In this document: one piece after another, positions 1 through 39,812 of the stretch
Layout: each line of letters starts with the position of its first letter
Position numbering within the stretch: the stretch's first letter is position 1
DNA from: Bacilli bacterium
GTDB taxonomy: Bacteria > Bacillota_I > Bacilli_A > RF39 > UBA660
NCBI GenBank assembly: GCA_035379765.1
Contig: DAOSVX010000001.1
Location: forward strand, 1-39,812
Length of the DNA: 39,812 bases
Direction: 5' to 3'
Program-made: the position numbers and the translations under genes
The notes under the pieces: generated by a model
What the model was told of the DNA's origin: nothing
Databases searched by the model: none
What the model saw: only the letters and a program-made list of their open reading frames with translations

Positions 1-948
1 AAAAATAATACTTAATATAAAATAAATTATTAAAATAAAACAAAGTATCAAAAATAATTTAACATTTAATTTATAAATAAAAAACATAGACAACGATGCT
101 AAAATAAAATCTAGAGAAAAAGTTATAAAAATTTTAGAAAAGAGATTTTTAATGTTATTTAACTCTCTTACTCTAGTAATTATTTCTCCAGTAGTTTTAG
201 TTTTAACATACGATAGAGGAAGGTAAAATAAATGTTTTAAAAAAGGTAACACCATTTTTTCATCAATATTTTTATTTAATTTATTTTCGCAATTTATTCT
301 TAAAAACTCAAAAACAATTTTTAAAAAAGTTATACTCAAAAATAAAAACGTAATACTTTTGAAATTAGTATCTAAATTATTTAAAATGATTTTAATATAA
401 AAACTAGAAATAATACTAAAAACCATTAATAAAAAACTAATTAATATTATTGATATTACTAATTTTTTTTCTTTTATAAGTAATTCCCAAAACAAGTTTA
501 TTATAGTAGCAGGTTTTTGATATTTTGGTATTTTACTTTTTGGAATCATAACTAATAAAACTTTAGTCCATATTAAGTTAAATTCTTCTATTGATAAAGT
601 CTTATAACCATACGCCGGATCCATTAACAAAACAGTTTTTTTAACTTTATCAATCTTATATATCACTACAAAATGAGTTAAATTATTTTTTAAAACAACA
701 TGGGCTATTACCGGTAATACTATGTTTTCATCTAAAATATTATCTATTTTATAACCATTAGCGTCAAAATTATATTTTCTTAAAGCTATAACTAAATGGT
801 AAGCTGTTGTTCCTTCAGTATTAGTAAAAGTATCTTTTCTGATAGTTTCCATAGGAACATAACCATTATAATATTTTAAAATTGATGATATACATGCTGC
901 TCCGCAGTCTTTAACATCCTCTTGTTTAGTAATATATTTTCTTTTCAT
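1..948 (-). CDS. Peptidase-C39-domain ABC exporter (bacteriocin/peptide-processing transporter), N-terminal part. The gene runs off the left window edge.
   Basis: Absent from the ORF track because it is open at the edge. My minus-strand translation from the ATG at 948-946 reads MKRKYITKQEDVKDCGAACISSILKYYNGYVPMETIRKDTFTNTEGTT... The DCGAAC...YYG context matches the catalytic-Cys region of double-glycine (C39) peptidase domains. It is followed by long hydrophobic stretches typical of an ABC membrane domain. Confidence 0.7.
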   Translation of the reverse strand, partial: MKRKYITKQEDVKDCGAACISSILKYYNGYVPMETIRKDTFTNTEGTTAYHLVIALRKYNFDANGYKIDNILDENIVLPVIAHVVLKNNLTHFVVIYKIDKVKKTVLLMDPAYGYKTLSIEEFNLIWTKVLLVMIPKSKIPKYQKPATIINLFWELLIKEKKLVISIILISFLLMVFSIISSFYIKIILNNLDTNFKSITFLFLSITFLKIVFEFLRINCENKLNKNIDEKMVLPFLKHLFYLPLSYVKTKTTGEIITRVRELNNIKNLFSKIFITFSLDFILASLSMFFIYKLNVKLFLILCFILIIYFILSIIF

Positions 949-1071
949 TTCTTATCCTTTCTCTACTTACATATACCCTTTTAATTATTTATTTCCTTTT
1001 ACAAAATAAAAAATACTTAGTAATTAAGTATTGAAATAAATAAACTAATATGCTAAAATATCTTTGTTCTT

Positions 1072-1150
1072 GGGGAATTAGCTCAGTTGGATTCAGAGCA
1101 TCTGCCTTGCACGCAGAGGGTCAAGGGTTCGAGTCCCTTATTCTCCACCA
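1072..1150 (+). tRNA. tRNA-Ala (anticodon UGC), CCA encoded
   Basis: The cloverleaf folds by eye. Acceptor GGGGAAT pairs with ATTCTCC and includes the G3:U70 Ala identity pair. D stem is GCTC/GAGC with an 11-nt D loop. Anticodon stem is TCTGC/GCAGA with loop CTTGCAC (anticodon TGC). T arm is AAGGG-TTCGAGT-CCCTT, followed by discriminator A and CCA. Confidence 0.9.
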
Positions 1151-1157
1151 ATGAATA

Positions 1158-1190
1158 TAAAAAGCAGTTTTTAAAACTGCTTTTTTTATT
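1158..1190. terminator. Bidirectional intrinsic terminator between tRNA-Ala and the convergent 251-aa gene
   Basis: The hairpin AAAGCAGTT/AACTGCTTT is flanked by an A-run on the left and a T-run on the right. Confidence 0.6.
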
Positions 1191-1209
1191 TTTACTAATA
1201 TTTTTTTGG

Positions 1210-1965
1210 TTAACCTTGATGGGAACTATGGCTTGATCCTGGTCTTCGCAATAAAGGCTGATAAGGATATTTTTTGGCTGAGCAATCAGGTTGAACAGTA
1301 ACTTCTGGTTCAACACTAGTATTAGCAACTAATTGATCTTTAAGGCTTTTTATTAATTCTCGAAGATTTGCTTCTCTATTTTCTAGCTCTATTATTTTGC
1401 TTTCTCTAAGTTGCCCTTCTTGAATCAATTGTTGTATATAAATATCAAGTTCCTCCATTTTAGCTCTTATAACTTGTAAACTTTTTTCGCGCAATTCTTT
1501 TATATCATGAAAATTTTGGAAAGAAATATATTCAGACATTGTTTTTCTTAATTCTGATTTATTCTTATAAGCTTTAACACCAAATAATGCTCCACCAACA
1601 ACTCCTGCAATTGGTCCGGTTACTGAAAAATATTTTGGTAAAACATCTATCATAGTTGCATAATAACTAGGAGTACCAATTGCTAAAGCATCTAATAACC
1701 ATAAAGCCACAGAAATGAATAAAACAATGATGGCTATAGAAATTGATTCAAGAGCAGCTTCCTTAAAAGCAAAATTATATCTAGCTATTTTATTACCATC
1801 TCTTTTTAATTGAGCTTTTTGAAACTCATAATCTTTGATTACTTCTTCATCTGCACTTTTTAACCTTAAAAGCCTGCTTCTTTCATTTTTTATTTTTTCT
1901 AATTCGGTTATTCGAGAAGCTATTTTCTTCTTATAAGCTTCTATTTCTGTTGATTCTTTTAACAT
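1210..1965 (-). CDS. Hypothetical coiled-coil membrane protein
   Basis: ORF track, 251 aa. Charged heptad-like N- and C-terminal segments flank two hydrophobic helices (ISIAIIVLFISVALWLL and GPIAGVVGGALFGV). I recognise no family. Confidence 0.55.
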   Translation of the reverse strand: MLKESTEIEAYKKKIASRITELEKIKNERSRLLRLKSADEEVIKDYEFQKAQLKRDGNKIARYNFAFKEAALESISIAIIVLFISVALWLLDALAIGTPSYYATMIDVLPKYFSVTGPIAGVVGGALFGVKAYKNKSELRKTMSEYISFQNFHDIKELREKSLQVIRAKMEELDIYIQQLIQEGQLRESKIIELENREANLRELIKSLKDQLVANTSVEPEVTVQPDCSAKKYPYQPLLRRPGSSHSSHQG

Positions 1966-2016
1966 AGTTACACTTCCTTTTAATAGTTATCTATTATAGC
2001 AAAAAGTTTAATAATG

Positions 2017-2976
2017 TCAACGACTACATTTTTTTATTTCCGCAAATAACCATTTATTTTCTTTACAAAATGGCATTCCCGCTGCTTTAGGATGACCTCC
2101 ACCAGTACTGCATAAGCTTTTAGCAATTAAGAAAACATTAACATCTGGTCTAACAGTCCGAAAAGAAAAACTTCGACGCTTTTCATCAACTATTAATATA
2201 TAATCTAATTCTGGATATTTCTTTGATAAAGCATTACCAACTTCACTACGATATTCTGTGGTAATTACTACTCCTACTTTCCTACCTTTAATATCCATTT
2301 TAATTAACTCTTCATCACACTTTTTAATATGATTAGCAATATATTCTTCGCGTACAGCTATCATATTCATTTCTTCTTTAGTAAATATATCACTACCAAG
2401 ACTTTTAAATAAACCAATAAATTTATTAATAAACTTTTCATGCCCAATTAAAGATAATAAAATCGTTATTTTTCTGCCTAATAAAAAATGTTTAGAAGGA
2501 TTATCACTTAGCCAATCTTCCTCAGATGTATCATTAGTTCTTACCGCATTTATATATACTTCTAATAACGGATTAGTTAGTATTTCATTACTAGGATAAA
2601 GCCCCAATAAATATTTATAAAATAAGCTGGCTGCCGATTCTTTTACACCATTAGTAGAAACTACTTCATTTATAAAACTATAATTTGAATTAATATCTGA
2701 TTCATGATGATCAAAATGTTTTATTTTAACCTTTAAACCTTTATTTTTGTCAATATATAAAGCAGCATTACTATTAATAGGTAAATCAGTAATATAAATA
2801 GTTTGATATTTACTAGGATCAATTTCTTTAAGCACTGGTAAAATCTCAATCGGTTCACAAAAAATAATATCAATATCCTTTTCCATTAATCTTGCTAAAA
2901 TAGCTGGAGACATTCCATCTATATCACTAGCATGAGAAATTATTAAATTCTTTCCACCAGAAATGATTTTTTCCAT
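2017..2976 (-). CDS. DHH/DHHA1-family phosphoesterase (NrnA-like)
   Basis: 319 aa, with the motifs SHASDIDG, HFDHHES (DHH) and a C-terminal GGGHPKAAG (DHHA1 GGGH). Confidence 0.8.
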   Translation of the reverse strand: MEKIISGGKNLIISHASDIDGMSPAILARLMEKDIDIIFCEPIEILPVLKEIDPSKYQTIYITDLPINSNAALYIDKNKGLKVKIKHFDHHESDINSNYSFINEVVSTNGVKESAASLFYKYLLGLYPSNEILTNPLLEVYINAVRTNDTSEEDWLSDNPSKHFLLGRKITILLSLIGHEKFINKFIGLFKSLGSDIFTKEEMNMIAVREEYIANHIKKCDEELIKMDIKGRKVGVVITTEYRSEVGNALSKKYPELDYILIVDEKRRSFSFRTVRPDVNVFLIAKSLCSTGGGHPKAAGMPFCKENKWLFAEIKKCSR

Positions 2977-3014
2977 CTATATCACCTATTTCATTATAGC
3001 AAATAAAAAGACTC

Positions 3015-3209
3015 TTAAACAATCTTAATGAGTCCTCTTTCTAATTCTTCCAGTGCTCTACCCAATTCTCTTTTATTTTTATATTCACTATCTTTTAATT
3101 GAAAATGTTTTTCTTGTAACATTTCTTTACTTCTTTTAGAAGCTACATAGACTAGAATATATTTTGAGTCAACTAAGTTTAGCAATTTATCAATTGATGG
3201 ATAAATCAT
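3015..3209 (-). CDS. rpoZ: DNA-directed RNA polymerase subunit omega
   Basis: MIYPSIDKLLNLVDSKYILVYVASKRSKEM matches the conserved RpoZ N-terminus of Firmicutes. I prefer the ATG at 3209 over the GTG at 3218 used by the ORF track, because AAGGA lies upstream of the ATG. Confidence 0.8.
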   Translation of the reverse strand: MIYPSIDKLLNLVDSKYILVYVASKRSKEMLQEKHFQLKDSEYKNKRELGRALEELERGLIKIV

Positions 3210-3283
3210 AACTCTCACGTCCTTACAATTATATTTTACTAAACTTTTTATAATTTATATTGATTTTACAAAAAAATATACAT

Positions 3284-5116
3284 TTATTTTACACAATTTC
3301 TTAAAGCATCTAAAATAACCACCATAGCCCAAGTATCTTGTTGACAATATTTTATTAAAGATTCTCTCCTTATTTCTAGTTCTTCTTTAGTTAAATGAGG
3401 ATAATTAGCATATTCAACTATCGCTTCAGTACCATTTTGGACATCTAAAGTTTTATAAGATAAATCACTAAAAACTGGTAAAGTCTTTTTTATTGAGTAA
3501 GATCCACTAAAGCGATAATCATAATAATTTAATCTTTTAGCTTCTTCTTCATCAAAACCTAAAGTCATATATATATCTTTTTTGGTTTTTAAAATATCTA
3601 TTAAATCAAACCCACGATCATATATTTTCATTAGATCTTTTTGATACTTAGGAAATATTTCTCCTAAACGTTTAATGCATTTCTTTTCAAAAGAAACATT
3701 TTGAGCAAATAAAGTACCTTTGCTGCCATCAATTAACTCTACTAATTTTTTAACTAACTCTTCTCTTTCGTCATTAAAACTATGAGCTAGAAAAACAAAG
3801 TTATCTTTTTCTTTATCACATTTACCTGGTTCATTTTCAATATGTAAGCTAAATTCAAATGGTGATTGTTCATAACACTTTTCTCCTTTAAATCTTGGTA
3901 TAGGGCAAGGAAATGTTTCAAAATCCAAATGATATATTGGGTATTTTAAAGATTCAATAACTACTTTTAATTTTTCTTTATTAATATATGGCTTTTTAGT
4001 TATTAAAGCATTTCTTTCTATATGATGATTAGGATTTCTAATCCAGCTTTCGGGTATATCTAGCATATTTATATAACCTTCATTAATTAAATTTAAACCT
4101 TGATGATAATCCCCTTTTTCGTCTTTAAAACCATGTTGATTATCAATATAATTTAAAGATGAATTATATTCTGGTATCATAGAACCACATATTTTCTTAA
4201 AATACTTACATTCTGTTGGTTTCTTATACTCACAATAACAACCTAAATTAACTTCTTTTAAATTATTTTCTTTTAGATAACTTTCTAATAATATTCTATC
4301 TTTATCAATAATTGGTAACATTTCTTTAGTTAATTTAGTCATATCCATAAAAGTAATTATTTCATTACCATTTAAATCTGTTTCATATTCGCTTTTTCCA
4401 TCATAGATATATTCATGATTTAAAACCGCTAGATAATAATTAAAATTAACTAACTTAGCTTCATTATGACTTTCTTTATATTCCCCTTCAATAATATATC
4501 TTTGAACACTTAAATCATAAACATATTTACCAATATCATATCTATCTAATAGTTTATTTCTTTTCTTAGTATATGTTTCTAACTCTTTATCAATAAAAGA
4601 ATAATTAACTTCATCTTTTAGATATAAAATATTATCTTTTTTAACAAACAAAGAATATGGTTCTTTATTAAAAGTACCAACTTCCAGATATTTTTTACTC
4701 GTAGTTGCTTTTACTTCTATAATATTAATGCTTTTTTCCGTTTCATTATAAACATCAACATAACAAAGATATTTAATACCATTTAAACTAAAATCAAAAC
4801 ACTCTTGATTAAAAGTATTAGAAGATGATACCACTTTACCACCAAAGGTCTTTAAAACAGATGCAGCAGCTAATTCTTCTACTTTAGAATAATATGGTAA
4901 CATAGCTTTTAATTGAGTATTTTCTACATCTATTAAATCCTCTTCATCTTCACTATACATCTTAGAAAATATTTCTTTTACTTTTTCTTCCTGTTCTTCT
5001 TTTAAATAATTCTCATACGAAATATCCGCATCTAAACGCTCTTTTTTAACTTCTTCTAATGCTATATATCTTCGGCATCTGGTATAATTAATAAAATTAG
5101 TTTTAGTTATTGCCAT
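3284..5116 (-). CDS. DUF2779-like protein (RecB/Cas4-like Cys-cluster region plus a DFET exonuclease-like motif)
   Basis: 610 aa. It has an N-terminal TKTNFINYTRCRRY, a Cys cluster CYCEYKKPTECKYFKKIC and the segment YHLDFETFPCPIPRF...SPFEFSLH, which I recall as characteristic of DUF2779. This is a family call from memory only. Confidence 0.55.
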   Translation of the reverse strand: MAITKTNFINYTRCRRYIALEEVKKERLDADISYENYLKEEQEEKVKEIFSKMYSEDEEDLIDVENTQLKAMLPYYSKVEELAAASVLKTFGGKVVSSSNTFNQECFDFSLNGIKYLCYVDVYNETEKSINIIEVKATTSKKYLEVGTFNKEPYSLFVKKDNILYLKDEVNYSFIDKELETYTKKRNKLLDRYDIGKYVYDLSVQRYIIEGEYKESHNEAKLVNFNYYLAVLNHEYIYDGKSEYETDLNGNEIITFMDMTKLTKEMLPIIDKDRILLESYLKENNLKEVNLGCYCEYKKPTECKYFKKICGSMIPEYNSSLNYIDNQHGFKDEKGDYHQGLNLINEGYINMLDIPESWIRNPNHHIERNALITKKPYINKEKLKVVIESLKYPIYHLDFETFPCPIPRFKGEKCYEQSPFEFSLHIENEPGKCDKEKDNFVFLAHSFNDEREELVKKLVELIDGSKGTLFAQNVSFEKKCIKRLGEIFPKYQKDLMKIYDRGFDLIDILKTKKDIYMTLGFDEEEAKRLNYYDYRFSGSYSIKKTLPVFSDLSYKTLDVQNGTEAIVEYANYPHLTKEELEIRRESLIKYCQQDTWAMVVILDALRNCVK

Positions 5117-5129
5117 ATAAAACCTCTAT

Positions 5130-6437
5130 CTAAAATGGCATTTTCATATTACCATTTTTCATTTGTTTCATCATTTTTTTCATTTCTTCAAATTGTTTTA
5201 GTAGTCTGTTTATCTCTTCGACACTTCTACCACTACCAGCTGCTATTCTTTTTTTTCTCGTAAAGTTTAAACAGTTAGGATTTTTTCTTTCGTAAGGAGT
5301 CATAGAAAGAATAATAGCTTCAATATGAAGTAATTGTTTAGGATCAACATTAATATTATTTAAGCCCATATTACGAGCTCCAGGTATTAATTTAAGCAAA
5401 TTTTCTAAAGGACCCATTTTTTTAATTTGTTTTAAATTAGTTAGAAAGTCTTCTAGATCATATTTACCTTTACGGATTTTTTTAGCTTGTTCTAAAGCTT
5501 CTTCTTTATCAATAACATCTTCTACTTTTGAAGCAATTGATAAAATATCACCCATACCCAAAATTCTTTCGGCCATTCTATCCGGATGAAATTCTGATAA
5601 GCCATCTAGTTTTTCCGAATCACCAACAAACTTAATTGGTACATTAGTTAAATGTCTTACTGATAGAGCTACACCACCTAAAGTATCACCATCTAATTTA
5701 GTTAAAATAGCTCCCGTTAGTTTTAGTTTTTCATTAAACCCATTTATAACATTTATAGCATCTTGACCCATCATCGCATCAATTACTAAAAGTATTTCAT
5801 TTGGTTTAGTTAATTCATTTATTTTTACTAATTCCGCCATTAGTTTATCATCAATATGCAGTCTTCCTGCTGTATCAATAATAATATAATCTTTATCATT
5901 TCCTTTGGCATAATCTAAAGAAGCTAAAGCTATTTCTTCAGGACTTTTATCCTTTAAAGTAAAAACATCGATATCAATTTCTTTACCAATAGTTTGTAAT
6001 TGATCTATAGCAGCTGGACGATATATATCACAAGCTACTAATAATGGTTTTTTATGATATTTTTTACGTAAATAATTAGCTAATTTACCAGCTGTCGTAG
6101 TTTTGCCAGAGCCTTGAAGACCAGCTAACATAATGATAGTTGGTTTTTTATTAGTTTCTAAAGGAGCATACTCTTTCCCTAGTAAGTCTACTAATTCATC
6201 TTTAACTAATTTCATAAATAGTTCTTCTGGTTTTAAACTTTTACTTACTTCTAAACCTAAAGCTTTTTCTTTAACATTATTAACAAATTCTTTAGCCACT
6301 TGATAATTTACATCAGCTTCTAATAAAGCTATTCTAATTTCTCTAATAGCATCACTTATATTATCTTCAGTTATTCTACCCATGCCTTTAATATTTTTAA
6401 AAGCCTTAGATAGTTTATCTCCCATTGCTTCAAACAT
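5130..6437 (-). CDS. ffh: Signal recognition particle protein Ffh
   Basis: 435 aa with GLQGSGKTTT, DTAGR and TKLDGD GTPase motifs, and a Met-rich C-terminal M domain. Confidence 0.95.
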   Translation of the reverse strand: MFEAMGDKLSKAFKNIKGMGRITEDNISDAIREIRIALLEADVNYQVAKEFVNNVKEKALGLEVSKSLKPEELFMKLVKDELVDLLGKEYAPLETNKKPTIIMLAGLQGSGKTTTAGKLANYLRKKYHKKPLLVACDIYRPAAIDQLQTIGKEIDIDVFTLKDKSPEEIALASLDYAKGNDKDYIIIDTAGRLHIDDKLMAELVKINELTKPNEILLVIDAMMGQDAINVINGFNEKLKLTGAILTKLDGDTLGGVALSVRHLTNVPIKFVGDSEKLDGLSEFHPDRMAERILGMGDILSIASKVEDVIDKEEALEQAKKIRKGKYDLEDFLTNLKQIKKMGPLENLLKLIPGARNMGLNNINVDPKQLLHIEAIILSMTPYERKNPNCLNFTRKKRIAAGSGRSVEEINRLLKQFEEMKKMMKQMKNGNMKMPF

Positions 6438-6447
6438 TATTTATCAC

Positions 6448-6732
6448 CTACAATATTTCATTTATTTTTTCTAATAAGGATTCATCTTTAACAAGGTCAT
6501 TAATCTTATTTTTCTTTTTATATAATTTTAGTTTACTTTCGTAATCTGCCAATTTATCATTAATATTTTTAAGTCTTTTAAAAATGGCATTACGACTTAT
6601 TTGATTATTTAAAGCAATTTCTTGTAAACTTAAATCATTAAAATAGTAATCTTCAAAATCATTTTGTTCTTTAGAAGTTAATAAACTTTTATATAAATCA
6701 TATAAATCAATTAAATATATATTTGTTTTCAT
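6448..6732 (-). CDS. ylxM: YlxM/UPF0122 helix-turn-helix protein of the SRP operon
   Basis: 94 aa. LLTSKEQNDFEDYYFNDLSLQEIA is a sigma-70 region-4-like HTH. It sits in the conserved position between ftsY and ffh. Confidence 0.8.
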   Translation of the reverse strand: MKTNIYLIDLYDLYKSLLTSKEQNDFEDYYFNDLSLQEIALNNQISRNAIFKRLKNINDKLADYESKLKLYKKKNKINDLVKDESLLEKINEIL

Positions 6733-7710
6733 CTACATCATATCCTTAAATAAACCATATATATAGTTTTCTATATCAAATGGTTTTAAATCAGTCATTT
6801 TTTCTCCTAAACCAATAAACTTTACAGGTATATTAGTTTCTTCTTTTATAGCTAGGACTATACCACCTTTAGCAGTACCATCTAATTTAGTTAATACTAT
6901 TCCCGTTATATTAGTTATTTCTTTAAAAGAGATAGCTTGTTTTATACCATTTTGACCAGTAGTGGCATCTATTACTAAAAGGGTTTCTTCTGGAGCATTA
7001 GGAATAATAGTTCCAATTACTTTATTAATTTTTTCTAATTCTTTCATTAAATTAGCTTTATTTTGGAGTCTTCCGGCTGTATCAATTAAAACTATATCTA
7101 CTTTTTCTTTGACGGCTTCTTTTAATCCATCAAATATTAATCCCGCTGGATCACTATTTTCTTTACCAAAGAATAAACTTTTAGTTTTATCAGCCCAGAT
7201 CTTTAATTGCTCAGTAGCTCCAGCTCTAAAAGTGTCCCCTGCAATCATCATTACTTTTTTACCAGCACTCGTGTATTTATAAGCTAATTTACCTATAGTA
7301 GTAGTCTTACCTACTCCATTAACTCCAACCATTAATATTACCGTTGGACCATTTTCATTCATTTTAATTTTATCAGATAAAGATTCATTATTAACATAGA
7401 TAATAAATAGTTCATCAACAATTACTTCTTTTAATTCTTCGGGATTATCTATTTTTTCTTGTTTTACTCTTATTTTTAACTTTTCAATAAAATTCATAAC
7501 AGTTTTAACACCAATATCAGCCATAATCAAAATATCTTCTAGTTCTTCAAAGTATTCATCATTAACTTTAGTATATTTAATACCTAAAACATTTAATTTA
7601 GAAACAAATTCTTCCCTAGTTTTTTCTAAACCTTCTTCATAAACTTTTAAGTCTTCATTATTTTGATTAGATTTTTTTAAGATGTTTTTTAATTTATCAA
7701 AAATACCCAT
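6733..7710 (-). CDS. ftsY: Signal recognition particle receptor FtsY
   Basis: 325 aa with GVNGVGKTTT, DTAGR and TKLDGTAKGG motifs. Confidence 0.95.
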   Translation of the reverse strand: MGIFDKLKNILKKSNQNNEDLKVYEEGLEKTREEFVSKLNVLGIKYTKVNDEYFEELEDILIMADIGVKTVMNFIEKLKIRVKQEKIDNPEELKEVIVDELFIIYVNNESLSDKIKMNENGPTVILMVGVNGVGKTTTIGKLAYKYTSAGKKVMMIAGDTFRAGATEQLKIWADKTKSLFFGKENSDPAGLIFDGLKEAVKEKVDIVLIDTAGRLQNKANLMKELEKINKVIGTIIPNAPEETLLVIDATTGQNGIKQAISFKEITNITGIVLTKLDGTAKGGIVLAIKEETNIPVKFIGLGEKMTDLKPFDIENYIYGLFKDMM

Positions 7711-7835
7711 ATAATCACCTCTTAAATTATAACAATTTTAAACTTTTTTAACAACTGAATAGACTTTTTTTTATAAATGTAGTATAATCACTTTAGTTTT
7801 AAACTTTTAATTTGTAACAAGAAAAGAGGAATTTT

Positions 7836-9512
7836 ATGAAATTTACAAATGATACGACTTCTGTCGTTGCTTTAGGTGGTTTAGGCGAAGTCGGAAAAAA
7901 CATGTATTTAGTATGTCATAATGATGAAATAATAATTATTGATGCGGGAGTTATGTTCCCTGAAGATAGTTTATTAGGAATTGATTATGTTATTCAAGAT
8001 ATTAGTTTTTTAAAACAAAATGAAAAAAAAATAAAATGTTTAATTATTACTCATGGTCATGAAGATCATATTGGTGGTATACCATTTTTATTACAAAGTG
8101 TTAATATACCTAAAATATATGCTTCTAAAATAGCTACTGATTTAATTACTAAAAAATTAGTAGAACGTAATATTAATTATAATAATATGGAAATACTTGA
8201 TAAGAATACAATAATTAAAACTAGAAGATTTAGAATTAGTACAGTTATAATGACTCACTCTATTCCAGATGCTTTTGGGCTTATTATTGAAACACCTCAA
8301 GGAACTATTGTGGAAACCGGAGATTTCAAATTTGATTTAACTCCTGTTGGACCAATGGCTGAACTAGATAAGTTAGTTGAAGCTTCTAAAAGAGGCGTTA
8401 AACTTTTAATGAGTGATTCTACTAATGCTTTAGTTCCCGGTTTTTCTAAGAGTGAAAGCATTGTTGATACAGCTTTAAATGATATCTTTGCTAAACATTT
8501 AGGAAGAATTATTATTGCTACTTTCGCTTCTAATATCTATCGTTTACAACATATAATTGAAACCTGTAAGAAAAACAATCGAAAAATAGTTACCTTTGGG
8601 CGTAGTATGGAAAATGCAATTAATATCGCTATTAAAAATAATTTAATAACTGATGAATCAATATTTATTGATATAAATACTGCTAACAATTTAAAAAAGA
8701 ATGAAGTGTGTATATTATGTACCGGTAGTCAAGGAGAACCTTTAGCAGCTTTATCAAGAATTGCTAACGGGACTTTTAAACAGATTAATTTGTTAGATGA
8801 TGATTTAGTTATCTTTTCATCTAGTCCAATACCTGGTAATGCTCATTCTATTAATAGAATTATTAATAAATTGTACTTAAAAGGTGTTCAAGTATACACC
8901 AATGAAAGTCAAAGTGATATTCATACTTCAGGGCATGCTAAGATGGAAGACTTAAAATTGATGTTAAGATTAGTTAAACCTGAGTATTTTATGCCTATGC
9001 ATGGTGAATATAGAATGTTAAAACAACATGCTGATTTGGCAGTATTATGTGATGTGCCAAGAGATCATACTTTTATTTTAAAAAATGGTGATGTTTTAAC
9101 TTTAACTAAAGATAAAGTAGAACAAACAGGTTCTGTCCAAGCTGGTGATGTTTATGTTGATGGATCTAGAGTTGGTGATGTCGGTAGTGCTGTTATAAAA
9201 GATCGTAAATTAATGAGTCGAGATGGTATTTTAGTAACTATTTTAAATATTGATCCTATTAGAAGAAAATTAATAATTAAACCAAATATTACGACAAGAG
9301 GATTTATCCTAGTTAATGAAAATGCTGAACTAATTAAAAAGATCGAAGATAAAGTAACAGAAATAGTTAATAAGGCTTTAGATAATAAATCTTATAACTT
9401 TGTGGATTTAAAAAACCAAATTATTTTAGAATTACTGCCTTTCTTAAATGAATTAACTGGTAGGAGACCAATTGTTCTTCCCGTTATTATGGAAGTAAAA
9501 GAAAGCAACTAA
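7836..9512 (+). CDS. rnj: Ribonuclease J
   Basis: 558 aa with the metallo-beta-lactamase motif THGHEDHIGG, beta-CASP architecture and a typical RNase J length. Confidence 0.9.
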   Translation: MKFTNDTTSVVALGGLGEVGKNMYLVCHNDEIIIIDAGVMFPEDSLLGIDYVIQDISFLKQNEKKIKCLIITHGHEDHIGGIPFLLQSVNIPKIYASKIATDLITKKLVERNINYNNMEILDKNTIIKTRRFRISTVIMTHSIPDAFGLIIETPQGTIVETGDFKFDLTPVGPMAELDKLVEASKRGVKLLMSDSTNALVPGFSKSESIVDTALNDIFAKHLGRIIIATFASNIYRLQHIIETCKKNNRKIVTFGRSMENAINIAIKNNLITDESIFIDINTANNLKKNEVCILCTGSQGEPLAALSRIANGTFKQINLLDDDLVIFSSSPIPGNAHSINRIINKLYLKGVQVYTNESQSDIHTSGHAKMEDLKLMLRLVKPEYFMPMHGEYRMLKQHADLAVLCDVPRDHTFILKNGDVLTLTKDKVEQTGSVQAGDVYVDGSRVGDVGSAVIKDRKLMSRDGILVTILNIDPIRRKLIIKPNITTRGFILVNENAELIKKIEDKVTEIVNKALDNKSYNFVDLKNQIILELLPFLNELTGRRPIVLPVIMEVKESN

Positions 9513-9549
9513 AAAGGATATTAAATAAAAATATCCTTTTTGTTTTTTT
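9512..9549. terminator. Bidirectional intrinsic terminator between rnj (+) and the DGR RT gene (-)
   Basis: A perfect 10-bp stem AAAAGGATAT / ATATCCTTTT (9512-9521 / 9531-9540) is followed by a T-run. Confidence 0.6.
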
Positions 9550-10597
9550 AAATTTTTTTGGTTATTATATCTTTTCTATCAATTTTCTTATACATTTTTT
9601 GTTTAAACAAAAAACTATTTGCATGCCCTGCATGAGCTACAAAACTATTCCATTCTAATAGCATTTTATGTTCATTTAATCTTTCTATTGAATTAAGTTT
9701 ATTCCACAATTTTATTTTCTTTTTTATTTGTTTCTTTGACCTAATTTTTAATAATTTATGGGTTTCATATATTATATAACCACAAAAATTAATTCCTAAT
9801 TTGTTTGGGTAATATTTGCTCTTTTTATTTAATTCTACTTTTAATCTTGTTTTTAAAAATTCTTCTATTATCCCCATTATCTTTTTTGCTTCTTCTTTAG
9901 ATTCTAGTAAAATAACAAAATCATCCATATACCTAACATAATATTTTATCTTTTGTTGTTCTTTTATATAATGATCTAAAACATCTAAATATATATTAGC
10001 AAAATACTGACTTGTGTAATTTCCAATTGGTATACCTTTATTTTCATCAGCAAATATAAATTTTTTTGTTAAAACCAATAATTTTTTGTCACTTATCATA
10101 TTTAACATAATATTTAATAAAATAGTTTTATCGATATTATGAAAAAAACCTTTTATATCGCATTTCAATATATAGTATTTATTGTATCTGCGTTTCATTT
10201 GTTGCATATATTTTTGAACTTTTGCAACTGCACTATGGGTTCCTCTATTGTCAATACAAGCAAATGTATCCGATATAAATCTTTGCATAACATAAGGCTT
10301 TATAAATTCATAAATGTACCATTGCTGAACTATTCTGTCCCTTAATGGTAAAGCTTTAATAACCCTTTCTTTCGGTTCATTTATAACAAATGTTTTGTAT
10401 TCTCCCATTTGATATATTCCCTTTTTTAATTGGTTAATTATATTCCATAAATTAGTTTCCAAATCTATACTAAAAATTAACACCTCCTTCTTTTTCGTTT
10501 TATTTTTTATTGACCTTTCGTAAGCTTGTAACATTTTTTCATACGTTAAATTTTTATAAAACAAGTTTTTTATTGTTTTAGACATGAATTTATCCAC
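9548..10597 (-). CDS. DGR-type reverse transcriptase
   Basis: 349 aa. It has the RT motifs LPLRDRIVQ, GIPIGNYTSQYFANIYL (the IGxxxSQ signature that distinguishes DGR RTs from group II intron QGxxxSP) and RYMDDFVIL (YxDD). There is no maturase or endonuclease extension. It overlaps the 3' end of avd by 28 nt. Confidence 0.9.
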   Translation of the reverse strand: MDKFMSKTIKNLFYKNLTYEKMLQAYERSIKNKTKKKEVLIFSIDLETNLWNIINQLKKGIYQMGEYKTFVINEPKERVIKALPLRDRIVQQWYIYEFIKPYVMQRFISDTFACIDNRGTHSAVAKVQKYMQQMKRRYNKYYILKCDIKGFFHNIDKTILLNIMLNMISDKKLLVLTKKFIFADENKGIPIGNYTSQYFANIYLDVLDHYIKEQQKIKYYVRYMDDFVILLESKEEAKKIMGIIEEFLKTRLKVELNKKSKYYPNKLGINFCGYIIYETHKLLKIRSKKQIKKKIKLWNKLNSIERLNEHKMLLEWNSFVAHAGHANSFLFKQKMYKKIDRKDIITKKI

Positions 10598-10926
10598 CCA
10601 CCTAGTAAGTTACATATATTCATTATTTTTTTACTCCATGCCGCATAGTTTTTAATATTAATATACTTCCTTTTTTTTGAAACTCTTATTAAAACTTTAA
10701 GCATTTTTAATGATACATCCAGCTCACTCAGTACTCTTATTCTGCTCTTCGTGTCTCTTGATTTTTGAGCTCTTATTATTAGTTTCATCCCATCATAAGT
10801 GTTATTTTTTATTTGCACACAAATGTTATTCTTTTCTATCTTCGGATACTTAACTAATATACTTTCAGTATAATATATTAACTCTAAATATTGCTTATAT
10901 ATAAGTAAATCTTCCAAATTATACAT
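10570..10926 (-). CDS. avd: Avd-like accessory variability determinant (four-helix-bundle / 23S rRNA IVS protein family)
   Basis: 118 aa, predicted all-helical and basic. Size, the YPKIEKNNICVQIKNN pattern and the position immediately upstream of, and overlapping, the RT all fit Avd. Confidence 0.75.
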   Translation of the reverse strand: MYNLEDLLIYKQYLELIYYTESILVKYPKIEKNNICVQIKNNTYDGMKLIIRAQKSRDTKSRIRVLSELDVSLKMLKVLIRVSKKRKYINIKNYAAWSKKIMNICNLLGGWINSCLKQ

Positions 10927-11287
10927 TAAGTACTTCTTTTAATTCTTTTAATAACTTTAACGCTTTTAAAGGTGTTGTGTTATCTATATCTAAATTTTTT
11001 ATTTTATTTAATAAATTTCTTTTTGCTTGTTCCACATCAATTTTATCTATTATTTCTACAACTAAATTTAAATTTTCAAATATATTCGTATATTTTTCAA
11101 TAGAATTAGTTGGAAACCCACATTTTACAACTTCGTCATTCAGTTTAGTTAATTTTAAGGTGGTTATTTTATTTATATTCTTGGCATCTTCATCCAAAAA
11201 TAAATAAAAATTCCCACATTTAAACAAATAGTATTTACTATTATCTATTTGTTTTAATTCTAAATATTTTTTATATAATTTACCCAT
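10919..11287 (-). CDS. Mini-MutS-like DGR accessory protein (MutS domain I plus the MutS C-terminal helix motif)
   Basis: 122 aa. Residues 5-38, YKKYLELKQIDNSKYYLFKCGNFYLFLDEDAKNI, align with E. coli MutS 14-47, [41 protein letters not shown]...CGFPTNSIEKY aligns with ISLTKRG...AGIPYHAVENY. The C-terminal NLDIDNTTPLKALKLLKELKEVL aligns with the MutS end [23 protein letters not shown]. The RBS AGAGGAG lies upstream, and the gene overlaps avd by 8 nt. Confidence 0.7.
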   Translation of the reverse strand: MGKLYKKYLELKQIDNSKYYLFKCGNFYLFLDEDAKNINKITTLKLTKLNDEVVKCGFPTNSIEKYTNIFENLNLVVEIIDKIDVEQAKRNLLNKIKNLDIDNTTPLKALKLLKELKEVLNV

Positions 11288-11515
11288 TTTTTCTCCTCTT
11301 TTTATTCTTTTTGATAGAAAAAAGGTAGTATTGTATATACTATTCCCTATTTTCCATAAAATTTCATTTTCGCCATTTTGTTACTCATATAATTTTATTA
11401 TTAATGTTTTAGTTCTCTTAAAGAACGGGAACTAAACTTTTACTATAAACATTTCACTATAATATCCTTGAATATTATAACCTGAATGAAGAATTTCTTA
11501 TATATAGTAATCTCA

Positions 11516-11648
11516 CAACACAAGACCGCGCCACGATATGTTGCTGTTCGCGTTCCCGTTCGTATTGTTGAGATTGAACCCACCGGCCCCTACACCGTTG
11601 TTATAGTTGCCTCCACGTATGAACCATGGATTAGTCGCATTGACAAAA
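11516..11648 (-). repeat. DGR template repeat (TR)
   Basis: This non-coding 133-bp copy of 11851-11983 has no indels. On the minus strand it holds 12 AAY codons in the VR reading frame. 15 of the 17 differences from VR are at TR adenines. Confidence 0.9.
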
Positions 11649-11730
11649 AGTTTTTTACAGCTAGTCCCCAGCAATTTAACACATTTGTGTATAAATCTCT
11701 ATAATAAGCACCATCTCTATTCTTTATCTA

Positions 11731-11760
11731 TACGAGCCCCAAAAAAGTGTGGGGCTCGTA
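11731..11760. other. GC-rich 10-bp perfect hairpin between VR and TR
   Basis: TACGAGCCCC-(10 nt)-GGGGCTCGTA. No U-tract follows immediately on either strand, so it is not a canonical intrinsic terminator. Confidence 0.5.
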
Positions 11761-11828
11761 TGTTCTCATACTTTTTTTGTTTTACTACTTTGTTTTCTTC
11801 TTGTTTCTAATTTCTACGTTCAGAGTAA

Positions 11829-11847
11829 TCTTAGGCTTCGCCTAAGA
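11829..11847 (-). promoter_or_regulatory. Hairpin/cruciform element immediately 3' of VR (candidate DGR target-recognition element)
   Basis: On the minus strand, TCTTAGGC-GAA-GCCTAAGA forms an 8-bp stem that includes the target TAG stop codon. It starts 4 nt after VR/TR homology ends and has no counterpart next to TR. Confidence 0.6.
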
Positions 11848-13578
11848 AGTCAACACAAGACCGCGCCACGATATGCTGCTGTTCGCGCGCCCGTGCGTAA
11901 TGTTGAGACTGAACCCACCGTCCCCCACACCGTCGCCATAGTAGCCTCCACGCAGGAACCATGGATTACGCGCAGTGACAAAATTATTCCAGTCTTTATA
12001 CCAGTAATTTGTCTCTCCTAAGGCTTCTCCTAGATTACTTGTATTACTCTGCCAACTTGTGGTTATATATAATTTATAATATTTGCTATTAGGATAATCT
12101 AGTCCGGTGGTATTACTTGTTATACCTGAATCACATCCTGTATATGTTGGATCTCCATATATTCCCTTATACCCACTGTGATATATGTTACATCTACCGG
12201 AATATAAATTAGATGATGCATCTGTATATACTCCCATTTGATATTCCCATGCTCCTCCACTCATATCAAATATGCCATATATATTCCCGGTTGTACTTTG
12301 GGGATATGAGCTTACTCCACTTCCATAAGCTATTTCACAACTGGATGTTGCTGCAGCATTTGCAGCACTTGCTCCACATCCGGTTGTATAGTTACTATTA
12401 TTGTTTATTCTTATCTCATCGTTTATTCCATATTCGGAATAACTTAAATATACTACTGCTCCCCAGTCTACATTCTTACTCATTCTACTCTCTGCACTTA
12501 TTCCATAAATTGAGTCTGTTCCAAATTTTAATGATGTTATAAATTCTGTCGATACATTTTGATTTCTTAATGATGCGACATTTGGTTTTATGGTTGGGCT
12601 TACATCTGTACAGTTAGCTTCACTTGGACTTGTTGCACATGTACTTCCTGCTAACGGTGTTGTTTCAAATTTTCCTACCCAGATTCCATTTAATTCTATT
12701 CCATTATATGTGAAAGCGGGATGAGTTAACTCTGTTCCATTAGTACTTCCTGTACTTTTGGTTGTATAGGCGTTTTCAAATGTTATACTTATACTTTGAG
12801 GACAATTCGCTGTACAAGTTGTATCATCACTATATGTTGCTGCTGTTCCATCTACATTAAATAAGGTATATCTATATCTTGGTATCCATACTAAATATGC
12901 TAAGATATCTGCTTCGGCTACTGTTACTCCATTATTTGTTTCATAGTATGTTCTCGTCTCAGTTCCACTTTCTTTTACTAATACTACATTAGCCCATTGT
13001 TTATTTTCATAGCTATACCAACTACTACTCGTTGGGCTTACTGTTGTTACTGTTCCATCATTTCCTATTGTTACAGCGATCATTCCCGTAGAAATTCTTG
13101 GGTAAGCTCCATTTAAGATACTTTCTTTATACACGCTATAACTTGCTATTAATCCTGAACAGCCATCAAACCCTGATGTTTCTGTTTGCAGTGTGGTATC
13201 TACTTCTACTCCTCCTAATGTACTTCCTGTTACTGAGTTCTTACCATTTGTATACCATATTACATTGGTATCTCCTATTAATACTGAGCCTTTATAACTA
13301 CTACTAAAGCTTTTATCGACATATCCTGCTGCTTCTAGATATTCGATACTATAGCAATAGCCACTTTCTGTACTTCTGGTTAAATCATTATTTAATAAAT
13401 CATCAGCATAAGCTGATTTAGCTGCTTTACCGATATTCTCGGCTTCTATCTCAAAAGCATTAGCTTTAGCATTATCCATCATTTTTAAGACACTTGGGAC
13501 TGCTAGAAGAACAAGAACTGCTAGTATGACTATAACTGCTAATAATTCTACTAATGTAAAACCCTGCTTTTTTTTCAT
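11842..13578 (-). CDS. DGR target protein: prepilin-type N-terminal cleavage/methylation domain plus a C-terminal FGE-sulfatase/C-type-lectin-like variable domain
   Basis: 578 aa. The N-terminus MKKKQG|FTLVELLAVIVILAVLV matches the class III (type IV pilin/pseudopilin) signal G|FTLxE. HPAF...GIWVGKFETT and IFDMSGGAWEY resemble FGE-like domain motifs (compare DMSGNVWEW). The VR lies at the extreme C-terminus. Composition is rich in S/T/G/Y/N, unlike the K/E/I-rich neighbouring proteins. Confidence 0.9.
   Translation of the reverse strand: MKKKQGFTLVELLAVIVILAVLVLLAVPSVLKMMDNAKANAFEIEAENIGKAAKSAYADDLLNNDLTRSTESGYCYSIEYLEAAGYVDKSFSSSYKGSVLIGDTNVIWYTNGKNSVTGSTLGGVEVDTTLQTETSGFDGCSGLIASYSVYKESILNGAYPRISTGMIAVTIGNDGTVTTVSPTSSSWYSYENKQWANVVLVKESGTETRTYYETNNGVTVAEADILAYLVWIPRYRYTLFNVDGTAATYSDDTTCTANCPQSISITFENAYTTKSTGSTNGTELTHPAFTYNGIELNGIWVGKFETTPLAGSTCATSPSEANCTDVSPTIKPNVASLRNQNVSTEFITSLKFGTDSIYGISAESRMSKNVDWGAVVYLSYSEYGINDEIRINNNSNYTTGCGASAANAAATSSCEIAYGSGVSSYPQSTTGNIYGIFDMSGGAWEYQMGVYTDASSNLYSGRCNIYHSGYKGIYGDPTYTGCDSGITSNTTGLDYPNSKYYKLYITTSWQSNTSNLGEALGETNYWYKDWNNFVTARNPWFLRGGYYGDGVGDGGFSLNITHGRANSSISWRGLVLTS
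11851..11983 (-). repeat. DGR variable repeat (VR), covering the last ~44 codons of the target gene
   Basis: See TR. It encodes FVTARNPWFLRGGYYGDGVGDGGFSLNITHGRANSSISWRGLVL, whereas the TR-encoded sequence is FVNATNPWFIRGGNYNNGVGAGGFNLNNTNGNANSNISWRGLVL. Confidence 0.9.
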
Positions 13579-13601
13579 CCTCGTCTCCTCCTTTCTTTTT
13601 T

Positions 13602-13631
13602 ATTATACTTTTTCAATTGCTGGTTTGTCAA
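13602..13631 (-). promoter_or_regulatory. Consensus sigma-A promoter of the DGR target gene
   Basis: On the minus strand, TTGACA (13631-13626), an 18-nt spacer and TATAAT (13607-13602). The RBS AAAGGAGGAG follows, 8 nt before the ATG at 13578. Confidence 0.65.
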
Positions 13632-13642
13632 CTATGCATTCA

Positions 13643-13662
13643 AAAAAAGCACCAAGTGCTTT
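13643..13662 (-). terminator. Intrinsic terminator of rny
   Basis: On the minus strand, AAAGCAC-TTG-GTGCTTT is followed by TTTTTG directly after the rny stop codon. Confidence 0.6.
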
Positions 13663-15216
13663 TTATTTGGCTTCTTCTTGAGCTCTAGTTTCTCTAATAA
13701 CTATTATTTTTATAGTACCTGGGTATTGCATTTCTTTTTCTATTTTTTCTTTCATTTCCCGAGCTATTTTATAACTAGTTACATCATCTACATCTTCTGG
13801 TTTAACTATAACTCTAACTTCTCTACCAGCTTGCATTGCATAAGTTTTTTCTACTCCTTCATAAGAATTACCAATGCTTTCTAGTTGTTCTAATCTCTTA
13901 ACATAGTTTTCTAATGAATCATTTCTAGCTCCTGGTCTAGAAGCACTTAAGGTATCAGCAATTTGTACTAATACAGCAATTACTGAACTAGGTTCTTTAT
14001 CACCATGATGAGACAATATAGCATTTAATACTACTTCATCTTCGCCATAACGACGAGCTATTTCTTCTCCTATTTCAACATGGCTTCCTTCAATTTCGGT
14101 ATCAATTGCTTTTCCTATATCATGAAGCAATCCAGCCCTTTTAGCTATAGTAACATTTTCACCTAATTCACTAGCCATAATACCAGCTAAATTAGCTACT
14201 TCTTTAGAATGCATTAAAGCATTTTGCCCATAACTAGTTCTAAATTTTAATTTCCCAATTAAATTTACTAGTTCCGGATCTACTTTCGTAATCCCTAATT
14301 CATATAAAGCTTCTGTACCTATTTCGGTAACTTTGGTATTCATGTCTTTACAGACTTTATCATATAATTCTTCAATACGAGAGGGATGAATTCTCCCATC
14401 TTTAATTAAAGATTCAATAGTTACTTTAGCTATTTCTCTACGGAATGGATCAAATGAAGAAATAACAATGGCCTCGGGGGTATCATCAATTATTAAATCT
14501 ACTCCTGTTACCGCTTCAATGGTCCTTATGTTTCTTCCTTCGCGACCAATTAAGCGCCCTTTCATTTCATCATTTGGTAAATCAATTACACTAACTGTTT
14601 GTTCTGTGGTAACATCATTAGCATATCTTTGCATGCTACTAACTAACATATTTTTGGCTTTTTTATCAACCTCTAATTTTGCTTCGCTTTCTTTTTCTTT
14701 AATATAAGAAGCGATTTCTTTTGCCATCTCACCTTCAACCCGTTTTAATATCATGTCATGAGCTTCTTTTTTAGAGACTTTGGCAACACCCTCTAAAACT
14801 TTAATTTCTTCCTTCAACAATTCATCCATTTTAGCTTCTTTTTTTTGGACTTCTTTTTGCATATTACTTAAATTATCATCTTTTTGATTTAAAAGATTAT
14901 CTCTATTTTGAAGCATTTCTTCACGTTTATCTAAATTTTTCTCACGTTGCATTAATCTATCTTCATTTGATTTTAGTTCATTCTTTTTTTCTCTAATTTC
15001 CTTTTCGGCTTCTTGCTTTAATTTATAAGACTCTTCTTTTAATTCTAAAATACTATCACGCTTATATTTATCAGCTTCTTTTTTAGCCTCAGATAATAAT
15101 TTTTCCACTTTTCTATCAGTTTGCTTACGACTTACAACAAATATCGTCGCTGTAACTCCTCCGCCAACTGCCAATCCAATTATTGAAGTTAAAATGGAGA
15201 AAGTATTAAATACCAT
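13663..15216 (-). CDS. rny: Ribonuclease Y
   Basis: 517 aa with an N-terminal TM helix, a coiled coil, a KH domain ([12 protein letters not shown]) and an HD domain (LLHDIGKA). Confidence 0.95.
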
Positions 15217-15320
15217 ACTAATTCTCCTCCATTTATTTATTTATAAACATTTAACTTTTTTTAAACATCTACAAATTAATTATATCTTTTTTTAAGTGCA
15301 AAATCAATCATAAAAAGATA

Positions 15321-16352
15321 CTATTTTGTAGTATCTTTTTCTTTAGTACTATTAATATTATAATGAGCACGAACTTTACTTTCTATCTCATCTTTTAACT
15401 TTTTATTATCTTTTAACAACTGTTTTACGTTTTCTTTACCTTGACCTATTTTTTCACCTTTATAAGAATACCAAGCCCCACTTTTCTCTATAACATTTAT
15501 ATCGCTTGCCAAATCAACTAATTCACCTTCACGGCTTACGCCTTCCCCATATATTATATCGACAATTGCTGTTCTAAATGGTGGAGCAACTTTATTTTTA
15601 ACGACTTTTACTACCGTTCTGTTTCCAACCACTCCGCTCTCATTTTTAATTTGCTCAGCTCTCCTAATATCAAGTCTAATTGTTGAATAAAATTTTAAAG
15701 CTCTTCCCCCAGGAGTAGTTTCGGGATTGCCAAACATAACTCCTACTTTTTCTCTTAATTGATTTATAAAAATAGCTGTTGTTTGGGTTTTGCTAATAGT
15801 TCCTGATAGCTTACGTAAAGCTTGACTCATTAATCTGGCTTGAAGCCCAACATGGGAATCACCCATTTCCCCCTCAATTTCAGCTTGGGGAACTAAAGCA
15901 GCCACGGAATCAATAACAATTGTATTAACTGCTTCGCTTCTAACTAATGCTTCACATATTTCTAAAGCTTGTTCTCCTGTATCTGGCTGAGAAAGCAACA
16001 GTTCATCTATATTAACTCCCAAAGCTTTAGCATACTTAGGATCTAAAGCATGTTCAGCATCTATAAATGCTGCCCTTCCACCAGCTTTTTGAGTTTCAGC
16101 TATAGCTTGCAAAGCAAAAGTTGTTTTTCCACTAGATTCAGGTCCAAATATTTCCACTATTCGTCCTTTGGGATATCCTCCTACTCCTAAAGCAATATCT
16201 AATGTTAAACTTCCTGAAGAAGTTACATCTATATCTAAATGTTCTTTTGCTCCCAATTTCATTATGGCTCCTTTGCCAAATTGTTTTTCAATATCTAGCA
16301 TTACTTGTTCTAATGCTTTATCTTTATCTTTAATGTCTTTTGTAACTTTCAT
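15321..16352 (-). CDS. recA: Recombinase RecA
   Basis: 343 aa with GPESSGKTT (Walker A), IVIDSVAAL and many other RecA-conserved blocks. Confidence 0.97.
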
Positions 16353-16393
16353 AAATGCTTTTCCTCCTTATGGTATTTATGTCTTACAAGATA

Positions 16394-16445
16394 ATTTTAA
16401 TATAATATTTTTAGTTTGTCAATATGTTTTTCAAACATTTGTTTG
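16394..16445 (-). promoter_or_regulatory. Putative recA promoter with an upstream palindrome (degenerate Cheo/LexA-box-like)
   Basis: On the minus strand, the palindrome CAAACA-AA-TGTTTG (16445-16432) is followed 9 nt later by TTGACA (16422-16417). A 17-nt spacer and TAAAAT (16399-16394) come next. Confidence 0.4.
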
Positions 16446-16459
16446 TTATATATTTTTGA

Positions 16460-16492
16460 TCAAAAGAAAGGAAATTGCTAAGCAATTTCCTT
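16460..16492 (-). terminator. Intrinsic terminator after pgsA
   Basis: An 11-bp stem AAGGAAATTGC / GCAATTTCCTT with a 3-nt loop is followed on the minus strand by TCTTTTG. Confidence 0.65.
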
Positions 16493-16519
16493 GTTTTAAA
16501 GCACTATATTTTACTAATT

Positions 16520-17116
16520 TTATTTTTCCGCAAAAATGAAATCTTTATTAGCAATAAAATATTGACACCCTGATACTACTGATAATACTGTTGCCACAAA
16601 AATTAATAACTCAGCCACTCTAATATTCCATAATTCAAATGGTAAATTGGAAAAGAGTAATAAAGAAATACCTATCATCATACAAACGGTTTTTACTTTG
16701 CCAAGCCAACCAGCAGCTATTACTTTGCCTTTACCTGCTGAAGCCATTCTTACCGAGTCAACTACTATATCTCTAGTAACAATAACCACTGGAATTATAA
16801 CCGAAATATAACCATTAACAGCTAGAACTATTAATACTCCGTTAACTAATATTTTATCAGCTATCGCATCCATTATTTTCCCAAAATCTGTTACTATTCC
16901 TCTTTTACGAGCGATGTTACCATCTAAGAAGTCCGAAAAGGAAGCAATCATAAAAACTATCCCGGCTATTATATATTTTAAATTCAAAGCTATTTTAGAA
17001 GCAATATAATAGGTAGGAAATTCAACTCCTACTTGATAAAAAGGAAACACTAATAATATTAAAAGTAATATTGCCAATATAATTCTTGTAATAGTTATCT
17101 TATTTGGTAAATTCAT
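16520..17116 (-). CDS. pgsA: CDP-diacylglycerol--glycerol-3-phosphate 3-phosphatidyltransferase
   Basis: 198 aa, polytopic, with the CDP-alcohol phosphatidyltransferase motif DFLDGNIARK...G...D...DK. Confidence 0.9.
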   Translation of the reverse strand: MNLPNKITITRIILAILLLILLVFPFYQVGVEFPTYYIASKIALNLKYIIAGIVFMIASFSDFLDGNIARKRGIVTDFGKIMDAIADKILVNGVLIVLAVNGYISVIIPVVIVTRDIVVDSVRMASAGKGKVIAAGWLGKVKTVCMMIGISLLLFSNLPFELWNIRVAELLIFVATVLSVVSGCQYFIANKDFIFAEK

Positions 17117-17126
17117 TTTCCACTCC

Positions 17127-17606
17127 TTAATTTATTCCTGCTATAGTAGCTATATTATTACCAATAGTAATTTGTCTTATAGACCAATATATAGCTATAG
17201 CCACTATTAAACCAATTATAATATAAATTAAAATAAACTTTAAACTTTGGTGTTTGCTTTTTATATTAGTATAAGGAGACTTTACTTTATCATCCTCTTT
17301 TGCTTCACTGTTTTTTTCTTGAACAGCTTTTTCAATAGCTTTTAAAGGTATTTTAGAAGTATACTCAAATAAATATTCATTAAAAACATCAATTACCTTT
17401 TCAGGATCTAATCCTAAATATTTAGCATATTTTCTAATATATTCTTTTAAAATAAAAATATCTTTAAAACTACCAATGTTACCATTTTCAATATTCTCTA
17501 ATATAATAACTTTAATACTTAAATCTTCGGATGCTTCTTCAATAGAAACACTATTTTTTTCTCTTGCTGAAGCAAGCATTTGGCCAATTTCGTTCAAGAA
17601 ATTCAA
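17127..17606 (-). CDS. RodZ/YmfM-like helix-turn-helix membrane protein
   Basis: 159 aa with an N-terminal XRE-type HTH and one C-terminal TM helix. It lies upstream of pgsA, as ymfM does in Bacillus. Confidence 0.65.
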   Translation of the reverse strand: MNFLNEIGQMLASAREKNSVSIEEASEDLSIKVIILENIENGNIGSFKDIFILKEYIRKYAKYLGLDPEKVIDVFNEYLFEYTSKIPLKAIEKAVQEKNSEAKEDDKVKSPYTNIKSKHQSLKFILIYIIIGLIVAIAIYWSIRQITIGNNIATIAGIN

Positions 17607-17628
17607 CTCCTTTTAAAATAAAATAAAT

Positions 17629-17967
17629 AATATCTTATAAGCCACGTTCTGTACCTATTTCTAGGCGGCAAATATTTATCTACTATTACTAGTTTCTTAT
17701 ATAAGTTTTTTATTCCTTATATAAAAACTCCCCTACCTAATTTGGGTTTCTCACTCGCGGGGTTTACCACGTTCCACTATTAAAGTTTCCTCTAACACTC
17801 GTCTCTTTGGCACTTTTATATCTAATTTAACCATTTGAGGTTATTTCGAAGCCGTTAGTTAAACTACCAGTGGTTATCCCACTGCGCGAACACTACAACC
17901 ATTACAGGATTGTGTGAGCATGGACTTTCCTCTGCACAAAAATTTATGCAGCATTTGCCCAGATATT
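17629..17967 (-). ncRNA. rnpB: RNase P RNA (bacterial type B)
   Basis: The minus strand contains GAGGAAAGTCCATGCTCAC (P4 5' strand), GGTAAACCCCGCGAGTGAGAAACCCAAAT and ACAGAACGTGGCTTA (P4 3' strand). The terminal AATATCT / AGATATT pair as P1. It sits next to gpsB, as in B. subtilis. Ends are approximate (+/- 10 nt). Confidence 0.85.
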
Positions 17968-18289
17968 ATTCTTTTTCACCGAATACAACTTTCTCAAGTT
18001 GAGAAATTCTTCTAAGAAGGTCAACATTAGAAGGATTAGACTCACTACTTGGCTTTGCTTCTAAATCTTCTTTTATTCTACGTAGTTCAGCTTTTAATTT
18101 ACTATTATCTTCAGTCATATTTCTAATGTCATTTTCATATTTTTTAATAATATTAGCAAATTCCGTATAATCACGTATAACCATATCTAAAAATTTATCC
18201 ACTTCTTGAGGACGATATCCCCTAGCATCAATTTTAAAATCTTTTTCTAGTATTTCCTTTGGTGTTAAAAAAATTCGATCATTATACAT
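17966..18289 (-). CDS. gpsB: Cell-cycle protein GpsB (DivIVA-domain)
   Basis: 107 aa. LTPKEILEKDFKIDARGYRPQEVDKFLDMVIRDY is the DivIVA/GpsB N-terminal domain, and the gene is divergent from recU-ponA. Confidence 0.85.
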   Translation of the reverse strand: MYNDRIFLTPKEILEKDFKIDARGYRPQEVDKFLDMVIRDYTEFANIIKKYENDIRNMTEDNSKLKAELRRIKEDLEAKPSSESNPSNVDLLRRISQLEKVVFGEKE

Positions 18290-18412
18290 AATTAAAATCC
18301 CTTCTTACGAAGATAATTATATACTATATTAGCTTTTAAAGTCAAGAAAGAGTAACAAAAGCAAAACTAGATTTTTATCTCATTATATAGTATAATTTTT
18401 AAAGGTGATGAT

Positions 18413-18970
18413 ATGAATTATCCAAACAATCTAAAAAGAGACTACAAAAAAAACATTTCTCACCGTAATAGAGGTATGGATTTAGAATGTTCTATTAATA
18501 AATCTAATGAATATTACTTAAGTATCAATAGAGCTGTTATCTACAAAAAACCTACTCCTATTGGTTTAGTAGATGTTAAGTATTGTGACAATAAAAAACA
18601 AATTAATAAAGCTTACTTTAAATGTCCTTCTACTTTAGATTATAATGGTATTTATAAAGGAAAATATATTGAGTTTGAAGCAAAAGAAACTATTTCTAAA
18701 ACTTCATTTCCTCTATCTAACATTCATCCCCATCAATTAAAGCATTTAAAATTAATCATAGAACATGGTGGCATAGGTTTTTTAATATTAAAAATGAACA
18801 ACATTATATATTTAATAAAAGGTGAAGATTTAATAAATTTTATTGATAATAATAAAAGAAAATCTTTACCACTAAAACTTTTAGAAGAAAAAGCTTATGT
18901 AATAAAGGAAAGAATAAATCCTTCTTTAGATTATTTAAGTATTGTAGATAAAATTTATTTTAAGGAGTAA
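18413..18970 (+). CDS. recU: Holliday junction resolvase RecU
   Basis: 185 aa with NRGMDLE, IEFEAKET and HQ..HL blocks, located immediately upstream of ponA as in Bacillus. Confidence 0.88.
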   Translation: MNYPNNLKRDYKKNISHRNRGMDLECSINKSNEYYLSINRAVIYKKPTPIGLVDVKYCDNKKQINKAYFKCPSTLDYNGIYKGKYIEFEAKETISKTSFPLSNIHPHQLKHLKLIIEHGGIGFLILKMNNIIYLIKGEDLINFIDNNKRKSLPLKLLEEKAYVIKERINPSLDYLSIVDKIYFKE

Positions 18971-18973
18971 TAG

Positions 18974-21787
18974 ATGAAAAAAATAAAGAAAGTAAATAAA
19001 AAAACTACCAAAAAACCCAGAAAAAAAATAGATAAGACCTCAATGGCTGTTAATAAAGCTTTAAATAAAATTAAAAAAAGCATCCAAGTTTGGAAAGACA
19101 AAAGAAAACTAAAAGGTAAAAAGAACAAATCTTTAGTATTAATAATAATTATGTACCTAGTAATAGCTTTATTTGGTATTTGTGTAGCTAGTGGTATATA
19201 TGTAATTTTTTCTTCGCCAGAATTTGATGGTGAAAGTTTATATAACAAAGAAGCTACTATTTTATATGATAAAAATGGTGATGAGTTTGCTAAAATCGGT
19301 ATGGAAAAAAGAGAACTTGTTACATATGATGAATTACCAGAAGTTTTAATAGATGCTATTATCGCTACTGAAGATTCTCGATTTTTCCAACATAATGGTT
19401 TTGATATAGCTAGATTTACAAAAGCTTTTCTTGGTCAAATAACTGGTAATTCTAGTGCCGGTGGTGGATCTACTCTTTCCATGCAAGTTGTTAAAAACAC
19501 TTTTACTGATCCTAATGCTGTTAGTGGTTTAAAAGGTATAATAAGAAAAGCTACTGATATATACATGGCAGTATTTAAATTAGAAAAAAATTATACTAAA
19601 GAACAAATAATTGAATTTTATGTTAATGCTCCTTGGTTAGGAAATAATTCTTGGGGAGTTGAACAAGCAAGTCAAACTTATTTTGGTAAATCAGTTAAAG
19701 ACTTAACTCTTACTGAAGCCGCTATCATAGCTGGTATGTTCCAAGCCCCAGCTTCTTATAATCCTTTTAGTAGTATTGAATTAACTACTCAAAGAAGAAA
19801 TCAGGTATTAAACCTCATGGTTAGACATGGTTATATAACTGAAGAAGAAGCTGAAAAAGCCAAAAGTATTTCCGTCGAATCACTTATAACTGATCAAACT
19901 AGTCAAAGTGAATATCAAGCTTTAATTGATACTGTTGTTTCAGAAGTACAAGAAAGAACAGGATATGATGCTTATTATACGCCAATGGAAATATATACTA
20001 CTTTTGATTTAGAACAACAAGATGCTGTTAATGGCATTATGAATAGTGAAACTTATACTTTTGTTAATGATGTTGTTCAAATGGGAATAGCTGTAACTAG
20101 CGTAGAAGATGGTTCAATTACAGCTATTGGAGCTGGGAGAAATCGTGTCGGGGAAAGACAATTTAATTTTGCTACTCAAATTAATAGACAAATTGGCTCA
20201 ACAGCAAAACCATTATTTGATTATGGTCCTTTAATTGAATATAATGATGCCTCTACTTATACTCCATTCTTTGATGAAAAATATACTTATTCTAATGGAG
20301 CAAGCGTTTATGATTCAGATCGAAAATATTTAGGTTTAATAACTATGCGTTTAGCCTTGGCTAGAAGTAGAAATATTCCCGCTTTACAAGCTTTTCAACA
20401 GGTTGATAAAGATAAAATAGCTGAATTTGTTCATGCTTGTGGAGTGGATTACGGCGACACTTTATACGAATCAGCCGCCTTAGGAGCATTCAATGGTATG
20501 AGTCCATTAGAAATGTCTGCAGCATATGCTACATTTGCTAGAGGTGGTTATTATATTGAACCATATTCTTATACTAAAATCGTTATAAAAGAATCTGAAG
20601 AAGTAATTGAATATAAACCGGTCAAAACCAAAGCCATGAGTAAAGAAACTGCTTTCATGATTAATTATATGTTAGGTTATGCAGTTGATCGTGGTATTAT
20701 TGGCTCTGTTTATGTAAAAGGAACTGATGTAGCTGCCAAAACTGGTACATCAACTATAGACAAAGCTGCTACTCAAAAATATGATATTCCTTCATCAGCC
20801 ATTATGGATAGTTGGGTTTCTGTTTACTCTCCAGACTACTCATTCTCTATTTGGTATGGCTATGAAAAATTATCTAGTGACAATTATTTAACTATGAGGG
20901 CAGCAAGCAAAGTAAGAAGTAAAGTTGCTAGAATATTAGTAAGTTCATTATTTGAAAAAAATAGTCGATTCCCTAGTGGCGGTGCTGTTACAAAAATAAG
21001 TGTTGAATTAGAAACTTTACCAGCCAAACTAGCTAGTGCTAATACTCCAAGTGATTTAATAACTGTGGAATATTTTAAAAAAGGTACTGAACCAACAGAA
21101 ACATCAACTAGATTTAGTACTTTAAATAATCCTACTAATTTAAAAGCTTCATATAGTACTGGAACAATTAAAATAACCTGGGATAAAATAGCTACTCCGG
21201 ATGCTATTGATACTAATTATTTACAAAATTACTTTAATACCTATTATGGCGATTGGGCCGAAGATTATTATCAAGAAAGATTAGAATATAACAGTGCCAA
21301 TATTGGTATTAATGGTTATGAAGTCTATTTAAAGGATAGTAGCGGCAATCTTACTCATTTAGGATTTACAACTAATAATTATTATAACTATACAGCAAGT
21401 AATACTAATACAAATTATACTTTTGTGGTTAAATCAGCCTACTCTATATTTAAAGATAATATTAGTAGCGGCGTTGAAGTAAAAGCTAATCCTTATGAGT
21501 TAACTCTTATAGTAAACATAACCATGGATGAACCAACTACTACTATTACTAAAGAAGATACTTTAAGTTATTATGAAGATCCAGCCAATCCTTTTATAGT
21601 TTATGTAAATAGTGTTCCAACTAGTGATTATACATTCACCAAAAAGATTTATAAAGTTGTTGATACAGTAGAAACCGAAGTAACTAGCATTCCTAAAAAT
21701 AGTGTAGCTAACTATATAATTAGGTATTCTGTTATATATAATAACAAAACATATACAGCATCCAGAAAAGTAAATATTGTTGAATAA
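18974..21787 (+). CDS. ponA: Class A penicillin-binding protein (PBP1A/1B type)
   Basis: 937 aa with a Lys-rich cytoplasmic tail, a TM helix and the glycosyltransferase motifs EDSRFFQHNGFD and RKATD. Transpeptidase motifs are STAKP, SRN and KTGT. A C-terminal extension of ~230 aa has a beta-rich, Fn3-like character. Confidence 0.9.
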   Translation: MKKIKKVNKKTTKKPRKKIDKTSMAVNKALNKIKKSIQVWKDKRKLKGKKNKSLVLIIIMYLVIALFGICVASGIYVIFSSPEFDGESLYNKEATILYDKNGDEFAKIGMEKRELVTYDELPEVLIDAIIATEDSRFFQHNGFDIARFTKAFLGQITGNSSAGGGSTLSMQVVKNTFTDPNAVSGLKGIIRKATDIYMAVFKLEKNYTKEQIIEFYVNAPWLGNNSWGVEQASQTYFGKSVKDLTLTEAAIIAGMFQAPASYNPFSSIELTTQRRNQVLNLMVRHGYITEEEAEKAKSISVESLITDQTSQSEYQALIDTVVSEVQERTGYDAYYTPMEIYTTFDLEQQDAVNGIMNSETYTFVNDVVQMGIAVTSVEDGSITAIGAGRNRVGERQFNFATQINRQIGSTAKPLFDYGPLIEYNDASTYTPFFDEKYTYSNGASVYDSDRKYLGLITMRLALARSRNIPALQAFQQVDKDKIAEFVHACGVDYGDTLYESAALGAFNGMSPLEMSAAYATFARGGYYIEPYSYTKIVIKESEEVIEYKPVKTKAMSKETAFMINYMLGYAVDRGIIGSVYVKGTDVAAKTGTSTIDKAATQKYDIPSSAIMDSWVSVYSPDYSFSIWYGYEKLSSDNYLTMRAASKVRSKVARILVSSLFEKNSRFPSGGAVTKISVELETLPAKLASANTPSDLITVEYFKKGTEPTETSTRFSTLNNPTNLKASYSTGTIKITWDKIATPDAIDTNYLQNYFNTYYGDWAEDYYQERLEYNSANIGINGYEVYLKDSSGNLTHLGFTTNNYYNYTASNTNTNYTFVVKSAYSIFKDNISSGVEVKANPYELTLIVNITMDEPTTTITKEDTLSYYEDPANPFIVYVNSVPTSDYTFTKKIYKVVDTVETEVTSIPKNSVANYIIRYSVIYNNKTYTASRKVNIVE

Positions 21788-21799
21788 ACAAAAAGCATC

Positions 21800-22429
21800 T
21801 TAATTAAGATGCTTTTTTAGATAATTACAATTTTCTTTTAATAAACATTCATTACACTTAGGCTTTTTACTTTTACATATATATCTACCAAACAATACTA
21901 ATTGATGGTGTAGCCTAGATAGTTTTTCTTTAGGAAAAAGTTTATTTAAACTTTCTTCTACTTCTTTCGGAGTAGCAGTTTCTTTAGCTAACCCCAACCT
22001 CTTAGATACTCTTTCTACATGGGTATCTACTGCTATAACTGGTTCATTAAACAAATTAGCTATTACAACATTACAAACTTTTCTTCCTACTCCTGGTAAA
22101 CTTTCTAAATAGTTCCTATTATTAGGTACTATGCCATTGTAATCTTTAACCAATCTTCGAGAAACTTCTATAATATATATACTTTTTCTTCTAAAAGTTC
22201 CTATTGATTTAATTGTTTTTTCAATATCTTCTTTTTTTGCATCAGCTAGAGAAAATATATCATACTTTTTAAATAACACTTTCGTAACTTCATTTACTCT
22301 TTTGTCAGTAGTCTGAGCACTTAATACAGTAGCTATTAATAGTTCGTAATCTTTTTGATATTTTAACTCACAAATAGGATTGGGTATCATCTTATCAAGA
22401 GCATTAATAATATTATTTATCTTCTTCAT
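21800..22429 (-). CDS. nth: Endonuclease III
   Basis: 209 aa with HhH-GPD (LPGVGRKVCNVV...DTHV) and a C-terminal 4-Cys FeS cluster, CKSKKPKCNECLLKENC. Confidence 0.92.
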   Translation of the reverse strand: MKKINNIINALDKMIPNPICELKYQKDYELLIATVLSAQTTDKRVNEVTKVLFKKYDIFSLADAKKEDIEKTIKSIGTFRRKSIYIIEVSRRLVKDYNGIVPNNRNYLESLPGVGRKVCNVVIANLFNEPVIAVDTHVERVSKRLGLAKETATPKEVEESLNKLFPKEKLSRLHHQLVLFGRYICKSKKPKCNECLLKENCNYLKKHLN

Positions 22430-23057
22430 CTAACCAATTATAATCAAACAAAGTTTTATCTAAATCAACATTTCTTTTAACAAGATGATTCTTAACATCT
22501 TCCATATTTTTAAATCCTTTTTTACCCCATTCATATATTATCTTATCAATGTATCTCAAACTACGAACATTATTATAAGTTGCTTCTTTTAGAGCGCCAA
22601 TTATGAGTTCTTCATTAATGCTTTTTTCTAACCAAGCATTAATAATTTCATACTCCATTGGCGATAATGTCCTGCCAAATTCTTTTTCAAAAGTCTCAAA
22701 AATACTTTTAGAATTATTCTTAGTTTCTAGCTCCCCTACTGAGTCCATTATTAGATTATCTATTTGCTCTAAACTAATAAATTCTCTTATTTTGCCATTT
22801 TCATCTTTTTTATTAACTATCTTAATTAACTTTTTATTATTTAAAGAACTAAATATTGATAATATCTCTTCATTAGAATATCCTAAATCATTATTAATTT
22901 CTTCTAAATTTAAAGTTTTTTCACTTAAATTATTAAAATAAATAAGTAATATTAATTCATCTATAGTTACATTGGATTTTCTAAGCACTCTTAAAAACCA
23001 TGGTGAAACACTATAATTCTTGCCATTTATATATTTTATTAAACTCTTATTACTCAT
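22413..23057 (-). CDS. dnaD: DnaD-domain replication initiation/membrane attachment protein
   Basis: 214 aa. FEKEFGRTLSPMEYEIINAWL...YIDKIIYEWGKKG is the DnaD C-terminal domain pattern, and the gene is adjacent to nth as in Bacillus. Confidence 0.75.
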   Translation of the reverse strand: MSNKSLIKYINGKNYSVSPWFLRVLRKSNVTIDELILLIYFNNLSEKTLNLEEINNDLGYSNEEILSIFSSLNNKKLIKIVNKKDENGKIREFISLEQIDNLIMDSVGELETKNNSKSIFETFEKEFGRTLSPMEYEIINAWLEKSINEELIIGALKEATYNNVRSLRYIDKIIYEWGKKGFKNMEDVKNHLVKRNVDLDKTLFDYNWLDEEDK

Positions 23058-24165
23058 TTAACCACTTCTCTTTATTTAAAATAATATACTTTATTATTTC
23101 TTTTTGATTGTTTTTTACTTTTTTATCTAAAATAGCTGTTTTTATATCTTCTAAAATTAGTTTTATTTTATTAGAAGGTTTTATTTCTAAAACACTAGCT
23201 ATTTTATCTCCCTTTATAGATATATCACTATAATCATGAATAGGCATTAACTTATACAGTTTATTAATAATCTTTTTACTAATACCTAAAATATCTCCTG
23301 CTATATAAGTATAATATAAATTATATTTAAATAAAATATTAGTATCTATTTTACCATATTTTATTATTTCTTTAATTATTTTTATACTCTTTTGTTCTTG
23401 ATTAGTAAAAGGATAGTTATTAGAGAAATTAATTTGCGCCCAAATACCTAATAAATCGTCGGTTTTTATAATATTGTCATACTCTATTTCTAATATTTGA
23501 TCTAAGTTTATTTCTTTAATAAAATTTAATCCTTTTTGATAATTATTAGAAATAAAAATTAAATTTAATTCATTCTTTTTTCTTTTATAAGATATAGTTC
23601 TTATTAGCTCTTTATTATTAATAATAAATTCTAAAGCTTTGTCCTCAATCTTAAAACCCAAAACTATCGAAAAACGAACGGCTCTAAGCATTCTTAAAGG
23701 GTCTTCTGTAAACTTTTTTTGAACATCTCCTATTACTTTAATGGTTTTGTTATTTAAATCTTCCTTAGCGTTTAATAAATCAATAACCGTTCCTTTTTTG
23801 TTCATACATAAACTATTTATAGTAAAATCACGACGATTTAAGTCTGTAAGAAGATTATTAACATATCTAACTTCAGTTGGTTTTCTATTTTCATATTTAA
23901 ATTCTTCTCTATAAGTAGTTATATCAACATTATATTTACCAACTTGAATTTTATAAGAACCATAAGAATTTACATCACTTTTACCCTGGGGAAATATCTT
24001 AGCAATATCTTTTAGTAAGGCATTAGTTATAATATCAACGTCATTAGTTTTAATTCTTAGTATACTATCTCTTACATAACCACCAACTATATAGGCTTCA
24101 AAGCCATTTTCTTCTATTTTTCTTAATATGTTTTTTATACTTTGATCCATAATATCACCTATCAA
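23050..24165 (-). CDS. cca: CCA-adding tRNA nucleotidyltransferase
   Basis: 371 aa with GGYVRD, DVDI, RDFTINS and DPLRMLRAVRF motifs of class II nucleotidyltransferases. Confidence 0.85.
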   Translation of the reverse strand: MIGDIMDQSIKNILRKIEENGFEAYIVGGYVRDSILRIKTNDVDIITNALLKDIAKIFPQGKSDVNSYGSYKIQVGKYNVDITTYREEFKYENRKPTEVRYVNNLLTDLNRRDFTINSLCMNKKGTVIDLLNAKEDLNNKTIKVIGDVQKKFTEDPLRMLRAVRFSIVLGFKIEDKALEFIINNKELIRTISYKRKKNELNLIFISNNYQKGLNFIKEINLDQILEIEYDNIIKTDDLLGIWAQINFSNNYPFTNQEQKSIKIIKEIIKYGKIDTNILFKYNLYYTYIAGDILGISKKIINKLYKLMPIHDYSDISIKGDKIASVLEIKPSNKIKLILEDIKTAILDKKVKNNQKEIIKYIILNKEKWLNE

Positions 24166-24208
24166 TATCCATAGTAATTATACCATAAAAAAAGTTATCA
24201 AAAGATAA

Positions 24209-25933
24209 CTATTTTAAGCACGATTCTAAAAGCCTTTTATACACCCCGGGTTCAATTATATTTAAAGCGTTTATCGCACTTTCTAAAGATGTTTTAAAAT
24301 TACCTTTATAAAAAGAATTTTCGGCTCTAGATAAACCAATAGACAATTCTTTATTAATTGGACGATATCTATTACCATAAACTATTGCTTTTTCAGCCAT
24401 ATTAGCGGTTTTTATTGTTTCATTAGCAGTATTATATAACTTTAGAACTAAATCCCGAGCTGTATCTACCCTAATATTTAAAGTTTTTATAGATATTGGT
24501 TTTTTATCTAATTCTTTTACTATTTCTTTTATAGCGTCTGTGGCTTCCGTTAATTCTATATAATAATTTTTAGGTATTACTGGTAGTTTAAATTTACGCA
24601 TCTTTCCTTTGGCATCTTTTAGAATATTTTTTATTTCATCTAATTGTTCACGAGCTCGAAGTTCATCTTCTTTTAAACTCCCTAATGTCCTTAAAGCCAT
24701 TTCTAGCCTATCTTCTATTTTAGTTATTTTAACATTAACAAGTTCCATTTCTTTAGTTAATTTAGTATAAGCAAATATCTTACTACGATGAGCATTTATA
24801 ACAACATCAAAATCTTTTTTAATATTTACTAAATCTTTATTTATTATATCAATAGTTTCCACATCTTCTTCAGTTAAATCATAACTATATTTAATATCTT
24901 CTATTTTATTATAAAGCCCTTTAGCTATTTTTATTAAACGAGATATTTTAATTGTTAAAGTCCTAGCATATTCATCAAATAATTTTTTAGATACTTTTTC
25001 TTTATCAAAGTCATTATATAAAGAATCAAAATAGTCTAGAATTGTTTTCAATTCAAAAATAGAATCTTCAACATTTAAAACATTAAGTCGAGAAAAAATA
25101 TCTTGTATTTTCTTTTCTGATTCAGAAACATTATACTCAATATTAAGATATCCCAAAATAAAACCATCTTTAGTCATTTTTTCATAAATACTTAAAATAT
25201 CTTCTATTCTACGCGGAATAATACTTTTACCCATTAAAATTATATTAGGAGCTTCTTCAATGACTATTTTGATATTACCAATAGTATCACCCAAAGCTTT
25301 TACTATCTTGCCAACTTCCGTATAAGAATTATTCTCCATAGCCAATTCAAAAGCACTAAACAATTTATCTATATTTTCAAACTGCAATTCAATTGGGCTT
25401 TGAACTTCTTGATATTCATCATAATTATTTTTATATTTATTAATAACTTCACGATACAAAGATTTTAATTTTGTTACATGTTCTCTATTTCTTTCTTCAC
25501 TTAAGGTTATCTCTTTAATTTCATTAAGCAGATATTGAGCTTTAGTTTTAACAAAAAAGATTTCCATTTCAATATGAGCTATTTTGCTGGTAATTTCTTT
25601 TTCTTTTTTAAATACTAAAAAATCTTCTAACTCTAATAATTCATCAGTTATTTTAGGAACTTCTTTATCTTTTATTTCATTGAAGCGCTCTTGCCAATCT
25701 TCATACATTTCTTTTAAAGTATCATTGTTTATTAAACTCTCAACTTTTTTTAATTCTGATAATATAGAAGCCGATATTATTAAATTTTTATTTCTTTCTA
25801 ATTCATTTAATTCAAAAGCAAATCTTTTTTTCTTATTTTTCTTAATTAAAGCTAAAGTAACAATTATTAAAATAACTCCAACTATTATATAACTAACAAT
25901 CGTTAAAATAATTGTTCCATTCATGTAATCCAC
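24209..25933 (-). CDS. ezrA: Septation ring formation regulator EzrA
   Basis: 574 aa with a single N-terminal TM helix followed by long coiled-coil repeats. Size and architecture fit EzrA. Confidence 0.8.
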   Translation of the reverse strand: MDYMNGTIILTIVSYIIVGVILIIVTLALIKKNKKKRFAFELNELERNKNLIISASILSELKKVESLINNDTLKEMYEDWQERFNEIKDKEVPKITDELLELEDFLVFKKEKEITSKIAHIEMEIFFVKTKAQYLLNEIKEITLSEERNREHVTKLKSLYREVINKYKNNYDEYQEVQSPIELQFENIDKLFSAFELAMENNSYTEVGKIVKALGDTIGNIKIVIEEAPNIILMGKSIIPRRIEDILSIYEKMTKDGFILGYLNIEYNVSESEKKIQDIFSRLNVLNVEDSIFELKTILDYFDSLYNDFDKEKVSKKLFDEYARTLTIKISRLIKIAKGLYNKIEDIKYSYDLTEEDVETIDIINKDLVNIKKDFDVVINAHRSKIFAYTKLTKEMELVNVKITKIEDRLEMALRTLGSLKEDELRAREQLDEIKNILKDAKGKMRKFKLPVIPKNYYIELTEATDAIKEIVKELDKKPISIKTLNIRVDTARDLVLKLYNTANETIKTANMAEKAIVYGNRYRPINKELSIGLSRAENSFYKGNFKTSLESAINALNIIEPGVYKRLLESCLK

Positions 25934-25992
25934 TTCCCTATACTATATATAATTGTATCATAATATAATTGTTTTAGATACTTTTTTTAACC

Positions 25993-26021
25993 TTGACATA
26001 GCCCTCGTTTATATGTATAAT
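25993..26021 (+). promoter_or_regulatory. Consensus sigma-A promoter of rpsD
   Basis: TTGACA (25993-25998), a 17-nt spacer and TATAAT (26016-26021). Confidence 0.65.
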
Positions 26022-26194
26022 TAGCCCTAGCTAATTCATTTGGCAGCATTATAATAAATTATTAATGTGTTTGTTACTAAATAGTTATAAAAGTACTTAG
26101 GGCTGCCCTAAAGAAATTTGTTAAACAAACTCCCTAGTAAAATATTATAATAAAGACTTTTGTATTAGAAATTTATATTTTAAGGAGGTGTATT
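26022..26194 (+). promoter_or_regulatory. Structured rpsD 5' leader (candidate S4 autoregulatory element)
   Basis: The ~170-nt leader has mutually competing pairings: AGCCCTA with TAGGGCT, GGCAGC with GCTGCC, and GTTTGTT with AACAAAC. The RBS AAGGAGG lies at its 3' end. Confidence 0.35.
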
Positions 26195-26797
26195 ATGTCA
26201 AGATACACAGGTTCTGCATTTAAAAAATCTCGTCAATTAGGATTTTCTACTTTAGAAACCGGCAAAGATTTAGCAAGAAGGCCTTATAAACCAGGAGTTC
26301 ATGGTCGAGATAGAAAAAGAAAACTTAGTGACTATGGTATTCAGTTACAAGAAAAACAAAAAGTTAGATTTATGTATGGTTTAACCGAAAAACAATTTAG
26401 AAAAGTTTTTGAAAAAGCTACTAGAATGAAAGGTATTACTGGTGATAATCTATTAATGCTTTTAGAAAGTAGATTAGATAACTTAGTATATCGTATGGGT
26501 TTTGCTAAAACTAGACGTGCTGCTAGACAAATAGTTAATCATGGTCACATCTGTGTTAATGGTAAAAAGGTAGATATTCCTTCTTATACTGTTAAAGTAG
26601 GACAAGTTATTAGTATTAAAGAACAATCAAAAGAACATCCAGCTATTAAAGAAGCTTTAGAAACAGTTTTAAATAGGCCAGCATTTGTTTCTTATGATGA
26701 AAAAAGCCAATCTGGAGCTTATTTAAGACATCCAGAAAGAACTGAATTAAATAGCGATATAAATGAATCATTAATTGTTGAATATTACAATAGATAA
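26195..26797 (+). CDS. rpsD: 30S ribosomal protein S4
   Basis: 200 aa. [18 protein letters not shown]... matches canonical S4. Confidence 0.97.
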
Positions 26798-26799
26798 TA

Positions 26800-26826
26800 A
26801 AAAAGTGCGAAAAAGCACTTTTTTTA
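26800..26826 (+). terminator. Intrinsic terminator of rpsD
   Basis: AAAGTGC-GAAAA-GCACTTT followed by TTTTT. Confidence 0.7.
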
Positions 26827-26852
26827 TGATAAAATATTTTTGGAGGATTTTT

Positions 26853-27227
26853 ATGTTAAAAGAATTTAAAAAATTTATTGCTCGTGGCAATGTCATCGAT
26901 TTAGCTGTAGGTATAGTAGTTGGTGGAGCTTTTTCCAAAATAGTTTCTTCATTAGTAGATAATATCTTAATGCCAACCATTGGTCTTGTTATAGGAGGAA
27001 TAGACTTTAGCAGTTTATCTGTAACTATTAAAGACGCCACTATTAATTATGGTTTATTTATTCAAAATACAGTTGATTTTCTAATTATTGCTTTCGTTAT
27101 TTTCTTAATAGTCAGATTTATTAATAAAATACATCCTAAACCAAAAGAAGAAAAGAAAAAAGCTGAAGAACTTATCGTATTAGAAGAAATAAGAGATATG
27201 TTAAAAAAACAAAAAAGGACTAAATAG
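26853..27227 (+). CDS. mscL: Large-conductance mechanosensitive channel
   Basis: MLKEFKKFIARGNVIDLAVGIVVGGAFSKIV is the canonical MscL N-terminus. I chose the ATG at 26853, preceded by GGAGGA, rather than the ORF-track start at 26775, which lies inside rpsD. Confidence 0.9.
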   Translation: MLKEFKKFIARGNVIDLAVGIVVGGAFSKIVSSLVDNILMPTIGLVIGGIDFSSLSVTIKDATINYGLFIQNTVDFLIIAFVIFLIVRFINKIHPKPKEEKKKAEELIVLEEIRDMLKKQKRTK

Positions 27228-27234
27228 TTCTTTT

Positions 27235-29025
27235 TTAATTTTCAAATTGAGAATTGTATAATTCAGCATAAAAGCCATTCTGTTTAATTAACTCTTGATG
27301 ATTGCCTTGTTCTACTATATCGCCGTCTTTTAAAACTAATATTAGGTCAGCATTTTTAATAGTAGATAAACGATGAGCTATAATAAATGAGGTTCTGCCT
27401 TCAGTTAATTTATCCATCGCTTTTTGAACTAATTCTTCAGTTCTCGTATCAACTGATGATGTAGCTTCATCTAATATTAAAAGCGGCGCTTTTTCTAGCA
27501 TACTACGAGCAATAGTTAATAATTGCTTTTGACCGGAAGAAATGCTATCAGCATCATTTATAACGGTGTTATAACCTTTTGGTAAAGTCCTAATAAAATG
27601 ATCTAACCCAACTATTTGGCAAGCTTTTTCTACTTCTTTAAAAGTTATATTCTTTTGATTATAAATAATATTTTCTTTAATAGTTCCATTAAATAACCAA
27701 GTATCTTGTAATACCATCGAAAATAGTTCATGAATATTTTCTCTAGTTAAATCTTTTATAGAAATATTATCTATTTTTATATCTCCAGAATTAGTTTCAT
27801 AAAACTTCATAAGTAAATTTACTAAAGTAGTTTTACCCGCTCCAGTAGGTCCTACTATAGCTATTTTTTGACCAGATTTAATTTTTACATTAAAGTCTTT
27901 TATAATGGTTTTATTTTTATTGTAACCAAATTTAACATGTTCAAAAGAAATATTTCCTTTTACTTGGATTTTATCTAAGTTCTTTCTATCTTTCTCTATA
28001 GGCATTTCTTTTTCTTCTAAAAATTTAAAAACTCTTTCACTGGCAGCTGCAGCTGATTGCAGTTGAGTAGCTGCTTGAGCCATAGTTGTTAGAGGACTAG
28101 AAAATAATCTAACATAAATCATAAAAGCTACTATTGACCCAATACTTATCTTATTTTCTATTACTAACATAGCTCCTACTACACAAATAGCTACGTAACC
28201 AAAATTACCTATAAAAGCCATTATTGGATGCATTAAACCTGATAAAAATTGGCTTTTTTTAGAACTGATAAAAAGTTTTTTATTTATATCATCAAACTTT
28301 TTGTTAGCATCTTTCACACCGTTGTAGACTTTTACAACATTATGACCGGAATATATTTCTTCAATGTGCCCATTAATTCTTCCTAATTCATTTTGCTGAG
28401 TATTAAAGTATTTTTGGCTCTTCTTCATAATAATAGTCATTAGAATAAACCCAATAAAGGTAGAGAATATAGCTGTTAAAGCCATCATCCAATTATTAAT
28501 AAACATCATGATAATTACTCCAATAAATAAAACAATTGCTCCTACTAAAGATCCAATGCTATTATTCATTGTTTGACCTAATGTATCTACATCATTAGTA
28601 ACTCTAGATAAAACATCCCCATAAGTAGTATTATCAAAATATCTAAGAGGTAATTTATTTATTTTTTGAGCTATATTATTACGTAGCTCCTTCGTAAATT
28701 TATTAGTAACAGTTGCCATAATAAAGCCTTGTAAATAACCAAATATGCTACTTAACAGATAAATTATTATTAAAAAGATAGCCATATTAACTATTTTGGT
28801 AAAGTCTATACCACTTATTAAGCCATTTAATATTTCATTAGTAAAATCTTGAATTTTATCTGGACCAATAATTGTTAAAATAGAACTTAGTATCGCTAAA
28901 ACAATTGCTAAAGAAATTAGTTTAGAATAGCTATTTAAACTTTTAATTAATTTTTTTATAGAGTCTTTAAAATCTTTAGGCTTCTCAGCAATTTTGTTTA
29001 CAGACCCTTTACCAAAACTAGGCAT
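27235..29025 (-). CDS. ABC exporter half-transporter (TMD-NBD), partner 2 of a heterodimer
   Basis: 596 aa with Walker A GPTGAGKTT, Walker B LLILDEATSSVD and a deviant signature ISSGQKQLL. Confidence 0.9.
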   Translation of the reverse strand: MPSFGKGSVNKIAEKPKDFKDSIKKLIKSLNSYSKLISLAIVLAILSSILTIIGPDKIQDFTNEILNGLISGIDFTKIVNMAIFLIIIYLLSSIFGYLQGFIMATVTNKFTKELRNNIAQKINKLPLRYFDNTTYGDVLSRVTNDVDTLGQTMNNSIGSLVGAIVLFIGVIIMMFINNWMMALTAIFSTFIGFILMTIIMKKSQKYFNTQQNELGRINGHIEEIYSGHNVVKVYNGVKDANKKFDDINKKLFISSKKSQFLSGLMHPIMAFIGNFGYVAICVVGAMLVIENKISIGSIVAFMIYVRLFSSPLTTMAQAATQLQSAAAASERVFKFLEEKEMPIEKDRKNLDKIQVKGNISFEHVKFGYNKNKTIIKDFNVKIKSGQKIAIVGPTGAGKTTLVNLLMKFYETNSGDIKIDNISIKDLTRENIHELFSMVLQDTWLFNGTIKENIIYNQKNITFKEVEKACQIVGLDHFIRTLPKGYNTVINDADSISSGQKQLLTIARSMLEKAPLLILDEATSSVDTRTEELVQKAMDKLTEGRTSFIIAHRLSTIKNADLILVLKDGDIVEQGNHQELIKQNGFYAELYNSQFEN

Positions 29026-30775
29026 TTTCTAATTCCTCCTTACTTAATTGTGACAAAGCTATTTCTTTATAAACTTGGCAAGTTTTTAGTAAATCTTTAT
29101 GTTTACCTAATCCAACCATCTTGCCATTTTCTAAAACAACTATTTTATCAGCATTTATAATTGTTCCAATTCTTTGAGCTACTATTAAAATAGTAGCATC
29201 TTTTGTATATTGTTTTAATTCTTTACGAAGACTTAAATCAGTTTTATAATCTAAAGCCGAAAAAGAATCATCAAAAATATAAATTTCCGGGTTTTTGGTA
29301 ATTGCTCTAGCAATAGCTAATCTTTGTTTTTGCCCACCGGAAATATTTGTTCCACCTTGAGCAATATGCGATTTAAGTTTCTCAGGCATTTTACTAACAA
29401 AATCATACCCTTGAGCTACTTTTAATGATTCTATTATTTTATTTTTCTGAATGTTCTTCTTTGCTCCATAACTAATATTATACCCAACTGTTCCACTAAA
29501 CATAACTGCCTTTTGAGGAATATAGCCTAATTTACTATACAGATATTCTTGATTATATTCCCTAATATCTACTCCATCAACTAATATTGTTCCACTTGTT
29601 ACATCATAAAAACGCGGTATTAAATTTATTAAAGTTGATTTCCCACTACCAGTAGAACCAATAAAAGCTACTATTTCTCCTTTATTTATTTTAAAAGAAA
29701 TATTTTCTAGCATGCATTCTTCAGCATCAGGATATCTAAAAGAAACATCTACAAATTCTATTGTCCCTGTTTCTTTAGTAATATCTTTACTTATTTTTCC
29801 ATTTTTAATATTAATATTAGTATTTAATACTTCTAATATTCTTTTAGCTGAAACTGAAGCCCTAGGATATATAAAGAAAATCATAGCTAACATCATGAAA
29901 GCCATAACAACTTGCATAGCATATGCCGAAAAAACAACCATATTACTAAAAACATTTATTTTATCCATTAAATTAGCCGCTTCTATTAAATAAGCTCCAA
30001 TAAAATAAATAGATAAAGTTAGTCCTGACATAACTAAGTTCATTATAGGAGACATGGAAGCCATTAATCTTTGCGTAAATAAATTAGTATTAGTAAGTTC
30101 ATTATTAGCTTCATTAAATTTATTTTCTTGATAACTTTCCGCATTAAAAGCCCTTATTACTCTAATACCAGTTAAATTCTCCCTAGTTATTTTATTTAAA
30201 TTATCAGTTAAGCTCTGAATTTTTTTAAATTTAGGCATTACTAAGGTAACTAAGATGGTAATTAATGTTAACAATACTAAGGTAGCAATACCTGTAGCTA
30301 AACTCCATTGCCAGGCTTTACCAGCTATTTTATATATGGCCCAAACAGCTAATATCGGAGCTTTTATTATTAATTGCAACCCAATAGAAATAACTGTTTG
30401 AATTTGGGTAATATCATTAGTAGTTCTCGTTATTAAACTTCCTGTTGAAAATCTATTTATTTCTTCCATACCAAAGTCTAAAACTTTTTGAAACACATCT
30501 TTTCTAATCGTTTTAGATAACGTAGAAGCTATTGTAGCTGCAAAATAGCCAACTATAAAAGAAGACGTTAAACTTCCTAAAGCACATAATATCATTTTGC
30601 TTCCAGGAATTAAAACATCTTTAATAGTAGAACCTTTTTGTTGTAAAAAAGTAGTTATCTCTGTCATATAATCAGGTAATTTTAAATCTAAATATACTTG
30701 TCCAATTATAAAAATAGTACTACATAGTACTAATAACCATTCCTTTTTGCCTAATCTTTTTAGTAGTTTTATCAT
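29018..30775 (-). CDS. ABC exporter half-transporter (TMD-NBD), partner 1 of a heterodimer
   Basis: 585 aa with Walker A GSTGSGKST and a canonical signature ISGGQKQRL. Walker B is IYIFDDSFSALD, where the catalytic Glu is replaced by Asp. It overlaps its partner gene by 8 nt. Confidence 0.9.
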   Translation of the reverse strand: MIKLLKRLGKKEWLLVLCSTIFIIGQVYLDLKLPDYMTEITTFLQQKGSTIKDVLIPGSKMILCALGSLTSSFIVGYFAATIASTLSKTIRKDVFQKVLDFGMEEINRFSTGSLITRTTNDITQIQTVISIGLQLIIKAPILAVWAIYKIAGKAWQWSLATGIATLVLLTLITILVTLVMPKFKKIQSLTDNLNKITRENLTGIRVIRAFNAESYQENKFNEANNELTNTNLFTQRLMASMSPIMNLVMSGLTLSIYFIGAYLIEAANLMDKINVFSNMVVFSAYAMQVVMAFMMLAMIFFIYPRASVSAKRILEVLNTNINIKNGKISKDITKETGTIEFVDVSFRYPDAEECMLENISFKINKGEIVAFIGSTGSGKSTLINLIPRFYDVTSGTILVDGVDIREYNQEYLYSKLGYIPQKAVMFSGTVGYNISYGAKKNIQKNKIIESLKVAQGYDFVSKMPEKLKSHIAQGGTNISGGQKQRLAIARAITKNPEIYIFDDSFSALDYKTDLSLRKELKQYTKDATILIVAQRIGTIINADKIVVLENGKMVGLGKHKDLLKTCQVYKEIALSQLSKEELENA

Positions 30776-30873
30776 TTTAATACTCTCATTTCTTCATATT
30801 GATGTAAGCTAATTATACTACAAAAGATAAAACCATGGTATAATAAAAAGCATTAATTTTTAAAGGAGGATAA

Positions 30874-31389
30874 ATGAAACCGAAAATATTGAAAACAAGT
30901 AATATAGCAACTATGTTAACTTTTGATGATGGTAGTGGTAAAGAATTGATTATTAATTTTGCTGACAATCTTGACTTAACTTTTTCTTTAAGGTTAGTCG
31001 ATAAAAATGGTGATTTAACATTTACTATTTCCAAAAATGATGAGCAAATATTTTCTATATTTAATATTTTCTTTGATGAAATACTAAATTCTAAAGCAGA
31101 CCCTACCCTCGTTAAAGAAGGGACTATAACCTGGACTGATGACTATTCTCCAGAAAATAATGGCGAAGCCTTTACAATTGAAAAAATTGATGAAAATGCA
31201 TTTAAAATTACCTTTAAAAGAGCTGAAGGAACTAGAATAAAAAGAACAATCTCAGTTAGAATTGCCAATTCTGGATCAAGGTACAATTTATTTACTAGGT
31301 ATTTTATGAGCCTTTTTAAAAATTTAGCTAATTTTATTAATAGCTTACCAGAAGAAAATAATATTATATTAGAAAAAAAACCAGATTAA
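30874..31389 (+). CDS. Hypothetical protein
   Basis: 171 aa. An extended -10 (TGGTATAAT near 30834-30842) and the RBS AAAGGAGGA lie upstream. I recognise no family. Confidence 0.5.
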   Translation: MKPKILKTSNIATMLTFDDGSGKELIINFADNLDLTFSLRLVDKNGDLTFTISKNDEQIFSIFNIFFDEILNSKADPTLVKEGTITWTDDYSPENNGEAFTIEKIDENAFKITFKRAEGTRIKRTISVRIANSGSRYNLFTRYFMSLFKNLANFINSLPEENNIILEKKPD

Positions 31390-31396
31390 CTGGTTT

Positions 31397-31993
31397 TTAT
31401 TTTTTTATCTCGTTATATTTATCTATTAAAATTTTAAAATCATTTTGAGCATCTTTCATTAAATCAGGATTTCTTAAAAGAGCTGAAGGATGATAAGTAG
31501 CCATCATAAAAAAGTTTTTTCGATTATACCAAATACCATGTTCTTTAGTTATTTTAAAATTAGGATCGATAATAGTAGTTGCCGCAATACGACCAAGACA
31601 TACTATTATTTTTGGTTTAACTATTTTTACTTGTTCACGTAAATATTTTATACAAGTTAATCTATATTCGACCGAAGGATCGGCATTATTAGGGACTCGA
31701 CATTTAACTATATTAGCAATATAAACATTTTTTCTGTTAATACCCACATCTTTAAACATTTTATCAAGTAATTGACCTGATCTTCCTACAAAAGCATGAC
31801 CAGTTTCATCCTCTACTTGTCCAGGTCCTTCGCCAACAAACATAATATCAGCTCTAATATTACCTTCACCAAAAACAACATTTTTTCTTGTTTTGGACAA
31901 TGGACAATCTTCACAAGCTTCCGCTTCTTTTTTTAATTCCGCTAATCTTTTTGGCAAATTAGCCATTTCAACTTCGTTCTTCACCATTTTCAT
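31397..31993 (-). CDS. Uracil-DNA glycosylase, family 4
   Basis: 198 aa with the motifs GEGPGQVEDETGHAFVGRSGQLL and HPSALLRNP, plus an N-terminal CxxC, which are typical of family-4 UDG. Confidence 0.85.
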   Translation of the reverse strand: MKMVKNEVEMANLPKRLAELKKEAEACEDCPLSKTRKNVVFGEGNIRADIMFVGEGPGQVEDETGHAFVGRSGQLLDKMFKDVGINRKNVYIANIVKCRVPNNADPSVEYRLTCIKYLREQVKIVKPKIIVCLGRIAATTIIDPNFKITKEHGIWYNRKNFFMMATYHPSALLRNPDLMKDAQNDFKILIDKYNEIKK

Positions 31994-33731
31994 CTCTTAA
32001 TTCTTTTTCATATAAATTACGATATATTTTATTTTCTTTATATAATTCTTTATGAGTTCCATCCCCTACTATTTCGCCTTGATCGATTACTATAATTCTT
32101 TCACTATCAACAACTGTTGATAAACGATGAGCAATGATTAAAACTGTATAAACACCTTTAATATTATTAATAGCTTTTTGAATTTCTTTTTGAGTTTCGT
32201 TATCTAAAGAGCTTGTTGCTTCATCAAATAAGATTATTTCACTTTTTCTTAAAAGAGCTCTAGCAATAGCTAATCTTTGACGCTCACCACCCGATAACAT
32301 AACTCCACCTTCACCAATTAAGGTATCATATTTATTTGGTAAACTCATAATAAAATCATGTAAACAAGCTTGTTTACAAGCTTTAATAATTTCTTCATCT
32401 TTAGCTTTCTCATTAACTATTCTTAGATTCTCTTTAATAGAAAAATTAAATATATAAGGAGTTTGCGTAATTATAGTTATATTACTTCTAATGCTTTCTT
32501 CATCTAATTCATCAATGTTTACTCCATCTATTAAAATTTCTCCTTCATTAATATGATAAAGTTTAGTTAATAAACTAAATATAGTCGTTTTACCACTACC
32601 ACTTTTGCCTACAAAAGCCGTTGTTGTATTGGCTTTTATTTTAAAACTAAGGTCTTTAATTATCAATCTATTTTCATTATAGCCAAAAGCAACATTTTTG
32701 AATTCAAAATCCCCTTTTATTTTAGCTAAATGTTTATTACCAAATGTTTCTTGAGGATAATTTTCGGAGTCTAATAAAGCATAGACTCTTGTAGCCGAAA
32801 CATTAAATACTTTGATATTTTCCATTAAACGCGAAACACTATCTAGTAAAGAATATATTTTACTGCGATACATATATAAAATTACAAAACTAGTTGTGGA
32901 TAACATCGCATTTTTAGTTAGAAAGATGGCCAAAAAGATAAAAGCTAAATCGACAAAATCTTGAACTGACCCAGCATATAAGCGATAAGTATGAAACTTT
33001 CTATTTGTTTCATACATTTTATCTGTAGATTCAGTTAATTTTTTATTAACAATTTTAGTAACATTCTTGCTAGCATTTAAGACTTTTATATCTCTAAGAC
33101 CTCTAATTAATTCCGTAACTAGACCAGTATTAATCTCATTTAAACGATGATATTCTTTTTTAGTTTCAAACCATTGTTTCATTCTACTTTTTTTAAACCA
33201 AAATAAGATAACCATGGCTACAACAAAGAATATAAAGATATATTTGTTAACAATTAAAACTGCTATCAAAATACCAATATTAGTTATTATATCGGTTATA
33301 TTTGATCCAACATTAGCAATTGTCCCAGCTATTTCTTCAGTATCATTGGTTATACGATCAATAAAGACTCCTGAAGAATTAGTATCAATAACTTTTGTTT
33401 CAAATTTAAGAACCGTTTTAGAAACATCATTTTTTAAAAGAAATAAAGTTTTAACGAACAGTTTTTGATAATACTTTTGATCAACATATCTTACGATATT
33501 TCTAAATACTTCAACAACAAAAATAGCAATAGCTATATATATTAATTGATCTAATAAATTGTTAGATATTTTCAACAATGCTTGGGCAGCTAAAATAGGT
33601 GTTACTGCTCCAATAACACTTAATAATAAAGATCCTATAATATAAATAATTAATAGCTTTTTATTCTTCTTAACATATTTCCAAGTTTGTTTAAGATTTT
33701 TAAAAGTTTCGTTATTTTTCAAAGGAATCAC
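31968..33731 (-). CDS. ABC exporter (TMD-NBD, canonical motifs, probably homodimeric)
   Basis: 587 aa with GKSGSGKTT, LSGGERQRLAIARAL and ILFDEATSSLD. Confidence 0.9.
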   Translation of the reverse strand: MIPLKNNETFKNLKQTWKYVKKNKKLLIIYIIGSLLLSVIGAVTPILAAQALLKISNNLLDQLIYIAIAIFVVEVFRNIVRYVDQKYYQKLFVKTLFLLKNDVSKTVLKFETKVIDTNSSGVFIDRITNDTEEIAGTIANVGSNITDIITNIGILIAVLIVNKYIFIFFVVAMVILFWFKKSRMKQWFETKKEYHRLNEINTGLVTELIRGLRDIKVLNASKNVTKIVNKKLTESTDKMYETNRKFHTYRLYAGSVQDFVDLAFIFLAIFLTKNAMLSTTSFVILYMYRSKIYSLLDSVSRLMENIKVFNVSATRVYALLDSENYPQETFGNKHLAKIKGDFEFKNVAFGYNENRLIIKDLSFKIKANTTTAFVGKSGSGKTTIFSLLTKLYHINEGEILIDGVNIDELDEESIRSNITIITQTPYIFNFSIKENLRIVNEKAKDEEIIKACKQACLHDFIMSLPNKYDTLIGEGGVMLSGGERQRLAIARALLRKSEIILFDEATSSLDNETQKEIQKAINNIKGVYTVLIIAHRLSTVVDSERIIVIDQGEIVGDGTHKELYKENKIYRNLYEKELRDENGEERS

Positions 33732-33755
33732 CTAATTCATTATAACATAGTTATT

Positions 33756-34397
33756 TTAACTATTTTCGTTATTTATTTTATTAGCTATTACTTCTACTTG
33801 TTTTTCTACTTCTTTTAAACTTTTAGATGTATCTATTTCAAAATTAATATATTGTTTAGGAATTGTTTTTTTCCTTTTTTCCATATTTAAAAAAGTACTA
33901 ACACCAGCTCCAGAGTAATCGATGCTTTCATCACCATCAACATAGTAATCAGTTATTACTTTTCTATTTTTTTCTCTTTCTAAAACAATTTCTCTATCAC
34001 ATATTAATTTTATTATGTAATATTTAAGATGATATTTTTCTATTAAAGAAATTTTTTCTTTAAAATTATTAGCAACATTACCATCTATTATACAATTATT
34101 ACCATTTTTAATAGTTTCTTCAACTCGATAATTTTGTATTTTAGAAGTTAGTTTTTCCCTCTTTTCGGGATTATTAGGAAAACTGGTTCTATATATAAAC
34201 TGACGTATTTTATCTTTGCCTAATACTTTAATATCTAATTTTTTACTAAACATTTTAGCTACTGTGGATTTGCCCATCCCAGATATAGCATCAAACAAGA
34301 TTACATAAGGATGTTTTTTATTACCTTTAGAAATTGGATTATATTTTAAAAAGTAATTATATATTTCATCTTCAGTTTTCAAAAATTTATATTCCAT
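33756..34397 (-). CDS. P-loop kinase/ATPase-like protein (AAA_33 or zeta-toxin-like fold)
   Basis: 213 aa with Walker A ISGMGKST near residue 40. No further family assignment is possible. Confidence 0.55.
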   Translation of the reverse strand: MEYKFLKTEDEIYNYFLKYNPISKGNKKHPYVILFDAISGMGKSTVAKMFSKKLDIKVLGKDKIRQFIYRTSFPNNPEKREKLTSKIQNYRVEETIKNGNNCIIDGNVANNFKEKISLIEKYHLKYYIIKLICDREIVLEREKNRKVITDYYVDGDESIDYSGAGVSTFLNMEKRKKTIPKQYINFEIDTSKSLKEVEKQVEVIANKINNENS

Positions 34398-34434
34398 ATA
34401 ATTCTCCTTAATATTATTTTAACACCAAAAACTA

Positions 34435-36540
34435 CTAATTTTTAATTAGTAGTTTACCATTTTCATAATCAACCGTTATTTCCGAGTTAAATTTTATTTC
34501 GTCATTAACAATTTTATTAGCAATTGGTGTTTCAATGTTACGACTTACAAAACGCTTTAATGGTCTAGCTCCAAAAACTTCATCATAAGAAGAATCAACA
34601 ATATAATCTTTGGCTTTTTTAGTTAAAATTATTTTTAATTTTTTATCTTCCAAACGACTTTCTAAATCTTTAATAATTTTATCTAATATTTCATAAACAA
34701 CTTCTTTAGTTAGTGGTTTAAAGATAATTATTTCATCAATACGATTAATAAATTCTGGTTTAAAGGTTTTGTGTAATTCTTTCATTACCAAATCATTACT
34801 TTGATTATTTAAAATATATTCACTACCTAAATTAGAAGTCATAATTATAATCGTATTTTTAAAGTTTACAGTTCTACCTTGAGAGTCAGTAATTCTACCA
34901 TCATCCAATATTTGTAATAAGATATTAAAAACATCTTTATGAGCTTTTTCAATTTCATCAAATAAAACTATACTATAAGGATTCCTTCTTACCGCTTCCG
35001 TTAATTGTCCGCCTTCATCATAACCAACATACCCAGGAGGGGATCCAATTAGTCTAGATACTGAGAAACTTTCCATATATTCACTCATATCTATTCTAAC
35101 AATGTGTCTTTCATCATCAAAAAGTTCATAAGCGAGAGTTTTAGCCACTTCAGTTTTACCCACCCCAGTAGGCCCTAAAAAGATAAATGAACCAATTGGT
35201 CTATTAGGATCTTTAATACCCGCTCTAGCTCTTATAATGGCATCAGCGACTAATTTTATAGCTTCGTCTTGACCCTTAACTCTTTTTTGCATATTCTCTT
35301 CTAAGTGAAGTAATTTATCTTTTTCACTACCTACTAATTTTTGAATAGGAATATTAGTCCATTTAGAAATTATTTTCGCTATATCTTCTTCATCAACCAC
35401 ATCACTTAATATTTGGTTGCCATCTTCATTATGTAACTGTTGTAATTCTTTTTCTAATTCTGGTATAATGCCATGTCTTAATCTAGCTGCTTCTTCTAAA
35501 TTATATTCATTTTCCGCTTTGTCTAATTTAAATTTAGCATCTTCTAATTCTTCTTTTTTCTTCGTAATTTTTTCATTTATTTTCTTTTCATTTTCCCATT
35601 TATCACGAAGAGTTTTTTCTTTTGCTTTTAAATTAGATATTTGTTCATTTAATTCTTCAACTCTTTTTTTAGATATTTCATCATTATCTTTTTTTAATGC
35701 CTTTGCTTCTATTTCTTTTTGCATTATATCTCTTGTTAAAGTATCTATTTCCACAGGTACAGAATCTATCTGGACTTTAATCGTTGCGCAAGCTTCATCA
35801 ACTAAATCGATTGCTTTATCCGGCAAAAAACGATCTGTTATATATCTATCTGCTAAAGTAGCTGCTGCTACTAAAGCTCTATCTTTAATAGTTACACCAT
35901 GAAATAATTCAAAACGTTGTTTTAATCCTCTTAAAATAGTTATGGTATCAAAAACAGTTGGTTCTTTAACTAAAACTTTTTGGAATCTTCTTTCTAAAGC
36001 TCCATCTTTTTCAATATATTTCCGATATTCATTTAAAGTAGTGGCTCCAATACAATGAATTTCGCCACGAGCTAGTAAAGGTTTTAACATATTACCAGCA
36101 TCCATAGCTCCTTCCAAAGCCCCAGCACCAACTATTAAATGGATTTCATCTATAAACATAATAATTTCGCCATTACTATCTTGAACTTTTTTTAAGACCG
36201 CTTTTAATCTTTCTTCAAATTCACCACGATATTTAGCACCTGCTACTAAAGATCCCATATCTAATTCCCAGATTGTTTTATCTTTTAAACTATTAGGGAC
36301 ATCTCCTTTAACTATCCTTAAAGCTAAGCCTTCTACTATCGCTGTTTTACCTACTCCAGGTTCACCTATTAAAACTGGGTTGTTTTTGGTTTTACGAGAT
36401 AAAATACGCGTAATACTACGTATCTCTTCATCTCTGCCTATAACTGGATCAATTTTACCTGTTTTGGCTAATTCAACTATGTTTCTCCCATACTTTTCTA
36501 AAACATTTTCTAAATTTTCTTGGTAAGGATTTTCATTCAT
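34435..36540 (-). CDS. clpB: Chaperone ClpB lacking the N-terminal domain
   Basis: Two AAA+ modules (GEPGVGKTA and GPTGVGKTE) are separated by a long coiled-coil M-domain. The protein begins at the equivalent of about E. coli ClpB residue 145. The start is set at the ATG at 36540, with AAAGGTGG 8 nt upstream, whereas the ORF track uses the GTG at 36552. Confidence 0.88.
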
Positions 36541-36594
36541 ATTACCAACCACCTTTTATTATCAGGTAAATTATATCATACAAAAATAAATTCG

Positions 36595-37506
36595 TTAATA
36601 TTTTCTCTGGTAAACCTTATTTGATTCAAATGGTTGTTCACCAGCTTTTAATGTGTATATAGTTTTAGCTCTATCGTGTACTCCGTTTTTAACTATTATC
36701 TTTTCGCTGGTTATCAACATTTCTATTCCTTCAGGAAGTATATTATAAACTTCTATTTTAGAAAATATCTTCCTTAACAATTGATCCACATTATAATCTG
36801 TTGATAGTTCCACTAAGCCATTATATTTTACTATTCCTGGCAACATTAGACTTAATATTCCTTCAAATTTTAGTATTTCACCTTGAGTGTAACCGTATTG
36901 TTTTAATAATTCTATCCACCAATTTATTGCATATTGCATCATTTTATTAAATTCATCTTCAGCTTGCTCTAAGTTAACTGTGTAAAGTTTTTCTTTAAAA
37001 GAATTAAAAACGGCAAATCTACCATATTCCCATGAATAATAAGATTCTAAACTTCTTAAAATACCAAAATTATTAATAGATGATGGGGAAAACCATTTAT
37101 TAACAATTCGTATTTTTTTGGCTTTTTCCATATCACTTAAATTTTCATCAATTAATATTTTTTTTATTATATTTTCCAATATTCGCGAAATAAAAGTAGA
37201 AAAATAACCGAAATTAGTACTTTCAGTATAATTAAAATCTTTTATAGATCTTTTTACAAGTTTTGATAACTCTAATATATCTAATCTATTAACAGCTATA
37301 TTTTTTAGATATAAAACTAAAAATACTATTTCTTCTATTAAATCATCAATTGATATTAAACAATTATTTTGGCATTTTCTTCTTGCAGCACGTCTTTTGC
37401 GATTTATTAATTTTTGAGATTCAAGCATTGAATCTGATAATGCTTTTGATACATAATTAGCTATTTCTAGTTTATGCTTTTCAGACATTATTCCTTTTGC
37501 TTCCAT
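36595..37506 (-). CDS. Hypothetical protein
   Basis: 303 aa, with no recognisable motifs. Confidence 0.5.
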   Translation of the reverse strand: MEAKGIMSEKHKLEIANYVSKALSDSMLESQKLINRKRRAARRKCQNNCLISIDDLIEEIVFLVLYLKNIAVNRLDILELSKLVKRSIKDFNYTESTNFGYFSTFISRILENIIKKILIDENLSDMEKAKKIRIVNKWFSPSSINNFGILRSLESYYSWEYGRFAVFNSFKEKLYTVNLEQAEDEFNKMMQYAINWWIELLKQYGYTQGEILKFEGILSLMLPGIVKYNGLVELSTDYNVDQLLRKIFSKIEVYNILPEGIEMLITSEKIIVKNGVHDRAKTIYTLKAGEQPFESNKVYQRKY

Positions 37507-37605
37507 TATTTTGCTCCTTTAAACTAATAATGGTTTATTATAACAAAAAACGAGGAGCGTTTCCACTTTTGTTTTCTCTTTCATTAATATAATTATCTTT
37601 TTTAT

Positions 37606-38160
37606 TTAAGTATTTTTAGCAAATATATATTTTTCTAATTCTAACCAATTATCTACCCTATCAATATCAGTATTTTTATTTTCATTACTAATAGACGTAA
37701 ATAAAAGCACTTTTATATTATTTTCTTTAACTTTGTCTAATACATTAATTGAATCATCAATCATAATATCTATGTTATTATCCAAGCAAGCTTTAACTTT
37801 GTCTAATTTATTAAACACTATTTTATCAACTTCAATATTATGTTTTTTTAAATATTCTTTGGTAATTTTGGGTATATCATCTTTAAACTTTGTATAACCC
37901 CTAGCAGTAATTATTATTACTTTATTACCAGTTTTTCTTAATTTATCAATTACCTTTTTAACATCTTTTTTTAAAAGACAGTTTGTTAAAATTTTACCTA
38001 GATGGATATTATAAAATTTAAATAATTCGCCCTTTATCTCACCGTTTAATATCTCTCTTACAATGTTATCATCATTGATTTTAAAATATTTTTTAGCATA
38101 TTCAAGCATTGCTTCACTTGAACAAGTCATTGTATCATCTATATCTATTCCTATTGTCAT
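37606..38160 (-). CDS. HAD-superfamily hydrolase (5'(3')-nucleotidase-like)
   Basis: 184 aa with the N-terminal motif IGIDIDDTMT (DxDxT) and a later IITARG / MIDDS pattern. Confidence 0.65.
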   Translation of the reverse strand: MTIGIDIDDTMTCSSEAMLEYAKKYFKINDDNIVREILNGEIKGELFKFYNIHLGKILTNCLLKKDVKKVIDKLRKTGNKVIIITARGYTKFKDDIPKITKEYLKKHNIEVDKIVFNKLDKVKACLDNNIDIMIDDSINVLDKVKENNIKVLLFTSISNENKNTDIDRVDNWLELEKYIFAKNT

Positions 38161-38180
38161 TTAATTCACCTAGTAAAATT

Positions 38181-38214
38181 GTAACAAAAAACAAGTATAA
38201 ATACTACTTGTTTT
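38181..38214 (-). terminator. Intrinsic-terminator-like hairpin downstream of the HD-domain gene and small ORF
   Basis: On the minus strand, AAAACAAGTA-GTATTTA-TACTTGTTTT (10-bp stem) is followed by TTG. Confidence 0.5.
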
Positions 38215-38376
38215 ATTCCATATCATAACAACTATATCCACCCTCGTTAGAATAAGTACTCGGCCATCCTAAGGCTAAAGCGCATTCTTTTAACATAGTT
38301 ACATCTATATCCTGCTCCACACCATTTTCTGAAACTGTAGCAAAACAATATATAAAACAAATTCCTAGGATTACCA

Positions 38377-39504
38377 CTATTTATTTTGCAATAATAAATG
38401 CTTTGATTCTGAAGATATATCTGCATAAAGGGACCCTTTATTTCTAATAACAGCTTTCTCTATTCCAATATATTCTTCATAATCCAAAAGTTCAAAAGGA
38501 TAATTTTTGCCAAAAAGTTCATGATGAATTAAAAATGGATAACAATATCTAATTTTAGTTTTGGGGTTTAATGTATAATCATCAGACGGCATTGCTTTTC
38601 TAACTAATTTTAAATTTCTAAAGTCTTCCCATAAACAGCCATAAGGACTATTTATAAATAATTGGATCATTTCTTCTTCAGTTAAATAAAAATAATCACT
38701 AGGTATTATTCCTTTTTGATCCATAAACTTTAAAATTTCACCAAAAAGAGCCATAGAATATCTACTTTCTTTAGATATTAATCTAGACATATATATATGA
38801 ATTGCATCAAAAAAATCTAGTGTATCAATAGTTTTACCCCAAAAATCTACTATACATAATTCTTTACCATATTTTTTTCTTTTTTCATCTATAATATAAT
38901 CATTAGGGTTTTTATATTGAAAACAAGGATATACAAGTTTAGCCAATTGCTCTGTTTTTCTTAAACTAAATCTTTTAGCCCATATATGAGTAGAAGATAA
39001 TATGCCATCCAATCGGTCAATACATAAAGCTGGTCTATCTTTATCAACAATAGGAAACTTACTTACATCAGAAATTGTAGCAATATCTATTTTATCTTCA
39101 GCCAATAACTTTTTAGCTAAAGGATCTTTAGAAATAATTGTATAAACATCCATTTCATCGGCATCTTGCCAACCTTCATTGCCTTCTTTAAAAGATCTTA
39201 CATGAGCAAAAGGATAAGTCCCCGCATCATGAAATCTAGCAGCTAAGGCTTGTTTAAATCTACCAGTATATAGCAAAGTTAGAAAGGCACAAACTCTACT
39301 ATGGTCATCACGAGAATAAAAATCGCCAGGAATTAACTTTGGGATACCAACATAATCCATTCCACAAAAATAGCCAATGTTTTTCAAACGCTTTAAACAT
39401 TCAACTTCATCATATCTAATTAATCTTGCATATAATTTAGGATAAAACTTTTTAGCTAATTCTTCAAAATAATCAACATAAGCTTTAGAAGATATTTTAA
39501 TCAT
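38377..39504 (-). CDS. HD-domain-containing protein (putative metal-dependent phosphohydrolase)
   Basis: 375 aa. The H...HD signature appears as DHSRV...ARFHDAGTYPFAH. No finer assignment is possible. Confidence 0.55.
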   Translation of the reverse strand: MIKISSKAYVDYFEELAKKFYPKLYARLIRYDEVECLKRLKNIGYFCGMDYVGIPKLIPGDFYSRDDHSRVCAFLTLLYTGRFKQALAARFHDAGTYPFAHVRSFKEGNEGWQDADEMDVYTIISKDPLAKKLLAEDKIDIATISDVSKFPIVDKDRPALCIDRLDGILSSTHIWAKRFSLRKTEQLAKLVYPCFQYKNPNDYIIDEKRKKYGKELCIVDFWGKTIDTLDFFDAIHIYMSRLISKESRYSMALFGEILKFMDQKGIIPSDYFYLTEEEMIQLFINSPYGCLWEDFRNLKLVRKAMPSDDYTLNPKTKIRYCYPFLIHHELFGKNYPFELLDYEEYIGIEKAVIRNKGSLYADISSESKHLLLQNK

Positions 39505-39576
39505 AGAAGAATGCTCCTTTTTTCTTAAATATTATAAAGGTTTTTTTATAATAAGCAAGATAAAATTCTCTTCTAT

Positions 39577-39812
39577 TTATTTTAACTTTTTCTTTTTAAA
39601 CCAATTAATTAAAAATAAAATACCAATTAGAAATGCTGAACCACTTATGATAGAACCATTTATTAAAATGTCTACCAGAGTAACACCATTAAATTTAAAT
39701 ATTAACATAACAATATAAAATAAACCTGCTAAATTAAATACTATGCCACCCACTATTTCATACTTCCAAGAAATAATTAATACACTAAGTAGTATTAAAG
39801 TCGGAATATTAT
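39577..39812 (-). CDS. Small membrane protein, C-terminal part. The gene runs off the right window edge.
   Basis: My minus-strand translation reads ...NIPTLILLSVLIISWKYEIVGGIVFNLAGLFYIVMLIFKFNGVTLVDILINGSIISGSAFLIGILFLINWFKKKKLK*. It contains hydrophobic helices, and the stop codon is at 39579-39577. Confidence 0.4.
   Translation of the reverse strand, partial: NIPTLILLSVLIISWKYEIVGGIVFNLAGLFYIVMLIFKFNGVTLVDILINGSIISGSAFLIGILFLINWFKKKKLK

Follow-up and report, generated by a model that had tools for sequence, protein, structure and literature searches.

A chromosomal DGR with a type IV pilin-like target gene between rnj and rny in an uncultured low-GC member of the Bacilli

The stretch of DNA analyzed here (the window; 39,812 nucleotides of contig DAOSVX010000001.1 from a Bacilli bacterium) carries an insert of only ~4.1 kb between the genes for RNase J (rnj) and RNase Y (rny). 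This raises the question whether the insert is a complete and working DGR and, if so, which protein it diversifies. A sequence-only reading had proposed such an element, with a consensus promoter, a target gene with a C-terminal VR, a hairpin, a TR, a spacer of ~228 nt, a mutS-like ORF, avd and an RT, all co-oriented on the minus strand. Every feature was recovered as proposed, in this order and at the same coordinates (13631 to 9548), and the insert holds DGR parts alone, from promoter to terminator. We estimate the probability at about 85% that it is a complete, self-contained chromosomal DGR of the Msl-Avd-RT type ('Architecture D') that was recently active on a pilin-like adhesin. The features are, in the direction of the cassette:

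13644..13664, bidirectional: ancestral, terminator-like hairpin at the right edge of the insert, adjoining the rny stop
13602..13631, minus strand: promoter-like site of the target gene/cassette, TTGACA-18-TATAAT, 12/12 consensus matches (perfect sigma-70)
11842..13578, minus strand: target (variable-protein) gene, 578 aa
11851..11983, minus strand: VR, the final 133 nt of the target ORF ahead of its last two codons
11829..11847, minus strand: post-VR hairpin, 8-bp stem TCTTAGGC/GCCTAAGA, loop GAA, -10.4 kcal/mol, z = -2.8
11730..11761, minus strand: strong GC-rich 12-bp hairpin between target gene and TR, -21.9 kcal/mol, z = -6.2
11516..11648, minus strand: TR, 133 nt with 35 adenines
11306..11515, minus strand: predicted structured spacer RNA 3' of the TR, DGR RNA 'Sp'-type region (RNAalifold on five cassettes)
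11510-11503 with 11447-11440, minus strand: spacer helix 1 (RNAalifold)
11398-11387 with 11367-11356, minus strand: spacer helix 2, enclosing the conserved loop GAGTAACAAAATGGCGAAA (11386-11368)
10919..11287, minus strand: Msl, 122 aa, stand-alone MutS domain I (mismatch recognition) plus two C-terminal helices
10570..10926, minus strand: avd (bAvd-like accessory variability determinant), 118 aa
9548..10585, minus strand: DGR RT, 345 aa from ATG 10585 (alternative GTG 10597: 9548..10597, 349 aa)
9510..9542, bidirectional: terminator-type hairpin with a U-run behind it, forming the insert's left edge, -11.4 kcal/mol, z = -4.4

The RT contains the motifs IGNYTSQ (IGxxxSQ) and YMDD and matches RVT_1 (E = 1e-19). 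Its closest solved structure is BPP-1 bRT (8ub7, whose chain identity as bRT was checked), aligned over the full length with E = 2e-47; group II intron and retron RTs score 9e-16 or worse, which rules out these two types and settles the choice of RT clade in favor of a DGR-type enzyme. The avd product matches Pfam bAvd (74.4 bits, cut-off 40) and falls slightly under the cut-off of NCBIfam DivGenRetAVD (72.9 bits, cut-off 80). Msl is identified as MutS domain I by Pfam (MutS_I, E = 3e-11) and by fold (AF2 pLDDT 88; Foldseek rmsd 1.8-2.5 Å over ~87 aa, probability 1.0). Its residue F27 (the equivalent of Phe36 of E. coli MutS) is invariant, the position of Glu38 is taken by Leu or Ile, and all homologues examined (L170-L173, L108, L138, L155, and L088) lie within DGR cassettes. 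The four ORFs of the cassette are intact and conserved. With respect to the gene overlaps of 8 and 28 nt proposed earlier, the first (Msl/avd) holds, but the second (avd/RT) is obtained only from the GTG start. As the bRT alignment begins at residue 5, the recorded gene calls start the RT at ATG 10585, and the overlap in homologous cassettes is also 16 nt, translation probably starts at this ATG, with an avd/RT overlap of 16 nt rather than 28.

The window contains one VR and one TR. VR (11983..11851) and TR (11648..11516) give a gap-free alignment of 133 nt with 17 mismatches, 15 at TR adenines and two at TR cytosines, an adenine bias with a hypergeometric p of 1.3e-8 (35 A in 133 nt). Read in the VR frame, the TR has 12 AAY codons, and no substitution of its adenines can generate a stop codon; the 18 variable codons allow about 10^18 possible peptides. 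The 3' end of the TR is a stretch of 21 nt without A (TCGTGGCGCGGTCTTGTGTTG). The post-VR hairpin starts 3 nt beyond the VR and encloses the stop codon of the target gene, and no hairpin of this kind occurs downstream of the TR. Hairpins at the equivalent position of related cassettes (L110, L116, and L155) differ in sequence and have GAA or GTA loops; the structure of this element is conserved, its sequence is not.

The spacer between the TR and the start of Msl measures 228 nt (11515..11288). In the alignment 93.5% of cells are paired, versus 31-50% in slid controls, 16 of the 21 pairs show compensatory change, and a covariance model of the spacer (R1) recovers the element in two loci outside the seed (L170 and L171) at 122 bits, indicating a conserved structured RNA. 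It resembles Rfam RT-14 (RF02921), one of the RT motifs predicted to act in DGRs (Weinberg et al. 2017, PMC5737381): the window (11355-11491) and L155 align with it over its full length (1-144) in the spacer 3' of the TR, and share a 3' stem-loop with the loop UAGUA..GAA. The scores of 32.8 bits (window) and 36.9 bits (L155) do not reach the gathering score of 48.1, and membership is thus not established. In BPP-1, the spacer position 3' of the TR is filled by the RT-10 motif (Weinberg et al. 2017, PMC5737381).

By sequence, the target gene encodes a modular protein that is type IV pilin-like, a feature missed by the sequence-only reading. The N-terminus (MKKKQG|FTLVE) scores above curated cut-offs as a signal peptide of class III, the prepilin type (Pfam N_methyl 32.6 bits, cut-off 21.2; TIGR02532 28.0 bits, cut-off 16.3), and is followed by a long predicted α1 helix (aa 9-63, ~55 residues), a pilin-head region (aa ~64-146) and a C-terminal module (aa 150-578). 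The AF2 model has a mean pLDDT of 81, with low confidence in the pilin head. Foldseek searches of the PDB return the Thermus aquaticus DGR protein TaqVP (5vf4, E = 7e-9, probability 1.0) as the top match of the C-terminal module, and also Mtd (1yu1, E = 9e-4), which supports a C-type-lectin/FGE-type fold; an FGE-sulfatase domain had been expected, and this holds for the fold but not for the Pfam profile, whose match is below cut-off (E = 9e-4; 19.4 bits, cut-off 23.3). Of the 578-aa target, TaqVP (~380 residues) matches the C-terminal module alone, at 16% sequence identity. The target has more than 5900 homologues, most of them with N_methyl. Some 45 family loci for which 2 kb or more of downstream sequence is available have no adjoining DGR, so that the family does not depend on one.

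Display of the target on a filament is putative, since no prepilin peptidase or pilus-assembly gene was found in the window or the neighboring loci examined. It is possible, though we consider it doubtful, that the DGR is active but diversifies a membrane-anchored hypervariable receptor or adhesin, or a protein set free by cleavage, in either case without a pilus; the low-confidence pilin head and the solitary position of the family genes among housekeeping genes would fit this reading. Against it stand the canonical signal peptide, in which F+1 and E+5 are invariant among 60 homologues (as are M1, T8, and L9; F7 and E11 in precursor numbering) and G-1 (G6) is kept in at least 90%, and the modelled layout of a long α1 helix followed by β strands, as in pilins. 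Relatives also hold other small pilin genes. Large modular pilins that are polymerized into pili are documented in monoderms: PilB and PilC of Streptococcus sanguinis are modular type IV pilins for which a pilus-tip location was proposed (PMC8179133). Like the target, these join a small pilin module, preceded by a class III signal peptide, to a bulky C-terminal module, which in PilB/PilC binds ligands. Their vWA and concanavalin-like lectin modules are genetically fixed, whereas the C-type-lectin/FGE fold of the target would be rewritten by the DGR, and its incorporation into a filament is putative.

The host falls within a clade made up of uncultured low-GC Bacilli, in line with the AT-rich Firmicute proposed from the sequence. 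The cassette lies between the gene for RNase J and those for RNase Y, RecA, and PgsA, and the remaining Pfam-matched genes of the window all have housekeeping or other ordinary cellular functions (five ORFs lack a Pfam match). In L008 and L009, the two closest species, the rnj-rny junction is empty and spans 26-28 bp, supporting the proposed insertion. The hairpin at 9510..9542, which separates the rnj stop from the RT stop, is missing from both empty sites, and the hairpin at 13644..13664 is near-identical in sequence to the sole intergenic hairpin of the L009 site. The promoter-like site, barely inside the insert beyond this rny terminator hairpin, would drive the target gene or the cassette.

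An insert that is missing from the closest species, with related cassettes at varied chromosomal sites, could also be a DGR carried by the remnant of a prophage or by another mobile element, its target a former phage receptor-binding protein. The closest relatives in viral collections (L088 and L089; RT 48%, avd 47% identity) do adjoin genes for a large serine recombinase, Bro-N, and Fic. We nevertheless judge this origin improbable, given the small insert of DGR parts alone and a Pfam search of the ORFs of all 39.8 kb that returned no capsid, tail, integrase, or lysis gene, as the sequence-only reading had noted. The prepilin signal of the target is also lacking from its L088 homologue, and the family is nearly missing from 2.9 million viral contigs (two loci for the target, none for the RT). 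All phage RT matches have less than 40% identity. The contrast drawn earlier with the phage paradigm stands for the chromosomal location, but a cellular site alone does not set the element apart, as entire DGR clades are cellular (PMC8144416).

Population variation was assessed on assembled contigs (consensus sequences) of the same species from other samples, in place of the read mapping proposed earlier. Two contigs (L001 and L002) show no difference from the window, and three from other samples (L005, L006, and L007) share the whole locus; only three distinct VR alleles occur. These differ at 23-24 positions within the 133-nt VR, versus 0-3 across the ~2.2 kb outside it, and every assembled copy of the TR (window, L005, and L007) has the same sequence despite the differing VRs. 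Variation is confined to the VR, with 28 of 32 polymorphic sites at TR adenines; the other four (11985, 11969, 11921, and 11902) are TR cytosines or belong to the 5' margin of the repeat, where the match is imperfect. The VR may extend to ~11991, as polymorphic sites at 11985 and 11991 suggest. The protein P0001 agrees with the target at every residue of aa 1-529 and departs from it by 17 changes within aa 530-570. One allele is present in two samples (the source of the window and JGI 3300010350), so VR turnover is not fast enough for every sample to differ. From these consensus alleles, we infer activity within populations, with the DGR active in nature now or very recently.

That the cassette is a relic, decayed or silent, its repeats an ordinary duplication and the VR differences the result of mutation, diversifying selection or recombination, is very improbable and largely refuted by this adenine-restricted variation next to an invariant TR, the intact ORFs and the in-frame AAY design that avoids stop codons, even though two samples share an allele, a few differences fall at non-A positions and the related cassette L110 appears decayed.

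Among known systems, the cassette fits the description of Architecture D, which includes the Legionella DGR and in which an MSL of 112-283 aa always occurs with avd and never with HRDC (Wu et al. 2018, PMC5758913). MSL was present in only 16 of the 372 DGRs surveyed, and the word 'pilin' does not occur in the main text of that study. The Bacteroides DGRs Bfr, Bth, and Bun are likewise chromosomal, with an RT, an Avd-like protein, Msl, and a C-terminal VR, and their targets are pilus tip adhesins, in which 30-45 TR adenines give 10^14-10^25 peptides (Macadangdang et al., bioRxiv 10.1101/2024.11.15.621889). Those targets are type V tip pilins at the ends of pilus operons in diderm Bacteroidota, whereas here a type IV (class III signal peptide) module is encoded by a solitary gene between rnj and rny in monoderm low-GC Bacilli. 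With BPP-1 (mtd-avd-TR-brt) the cassette shares, besides the full-length bRT alignment, a bAvd-family protein, A-specific transfer from TR to VR, a C-terminal VR in a C-type-lectin fold, a post-VR hairpin, and a structured spacer 3' of the TR. BPP-1 differs in being phage-borne, with a tail-fibre target, the order avd-TR-brt and no Msl; the order here is TR-spacer-Msl-avd-RT, on a chromosome and with a pilin-like target.

Under the preferred reading of a chromosomal Msl-Avd-RT DGR, the cassette would be transcribed from its own promoter, and the TR with its structured 3' spacer would form the DGR RNA, a role suggested by BPP-1. An RT-Avd complex would reverse-copy the TR, misincorporating opposite template adenines, as the mismatch signature suggests. 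By analogy with BPP-1, the cDNA would then replace the VR, guided by the A-free, GC-rich 3' end common to VR and TR and by the hairpin present only at the VR. Msl, a lone mismatch-recognition domain that keeps the intercalating Phe without the Glu and the ATPase, would probably bind the densely mismatched cDNA:VR heteroduplex and either protect it from the mismatch repair of the host or compete with that pathway; we propose this because host MutS lowers retrohoming 5-10-fold in Bacteroides (bioRxiv 10.1101/2024.11.15.621889). The product would be a modular type IV pilin-like protein whose C-terminal C-type-lectin/FGE-fold module holds the 18 variable codons, and its most likely biological role is that of an adhesin, displayed on the surface or on a pilus, whose ligand binding can be retuned rapidly.

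Earlier publications describe DGRs in cellular genomes, Msl genes, and, for the type V pili of Bacteroides, pilus adhesins as targets, and we did not find this exact element described in the searchable literature. New here are the type IV pilin-like target, the conserved structured spacer resembling RT-14, and the revised avd/RT overlap. The GC-rich 12-bp hairpin at 11730..11761 was missed by the terminator scan because no U-tract follows it; it may be an attenuator or mark the 5' boundary of the TR RNA.

The locus is a chromosomal DGR of the Msl-Avd-RT type, complete and recently active; the protein it diversifies is pilin-like, with a lectin fold. The completeness proposed by the sequence-only reading holds: an RT of the DGR clade, an A-specific pair of template repeat (TR) and variable repeat (VR), and a VR at the 3' end of a gene of the lectin/FGE-type fold are all present. 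An ORF scan recovered the four co-oriented minus-strand genes that had been described between rnj and rny, including that for Msl, a lone MutS-domain-I accessory protein. The features of the cassette are as follows.

13644-13664: hairpin adjoining rny, the same as in the empty junctions of the closest species
13631..13602, minus strand: promoter-like sequence, a perfect TTGACA-18-TATAAT
11842..13578, minus strand: target ORF, 578 aa
11847..11829, minus strand: post-VR hairpin with an 8-bp stem and a GAA loop, beginning 3 nt past the VR, with the stop codon within it
11761-11730, minus strand: GC-rich 12-bp hairpin between the target stop and the TR, -21.9 kcal/mol, z = -6.2
10919..11287, minus strand: Msl ORF, 122 aa
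10570..10926, minus strand: avd ORF, 118 aa
9548..10597, minus strand: RT ORF, 349 aa from GTG
9510-9542: second hairpin, adjoining rnj

The consensus promoter and the hairpin after the VR were found as claimed, and the spacer between TR and Msl, given earlier as about 228 nt, measures 228 nt. The Msl and avd genes overlap by the 8 nt reported before, but the 28 nt claimed for avd and the RT gene did not stand. This overlap is most likely 16 nt, with the RT starting at ATG 10585, because the alignment to bRT (the RT of the Bordetella phage BPP-1 DGR) starts at residue 5 of the GTG-started ORF, recorded gene calls place the start at ATG 10585, and the overlap is 16 nt in homologous cassettes. 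In an exact-protein look-up the ATG version was matched, and the GTG version was without a match. The hairpin at 11761-11730 carries a U-run inside its loop and none after it, and is no canonical terminator; possible roles are to delimit the TR RNA on its 5' side or to limit transcription running on out of the target gene.

The window is chromosomal throughout. On one side of the cassette lie ffh, ylxM, ftsY and rnj; on the other are rny, recA, pgsA, the RNase P class B RNA, gpsB/divIVA, recU, a class A PBP gene and nth, followed by dnaD, cca, ezrA, rpsD, mscL, ABC transporter genes, udg and clpB. Between an ABC transporter gene and clpB, a 213-aa P-loop kinase is encoded (33756-34397, minus strand) with a weak Zeta-toxin/AAA_33 match. 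Two RNA genes fit a Bacillota host with the standard genetic code:

17633-17966, minus strand: RNase P RNA class B, 251.7 bits
1072-1150, plus strand: tRNA-Ala(UGC)

A scan with RNase J, using one genome per species, placed the host among uncultured low-GC Bacilli, with relatives titled 'Bacilli bacterium', 'Candidatus Coprovivens', 'Firmicutes bacterium CAG:582', 'Mycoplasma sp. CAG:956' and 'uncultured Tenericutes'; NCBI places Ca. Coprovivens in Bacilli incertae sedis. We take this clade to be the GTDB order RF39. The check for an empty rnj-rny junction in relatives was positive in both closest species, L008 and L009 (RNase J 89% and 86% identical to that of the window), in which rnj and rny are convergent neighbours, 26-28 bp apart, with one bidirectional hairpin between them:

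L008, 10675-10702: empty rnj-rny junction
L009, 2579-2604: empty rnj-rny junction

Because the window keeps the ancestral hairpin by rny and has a second hairpin by rnj, the extra DNA amounts to about 4.1 kb and consists of the cassette only, from its own promoter to its own terminator. The parsimonious reading is that the cassette was gained in this lineage. In about a dozen more distant species rnj and rny are adjacent and in others 1-8 kb of unrelated DNA lies there, and the junction is clearly a variable spot. Among the loci L008-L087, about 15 species have an empty junction of 26-60 bp, and in many species rny lies apart from rnj. A related RT near rnj in L085, considered as a possible case of the same site, was rejected as it adjoins scpAB/pnp/rpsO instead.

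A DGR borne by a phage or prophage was also considered. The nearest relatives from the viral collection, L088 (an IMG/VR contig, 1-11531) and L089, have as neighbours a pair of Fic genes and the genes for a large serine recombinase and a Bro-N protein, so that this DGR lineage also occurs in the setting of a mobile element or prophage. Their RT and avd are 48% and 47% identical to those of the cassette, their order is target-Msl-TR-avd-RT, and their target is without a prepilin signal; this suggests a route for horizontal spread, although they are not the present element. Against a phage-borne DGR speak the 4.1-kb size of the insert, the near-absence of relatives from the viral collection (no RT relatives and two distant target relatives in our IMG/VR scan) and the fact that no phage structural, lysis or integration gene was found in 39.8 kb, which bears out the housekeeping setting described previously. 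All 162 phage records that matched the RT did so at <40% identity. A cassette in L172 (7001-10832) and L173 adjoins rplT-rpmI-infC and carries two MutS_I genes, one directly ahead of the RT and the other grouped with bAvd and a 406-aa ORF on the other strand, an unusual divergent Msl-type architecture. In L110 (1503-2653) the VR, TR and spacer are intact and only fragments of Msl (aa 1-59) and RT (aa 301-339) are detectable; it appears to be a cassette of this type in decay.

The last 133 nt ahead of the final two codons of the target gene (11983..11851), encoding aa 533-576 of 578, form the VR and align without gaps to the TR at 11648..11516. Seventeen mismatches separate the repeats, 15 at a TR A and 2 at a TR C (hypergeometric p = 1.3e-8 for 15/17 at TR A, with 35 A in 133 nt). 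Read in the VR frame, the TR is LFVNATNPWFIRGGNYNNGVGAGGFNLNNTNGNANSNISWRGLVL; it holds 12 AAY codons, no A substitution yields a stop, and the 18 variable codons allow for about 10^18 peptides. No further VR for this TR was found in the window, which has one VR and one TR only. The final 21 nt, common to VR and TR, are free of A. In BPP-1, the non-mutable VR/TR 3' end and the post-VR hairpin have a role in target recognition. The same combination recognised in DGRs is seen here, a non-mutable, GC-rich 3' end with a hairpin past the VR and none after the TR, and by analogy both elements presumably act in target recognition. Related cassettes have hairpins with GAA or GTA loops in the same post-VR position, never after the TR, so that the structure is kept although the sequences differ.

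Same-species contigs from other samples were retrieved via exact-protein look-ups. L001 and L002 are identical to the window across the cassette; L005 (ERZ27257475), L006 (JGI 3300010350) and L007 (JGI 3300009772) all carry the same locus. When 13700..11300 (2401 nt) was compared, differences fell almost exclusively within 11991..11872 and defined three VR alleles, one common to the window and L006, one in L005 and one in L007. Pairs of alleles differ at 23-24 positions in the VR versus 0-3 over the other ~2.2 kb, and the TR is unchanged in the three of three contigs that contain it. Compared with the TR, the alleles have 15-21 differences each (window/L006, 15 A and 2 C; L005, 21 A; L007, 14 A and 1 C). 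The proposed test of A-site-restricted variation, run here on assembled contigs, was therefore positive: 28 of the 32 polymorphic sites are at TR adenines, with an identical TR and nearly invariant flanks, as read from consensus assemblies rather than reads, and from three alleles, one of them in two samples. The VR/TR pattern is the signature of mutagenic retrohoming and not that of an ordinary duplication. Two polymorphisms, at 11985 and 11991, lie just 5' of the clean TR/VR homology, opposite a run of six A in the TR; either the VR at times extends to ~11991, or these are ordinary substitutions.

The RT itself was assigned by domain and structure searches (RVT_1, E = 1e-19). Its best match among solved structures is the 328-aa chain of 8ub7, aligned over the full length (E = 2e-47), which tblastn against BPP-1 identified as bRT (100% identity to brt). 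The RT contains YMDD and the motif IGNYTSQ, the counterpart of IGSLTSQ in bRT, with IGNYTSQYFANIY aligned to IGSLTSQLFANVY; in DGR RTs, [I/L]GxxxSQ replaces the QGxxxSP of group II introns and retrons. Group II intron, retron, Cas-linked and Drt RTs reached E = 9e-16 or worse, which places the enzyme in the DGR clade, as had been anticipated, and not with the retron/group II cluster. Readings as a retron, a group II intron or a defence RT (Drt) can be dismissed, as their models score far under cut-offs and under bRT. The neighbouring Avd matches the Pfam family bAvd at 74.4 bits (cut-off 40), and a sequence search of the PDB with Avd gave no match.

Msl (122 aa, adjoining bAvd) matches MutS_I with E = 3e-11. 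Its AF2 model (pLDDT 88) superimposes on domain I of MutS from E. coli, Thermus and others with an rmsd of 1.8-2.5 Å over ~87 residues, and consists of domain I and two helices, without an ATPase. In 20 Msl homologues, the Phe equivalent to Phe36 of MutS is invariant and the position of Glu38 is Leu or Ile (20/20). A true MutS was rejected on these grounds: there is a single domain, the Glu of Phe-X-Glu is replaced by Leu/Ile, and an ATPase is missing. Of the 33 homologues at E ≤ 1e-3, all whose context was examined are in DGR cassettes at housekeeping loci. In the C-terminal helices (10919-11030, aa ~85-122), a motif IDIDNTTPLKALKLLKELK aligns weakly to the extreme C-terminus of E. coli MutS, which is a dimer/tetramerisation region; one possibility is that Msl is a 'mini-MutS' that combines domain I with an oligomerisation hairpin. 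The cassette has Msl and avd without HRDC, the composition of Architecture D, in which 16/372 DGRs carry the MSL accessory gene, always with avd (PMC5758913).

Between TR and Msl, the spacer region is kept among related cassettes, and RNAalifold predicted two helices in it. A covariance model built from five cassettes matched two unseeded loci at 122 bits, 93.5% of cells in the alignment are paired (31-50% in slid controls), and 16 of 21 pairs have compensatory changes; with few sequences and an alignment fitted to the model, this evidence is supportive rather than conclusive. No Rfam family matched in the cassette at the gathering threshold. In a relaxed scan, RT-14 (RF02921) matched in full length right after the TR, at 32.8 bits in the window and 36.9 bits in the related locus L155; membership of RT-14 was rejected, as both scores are below the gathering score of 48.1. 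The motifs RT-1 to RT-19 were found beside RT genes, with RT-10 in the TR-RT spacer of BPP-1, and it was speculated that other RT motifs serve DGRs (Weinberg et al., PMC5737381).

The target protein opens with a canonical class III signal peptide, MKKKQG|FTLVELLAVIVILAVLVLLAV, and the prepilin methylation motif was recognized by PF07963 (32.6 bits, cut-off 21.2) and TIGR02532 (28.0 bits, cut-off 16.3). Among 60 homologues, F7, T8, L9 and E11 are invariant and G6 is kept in at least 90%. The AF2 model (mean pLDDT 81) predicts three regions:

aa 9-63: helix of 55 residues
aa 64-146: four short strands predicted at low confidence (pLDDT 33-65); with the helix, a possible pilin fold, in which an alpha1 helix of ~50 residues packs on an antiparallel beta sheet
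aa 150-578: confident module

The Pfam FGE-sulfatase match proposed earlier remained sub-threshold, but Foldseek of the model against the PDB recovered the fold: two variable proteins of DGRs, TaqVP (E = 7e-9) and Mtd (E = 9e-4), ranked ahead of FGE-fold enzymes. As modelled, the protein appears to have the layout that Raynaud et al. describe for modular type IV pilins (PMC8179133). The target family comprises >5900 matches at E ≤ 1e-5, and among their titles 'prepilin-type…' and 'type II secretion system protein [Bacilli bacterium]' are common. Most of 80 metagenomic family loci are without a DGR nearby, and roughly ten have a TR and/or Msl/avd/RT beside the gene; since most members lack a DGR, the DGR has been coupled to a pre-existing adhesin-like family.

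Cellular DGRs and Msl are already established, and the element belongs to a well-described class that will not surprise a DGR specialist; two of six global DGR clades are almost wholly cellular (PMC8144416). The closest functional parallel is found in Bacteroides, where DGRs in the chromosome carry Avd and Msl and diversify the adhesins at the tip of type V pili, and where host MutS suppresses retrohoming 5-10-fold (bioRxiv 10.1101/2024.11.15.621889). By analogy, this suppression gives reason to consider, without proving it, that Msl could shield the mismatched heteroduplex. In the literature searched on DGRs with type IV pili, prepilins or RF39, a GspG-type pilin domain appears as a one-line entry among rare VR-holding domains (PMC11661182), and no study of a type IV pilin target or of the DGRs of this clade was found.

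Taken jointly, the results lead us to a tentative reading, to which we give a probability of roughly 0.45: in these uncultured monoderm Bacilli of low GC content, the DGR would hypermutate the ligand-binding tip of a modular pilin of type IV (Com/T4P-like), the homologues would form an unrecognised adhesin family, and Msl would be an anti-mismatch-repair factor. If true, the target is a programmable, hypervariable pilus adhesin, and the system does for type IV pilins what tip diversification does for the type V pili of Bacteroides; the pilin-lectin-fold homologues, which number in the thousands and mostly have no DGR in cis, are an unrecognised adhesin family of this clade; and Msl is dedicated to letting a heavily mismatched heteroduplex survive. 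The cassette is a minimal DGR of 4.1 kb whose activity can be read from public assemblies and whose exact empty site is preserved by sister species, and its compactness makes it a candidate for reconstitution and for the development of directed-evolution tools. With its natural allele series, conserved spacer RNA and type IV pilin-like target, it is a good model that bears on the role of Msl, given the suppression of retrohoming by host MutS, on that of the conserved RNA 3' of the TR beyond the BPP-1 model, and on whether type IV pilins of monoderms from gut or digester can be hypervariable adhesins.

No prepilin peptidase, pilus machinery or further prepilin-motif ORF was found in the window, nor a prepilin peptidase or pilus machinery beside the family members L106 and L026, and small orphan pilin genes are common near rnj; display of the target on a filament is therefore plausible, though unproven. 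Such small, solitary N_methyl pilin genes occupy the interval from ftsY to rnj, with no assembly genes alongside, in at least 12 relatives (L013, L019, L024-L026, L028, L031, L044, L050, L055, L077 and L081; for example L026, 8492-9016). The ftsY-rnj gap of the window is only 125 bp. In distant relatives, family members without a DGR adjoin rnj, rny or recA, sometimes in tandem:

L106, 7001-8665: DGR-less family locus
L055, 10740-11459: DGR-less family locus
L164, 5288-8871: DGR-less family locus
L100, 1169-2173: DGR-less family locus

Members of the target family seem to turn up repeatedly around this housekeeping block, even where a DGR is absent.

Follow-up and report, generated by a model that had tools for sequence, protein, structure and literature searches.

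A DGR cassette with a MutS-like accessory gene

The window, by which is meant the whole stretch of 39,812 nucleotides that was analysed, carries a DGR cassette whose genes and repeats all lie on the minus strand, in the order target gene with VR, TR, msl, avd and reverse transcriptase (RT) (Table 1). The cassette directly follows recA and rny, in an ordinary chromosomal setting that also holds ftsY, ffh and the genes of RNase J, PBP1, EzrA and ClpB. The product of the target gene begins with a prepilin-type N-terminal methylation signal, and its C-terminal region, which carries the VR, has a weak match to FGE-sulfatase (C-type-lectin-like; E = 8.8e-4, with 19.4 bits where the gathering score is 23.3). 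A hairpin is found a few bases past the VR and spans the target stop codon, a DGR-type placement downstream of the VR. Of the 133 positions of the repeat, 17 are unlike between TR and VR, and because 15 of these are at TR adenines, with two at non-adenines, the DGR is apparently active.

The IGNYTSQ motif of the RT fits the DGR-type motif [I/L]GxxxSQ, and Avd, in addition to its Pfam match, is matched by the NCBIfam model DivGenRetAVD (E = 2.2e-20) at 72.9 bits, just below the curated cut-off of 80. Across the four proteins of the cassette, Pfam returns MutS_I, bAvd, RVT_1 and N_methyl/FGE-sulfatase only, and no HRDC. A sequence-only reading of this DNA had placed msl inside a DGR operon and had described it as translationally coupled to avd and the RT. 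Both statements agree with what is found: the start of avd overlaps the stop of msl by 8 nt (ATGTATAA), and the end of avd overlaps the start of the RT gene. The gene msl is thus the MSL accessory gene of this DGR, which is complete and chromosomal and belongs to the genome of an uncultured, gut-type member of the Bacilli.

Table 1. Features of the DGR cassette and of msl, in positions of the window
Feature	Position	Strand	Basis
DGR target gene, 578 aa	11842..13578	(-)	Pfam N_methyl, E = 5e-8; pilin models in NCBIfam
VR, 3' end of target gene	11851..11983	(-)	Repeat search, TR/VR alignment
7-bp hairpin CTTAGGC-GAA-GCCTAAG	11830..11846	(-)	Read by eye from the sequence
TR, 133 nt, 35 adenines	11516..11648	(-)	Repeat family D1, alignment, mismatch counts
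msl, 122-aa mini-MutS (MutS-like DGR accessory protein)	10919..11287	(-)	ORF, ATG start, TAA stop; Pfam MutS_I
MutS domain I fold, Msl residues 1-83	11039..11287	(-)	AF2 model and Foldseek
Codons F27-Y28-L29, counterpart of MutS Phe-X-Glu	11201..11209	(-)	HMMER alignments to E. coli MutS
Msl tail, residues 85-120: helix 85-97, acidic loop NLDIDNTT, helix 106-120; counterpart of E. coli MutS 823-853	10928..11035	(-)	AF2 and tail homology searches
avd (accessory variability determinant), 118 aa	10570..10926	(-)	Pfam bAvd, E = 1.3e-20
DGR reverse transcriptase, 349 aa	9548..10597	(-)	Pfam RVT_1, E = 1.3e-19; IGNYTSQ and YMDD motifs

MutS domain I in Msl

The sequence-only reading took the msl ORF for a mini-MutS, in which domain I of MutS is joined directly to the C-terminal oligomerisation motif and all other domains are missing, and it named a PF01624 search and a structure prediction as checks. 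The ORF is present as described and its ATG is preceded by a good ribosome-binding site (AAGAGGAGAAAAAATG). A 'Bacilli bacterium' MAG has a protein, annotated as hypothetical, of exactly the same sequence.

Both checks give a significant match to domain I. Residues 5-91 of Msl align with positions 4-94 of the 113 of PF01624 (MutS_I; E = 3.1e-11, 43.9 bits, with a gathering score of 20.6), and this is the sole Pfam match on the protein. The only strong matches in NCBIfam are two MutS models, the whole of Msl reaching 42.9 bits with TIGR01070 (mutS1), a model with a cut-off of 641.7. When a profile built from 27 members of the Msl family (A2) was compared with the PDB sequence set, residues 13-98 of E. 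coli MutS were matched at E = 2e-8, followed by Taq MutS, Neisseria MutS, MSH6 and MSH3.

The AlphaFold2 model, for which the A2 alignment was used, has a mean pLDDT of 88.3, with residues 1-83 mostly between 86 and 96. It predicts the alpha/beta topology of domain I (helices 3-14, 32-41 and 60-72; strands 19-24, 27-31, 54-59 and 77-80), followed by a short linker of lower confidence and two C-terminal helices. The best 50 matches listed by Foldseek against the PDB are all MutS or MSH chains, headed by chain B of E. coli MutS structure 1ng9 (1ng9_B; E = 1.4e-5, rmsd 1.6 Å over 84 columns). In a total of only 122 aa the connector, lever, clamp and ATPase domains (MutS_II to MutS_V) are all absent, as had been stated.

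The element of domain I that contacts the mismatch is retained in part. The sequence G-D-F-Y-E-L-F of MutS aligns with G-N-F-Y-L-F-L of Msl, so that the reading of F27-Y28-L29 as a Phe-X-Glu motif that keeps its stacking Phe and has lost its Glu is right, and the same pattern runs through the whole family. The Phe is present in 182 of 182 Msl relatives. At the Glu position, the same proteins have Ile (134), Leu (32), Val (8), Asn (4), Ser (2) or Tyr (1), and Glu in none. Residues F27, D34, K55 and F58 are invariant among the 182, and C56, G57 and P59 nearly so. In E. coli MutS, Glu38 is said to be required both for discrimination and for authorising repair, a result attributed to Lebbink et al., 2006. 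The E38A, E38Q and E38T mutants of the E. coli protein have been crystallised on a G.T mismatch (PDB 1wbb, 1wbd and 1wb9, which are among the Foldseek matches), and loss of the Glu is therefore compatible with mismatch binding.

The C-terminal tail

Compared with E. coli MutS alone, the tail of Msl gives weak scores (-1.3 to 2.9 bits, HMMER placing it at residues 825-851 of 853), and we therefore relied instead on library-wide and multi-species tests. Searched in isolation against the 18,950 models of NCBIfam, the 39-aa tail of the window Msl matches TIGR01070 (mutS1) only, at positions 808-839 of 840 (E = 0.0012). The same is true of six of ten family tails of 37-47 aa, which match this model alone at positions 807-840 of 840 with E values of 0.0012-0.059.

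The multi-species test used five full-length MutS proteins, from Listeria, S. aureus, Vescimonas, Bacteroides finegoldii and Prevotella, which were picked blind to the tail, as domain I tblastn matches in chromosome pieces filed in PLSDB. An HMM of 41 positions, built from Msl tails only, matches each of the five best within its last 20-33 residues, at 13.9-22.6 bits and per-sequence E values from 3e-9 to 2e-6; the maximum over 2000 shuffles of the five proteins was 5.1 bits. As an example, the C terminus of B. finegoldii MutS aligns with the Msl stretch IKNLDIDNTTPLKALKLLKELKEVLNV. Comparison of the Msl tails (A4) with the five MutS C termini (A3) by hhalign gave a probability of 97.4% (E = 1.2e-11, 35 columns). 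As judged by these profile comparisons, the tail is a homologue of the helix-loop-helix that is conserved in the C-terminal domain of MutS, which bears out the second half of the proposed fusion.

Within the family, 139 of 182 proteins reach 8 bits or more with the tail HMM, the rest being mostly truncated or frameshifted, or having a divergent helix-loop-helix. In the alignment to E. coli MutS, D102 of Msl pairs with D835, P106 with P839 and L107 with R840. The position equivalent to R840 is not conserved in the Msl family (Ser, Lys, Ile or Leu), and a large subclade has S-V-S-E-A where others have T-P. In E. coli MutS the tetramer interface contains D835, P839 and R840 (PMC3783165). The isolated C-terminal domain is a tetramer that the D835R substitution converts to a dimer; it stabilises the MutS dimer and is needed for mismatch repair (MMR) and anti-recombination (PMC1636413). 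The mutS delta-800 allele separates mutation avoidance from anti-recombination (Calmann et al. 2005, as summarized in PMC1636413). Beta-clamp-binding motifs of the QLSFF type sit just upstream of the hairpin in MutS linkers. Such a motif was looked for as a further candidate feature of Msl and was rejected, with none in 182 Msl proteins.

Distribution and genomic setting of the Msl family

Msl belongs to a family of similarly compact proteins. PF01624 is found in all 33 of its close homologues, which have 119-202 aa (119-143 aa in 32 of them). A representative library of 1.84 billion proteins yields 363 cluster representatives at E <= 1e-10, and the best 150 of these are nearly all of 110-145 aa and cover the full profile. 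The pI of the window Msl is 8.94, and that of the family averages 7.7 +/- 1.5. An Msl relative is encoded by 221 species-representative genomes; the best 80 of these 221 loci are almost all from uncultured gut Bacilli, Clostridia or 'Tenericutes' MAGs.

Co-occurrence with DGR RTs, a further check that the sequence-only reading had named, is pronounced in these best 80 loci of 221. In 66 of them msl, avd and RT follow one another in that order on the same strand, mostly preceded by target and TR; the order is target-avd-RT-msl in three, msl-RT in one and msl-avd lacking an RT in one; the RT is elsewhere in the locus in three, the contig ends in one, and an intact msl has neither RT nor avd nearby in five. 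The last five could reflect action in trans or a role independent of the DGR.

A few relatives depart from the standard architecture. In one (P0157), domain I and a linker are followed by Avd and the tail is absent; another (P0032) reads on into an RT, and a third (P0065) has an XRE-type HTH at its N terminus. In L081-L083 there are two MutS_I proteins within one cassette and an msl-RT arrangement with no intervening avd. Relatives are almost lacking in phages and viruses: 50,697 phage records gave one weak match and 2.9 million viral contigs one tail-less relative, and a phage origin of the family was rejected on this ground. The single viral-contig relative (L092) follows a DGR-type RT and has F-Y-I at the motif. 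No full-length mutS or mutL is present within the window or in the 84 Msl-relative loci examined; among related lineages with reduced genomes, some of which lack it, mutS occurs in 33% of RFN20 genomes, and RF39 is reported to keep mutSL.

A possible role in evading mismatch repair

Judged by sequence and predicted fold, Msl evidently derives from MutS as if by deletion, with nothing left but domain I and the C-terminal helix-loop-helix. The sequence-only description of the protein is accurate and statistically solid, and the functional idea attached to it, that Msl might shield the cDNA:VR heteroduplex from host MMR or else dock onto or poison host MutS through the shared tail, seems reasonable. 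Shielding and poisoning are both plausible because VR mutagenesis goes up 5-10 fold, in an all-or-nothing manner, once the mutS of the host is deleted; host MutS in other words removes most DGR-made diversity. This was observed with the Bov DGR of Bacteroides, for which that study lists no Msl (bioRxiv 10.1101/2024.11.15.621889). As to the interpretation itself, the MutS anatomy and the linkage to DGRs on which it was built have held, and docking onto MutS via the tail is disfavoured by the two relatives that lack a tail, P0157 and L092.

The reading that we prefer, as quite possible if a little short of probable, is that Msl is an ATPase-less, self-oligomerising mismatch binder that would occupy the cDNA:VR heteroduplex and shield it from host MutS and MutL. 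The tail would bring mismatch-binding domains together as a dimer or tetramer, and the invariant Phe27 wedge would seat Msl on the mismatch-dense duplex formed by adenine-mutagenised cDNA and the VR. Since it has no equivalent of Glu38, no connector, no ATPase and no clamp-binding motif, Msl should be incapable of turning into a sliding clamp, of recruiting MutL and of licensing excision. As a passive occupant it would compete with host MutS at the DGR intermediate, and more retrohoming events would survive. It may reach the intermediate as part of, or beside, the RT-Avd complex, a mode of delivery suggested by the coupling of msl to avd and the RT and by the existence of Msl-Avd and RT-MutS_I fusions.

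Several points count against such shielding. Domain I alone supplies only part of the DNA contacts of MutS, the near-neutral pI of the Msl family is atypical of a strong DNA binder, and five of the best 80 loci have msl with no RT or avd nearby. Neither the window nor the examined loci contain mutS or mutL, and some related lineages with reduced genomes lack mutS. The phage DGR of BPP-1, moreover, did not need MutS, according to work cited in PMC5758913. On a more specific proposal, which we advance tentatively and regard as somewhat improbable, Msl would be a natural MMR-evasion factor, a 'dead' MutS delivered with RT-Avd whose masking is confined to the DGR heteroduplex, or which caps MutS tetramers at that site, and the host would not become a mutator. 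Were MMR evasion of this kind to prove true, targeted hypermutation would escape repair with no mutator phenotype in the host.

Other uses can be envisaged for the same two modules. The tail could turn Msl into a poison or decoy of MutS, its hairpin pairing with that of the host protein so as to cap the tetramer interface or form mixed oligomers; tetramer-dependent activities such as strand incision and rejection of homeologous heteroduplexes would then be weakened, locally or globally, and domain I would only bring the inhibitor to mismatches. The match of the tail profile to real MutS C termini at 14-23 bits is in keeping with this, as are the conserved loop residues, D102 and P106 being the counterparts of D835 and P839 in the tetramer interface (PMC3783165), and the critical part played by the C-terminal domain in anti-recombination (PMC1636413). 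Three considerations make it unlikely. The equivalent of R840 is variable and a large subclade replaces T-P by S-V-S-E-A; a general poison of MutS would itself turn the host into a mutator; and Avd takes the place of the tail in P0157 and the viral-contig relative has none, which argues that the tail serves for oligomerisation and can be replaced, rather than being an obligatory motif for docking onto MutS. The same fusion of domain I to Avd, along with RT-MutS_I fusions, the tight operon coupling with its overlaps of msl with avd and of avd with the RT, and the arrangement in L081-L083, where msl adjoins the RT and one cassette encodes two MutS_I proteins, would also suit a positive factor in retrohoming that acts outside MMR. 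Msl would then be a subunit of the RT-Avd-TR RNA particle that aids the targeting or stabilisation of cDNA integration, and its wedge might recognize the hairpin or cruciform past the VR, the cDNA:target junction or the RNA:cDNA hybrid; that a hairpin lies immediately past the VR fits this picture.

We nevertheless consider such a retrohoming function rather improbable. On the survey data of PMC5758913, 356 of 372 DGRs work with no MSL, so that it is no core integration factor; Msl bears no sequence sign of RNA binding; and a kept Phe wedge together with the oligomerisation module of MutS is most simply explained as mismatch-related. It is also conceivable that Msl has no present function and is a decaying fragment of a captured mutS, its architecture being that left by an internal deletion and a few orphan copies lying apart from RT or avd. 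Against this stand the 363 cluster representatives found at E <= 1e-10, which are almost all full length at 110-145 aa, the invariance of core residues at 50% identity or less, the gene order kept in 66 of the best 80 genomes and the confident predicted fold. This degree of conservation essentially excludes a dead remnant, which we rate as barely credible.

Comparison with known systems

The class to which Msl belongs has been known for some time. Wu et al. 2018 (NAR 46:11, PMC5758913) named MSL for a clade-restricted 'Architecture D', in which it was found in 16 of 372 DGRs as a protein of 112-283 aa with a pI of 7.2 +/- 1.7, always with avd and never with HRDC; the same text records three DGR RTs that are extended at the C terminus by MutS_I. 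The name is repeated in reviews, and the sequence-only reading had correctly named a 'MutS-like' accessory ORF of DGRs. The window Msl resembles the class in its length of 122 aa, its homology to MutS, its place in a cassette with avd and the lack of HRDC, and its own pI and that of its family agree with the near-neutral charge of the surveyed proteins. Because old GenBank scaffolds, of Clostridium sp. CAG:914 and Firmicutes bacterium CAG:582, are among the loci, the family of the window is likely to be among the 16 surveyed MSL. Msl is also present in the Bacteroides DGRs Bfr, Bth and Bun, according to bioRxiv 10.1101/2024.11.15.621889; tblastn searches of PLSDB and phage records for a Bacteroides-type Msl gave no DGR Msl, the matches being to MutS of chromosomes and to ArdC-like proteins that carry MutS_I at the C terminus.

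In the searched literature no functional test of any Msl (binding, oligomerisation or genetics) was found, and MSL has been catalogued since 2018 with no proposed mechanism. Neither the C-terminal hairpin of MutS nor the family-wide replacement of Glu is mentioned in the MutS and MSL passages of PMC5758913, of bioRxiv 10.1101/2024.11.15.621889 or of the other DGR literature searched. The gene class is therefore already known, and what is new is the two-module anatomy, which appears not to have been described before, and the hypothesis that it enables. Msl has exactly the two modules of MutS that serve mismatch recognition and oligomerisation and has lost every repair-signalling part, including the authorising Glu, and a specific and cheaply testable hypothesis can now stand in place of the vague label 'MutS-like'.

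With bacterial MutS (MutS1, TIGR01070; PDB 1E3M, 3ZLJ and 2OK2), Msl shares the fold of domain I, the stacking Phe, a C-G-[VF]-P loop and a C-terminal helix-loop-helix with an acidic loop and a T-P-x-x-A motif. It differs in the absence of some 730 residues, comprising the connector, lever, clamp, ABC ATPase and beta-clamp motif, and in the replacement of Glu38 by Ile, Leu or Val. Unlike MutS1, it is predicted to have no ATPase activity, no sliding-clamp form and no means of recruiting MutL. Domain I has likewise been reused by a mobile element outside MMR in the ArdC-like proteins of Bacteroidales (P0155), but these are very large (818-820 aa), keep the full Phe-Tyr-Glu, have no C-terminal hairpin and are not beside a DGR.

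Heteroduplex shielding by Msl would have a counterpart in the laboratory. Engineered DGR and retron systems must disable MMR artificially, by means of MutL E32K or deletion of mutS; mMutL has been used in an E. coli DGR system (bioRxiv 10.64898/2026.07.21.739853) and a mutS deletion in the work of PMC12875486. The aim is the one proposed here for Msl, namely escape of the heteroduplex from MMR. If the proposal is true, Msl would be the first known retroelement protein dedicated to blocking MMR, and its 122 aa a candidate tool for local suppression of MMR in DGR and retron genome editing. Engineered suppression is artificial and global, whereas that by Msl would be natural, encoded by the element itself and possibly local.

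Target and templates of the DGR

Because its target gene encodes a prepilin-type N-terminal signal, the window DGR seems, from its sequence, to act on a type IV pilin-like protein of a Gram-positive-type gut bacterium and to vary the tip of that protein. The hairpin that lies between VR and TR may be a terminator or processing site for the target transcript, placed before the TR RNA.

At L007, a locus from an uncultured Bacilli genome, a single VR (140-278, 16 adenines) forms the end of a target ORF and is followed by a GC hairpin, and downstream of it stand 11 TR-like units in tandem with a period of ~370 nt. Each unit contains 27-35 adenines. A TR-type 3' flank and a conserved motif upstream are common to all 11, and the differences between them fall in the hypervariable columns. 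To judge from these repeats, the DGR at this locus seems to have 11 templates that serve as alternatives to one another.

Features with their coordinates
Feature	Location	Strand	Description
DGR target gene	window 11842-13578	-	prepilin-type N-terminal cleavage/methylation signal, ComGC/GspG-like
Hairpin GAGCCCC-(10 nt)-GGGGCTC	window 11734-11757	-	between VR and TR
L007	CANQZD010000005.1, 1-4600		uncultured Bacilli MAG; region upstream of msl-avd-RT
ArdC-like + MutS_I protein	L090 2934-5390		Phocaeicola massiliensis
ArdC-like + MutS_I protein	L091 1831-4293		human gut 'Bacteriophage sp.'

Other settings of Msl and MutS domain I

At L081-L083 (for example L081 6001-9832), a single cassette encodes two MutS_I proteins. 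The first, Msl1 (135 aa), is encoded immediately ahead of the RT and on the same strand, and the opposite strand carries target, msl2, and avd in that order. Msl2 (149 aa) gives a weak MutS_I match; F-I-Y stands where MutS has Phe-X-Glu, and the tail is helical and lacks the T-P motif. Fusions of Msl also occur: in P0157 (237 aa), which lacks the MutS tail, a low-complexity linker connects Msl domain I to a complete Avd, and P0065 (202 aa) joins the N terminus of Msl to an XRE-type HTH.

At five loci (L006, L027, L037, L039, and L065), msl is intact, with its motifs and tail conserved, and RT and avd are absent within the locus. It is flanked by queH and rpsB at L027, the same site at which L035 and L079 carry queH-target-avd-RT-msl-rpsB; next to rny at L037 and L039, msl follows an XRE-type gene. 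Msl may here have outlived its DGR or may act in trans.

MutS domain I also forms the C-terminal part of two proteins of 818-820 aa (L090 and L091) that are ArdC-like in their N-terminal part. Both retain the full F-Y-E motif, and their genes lie in a mobile-element context with no adjoining DGR. In the 2323-aa protein P0155, MutS_I occurs in five stretches, together with an ArdC-like region.

Chromosomal position

In the window, recA-rny is followed directly by the DGR with its mini-MutS, and in Listeria monocytogenes (L085, 1-6688), mutS-mutL lies ~2 kb downstream of rny. The proximity of rny to mutS-mutL in Listeria and to the DGR in the window may be coincidence or may hint at the source of the mutS fragment.

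Follow-up and report, generated by a model that had tools for sequence, protein, structure and literature searches.

The window, by which we mean the whole 39,812-nucleotide stretch analysed here, holds two near-identical copies of a 133-nt sequence, and raises the question of whether these are the TR and VR of a DGR and how two of the differences between them came to lie at template cytosines. We consider it highly probable (roughly 93%) that the pair is the TR and VR of a chromosomal DGR that has recently been active in nature, with the mechanism and the origin of the cytosine changes as proposed below. The members of the DGR gene set, namely target, TR, spacer RNA, MSL, Avd and RT, all lie on the minus strand, and their coordinates are given in Table 1.

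Table 1. Features of the element and its surroundings (positions in the window)
Feature	Positions	Strand	Description
RT gene	9548-10597	minus	349 aa with a GTG start, or 345 aa with the ATG start that L138 is given
Avd gene	10570-10926	minus	118 aa
MSL gene	10919-11287	minus	122 aa, MutS domain I only; Pfam MutS_I E 3e-11, NCBIfam mutS N-terminus
Predicted structured spacer RNA 3' of TR	11288-11515	minus	five helices, T-run after the last; analogue of the BPP-1 'Sp' region
TR	11516-11648	minus	133 nt, non-coding; 35 adenines, 12 AAY codons
Second hairpin, between target gene and TR	11731-11760	minus	GC-rich 10-bp stem TACGAGCCCC...GGGGCTCGTA, read in the sequence
Hairpin 3 nt past the VR end	11829-11847	minus	8-bp stem TCTTAGGC/GCCTAAGA, loop GAA; DNA fold
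Target gene	11842-13578	minus	578 aa; prepilin-type N-terminus, long middle part, C-terminal C-type-lectin/FGE-like domain ending in the VR
VR	11851-11983	minus	133 nt; residues 533-576 of the target
3' end of VR	11851-11871	minus	21 nt, adenine-free, GC-rich, TCGTGGCGCGGTCTTGTGTTG; IMH-like boundary
Upstream flank with polymorphism	11984-11991	minus	8 nt, VR TGGAATAA versus TR AAAAAACT
Promoter-like site upstream of target	13602-13631	minus	TTGACA-18-TATAAT, 12/12; consensus pattern match only

The repeat search of the window returned a single family, made up of the TR and the VR with a spacing of 335 nt, which align ungapped with 87% identity. The initial annotation had aligned the pair by hand, and the computed alignment reproduces its figures: 133 bp at an offset of 335 without indels and, on the minus strand, 17 differences, 15 of them at TR adenines and two at TR cytosines, with none at a TR T or G. 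The TR is composed of 35 A, 38 G, 32 T and 28 C, for which at least 15 of 17 differences at adenines has a hypergeometric p value of 1.3e-8, and neither indels nor an even spread of mismatches over the four bases is seen. The adenine-derived changes from TR to VR in the window are A>G (8), A>C (5) and A>T (2). The homology ends sharply on either side, and the whole 634,668-base genome contains only two copies of the repeat. The TR is intergenic, outside any gene, and runs into a TGA when read in the VR frame.

The adenines of the TR fall mostly on the first two codon positions of the VR frame (17 on the first and 13 on the second, with 5 on the third). Tabulating the codons as they are read in the 578-aa ORF bears out the 12 AAY codons that had been proposed, with 9 altered in the window's VR (N to T, Y, G, D, S, I, H, R and S). 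It also agrees with the suggested stop-free asparagine-codon design, in that adenine mutagenesis cannot create a stop codon within codons 533 to 576, and every one of the 12 AAY codons has been recoded in one or more of the alleles.

Four same-species assemblies (the window, L136, L137 and L138) were compared, which represent three independent alleles, the window and L137 sharing one. The four target proteins, which form one 90% cluster, are identical over residues 1-529, and their differences are confined to residues 530-569. Compared with the window, L138 has 24 differences over 11,737 nt, all at locus 6594-6705, in the VR or 2 nt upstream of it, and that all 24 should land by chance in one 141-nt stretch has a probability of about 1e-46. 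L136 has 26 differences in the VR region and one more at the contig end, and L137 has one, at a junction-proximal base. The contigs that hold the TR are those of the window, L136 and L138, and their three copies are 100% identical. The allele contigs are otherwise identical over 6.8-11.7 kb, with all ORFs intact and identical across assemblies, and outside the VR the background divergence does not exceed 1 in 25,384 nt. Within the repeat, the four alleles are polymorphic at 30 sites, 27 at TR adenines (of the 35 present) and three at TR cytosines, and the spectrum over the natural alleles is A>G 27, A>T 15 and A>C 8, with about 48% of the adenines changed per allele. This natural variation in otherwise identical contigs is evidence of VR diversification by mutagenic retrohoming. 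The reading of the locus as a DGR is thus upheld, since all the defining parts adjoin the repeats and almost only the VR changes between assemblies of the same species.

Logan contigs identical to the window, probably from its source runs, end at 11873 and restart at 11993, so that the only stretch they miss is the variable part of the VR; this gap could also reflect low depth (3-7x). When the last 150 residues of the target were used as the query for further same-species alleles, the matches came from other species only.

The repeat boundaries appear to be those of a DGR, with an IMH-like GC-rich 3' end and an inverted repeat that follows the VR but not the TR. The adenine-free 21-nt end is identical in the TR (11516-11536) and invariant in all alleles. 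It had been described as an identical end of 24 nt, and the last 25 nt of the window's TR and VR are indeed identical, but the adenines at VR 11874 and 11872, just upstream of the adenine-free end, mutate in L136 and L138, so that the invariant end is 21 nt long. Likewise, the homology limits of the 133-bp repeat hold, but two polymorphic sites, 11991 (T/C) and 11985 (A/T), lie upstream of the VR start and beyond the perfect homology. The C/T found in the TR at the last two positions of the 8-nt flank is seen in no VR allele. The polymorphism at 11985 and 11991 is not what plain copying from the TR as it now stands would give.

IMH and IMH* are identical here, and therefore the VR would be told from the TR by the downstream hairpin and flank alone; identical IMH/IMH* and imprecise 5' boundaries are known in DGRs (PMC5758913). 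The post-VR hairpin includes the TAG stop of the target, and is absent after the TR. Related loci carry a hairpin at the same place, with a perfect stem of at least 6 bp in 8 of 14, compared to 5.6% of shuffles, and their VR flanks differ from their TR flanks in this respect (Wilcoxon p = 0.011). A metagenome scan from which near-identical records were excluded gave no match for the adenine-free 3' end.

The spacer RNA that follows the TR is predicted to be structured. In the alignment of nine clade members, 91% of cells are paired and 23 of 30 pairs show a compensatory change, with a covariation score of 0.596 versus 0.287 in shuffles (reached in 0 of 500) and 0.10-0.18 in slid controls. The Rfam family RT-14 (RF02921) matches the spacer over its full length (11355-11491, 32.8 bits, E 0.014), and the related locus L003 scores 41.5 bits. 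Because both scores are below the RT-14 gathering threshold of 48.1 bits, we call the spacer RT-14-like and not a filed member of the family.

The RT matches RVT_1 (E 1.3e-19), and its translation contains the DGR signature IGNYTSQ ([I/V/L]GxxxSQ) as well as YMDD; an exact sequence look-up of the protein gave no match. The Avd protein matches the Pfam bAvd family (E 1.3e-20, 74.4 bits, cut-off 40) and scores 72.9 bits with the NCBIfam model DivGenRetAVD, under its cut-off of 80. A Pfam search found no HRDC match in any ORF of the cassette. The MSL gene is found at the same place in L003, L005, L037, L040, L044, L046, L047 and L051, and is missing in 5 of 14 clade loci, and the host genome also retains a full-length MutS. 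The RecA protein of the host genome is 80-83% identical to those of uncultured Bacilli/'Tenericutes' MAGs, Candidatus Onthousia among them, and a CPR/Patescibacteria host was rejected on this ground.

The target carries an N-terminal prepilin signal (MKKKQG/FTLVELL) and matches Pfam N_methyl (E 5e-8) and NCBIfam pilin N-terminal models (TIGR02532, 28 bits, cut-off 16.3). Its C-terminus shows a weak match to the Pfam FGE-sulfatase family. The AlphaFold model (pLDDT 81.8, pTM 0.77) has as its best PDB fold matches by Foldseek TaqVP (5vf4, E 1.5e-8) and Mtd (1yu0, E 2e-4), followed by FGE-like proteins, whereas searching the PDB by sequence with the C-terminal domain gave no match. The VR lies at the 3' end of the target ORF (codons 533-576 of 578), and the model suggests that the target is a DGR variable protein with a C-type-lectin fold. 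The genome encodes eight N_methyl proteins, and Peptidase_A24 and T2SSE genes stand side by side on its contig C14. As the genome thus also encodes a prepilin peptidase and an assembly ATPase, the motif indicates that the target is probably a type IV pilin or pseudopilin, which may be displayed on a pilus.

The two cytosine differences in the window are reproduced by the alignment: TR 11634 (index 14, VR 11969) is changed from C to G, turning ACT into CGT (T537R), and TR 11586 (index 62, VR 11921) from C to A, turning GCC into GAC (A553D). The initial annotation offered drift in the TR or VR, non-A misincorporation or selection after homing as sources, and left it to population data whether the two positions vary or are fixed. 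They are polymorphic across the same-species alleles: both independent alleles, L136 and L138, carry the templated C at indices 14 and 62, and L138 has a C>G of its own at index 81 (VR 11902). The TRs of relatives keep the C at both codon positions, and the alanine of the AGxF motif, at the position of A553, is invariant in 13 of 13 readable clade TRs. Drift in the TR is excluded, because the TR is identical in three assemblies and the C is kept in L136, L138 and the TRs of relatives. Ordinary drift in the VR is very unlikely because of the low divergence outside the VR, at which 0.012 non-A changes are expected versus three seen (P for three or more = 2.6e-7). This leaves errors of retrohoming, possibly followed by selection. 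Most likely, the window's two C changes arose during mutagenic retrohoming.

Changes of this kind are found in other DGRs, where non-A-to-N differences are present in 23% of elements, with more than one in 24 of 372 (PMC5758913). In 13 clean TR/VR pairs belonging to related RTs, 185 differences lie at A and 5 at other bases, and the window's share of 2 in 17 does not differ from theirs (Fisher p = 0.10). The noise-limited baselines of bRT-Avd are 0.5% for U, 0.3% for C and 1.6% for G (PMC7826257). These baselines predict about 2.6 non-A changes in three alleles, which makes the total unremarkable; the one odd feature is that all of the changes are at C (p = 0.02). The allele that L137 shares with the window may come from a related sample, so the C changes are replicated by assembly and maybe not by population. 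Two of the three C changes adjoin mutated adenines, an association that we dropped, as most TR cytosines neighbour adenines. A link between MSL presence and the non-A share was rejected (4/131 with MSL versus 3/67 without, L053 left out), and so was the L004 repeat as a TR/VR pair, its differences being spread over all bases.

We tentatively entertain, as a rather doubtful reading, that template cytosines are a genuine second target of mutagenesis, whether by the RT or by the retrohoming process. The rates would then be about 3-4% per C per allele, versus about 48% per A and 0 of 210 T/G sites, and the C rate would be roughly 10 times the noise-limited C error of the Bordetella bRT-Avd. If true, C mutagenesis would give residues such as Arg, Asp and Lys where the adenine code cannot, scaffold positions included.

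It is also possible, but unlikely, that the DGR is genuine and that the two C changes arose in the VR after homing, as ordinary spontaneous point mutations raised by selection on the binding surface. Wu et al. (PMC5758913) name this among the possible sources of non-A-to-N differences, T537R and A553D are both non-synonymous and introduce charged residues, and at the bRT-Avd C error of about 0.3% in vitro only 0.25 C changes would be expected over three alleles (P for three or more = 0.002). However, the three changes exceed the background expectation given above, one of them is the independent C>G of L138, and A553 is a scaffold alanine invariant in all related TRs and in the other VRs, making it an unlikely site of adaptation.

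We give very little weight to the view that the C differences are artefacts, produced when reads from a heterogeneous VR population were assembled or reduced to a consensus. The low depth (3-9x) and the breaking of contigs at the VR would suit such an origin, and the one junction-proximal base that differs between the window and L137 could mark a chimeric path, but L137 is a separate JGI assembly and has both C changes, and consensus errors would not pick non-adenine positions at just 3 of 98 sites with each allele otherwise coherent. It is scarcely credible that the repeats are left over from a defunct DGR, or that they are simply a duplication or a gene-conversion cassette in which reverse transcription plays no part, given the intact ORFs identical across assemblies, with the VR alone varying, at TR-adenine positions, and a single donor copy in the genome, from which conversion would yield mosaics and not random A-to-N changes.

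Among known systems, the gene content places the element among the MSL-containing DGRs of Architecture D, of which the Legionella pneumophila DGR is the studied example. What defines Architecture D is a cassette that includes a small MutS-like ORF and avd but lacks HRDC (Wu et al. 2018, NAR 46:11, PMC5758913). The element shares with it the avd and small MutS-like genes beside the RT, the lack of HRDC, a cellular and not phage-borne location, and an A-to-N TR/VR pair with occasional non-A differences. It differs in its host, a reduced-genome uncultured Bacilli lineage, in its target, which has a prepilin and not a lipoprotein signal, in the order target-TR-spacer-msl-avd-RT, and in that MSL is optional in the RT clade.

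The element resembles that of BPP-1 (mtd-avd-TR-brt) in AAY adenine mutagenesis, the GC-rich adenine-free 3' boundary, the inverted repeat after the VR only, the structured post-TR spacer, Avd, the RT signature and a variable protein of C-type-lectin fold, with Mtd as a fold match. Unlike in BPP-1, it is chromosomal, its IMH and IMH* do not differ from each other, the TR and spacer precede the accessory genes, an extra MSL gene is present, and the spacer resembles Rfam RT-14, not RT-10. The Thermus aquaticus protein TaqVP (PDB ID 5vf4), the best structural match (probability 1.0), also has its VR at the C-terminal end of a C-type-lectin/FGE-like fold, but is only 14-15% identical in sequence, and the target has in addition a prepilin-type N-terminus and an extra N-terminal part of about 300 residues. 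The Bacteroides DGRs that diversify type V pilus adhesins (bioRxiv 10.1101/2024.11.15.621889) likewise act on an adhesive protein associated with a pilus, in a bacterium that is host-associated or part of a community, but involve a type V pilus, compared to the type IV/Com-like prepilin signal here, and differ in phylum and RT lineage.

From the observed repeat anatomy, adenine bias, gene set, fold and confinement of the alleles to the VR, we infer the following biochemical steps. By analogy with the Bordetella phage BPP-1, an RT-Avd complex would reverse transcribe an RNA carrying the TR and the structured spacer, and the small MutS-domain-I protein may join in. Synthesis of cDNA would begin at the adenine-free 3' end of the TR, with template adenines copied randomly and the other bases faithfully, and the cDNA would take the place of the VR in the pilin-like target gene, at a site presumably marked by the common 21-nt GC-rich end and the hairpin present after the VR only. 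A protein with a prepilin signal would thereby carry a binding surface of C-type-lectin fold that can take about 10^18 different sequences. The C changes would be allele-specific by-products, arising by misincorporation opposite template C or by error-prone integration or repair, and perhaps then retained by selection.

The locus would hold no surprise for a DGR specialist; its value is that of a well-anchored, clean case of a known mechanism. It provides a natural before-and-after set, in which TR and flanks are identical and three independent VR alleles are available, and an in situ spectrum in which A>G is commonest, then A>T, then A>C. Rare non-adenine changes accompany the process, with ordinary drift a very unlikely cause. 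The alleles show an element at work in populations of a reduced-genome Bacilli lineage from wastewater and digesters, and the combination of a pilin-like adhesin and MSL in a host with full-length MutS may make it a reasonable system for the role of MSL.

The TR/VR pair is the sole strong direct repeat in the region, spanning 133 nt at a start-to-start distance of 335 with 87% identity and no gaps, and no third copy was found in the whole 634,668-base assembly. Read on the minus strand, the repeats differ at 17 positions, 15 of them at TR adenines (A>G 8, A>C 5, A>T 2) and two at TR cytosines (TR 11634 C>G and TR 11586 C>A, with codon changes ACT>CGT and GCC>GAC, respectively). The TR is composed of 35 A, 38 G, 32 T, and 28 C, and at least 15 of 17 differences on adenines has a hypergeometric p of 1.3e-8. 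Nine of the 12 AAY codons that the TR holds in the frame of the target ORF are changed in the VR (to T, Y, G, D, S, I, H, R, and S). The computed alignment and the target frame reproduce the length, offset, substitution counts, and codon tally that the initial annotation had obtained by hand. Indels, or mismatches spread evenly over the four template bases, were looked for; there are no indels, and no difference falls on a template T or G across the 133 nt. The reading as a diversity-generating retroelement (DGR) is supported by this adenine bias, by the gene set, and by natural VR alleles.

Features of the DGR in element order (all on the minus strand)
Feature	Position	Strand	Evidence or remark
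Promoter-like site	13602-13631	minus	pattern scan, perfect consensus match
Target gene, 578 aa	11842-13578	minus	holds the VR at its 3' end
VR	11851-11983	minus	repeat search
8-bp hairpin	11829-11847	minus	DNA fold; holds target stop codon
GC-rich hairpin between target and TR	11731-11760	minus	read in sequence
TR	11516-11648	minus	repeat search
Spacer, 228 nt, 3' of TR	11288-11515	minus	
MSL ORF, 122 aa		minus	MutS domain I only, E 3e-11
Avd		minus	bAvd, E 1.3e-20
RT		minus	RVT_1, E 1.3e-19; DGR signature IGNYTSQ and YMDD in translation

The element is an MSL-containing DGR of the known Architecture D (Wu et al. 2018, PMC5758913). It lies between RNase Y and RecA genes on one side and RNase J and FtsY genes on the other, and these housekeeping flanks place it in the chromosome rather than in a phage.

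When the C-terminal region of the target was used as a protein query, one 90%-identity cluster was returned, and its four members are identical to the window protein over residues 1-529 and differ only within residues 530-569. The DNA behind these same-species alleles stems from three further assemblies, one in ENA (locus L136) and two JGI metagenomes (L137 and L138), and was compared ungapped with the window. L138 covers the whole DGR (11,737 nt) and shows 24 differences, all at locus positions 6594-6705, which are the VR and 2 nt upstream; the chance of all 24 falling within 141 of 11,737 nt is ~1e-46. L136 (7,239 nt) has 26 differences in the VR region and one located 5 nt from the contig end, and L137 (6,831 nt) has a single difference. 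The window, L136, and L138 share one and the same TR sequence. Polymorphism affects 30 positions of the 133-nt repeat, namely 27 of the 35 TR adenines and three TR cytosines. The allele of the window and L137 carries 15 changes at TR adenines and two at TR cytosines, that of L136 21 and none, and that of L138 14 and one. About 48% of the adenines are changed per allele, with a spectrum over alleles of A>G 27, A>T 15, and A>C 8. For the RT and Avd of the Bordetella phage BPP-1 DGR (bRT-Avd), published misincorporation at adenines is 30-52%; in vivo, cytosine is the commonest wrong base opposite A, and the outcome in the sense strand is A>G (PMC7826257, PMC12875486). Every one of the 12 AAY codons is recoded in at least one allele; the computed repertoire reachable by adenine mutagenesis is ~10^18 proteins, and such changes cannot produce a stop codon anywhere in codons 533-576. 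The runs containing the window sequence are activated-sludge metagenomes, and the window-identical contigs of the two best-matching runs end at 11873 and restart at 11993, leaving only the variable part of the VR uncovered. This gap fits a mixed population; low depth could also explain it.

For the two cytosine differences, the initial annotation had considered drift in either repeat, misincorporation, and selection after homing. Both positions turn out to be variable, L136 and L138 keeping the templated C at each, and L138 has a C>G of its own (TR 11567 / VR 11902, AAC>AAG, N559K). Ordinary drift in the VR is a very unlikely source: outside the VR, the assemblies diverge by no more than 1 in 25,384 nt, and 0.012 non-adenine changes are expected from background drift in the three alleles, where three are seen (P = 2.6e-7). 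Drift in the TR is ruled out because the TR is identical in three assemblies and the TRs of relatives retain C at both codon positions. The AGxF motif has an unchanged Ala codon in 13 of 13 related TRs with a recovered reading frame, and the window's VR, with Asp there, is the only exception among VRs. The C changes are allele-specific, and most probably they arose in the course of mutagenic retrohoming and are linked to it. Misincorporation and an error-prone integration or repair step are the candidate routes, and selection may have helped to retain the changes. Non-A-to-N differences are known from 23% of DGRs, with more than one in 24 of 372 (Wu et al., PMC5758913), and ~2.6 non-A changes are expected over three alleles at the noise-limited bRT-Avd baselines (PMC7826257); the total in these alleles is not unusual. 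The sole oddity is the restriction of the changes to C (p = 0.023 by composition; P = 0.002 at a 0.3% C baseline), which, with three events, is a lead rather than a finding.

Close RT homologues (E ~1e-99 or better, 47-57% identity) occur in 22 of a sample of 200 further genomes of the same order, and none was found in the single same-genus genome among them. TR/VR pairs were sought in these loci and in two from a separate related-locus search. The 13 clean pairs hold 185 differences at template adenines and five elsewhere (2.6%), with at least one non-adenine difference in four pairs, and the window pair, with 2 of 17, does not differ significantly from them (Fisher p = 0.10). Unlike these 13, the pair of locus L053 (2212-2358, 2994-3140) has 12 of 31 differences at non-adenines; this may be a decaying DGR or an old target. 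The closest related locus, L003 (RT 68% identical), contains a 1,469-nt stretch with the target 3' end, VR, and TR in two identical copies (1-1469, 3789-5257), which reflect a tandem duplication or else an artefact of assembly.

A MutS-domain-I gene lies between TR and Avd in 9 of 14 loci of the RT clade, and the other five (L041, L042, L050, L053, and L054) have only Avd between TR and RT; the gene can therefore be dispensed with or is readily lost. As the genome also encodes a full-length MutS (855-aa frame, contig C3:1318-3642), the mini-MutS of the DGR could compete with host mismatch repair.

The initial annotation described a 24-nt identical, IMH-like 3' end. An invariant segment exists, but it is 21 nt long, adenine-free, and the same in TR and VR (TCGTGGCGCGGTCTTGTGTTG); the adenines VR 11874 and 11872, inside the 24 nt, are mutated in L138 and L136. 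With identical 3' ends, a known DGR variant (IMH = IMH*; PMC5758913), only downstream sequence can distinguish recipient from donor. DNA folding places the 8-bp hairpin, with a GAA loop, 3 nt past the VR end, and no counterpart was found after the TR. Most relatives have a hairpin of other sequence at the same place; perfect stems of at least 6 bp follow the VR in 8 of 14 loci versus 5.6% of shuffles, and the comparison of VR and TR downstream flanks over relatives gives p = 0.011. A short motif, GAyTAy...TATA, follows the TR in most clade members (window 11505-11515), a similar GATTACT/GACTATC lies past the hairpin downstream of the VR (window 11820-11829), and both places recur in L003, L005, L040, L046, and L047. 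From sequence, the pattern looks as if the hairpin had been inserted into flanking sequence common to TR and VR.

Upstream of the perfect homology, sites 11991 (T, T, C, T) and 11985 (A, T, T, T) are polymorphic in otherwise invariant DNA of the same-species alleles (window 11984-11991). The TR reads AAAAAACT here and the VR TGGAATAA, CGGAATTA, or TGGAATTA; the last two positions, C and T in the TR, show these bases in no allele, and the A-run of the TR stretch could create stop codons. The two sites are not what straightforward copying from the present TR would give. DGRs with an imprecise 5' boundary have been described (PMC5758913).

The spacer is a conserved structured RNA. In an alignment of nine related DGRs it forms five helices with 91% of cells paired, 23 of 30 base pairs show compensatory changes, and covariation is 0.596 versus 0.287 in shuffles (0/500) and 0.10-0.18 with partners slid. 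In the window, and also in L003, it matches Rfam RT-14 over the full length at a sub-threshold score. Weinberg et al. described RT-14 among their RT-associated motifs and proposed a possible primer role for another of these, RT-10, the TR-RT spacer of BPP-1. The spacer ends in a hairpin and T-run just ahead of the msl gene, and so the TR RNA may be a transcript separate from msl-avd-RT.

Profile searches identify a prepilin-type cleavage/methylation motif at the target N-terminus. The AlphaFold model built from 62 homologues (pLDDT 81.8, pTM 0.77) is most similar to two solved DGR variable proteins, TaqVP (5vf4, E 1.5e-8) and Mtd (1yu0, E 2e-4), and FGE-like proteins come next. The 635-kb genome encodes a prepilin peptidase adjoining a PilB-type ATPase (contig C14:2772-4543) and eight prepilin-motif proteins (on C5, C44, C54, and other contigs), and no VR was found in the four large, DGR-target-like ones (498-590 aa). 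The window RecA shares 80-83% identity with that of uncultured Bacilli/'Tenericutes' MAGs, Candidatus Onthousia among them; a CPR host is rejected. The element sits in a reduced-genome Bacilli lineage and has a pilin-like target, and the alleles supply direct natural evidence of DGR activity together with an in situ mutation spectrum.

Follow-up and report, generated by a model that had tools for sequence, protein, structure and literature searches.

Outside adaptive immunity, no natural system of targeted protein hypermutation other than DGRs is known. The CLec targets of DGRs studied to date bind surface ligands, and lipoprotein display is used by TvpA and Legionella LdtA. No surface filament is more widespread in bacteria than the type IV pilus; in Neisseria PilE, the exposed C-terminal part hypervaries and the α1 assembly helix stays constant. 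How such filaments gain new binding functions is currently answered by "modular pilins," such as the modular minor pilins PilB (vWA module) and PilC (ConA-like lectin module) of S. sanguinis (Raynaud et al. 2021, PMC8179133). Dataset S1 of that work lists the architecture IPR012902-IPR005532 in 8 proteins and does not link it to DGRs (PMC8179133). Bacteroides DGRs diversify the type V pilus tip pilins BfrT, BthT, and BunT (bioRxiv 10.1101/2024.11.15.621889), and a small MutS-like gene (MSL) is a known DGR accessory class in a survey that is silent on pilins and signal peptides (PMC5758913). The preliminary description of the locus analyzed here knew of no experimentally characterized DGR target that joins a pilin to a CLec domain. 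The literature searched agrees, yet the combination has been catalogued in passing by two surveys, without ever being studied, and type V pilins diversified by DGRs are on record.

Like TaqVP (Thermus aquaticus, PDB 5VF4) and TvpA-type FGE-like CLec proteins, the present target carries its variable repeat (VR) at the C-terminal end of the fold, shows adenine-specific mutagenesis from a template repeat (TR), and has Avd and reverse transcriptase (RT) genes next to it. Unlike them, it begins with a complete type IV pilin to which the fold is fused, and unlike the lipoprotein-displayed TvpA and LdtA it lacks a lipobox. As in S. sanguinis PilB and PilC, a class III signal and a small pilin module resembling major pilins are combined with a bulky C-terminal ligand-binding module in a Gram-positive lineage; the modules of PilB and PilC are static, however, whereas the CLec module of the target is rewritten by a retroelement. 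BfrT, BthT, and BunT likewise bear a DGR-diversified CLec head on a pilus subunit, in a cellular, nonphage genome and an anaerobic community. Those proteins are lipoprotein precursors polymerized by strand exchange in organisms with a diderm outer membrane, whereas the target, from a monoderm and encoded outside a pilus operon, has a type IV pilin (class III signal, α1-helix packing) as its carrier. The hypervariable C-terminal part and constant α1 recall Neisseria PilE, but PilE is a major pilin varied by RecA-dependent gene conversion from silent pilS cassettes, and the target, a probable minor pilin, varies by RT-based adenine mutagenesis of a grafted lectin module. The order target-TR-MSL-avd-RT, with its small MutS domain I-like accessory, is that of "Architecture D," with no notable difference (Wu et al. 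2018, PMC5758913).

Results

The window, the whole 39.8-kb stretch of DNA analyzed, is chromosomal and comes from an uncultured low-GC Bacilli bacterium; all features given below with coordinates lie on its minus strand. The ORF list, an exact-sequence look-up, and Pfam and NCBIfam matches identify the DGR target gene as one for a 578-aa modular type IV pilin (11842..13578), deposited as NCBI HOP65421.1 under the name "type II secretion system protein." The preliminary description had placed the gene correctly at 11842-13578; its ORF runs on the minus strand from 13578 to 11842 (578 aa), and the plus-strand frame over this interval is packed with stops. A promoter-like site, called from its consensus match alone, is a perfect TTGACA-18-TATAAT (13602..13631; 12/12 consensus positions) ~24 nt upstream of the start codon. 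The target and its DGR cassette are flanked by rnj and rny/recA, with identical synteny in other samples, and no phage genes occur in the 39.8-kb window. Profile searches of the window found no pilus assembly genes, prepilin peptidase, pilus ATPase, or platform protein, in keeping with what had been noted at the outset. Overlapping contigs beyond the left end carry housekeeping and transporter genes only, with no pilus genes, and at the right end all overlapping contigs found terminate at the same point as the window. Because the window encodes PBP1, RodZ-like, EzrA, and GpsB proteins, the host has peptidoglycan.

Natural variation at the locus is confined to the end of the gene. The VR (11851..11991, core 11851-11983) comprises the last ~47 residues of the target and was delimited by repeat search, adenine-specific mismatches, and natural variants, in which codons 530 and 532, beyond the core, also vary (up to 11991). 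It pairs with a TR (11516..11648) over 133 nt at 87% identity; the TR contains 35 adenines and 12 AAY codons, and no codon able to mutate to stop. Mismatches fall at TR adenines in 15/17 cases in the window, the other 2/17 lying at non-A TR positions, and in 21/21 cases in strain L001, whose TR and 3,000 nt of upstream flank are identical to those of the window. Four natural target variants share every residue from 1 to 529 and diverge solely within 530-569, at positions of template adenines; the DGR is therefore active, with evidence of ongoing mutagenic retrohoming. The 18 variable codons, none convertible to stop, allow ~10^18 possible proteins.

The remaining elements of the cassette lie beside the target in the order TR, MSL, Avd, RT. 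Directly 3' of the VR, an 8-bp hairpin with a GAA loop overlaps the stop codon (11829..11847; DNA fold −6.5 kcal/mol); it is absent after the TR, has analogs after the VR in other loci (L002, L010, L058, L070), and matches what is expected of a DGR target-site hairpin. The MSL accessory gene (10919..11287) encodes a 122-aa MutS domain I-like protein (PF01624, 43.9 bits) and is conserved at this position across 9-10 related DGR loci. The 118-aa Avd product (10570..10926) scores 74.4 bits against PF22296 bAvd (cut-off 40) and 72.9 bits against NF033474, slightly below that model's cut-off of 80. The RT (9548..10597), 349 aa from a GTG start and 345 aa according to gene callers, matches RVT_1 at 71.2 bits and contains IGNYTSQ, which we take to be a DGR-typical RT motif; RTs 51-68% identical to it follow related targets.

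The variable residues belong to a large C-terminal module. Spanning aa ~150-578 (11845..13131), a TaqVP-like CLec/FGE-type ligand-binding module of ~430 residues is indicated by AF2, Foldseek, and a weak PF03781 match; it joins the pilin around residue 143-150. The AF2 model of the whole target (pLDDT 83, pTM 0.74) has pLDDT mostly above 85 across this module, and its best Foldseek match is the DGR variable protein TaqVP (5vf4, E 1.5e-8, probability 1.0, TM 0.47-0.50 on target length), followed by PvdO and EgtB. A structural comparison had been proposed in the preliminary description, and the present one bears out both the fold and the placement of the VR at its C-terminal end. The motifs cited in that description, GIWVGKFETT and FDMSGGAWEY, are present as well. 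Its assignment to the FGE-sulfatase domain holds only in part: the PF03781 match reaches 19.4 bits, below the cut-off of 23.3, and covers only aa 365-452. The target is thus predicted to have a CLec/FGE fold, yet it falls outside the curated PF03781 family.

The head is carried by what appears to be a full pilin. The N-terminus, MKKKQGFTLVELLAVIVILAVLVLLAVP, exceeds curated thresholds for PF07963 (Pfam N_methyl; 32.6 bits, gathering cut-off 21.2) and TIGR02532 (28.0 bits, cut-off 16.3), which upholds the class III signal first proposed from the letters of the gene. The leader MKKKQG (aa 1-6; 13561..13578), with predicted prepilin-peptidase cleavage after Gly6, is short and basic and ends in Gly(−1); the mature part, FTLVELLAVIVILAVLVLLAVP, supplies Phe+1, Glu+5, and the hydrophobic stretch. 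Across an alignment of 61 full-length homologs, F7, T8, L9, and E11 never vary, and conservation reaches 90% or more at G6 and P28 (mature Pro22); a chance match of the prepilin motif is unlikely because its residues are conserved in this way. The protein is also not a lipoprotein, as had been stated: its first Cys is residue 75, leaving no lipobox Cys before that position in the sequence.

A complete pilin module, aa 1-143 (13150..13578), with α1 helix 9-63, a four-strand head, and Cys75/Cys140, is supported by AF2, a profile match, and a stand-alone pilin. The AF2 model places strands at 73-77, 96-102, 106-110, and 115-118 and is weak at residues 120-147; the predicted arrangement, a ~55-residue α1 helix with a small β head, is that of a pilin fold, in which a ~50-residue α1 helix packs against a small antiparallel β-sheet. 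The family profile matches filament-forming pilins, namely S. sanguinis PilE1 (8pfb, E 3.7e-11, positions 6-101), MshA, and PilA. Residues 1-141 of the target are 68% identical to the whole of a stand-alone pilin of 144 aa that comes from the same three metagenomes as the window's genes; the two have both Cys in common and agree at all of mature residues 1-29. The pilin module as sole query returned stand-alone pilins of 143-165 aa at up to 79% identity. One of these small pilins shares the MAG locus-tag prefix PLX66 with the MSL gene of the window, and another is present in the same three metagenomes as the window's genes; stand-alone paralogs are very probably encoded in the target's own genome. 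The pilin reading is thereby stronger than the signal alone had made it, and the ~260 S/T/G/Y-rich residues first noted are no linker but are divided between the pilin (1-143) and a single TaqVP-like module (~150-578). With an IPR012902-type pilin module and an extra module that is not pilus-specific, the target is a modular pilin in the sense of Raynaud et al. 2021.

The pilin+CLec+DGR arrangement recurs in at least three further species, with pilin-type targets that have their own TR-MSL-Avd-RT at L010, L038, and L070. A further pilin-type member (L031) is encoded in the closed 1.31-Mb genome OZ006981.1. The prepilin motif is found in 83/120 of the closest homologs, in 72/136 new 50%-identity representatives, and, as a prepilin N-terminus, in about half of a family of >2,500 clusters. 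Since the CLec family has other N-termini in more than half of its members, the CLec module is independent of the pilin carrier. Reading such nonpilin N-termini (e.g., GGTFAYFTW) as SipW/TasA-type signals was unsupported, as no NCBIfam model matched them. Most pilin-type paralogs have no adjacent DGR, and a search for their diversification in trans was negative for the L010 TR, which matches neither of the L010 paralogs L009 and L014. Separately, a nonpilin DGR, that of L006, has remote VRs. Family members occur singly among housekeeping genes, outside pilus operons, and a degenerate DNA pattern of the shared pilin N-terminus recovered one contig only among metagenome contigs.

Elements of a pilus machinery are encoded in relatives. 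A Peptidase_A24 gene (34.3 bits) lies 10 kb from a pilin-type family member on the same contig of a related MAG, and a GspE/PilB-type ATPase (400 bits) is present in a MAG holding family members. The ATPase of related MAGs is highly conserved, short, and stands alone; with that of L005 as query, the matches listed are all at least 83% identical and come from gut relatives. The L005 protein, matched by phmmer, carries DPN where the PROSITE-style T2SSE pattern has DPD. Three other candidates were set aside. The co-oriented genes upstream of the L062 pilin-type member, considered as a pilus operon, are housekeeping genes by Pfam, the first ORF alone being a Peptidase_A24 fragment; the T2SSE match of L071 belongs to a Tad/Flp locus that adjoins a nonpilin family member; and the L033 ATPase is Tad/VirB11-like.

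Discussion

We consider it reasonably likely that the product of this gene is a minor type IV pilin of the modular kind and that the DGR keeps re-randomizing its ligand-binding head; the target is probably an adhesin borne on a pilus, with a specificity that can change. The cassette copies its TR of 133 nt into the final ~140 nt of the target gene with errors at adenines. In this mechanism, prepilin peptidase would remove the leader and N-methylate Phe1. Because their mature α1 N-termini are identical, the target would probably copolymerize with the small stand-alone pilins, by way of a type IV pilus or Com-like apparatus whose genes lie elsewhere in the genome. As a bulky subunit, it would most likely sit at the filament tip. 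The CLec head may then act as an adhesin, and the population could switch specificity fast.

Assembly into a filament is the step on which other readings diverge. Pilins are all bitopic membrane proteins before assembly, assembly genes are absent near the target and related genes, and in more than half of the family the CLec module sits on other N-terminal hydrophobic anchors. These points would suit a membrane-anchored receptor in which the class III signal serves insertion and processing only, α1 holds the protein in the cytoplasmic membrane, and the variable head is displayed at the surface, unpolymerized. We regard such a receptor as unlikely: the (near-)invariant Glu+5 and Pro22 matter for filament assembly, not for anchoring, the α1 N-terminus matches that of stand-alone pilins at 100% identity, and a head on a ~140-residue stalk would need to cross the peptidoglycan wall. 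It is doubtful, too, that the target is a minor pilin of a short Com-type pseudopilus whose head captures, e.g., variable extracellular substrate or DNA-associated material and not cells. The best NCBIfam full-model similarities (ComGC, GspG, ComGE, all below cut-off), the NCBI name of the target, and the short, solitary GspE-type ATPase of related MAGs lean that way. The ComG equivalog models all miss threshold, however, several tandem stand-alone pilins of ~145-160 aa resemble the major pilins of a true pilus, and surface ligands are what studied CLec DGR targets bind.

Two further readings are effectively refuted. An ordinary Sec signal anchor resembling a prepilin signal by chance, which would leave a generic secreted or anchored DGR target, draws on the shortness of the motif, the commonness of hydrophobic N-termini, and the subthreshold PF03781 match, a sign that domain calls here are weak; against two curated HMMs above threshold, motif residues invariant in 61 homologs, and a likeness to real pilins spanning ~140 residues, it is very improbable. 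Gut DGRs are mostly phage-borne, and the cellular targets of Bacillota are said to resemble phage receptor-binding proteins, but a chromosome-resident protein of that kind, derived with its DGR from a phage or prophage, is scarcely credible at the target locus. The cassette lies between rnj and rny/recA in 39.8 kb devoid of phage genes, in identical synteny in other samples, and matches were found in 0/50,697 phage genomes and, only partially, in 2 of 2.9 million viral contigs, as expected from the initial view that the protein is not a phage fiber.

The advance offered by a DGR-diversified modular type IV pilin is incremental, not categorical, as CLec DGR targets, modular pilins, and DGR-diversified type V pilins have already been described. 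If true, it would nevertheless give type IV pili their first variation system driven by a retroelement, one that differs in mechanism from both the pilE/pilS gene conversion of Neisseria and the type V pilus case of Bacteroides. The pilin carrier, CLec head, and 1.9-kb cassette also form a compact natural scaffold for diversified binders on a cell-surface filament. The hosts are poorly known small-genome Bacilli of gut and digester communities. We give an even chance to the broader view that these uncultured cells possess a programmable pilus tip, a DGR-randomized lectin head on a copy of the cell's own pilin that makes filament specificity re-evolvable within a population, and that a diversifiable CLec cassette has moved between display carriers, namely the type IV pilin and three or more further kinds of N-terminal anchor. 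With a modular type IV pilin as the target of a DGR, two fields would be united, and the prediction is that the specificity of the tip can evolve on ecological time scales.

A Minus-Strand Prepilin in a Housekeeping Chromosomal Context

The ORF at 11842–13578, correctly placed by the preliminary description, is read from the minus strand and encodes 578 aa, whereas the plus-strand translation has stops throughout. An exact-sequence look-up matched the product to NCBI entry HOP65421.1, [quoted passage not shown] Its proposed class III prepilin signal, MKKKQG/FTLVELLAVIVILAVLVLLAVP, scored above the curated thresholds of two HMMs: Pfam N_methyl (32.6 bits; threshold 21.2) and TIGR02532 (28.0 bits; threshold 16.3). 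When 61 full-length homologues were aligned, F7, T8, L9, and E11 were invariant, and G6 and P28 (mature Pro22) were conserved at ≥90%. These positions matter both for cleavage by prepilin peptidase and for the way filaments pack; no such conservation would be expected of an ordinary signal anchor, and that reading was rejected.

The AlphaFold2 model of the target (mean pLDDT 83.2, pTM 0.74) places a helix at residues 9–63, followed by four short strands within 73–118. Searched against the PDB, the family profile matched Streptococcus sanguinis PilE1 (8pfb; E = 3.7e-11; profile positions 6–101) and then geopilin, MshA, and PilA, all of them filament-forming pilins.

The window (27% G+C) is a stretch of housekeeping chromosome in which we found no phage genes. 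The cassette of the diversity-generating retroelement (DGR) is bordered by ftsY, ylxM, ffh, and rnj on one side and by rny, recA, pgsA, a RodZ-like gene, RNase P RNA, gpsB, and recU on the other; beyond recU lie a class A PBP gene, nth, dnaD, cca, ezrA, rpsD, and mscL, and the window also encodes ABC exporters, uracil-DNA glycosylase, and clpB. The peptidoglycan and divisome genes indicate a walled organism, and the bacterial class B RNase P RNA (17633–17966, minus strand; 251.7 bits) fits one of Bacillota type. Directly upstream of the target, a perfect promoter-like site (TTGACA-18-TATAAT; 13602–13631, minus strand; 12/12 of the sigma-70 consensus) follows a hairpin at 13644–13664 that resembles the rny terminator, an arrangement suggesting strong, independent transcription of the target.

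A Pilin Copy Fused to a C-Type-Lectin Module

Target residues 1–125, used as a query, retrieved stand-alone pilins of 143–165 aa with up to 79% identity. One of them, P0255 ("hypothetical protein PLX66_03585"), shares its locus-tag prefix with the window's MutS domain I-like (MSL) gene, PLX66_00065. Another, the 160-aa pilin P0261, was found in exactly the three samples in which the window's genes also occur (JGI 3300010350, JGI 3300009772, and ENA ERZ27257475); its locus reads gyrB-gyrA-pilin144-pilin160 at 29% G+C. The 144-aa pilin aligns end to end with target residues 1–141 (68% identity), and mature residues 1–29 are identical in the target and both small pilins, with both cysteines kept. 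That pilin ends at ...FDTCNIA, where the target runs on as ...FDGCSGLIASYSVYKESILNG. Taken together, these data show that the target is an entire copy of the organism's own pilin, to which a large module has been fused at about residue 143–150. This replaces the earlier layout, which had placed about 260 residues rich in S/T/G/Y after the signal. At L098 (1–2547 and 12720–14375) and L101 (13136–14581), very large surface proteins (VWA, Flg_new, MucBP) border the pilin locus of the same or a sister organism.

Residues ~150–578 were modeled with high confidence. The FGE/C-type-lectin-like (CLec) fold anticipated for the C terminus was recovered: The best PDB match was TaqVP, the variable protein of a Thermus aquaticus DGR (5vf4; E = 1.5e-8; probability 1.0), with the FGE-type CLec proteins PvdO and EgtB next. 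Since PF03781 reached only 19.4 bits (threshold 23.3) despite these structural matches, the target shares the FGE-type fold without being a curated member of that family.

An Active DGR

All cassette genes follow the target on the minus strand: the template repeat (TR, 11516–11648) that pairs with the variable repeat (VR), then the 122-aa MSL ORF (10919–11287), avd, and the reverse transcriptase (RT) gene. The MSL ORF keeps this position in 9–10 related DGR loci; such an accessory class was previously described in 16 of 372 DGRs as "Architecture D" (Wu et al. 2018, PMC5758913).

TR and VR share 133 nt, and 15 of their 17 mismatches fall at TR adenines. The other two, C>G and C>A at TR positions 15 and 63 (VR in 11851–11983), may have arisen as subsequent point mutations or through rare misincorporation at non-A positions. 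L001, a second strain from another sample, matches the window exactly in its TR and across 3,000 nt of upstream flank; all 21 of its TR/VR mismatches are at adenines, and its target gene differs from the window's at 26 positions, 24 inside the VR and two just 5′ of it. Four natural target variants are identical over residues 1–529, with differences confined to 530–569. The DGR is canonical and active. Its TR holds 12 AAY codons and 18 variable codons, none convertible to a stop, and allows a protein repertoire of ~10^18.

A hairpin (8-bp stem, GAA loop) directly follows the VR and not the TR; related loci carry analogous post-VR hairpins. Immediately 3′ of the TR (~11500–11515) lies a conserved GA(C/T)TAC...TAT motif, present in all related cassettes (L002, L006, L010, L038, L058, L068, and L070), which may be where the spacer RNA priming cDNA synthesis begins.

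Distribution of the Family and Its Pilin Architecture

The CLec family comprises 2,584 clusters (50% identity, E < 1e-30). Among the 120 closest homologues, 83 carried the prepilin motif, as did 72 of 136 new representatives. Scored in a set of one genome per species, members came almost only from MAGs of uncultured Bacilli or "Tenericutes," which often held several of them, and 38 of 92 ORFs were pilin-type. A viral origin of the family was rejected: 50,697 phage genomes gave no match, and 2.9 million viral contigs gave only two, both partial. Nine loci carry a TR-MSL-Avd-RT cassette and an adenine-biased VR after a family member; in three (L010, L038, and L070, the last from Candidatus Fimihabitans intestinipullorum), that member is pilin-type and passes TIGR02532.

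Among family ORFs of L002–L081, the ~430-aa CLec module is fused to at least four N-terminal types: the GFTLxE prepilin, ...GGTFAYFTW..., ...GFAAVSTTLVING..., and KGFAISG, which is prepilin-like without Glu5. NCBIfam models matched none of the latter three. The giant proteins P0366 (3713 aa), P0367 (4516 aa), and P0371 (4340 aa) carry 5–6 tandem copies of the module. In MAG CAKOPG01 (L005, L006, and L007), three additional family genes located on different contigs have VRs that match the L006 TR (19/21, 22/25, and 15/20 mismatches at adenines). This DGR thus acts in trans on multiple targets, all of which have non-pilin N termini. At L002, a single MSL-Avd-RT is preceded by two copies of the target and TR (3079–5336 and 6867–9124) whose VRs are 100% identical, explained either by recent tandem duplication or by an artefact of assembly.

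Pilus Machinery and Probable Filament Display

As the preliminary description had stated, no pilus assembly genes were found in the 39.8-kb window. Among related MAGs, one contig carries a pilin-type member with a Peptidase_A24 gene 10 kb away, and a GspE/PilB-type ATPase gene (T2SSE, 400 bits) occurs in a MAG holding family members. This short ATPase (~420 aa; L005 3924–5198, minus strand; L092–L095 10001–11266) is at least 83% identical across the >120 protein clusters listed, from gut Bacilli, Erysipelotrichaceae, and Mycoplasmatota MAGs; such conservation is unusually strong for a pilus ATPase. It always stands alone, with unrelated genes around it even on a 1.3-Mb contig, and no platform or pilin gene was found beside it at the examined loci. 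Pilus genes are thus dispersed in this group, and with such dispersal their lack near the target tells little. A Hadza gut MAG has a Tad/Flp-type locus (L071 13165–17692: TadE-like, CpaE-like ATPase, T2SSE, and two T2SSF) 2–6 kb downstream of a family member of non-pilin type.

In architecture, the target most closely resembles the S. sanguinis modular pilins PilB and PilC. A modular-pilin dataset lists IPR012902-IPR005532 for eight proteins and leaves DGRs unmentioned (Raynaud et al. 2021, PMC8179133), one of two surveys in which this architecture appears; Bacteroides DGRs diversify type V pilins (bioRxiv 10.1101/2024.11.15.621889). The literature searched yielded no paper combining DGRs with a prepilin, type IV pilin, or pseudopilin. 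The prepilin, CLec, and DGR components are confirmed, and the initial proposal of a pilus-displayed hypervariable adhesin is supported, with display of the target on a filament inferred as probable. A sister species encodes a further modular pilin (N_methyl + Flg_new + Gly_rich_2), so a single filament may contain several modular pilins of different kinds.
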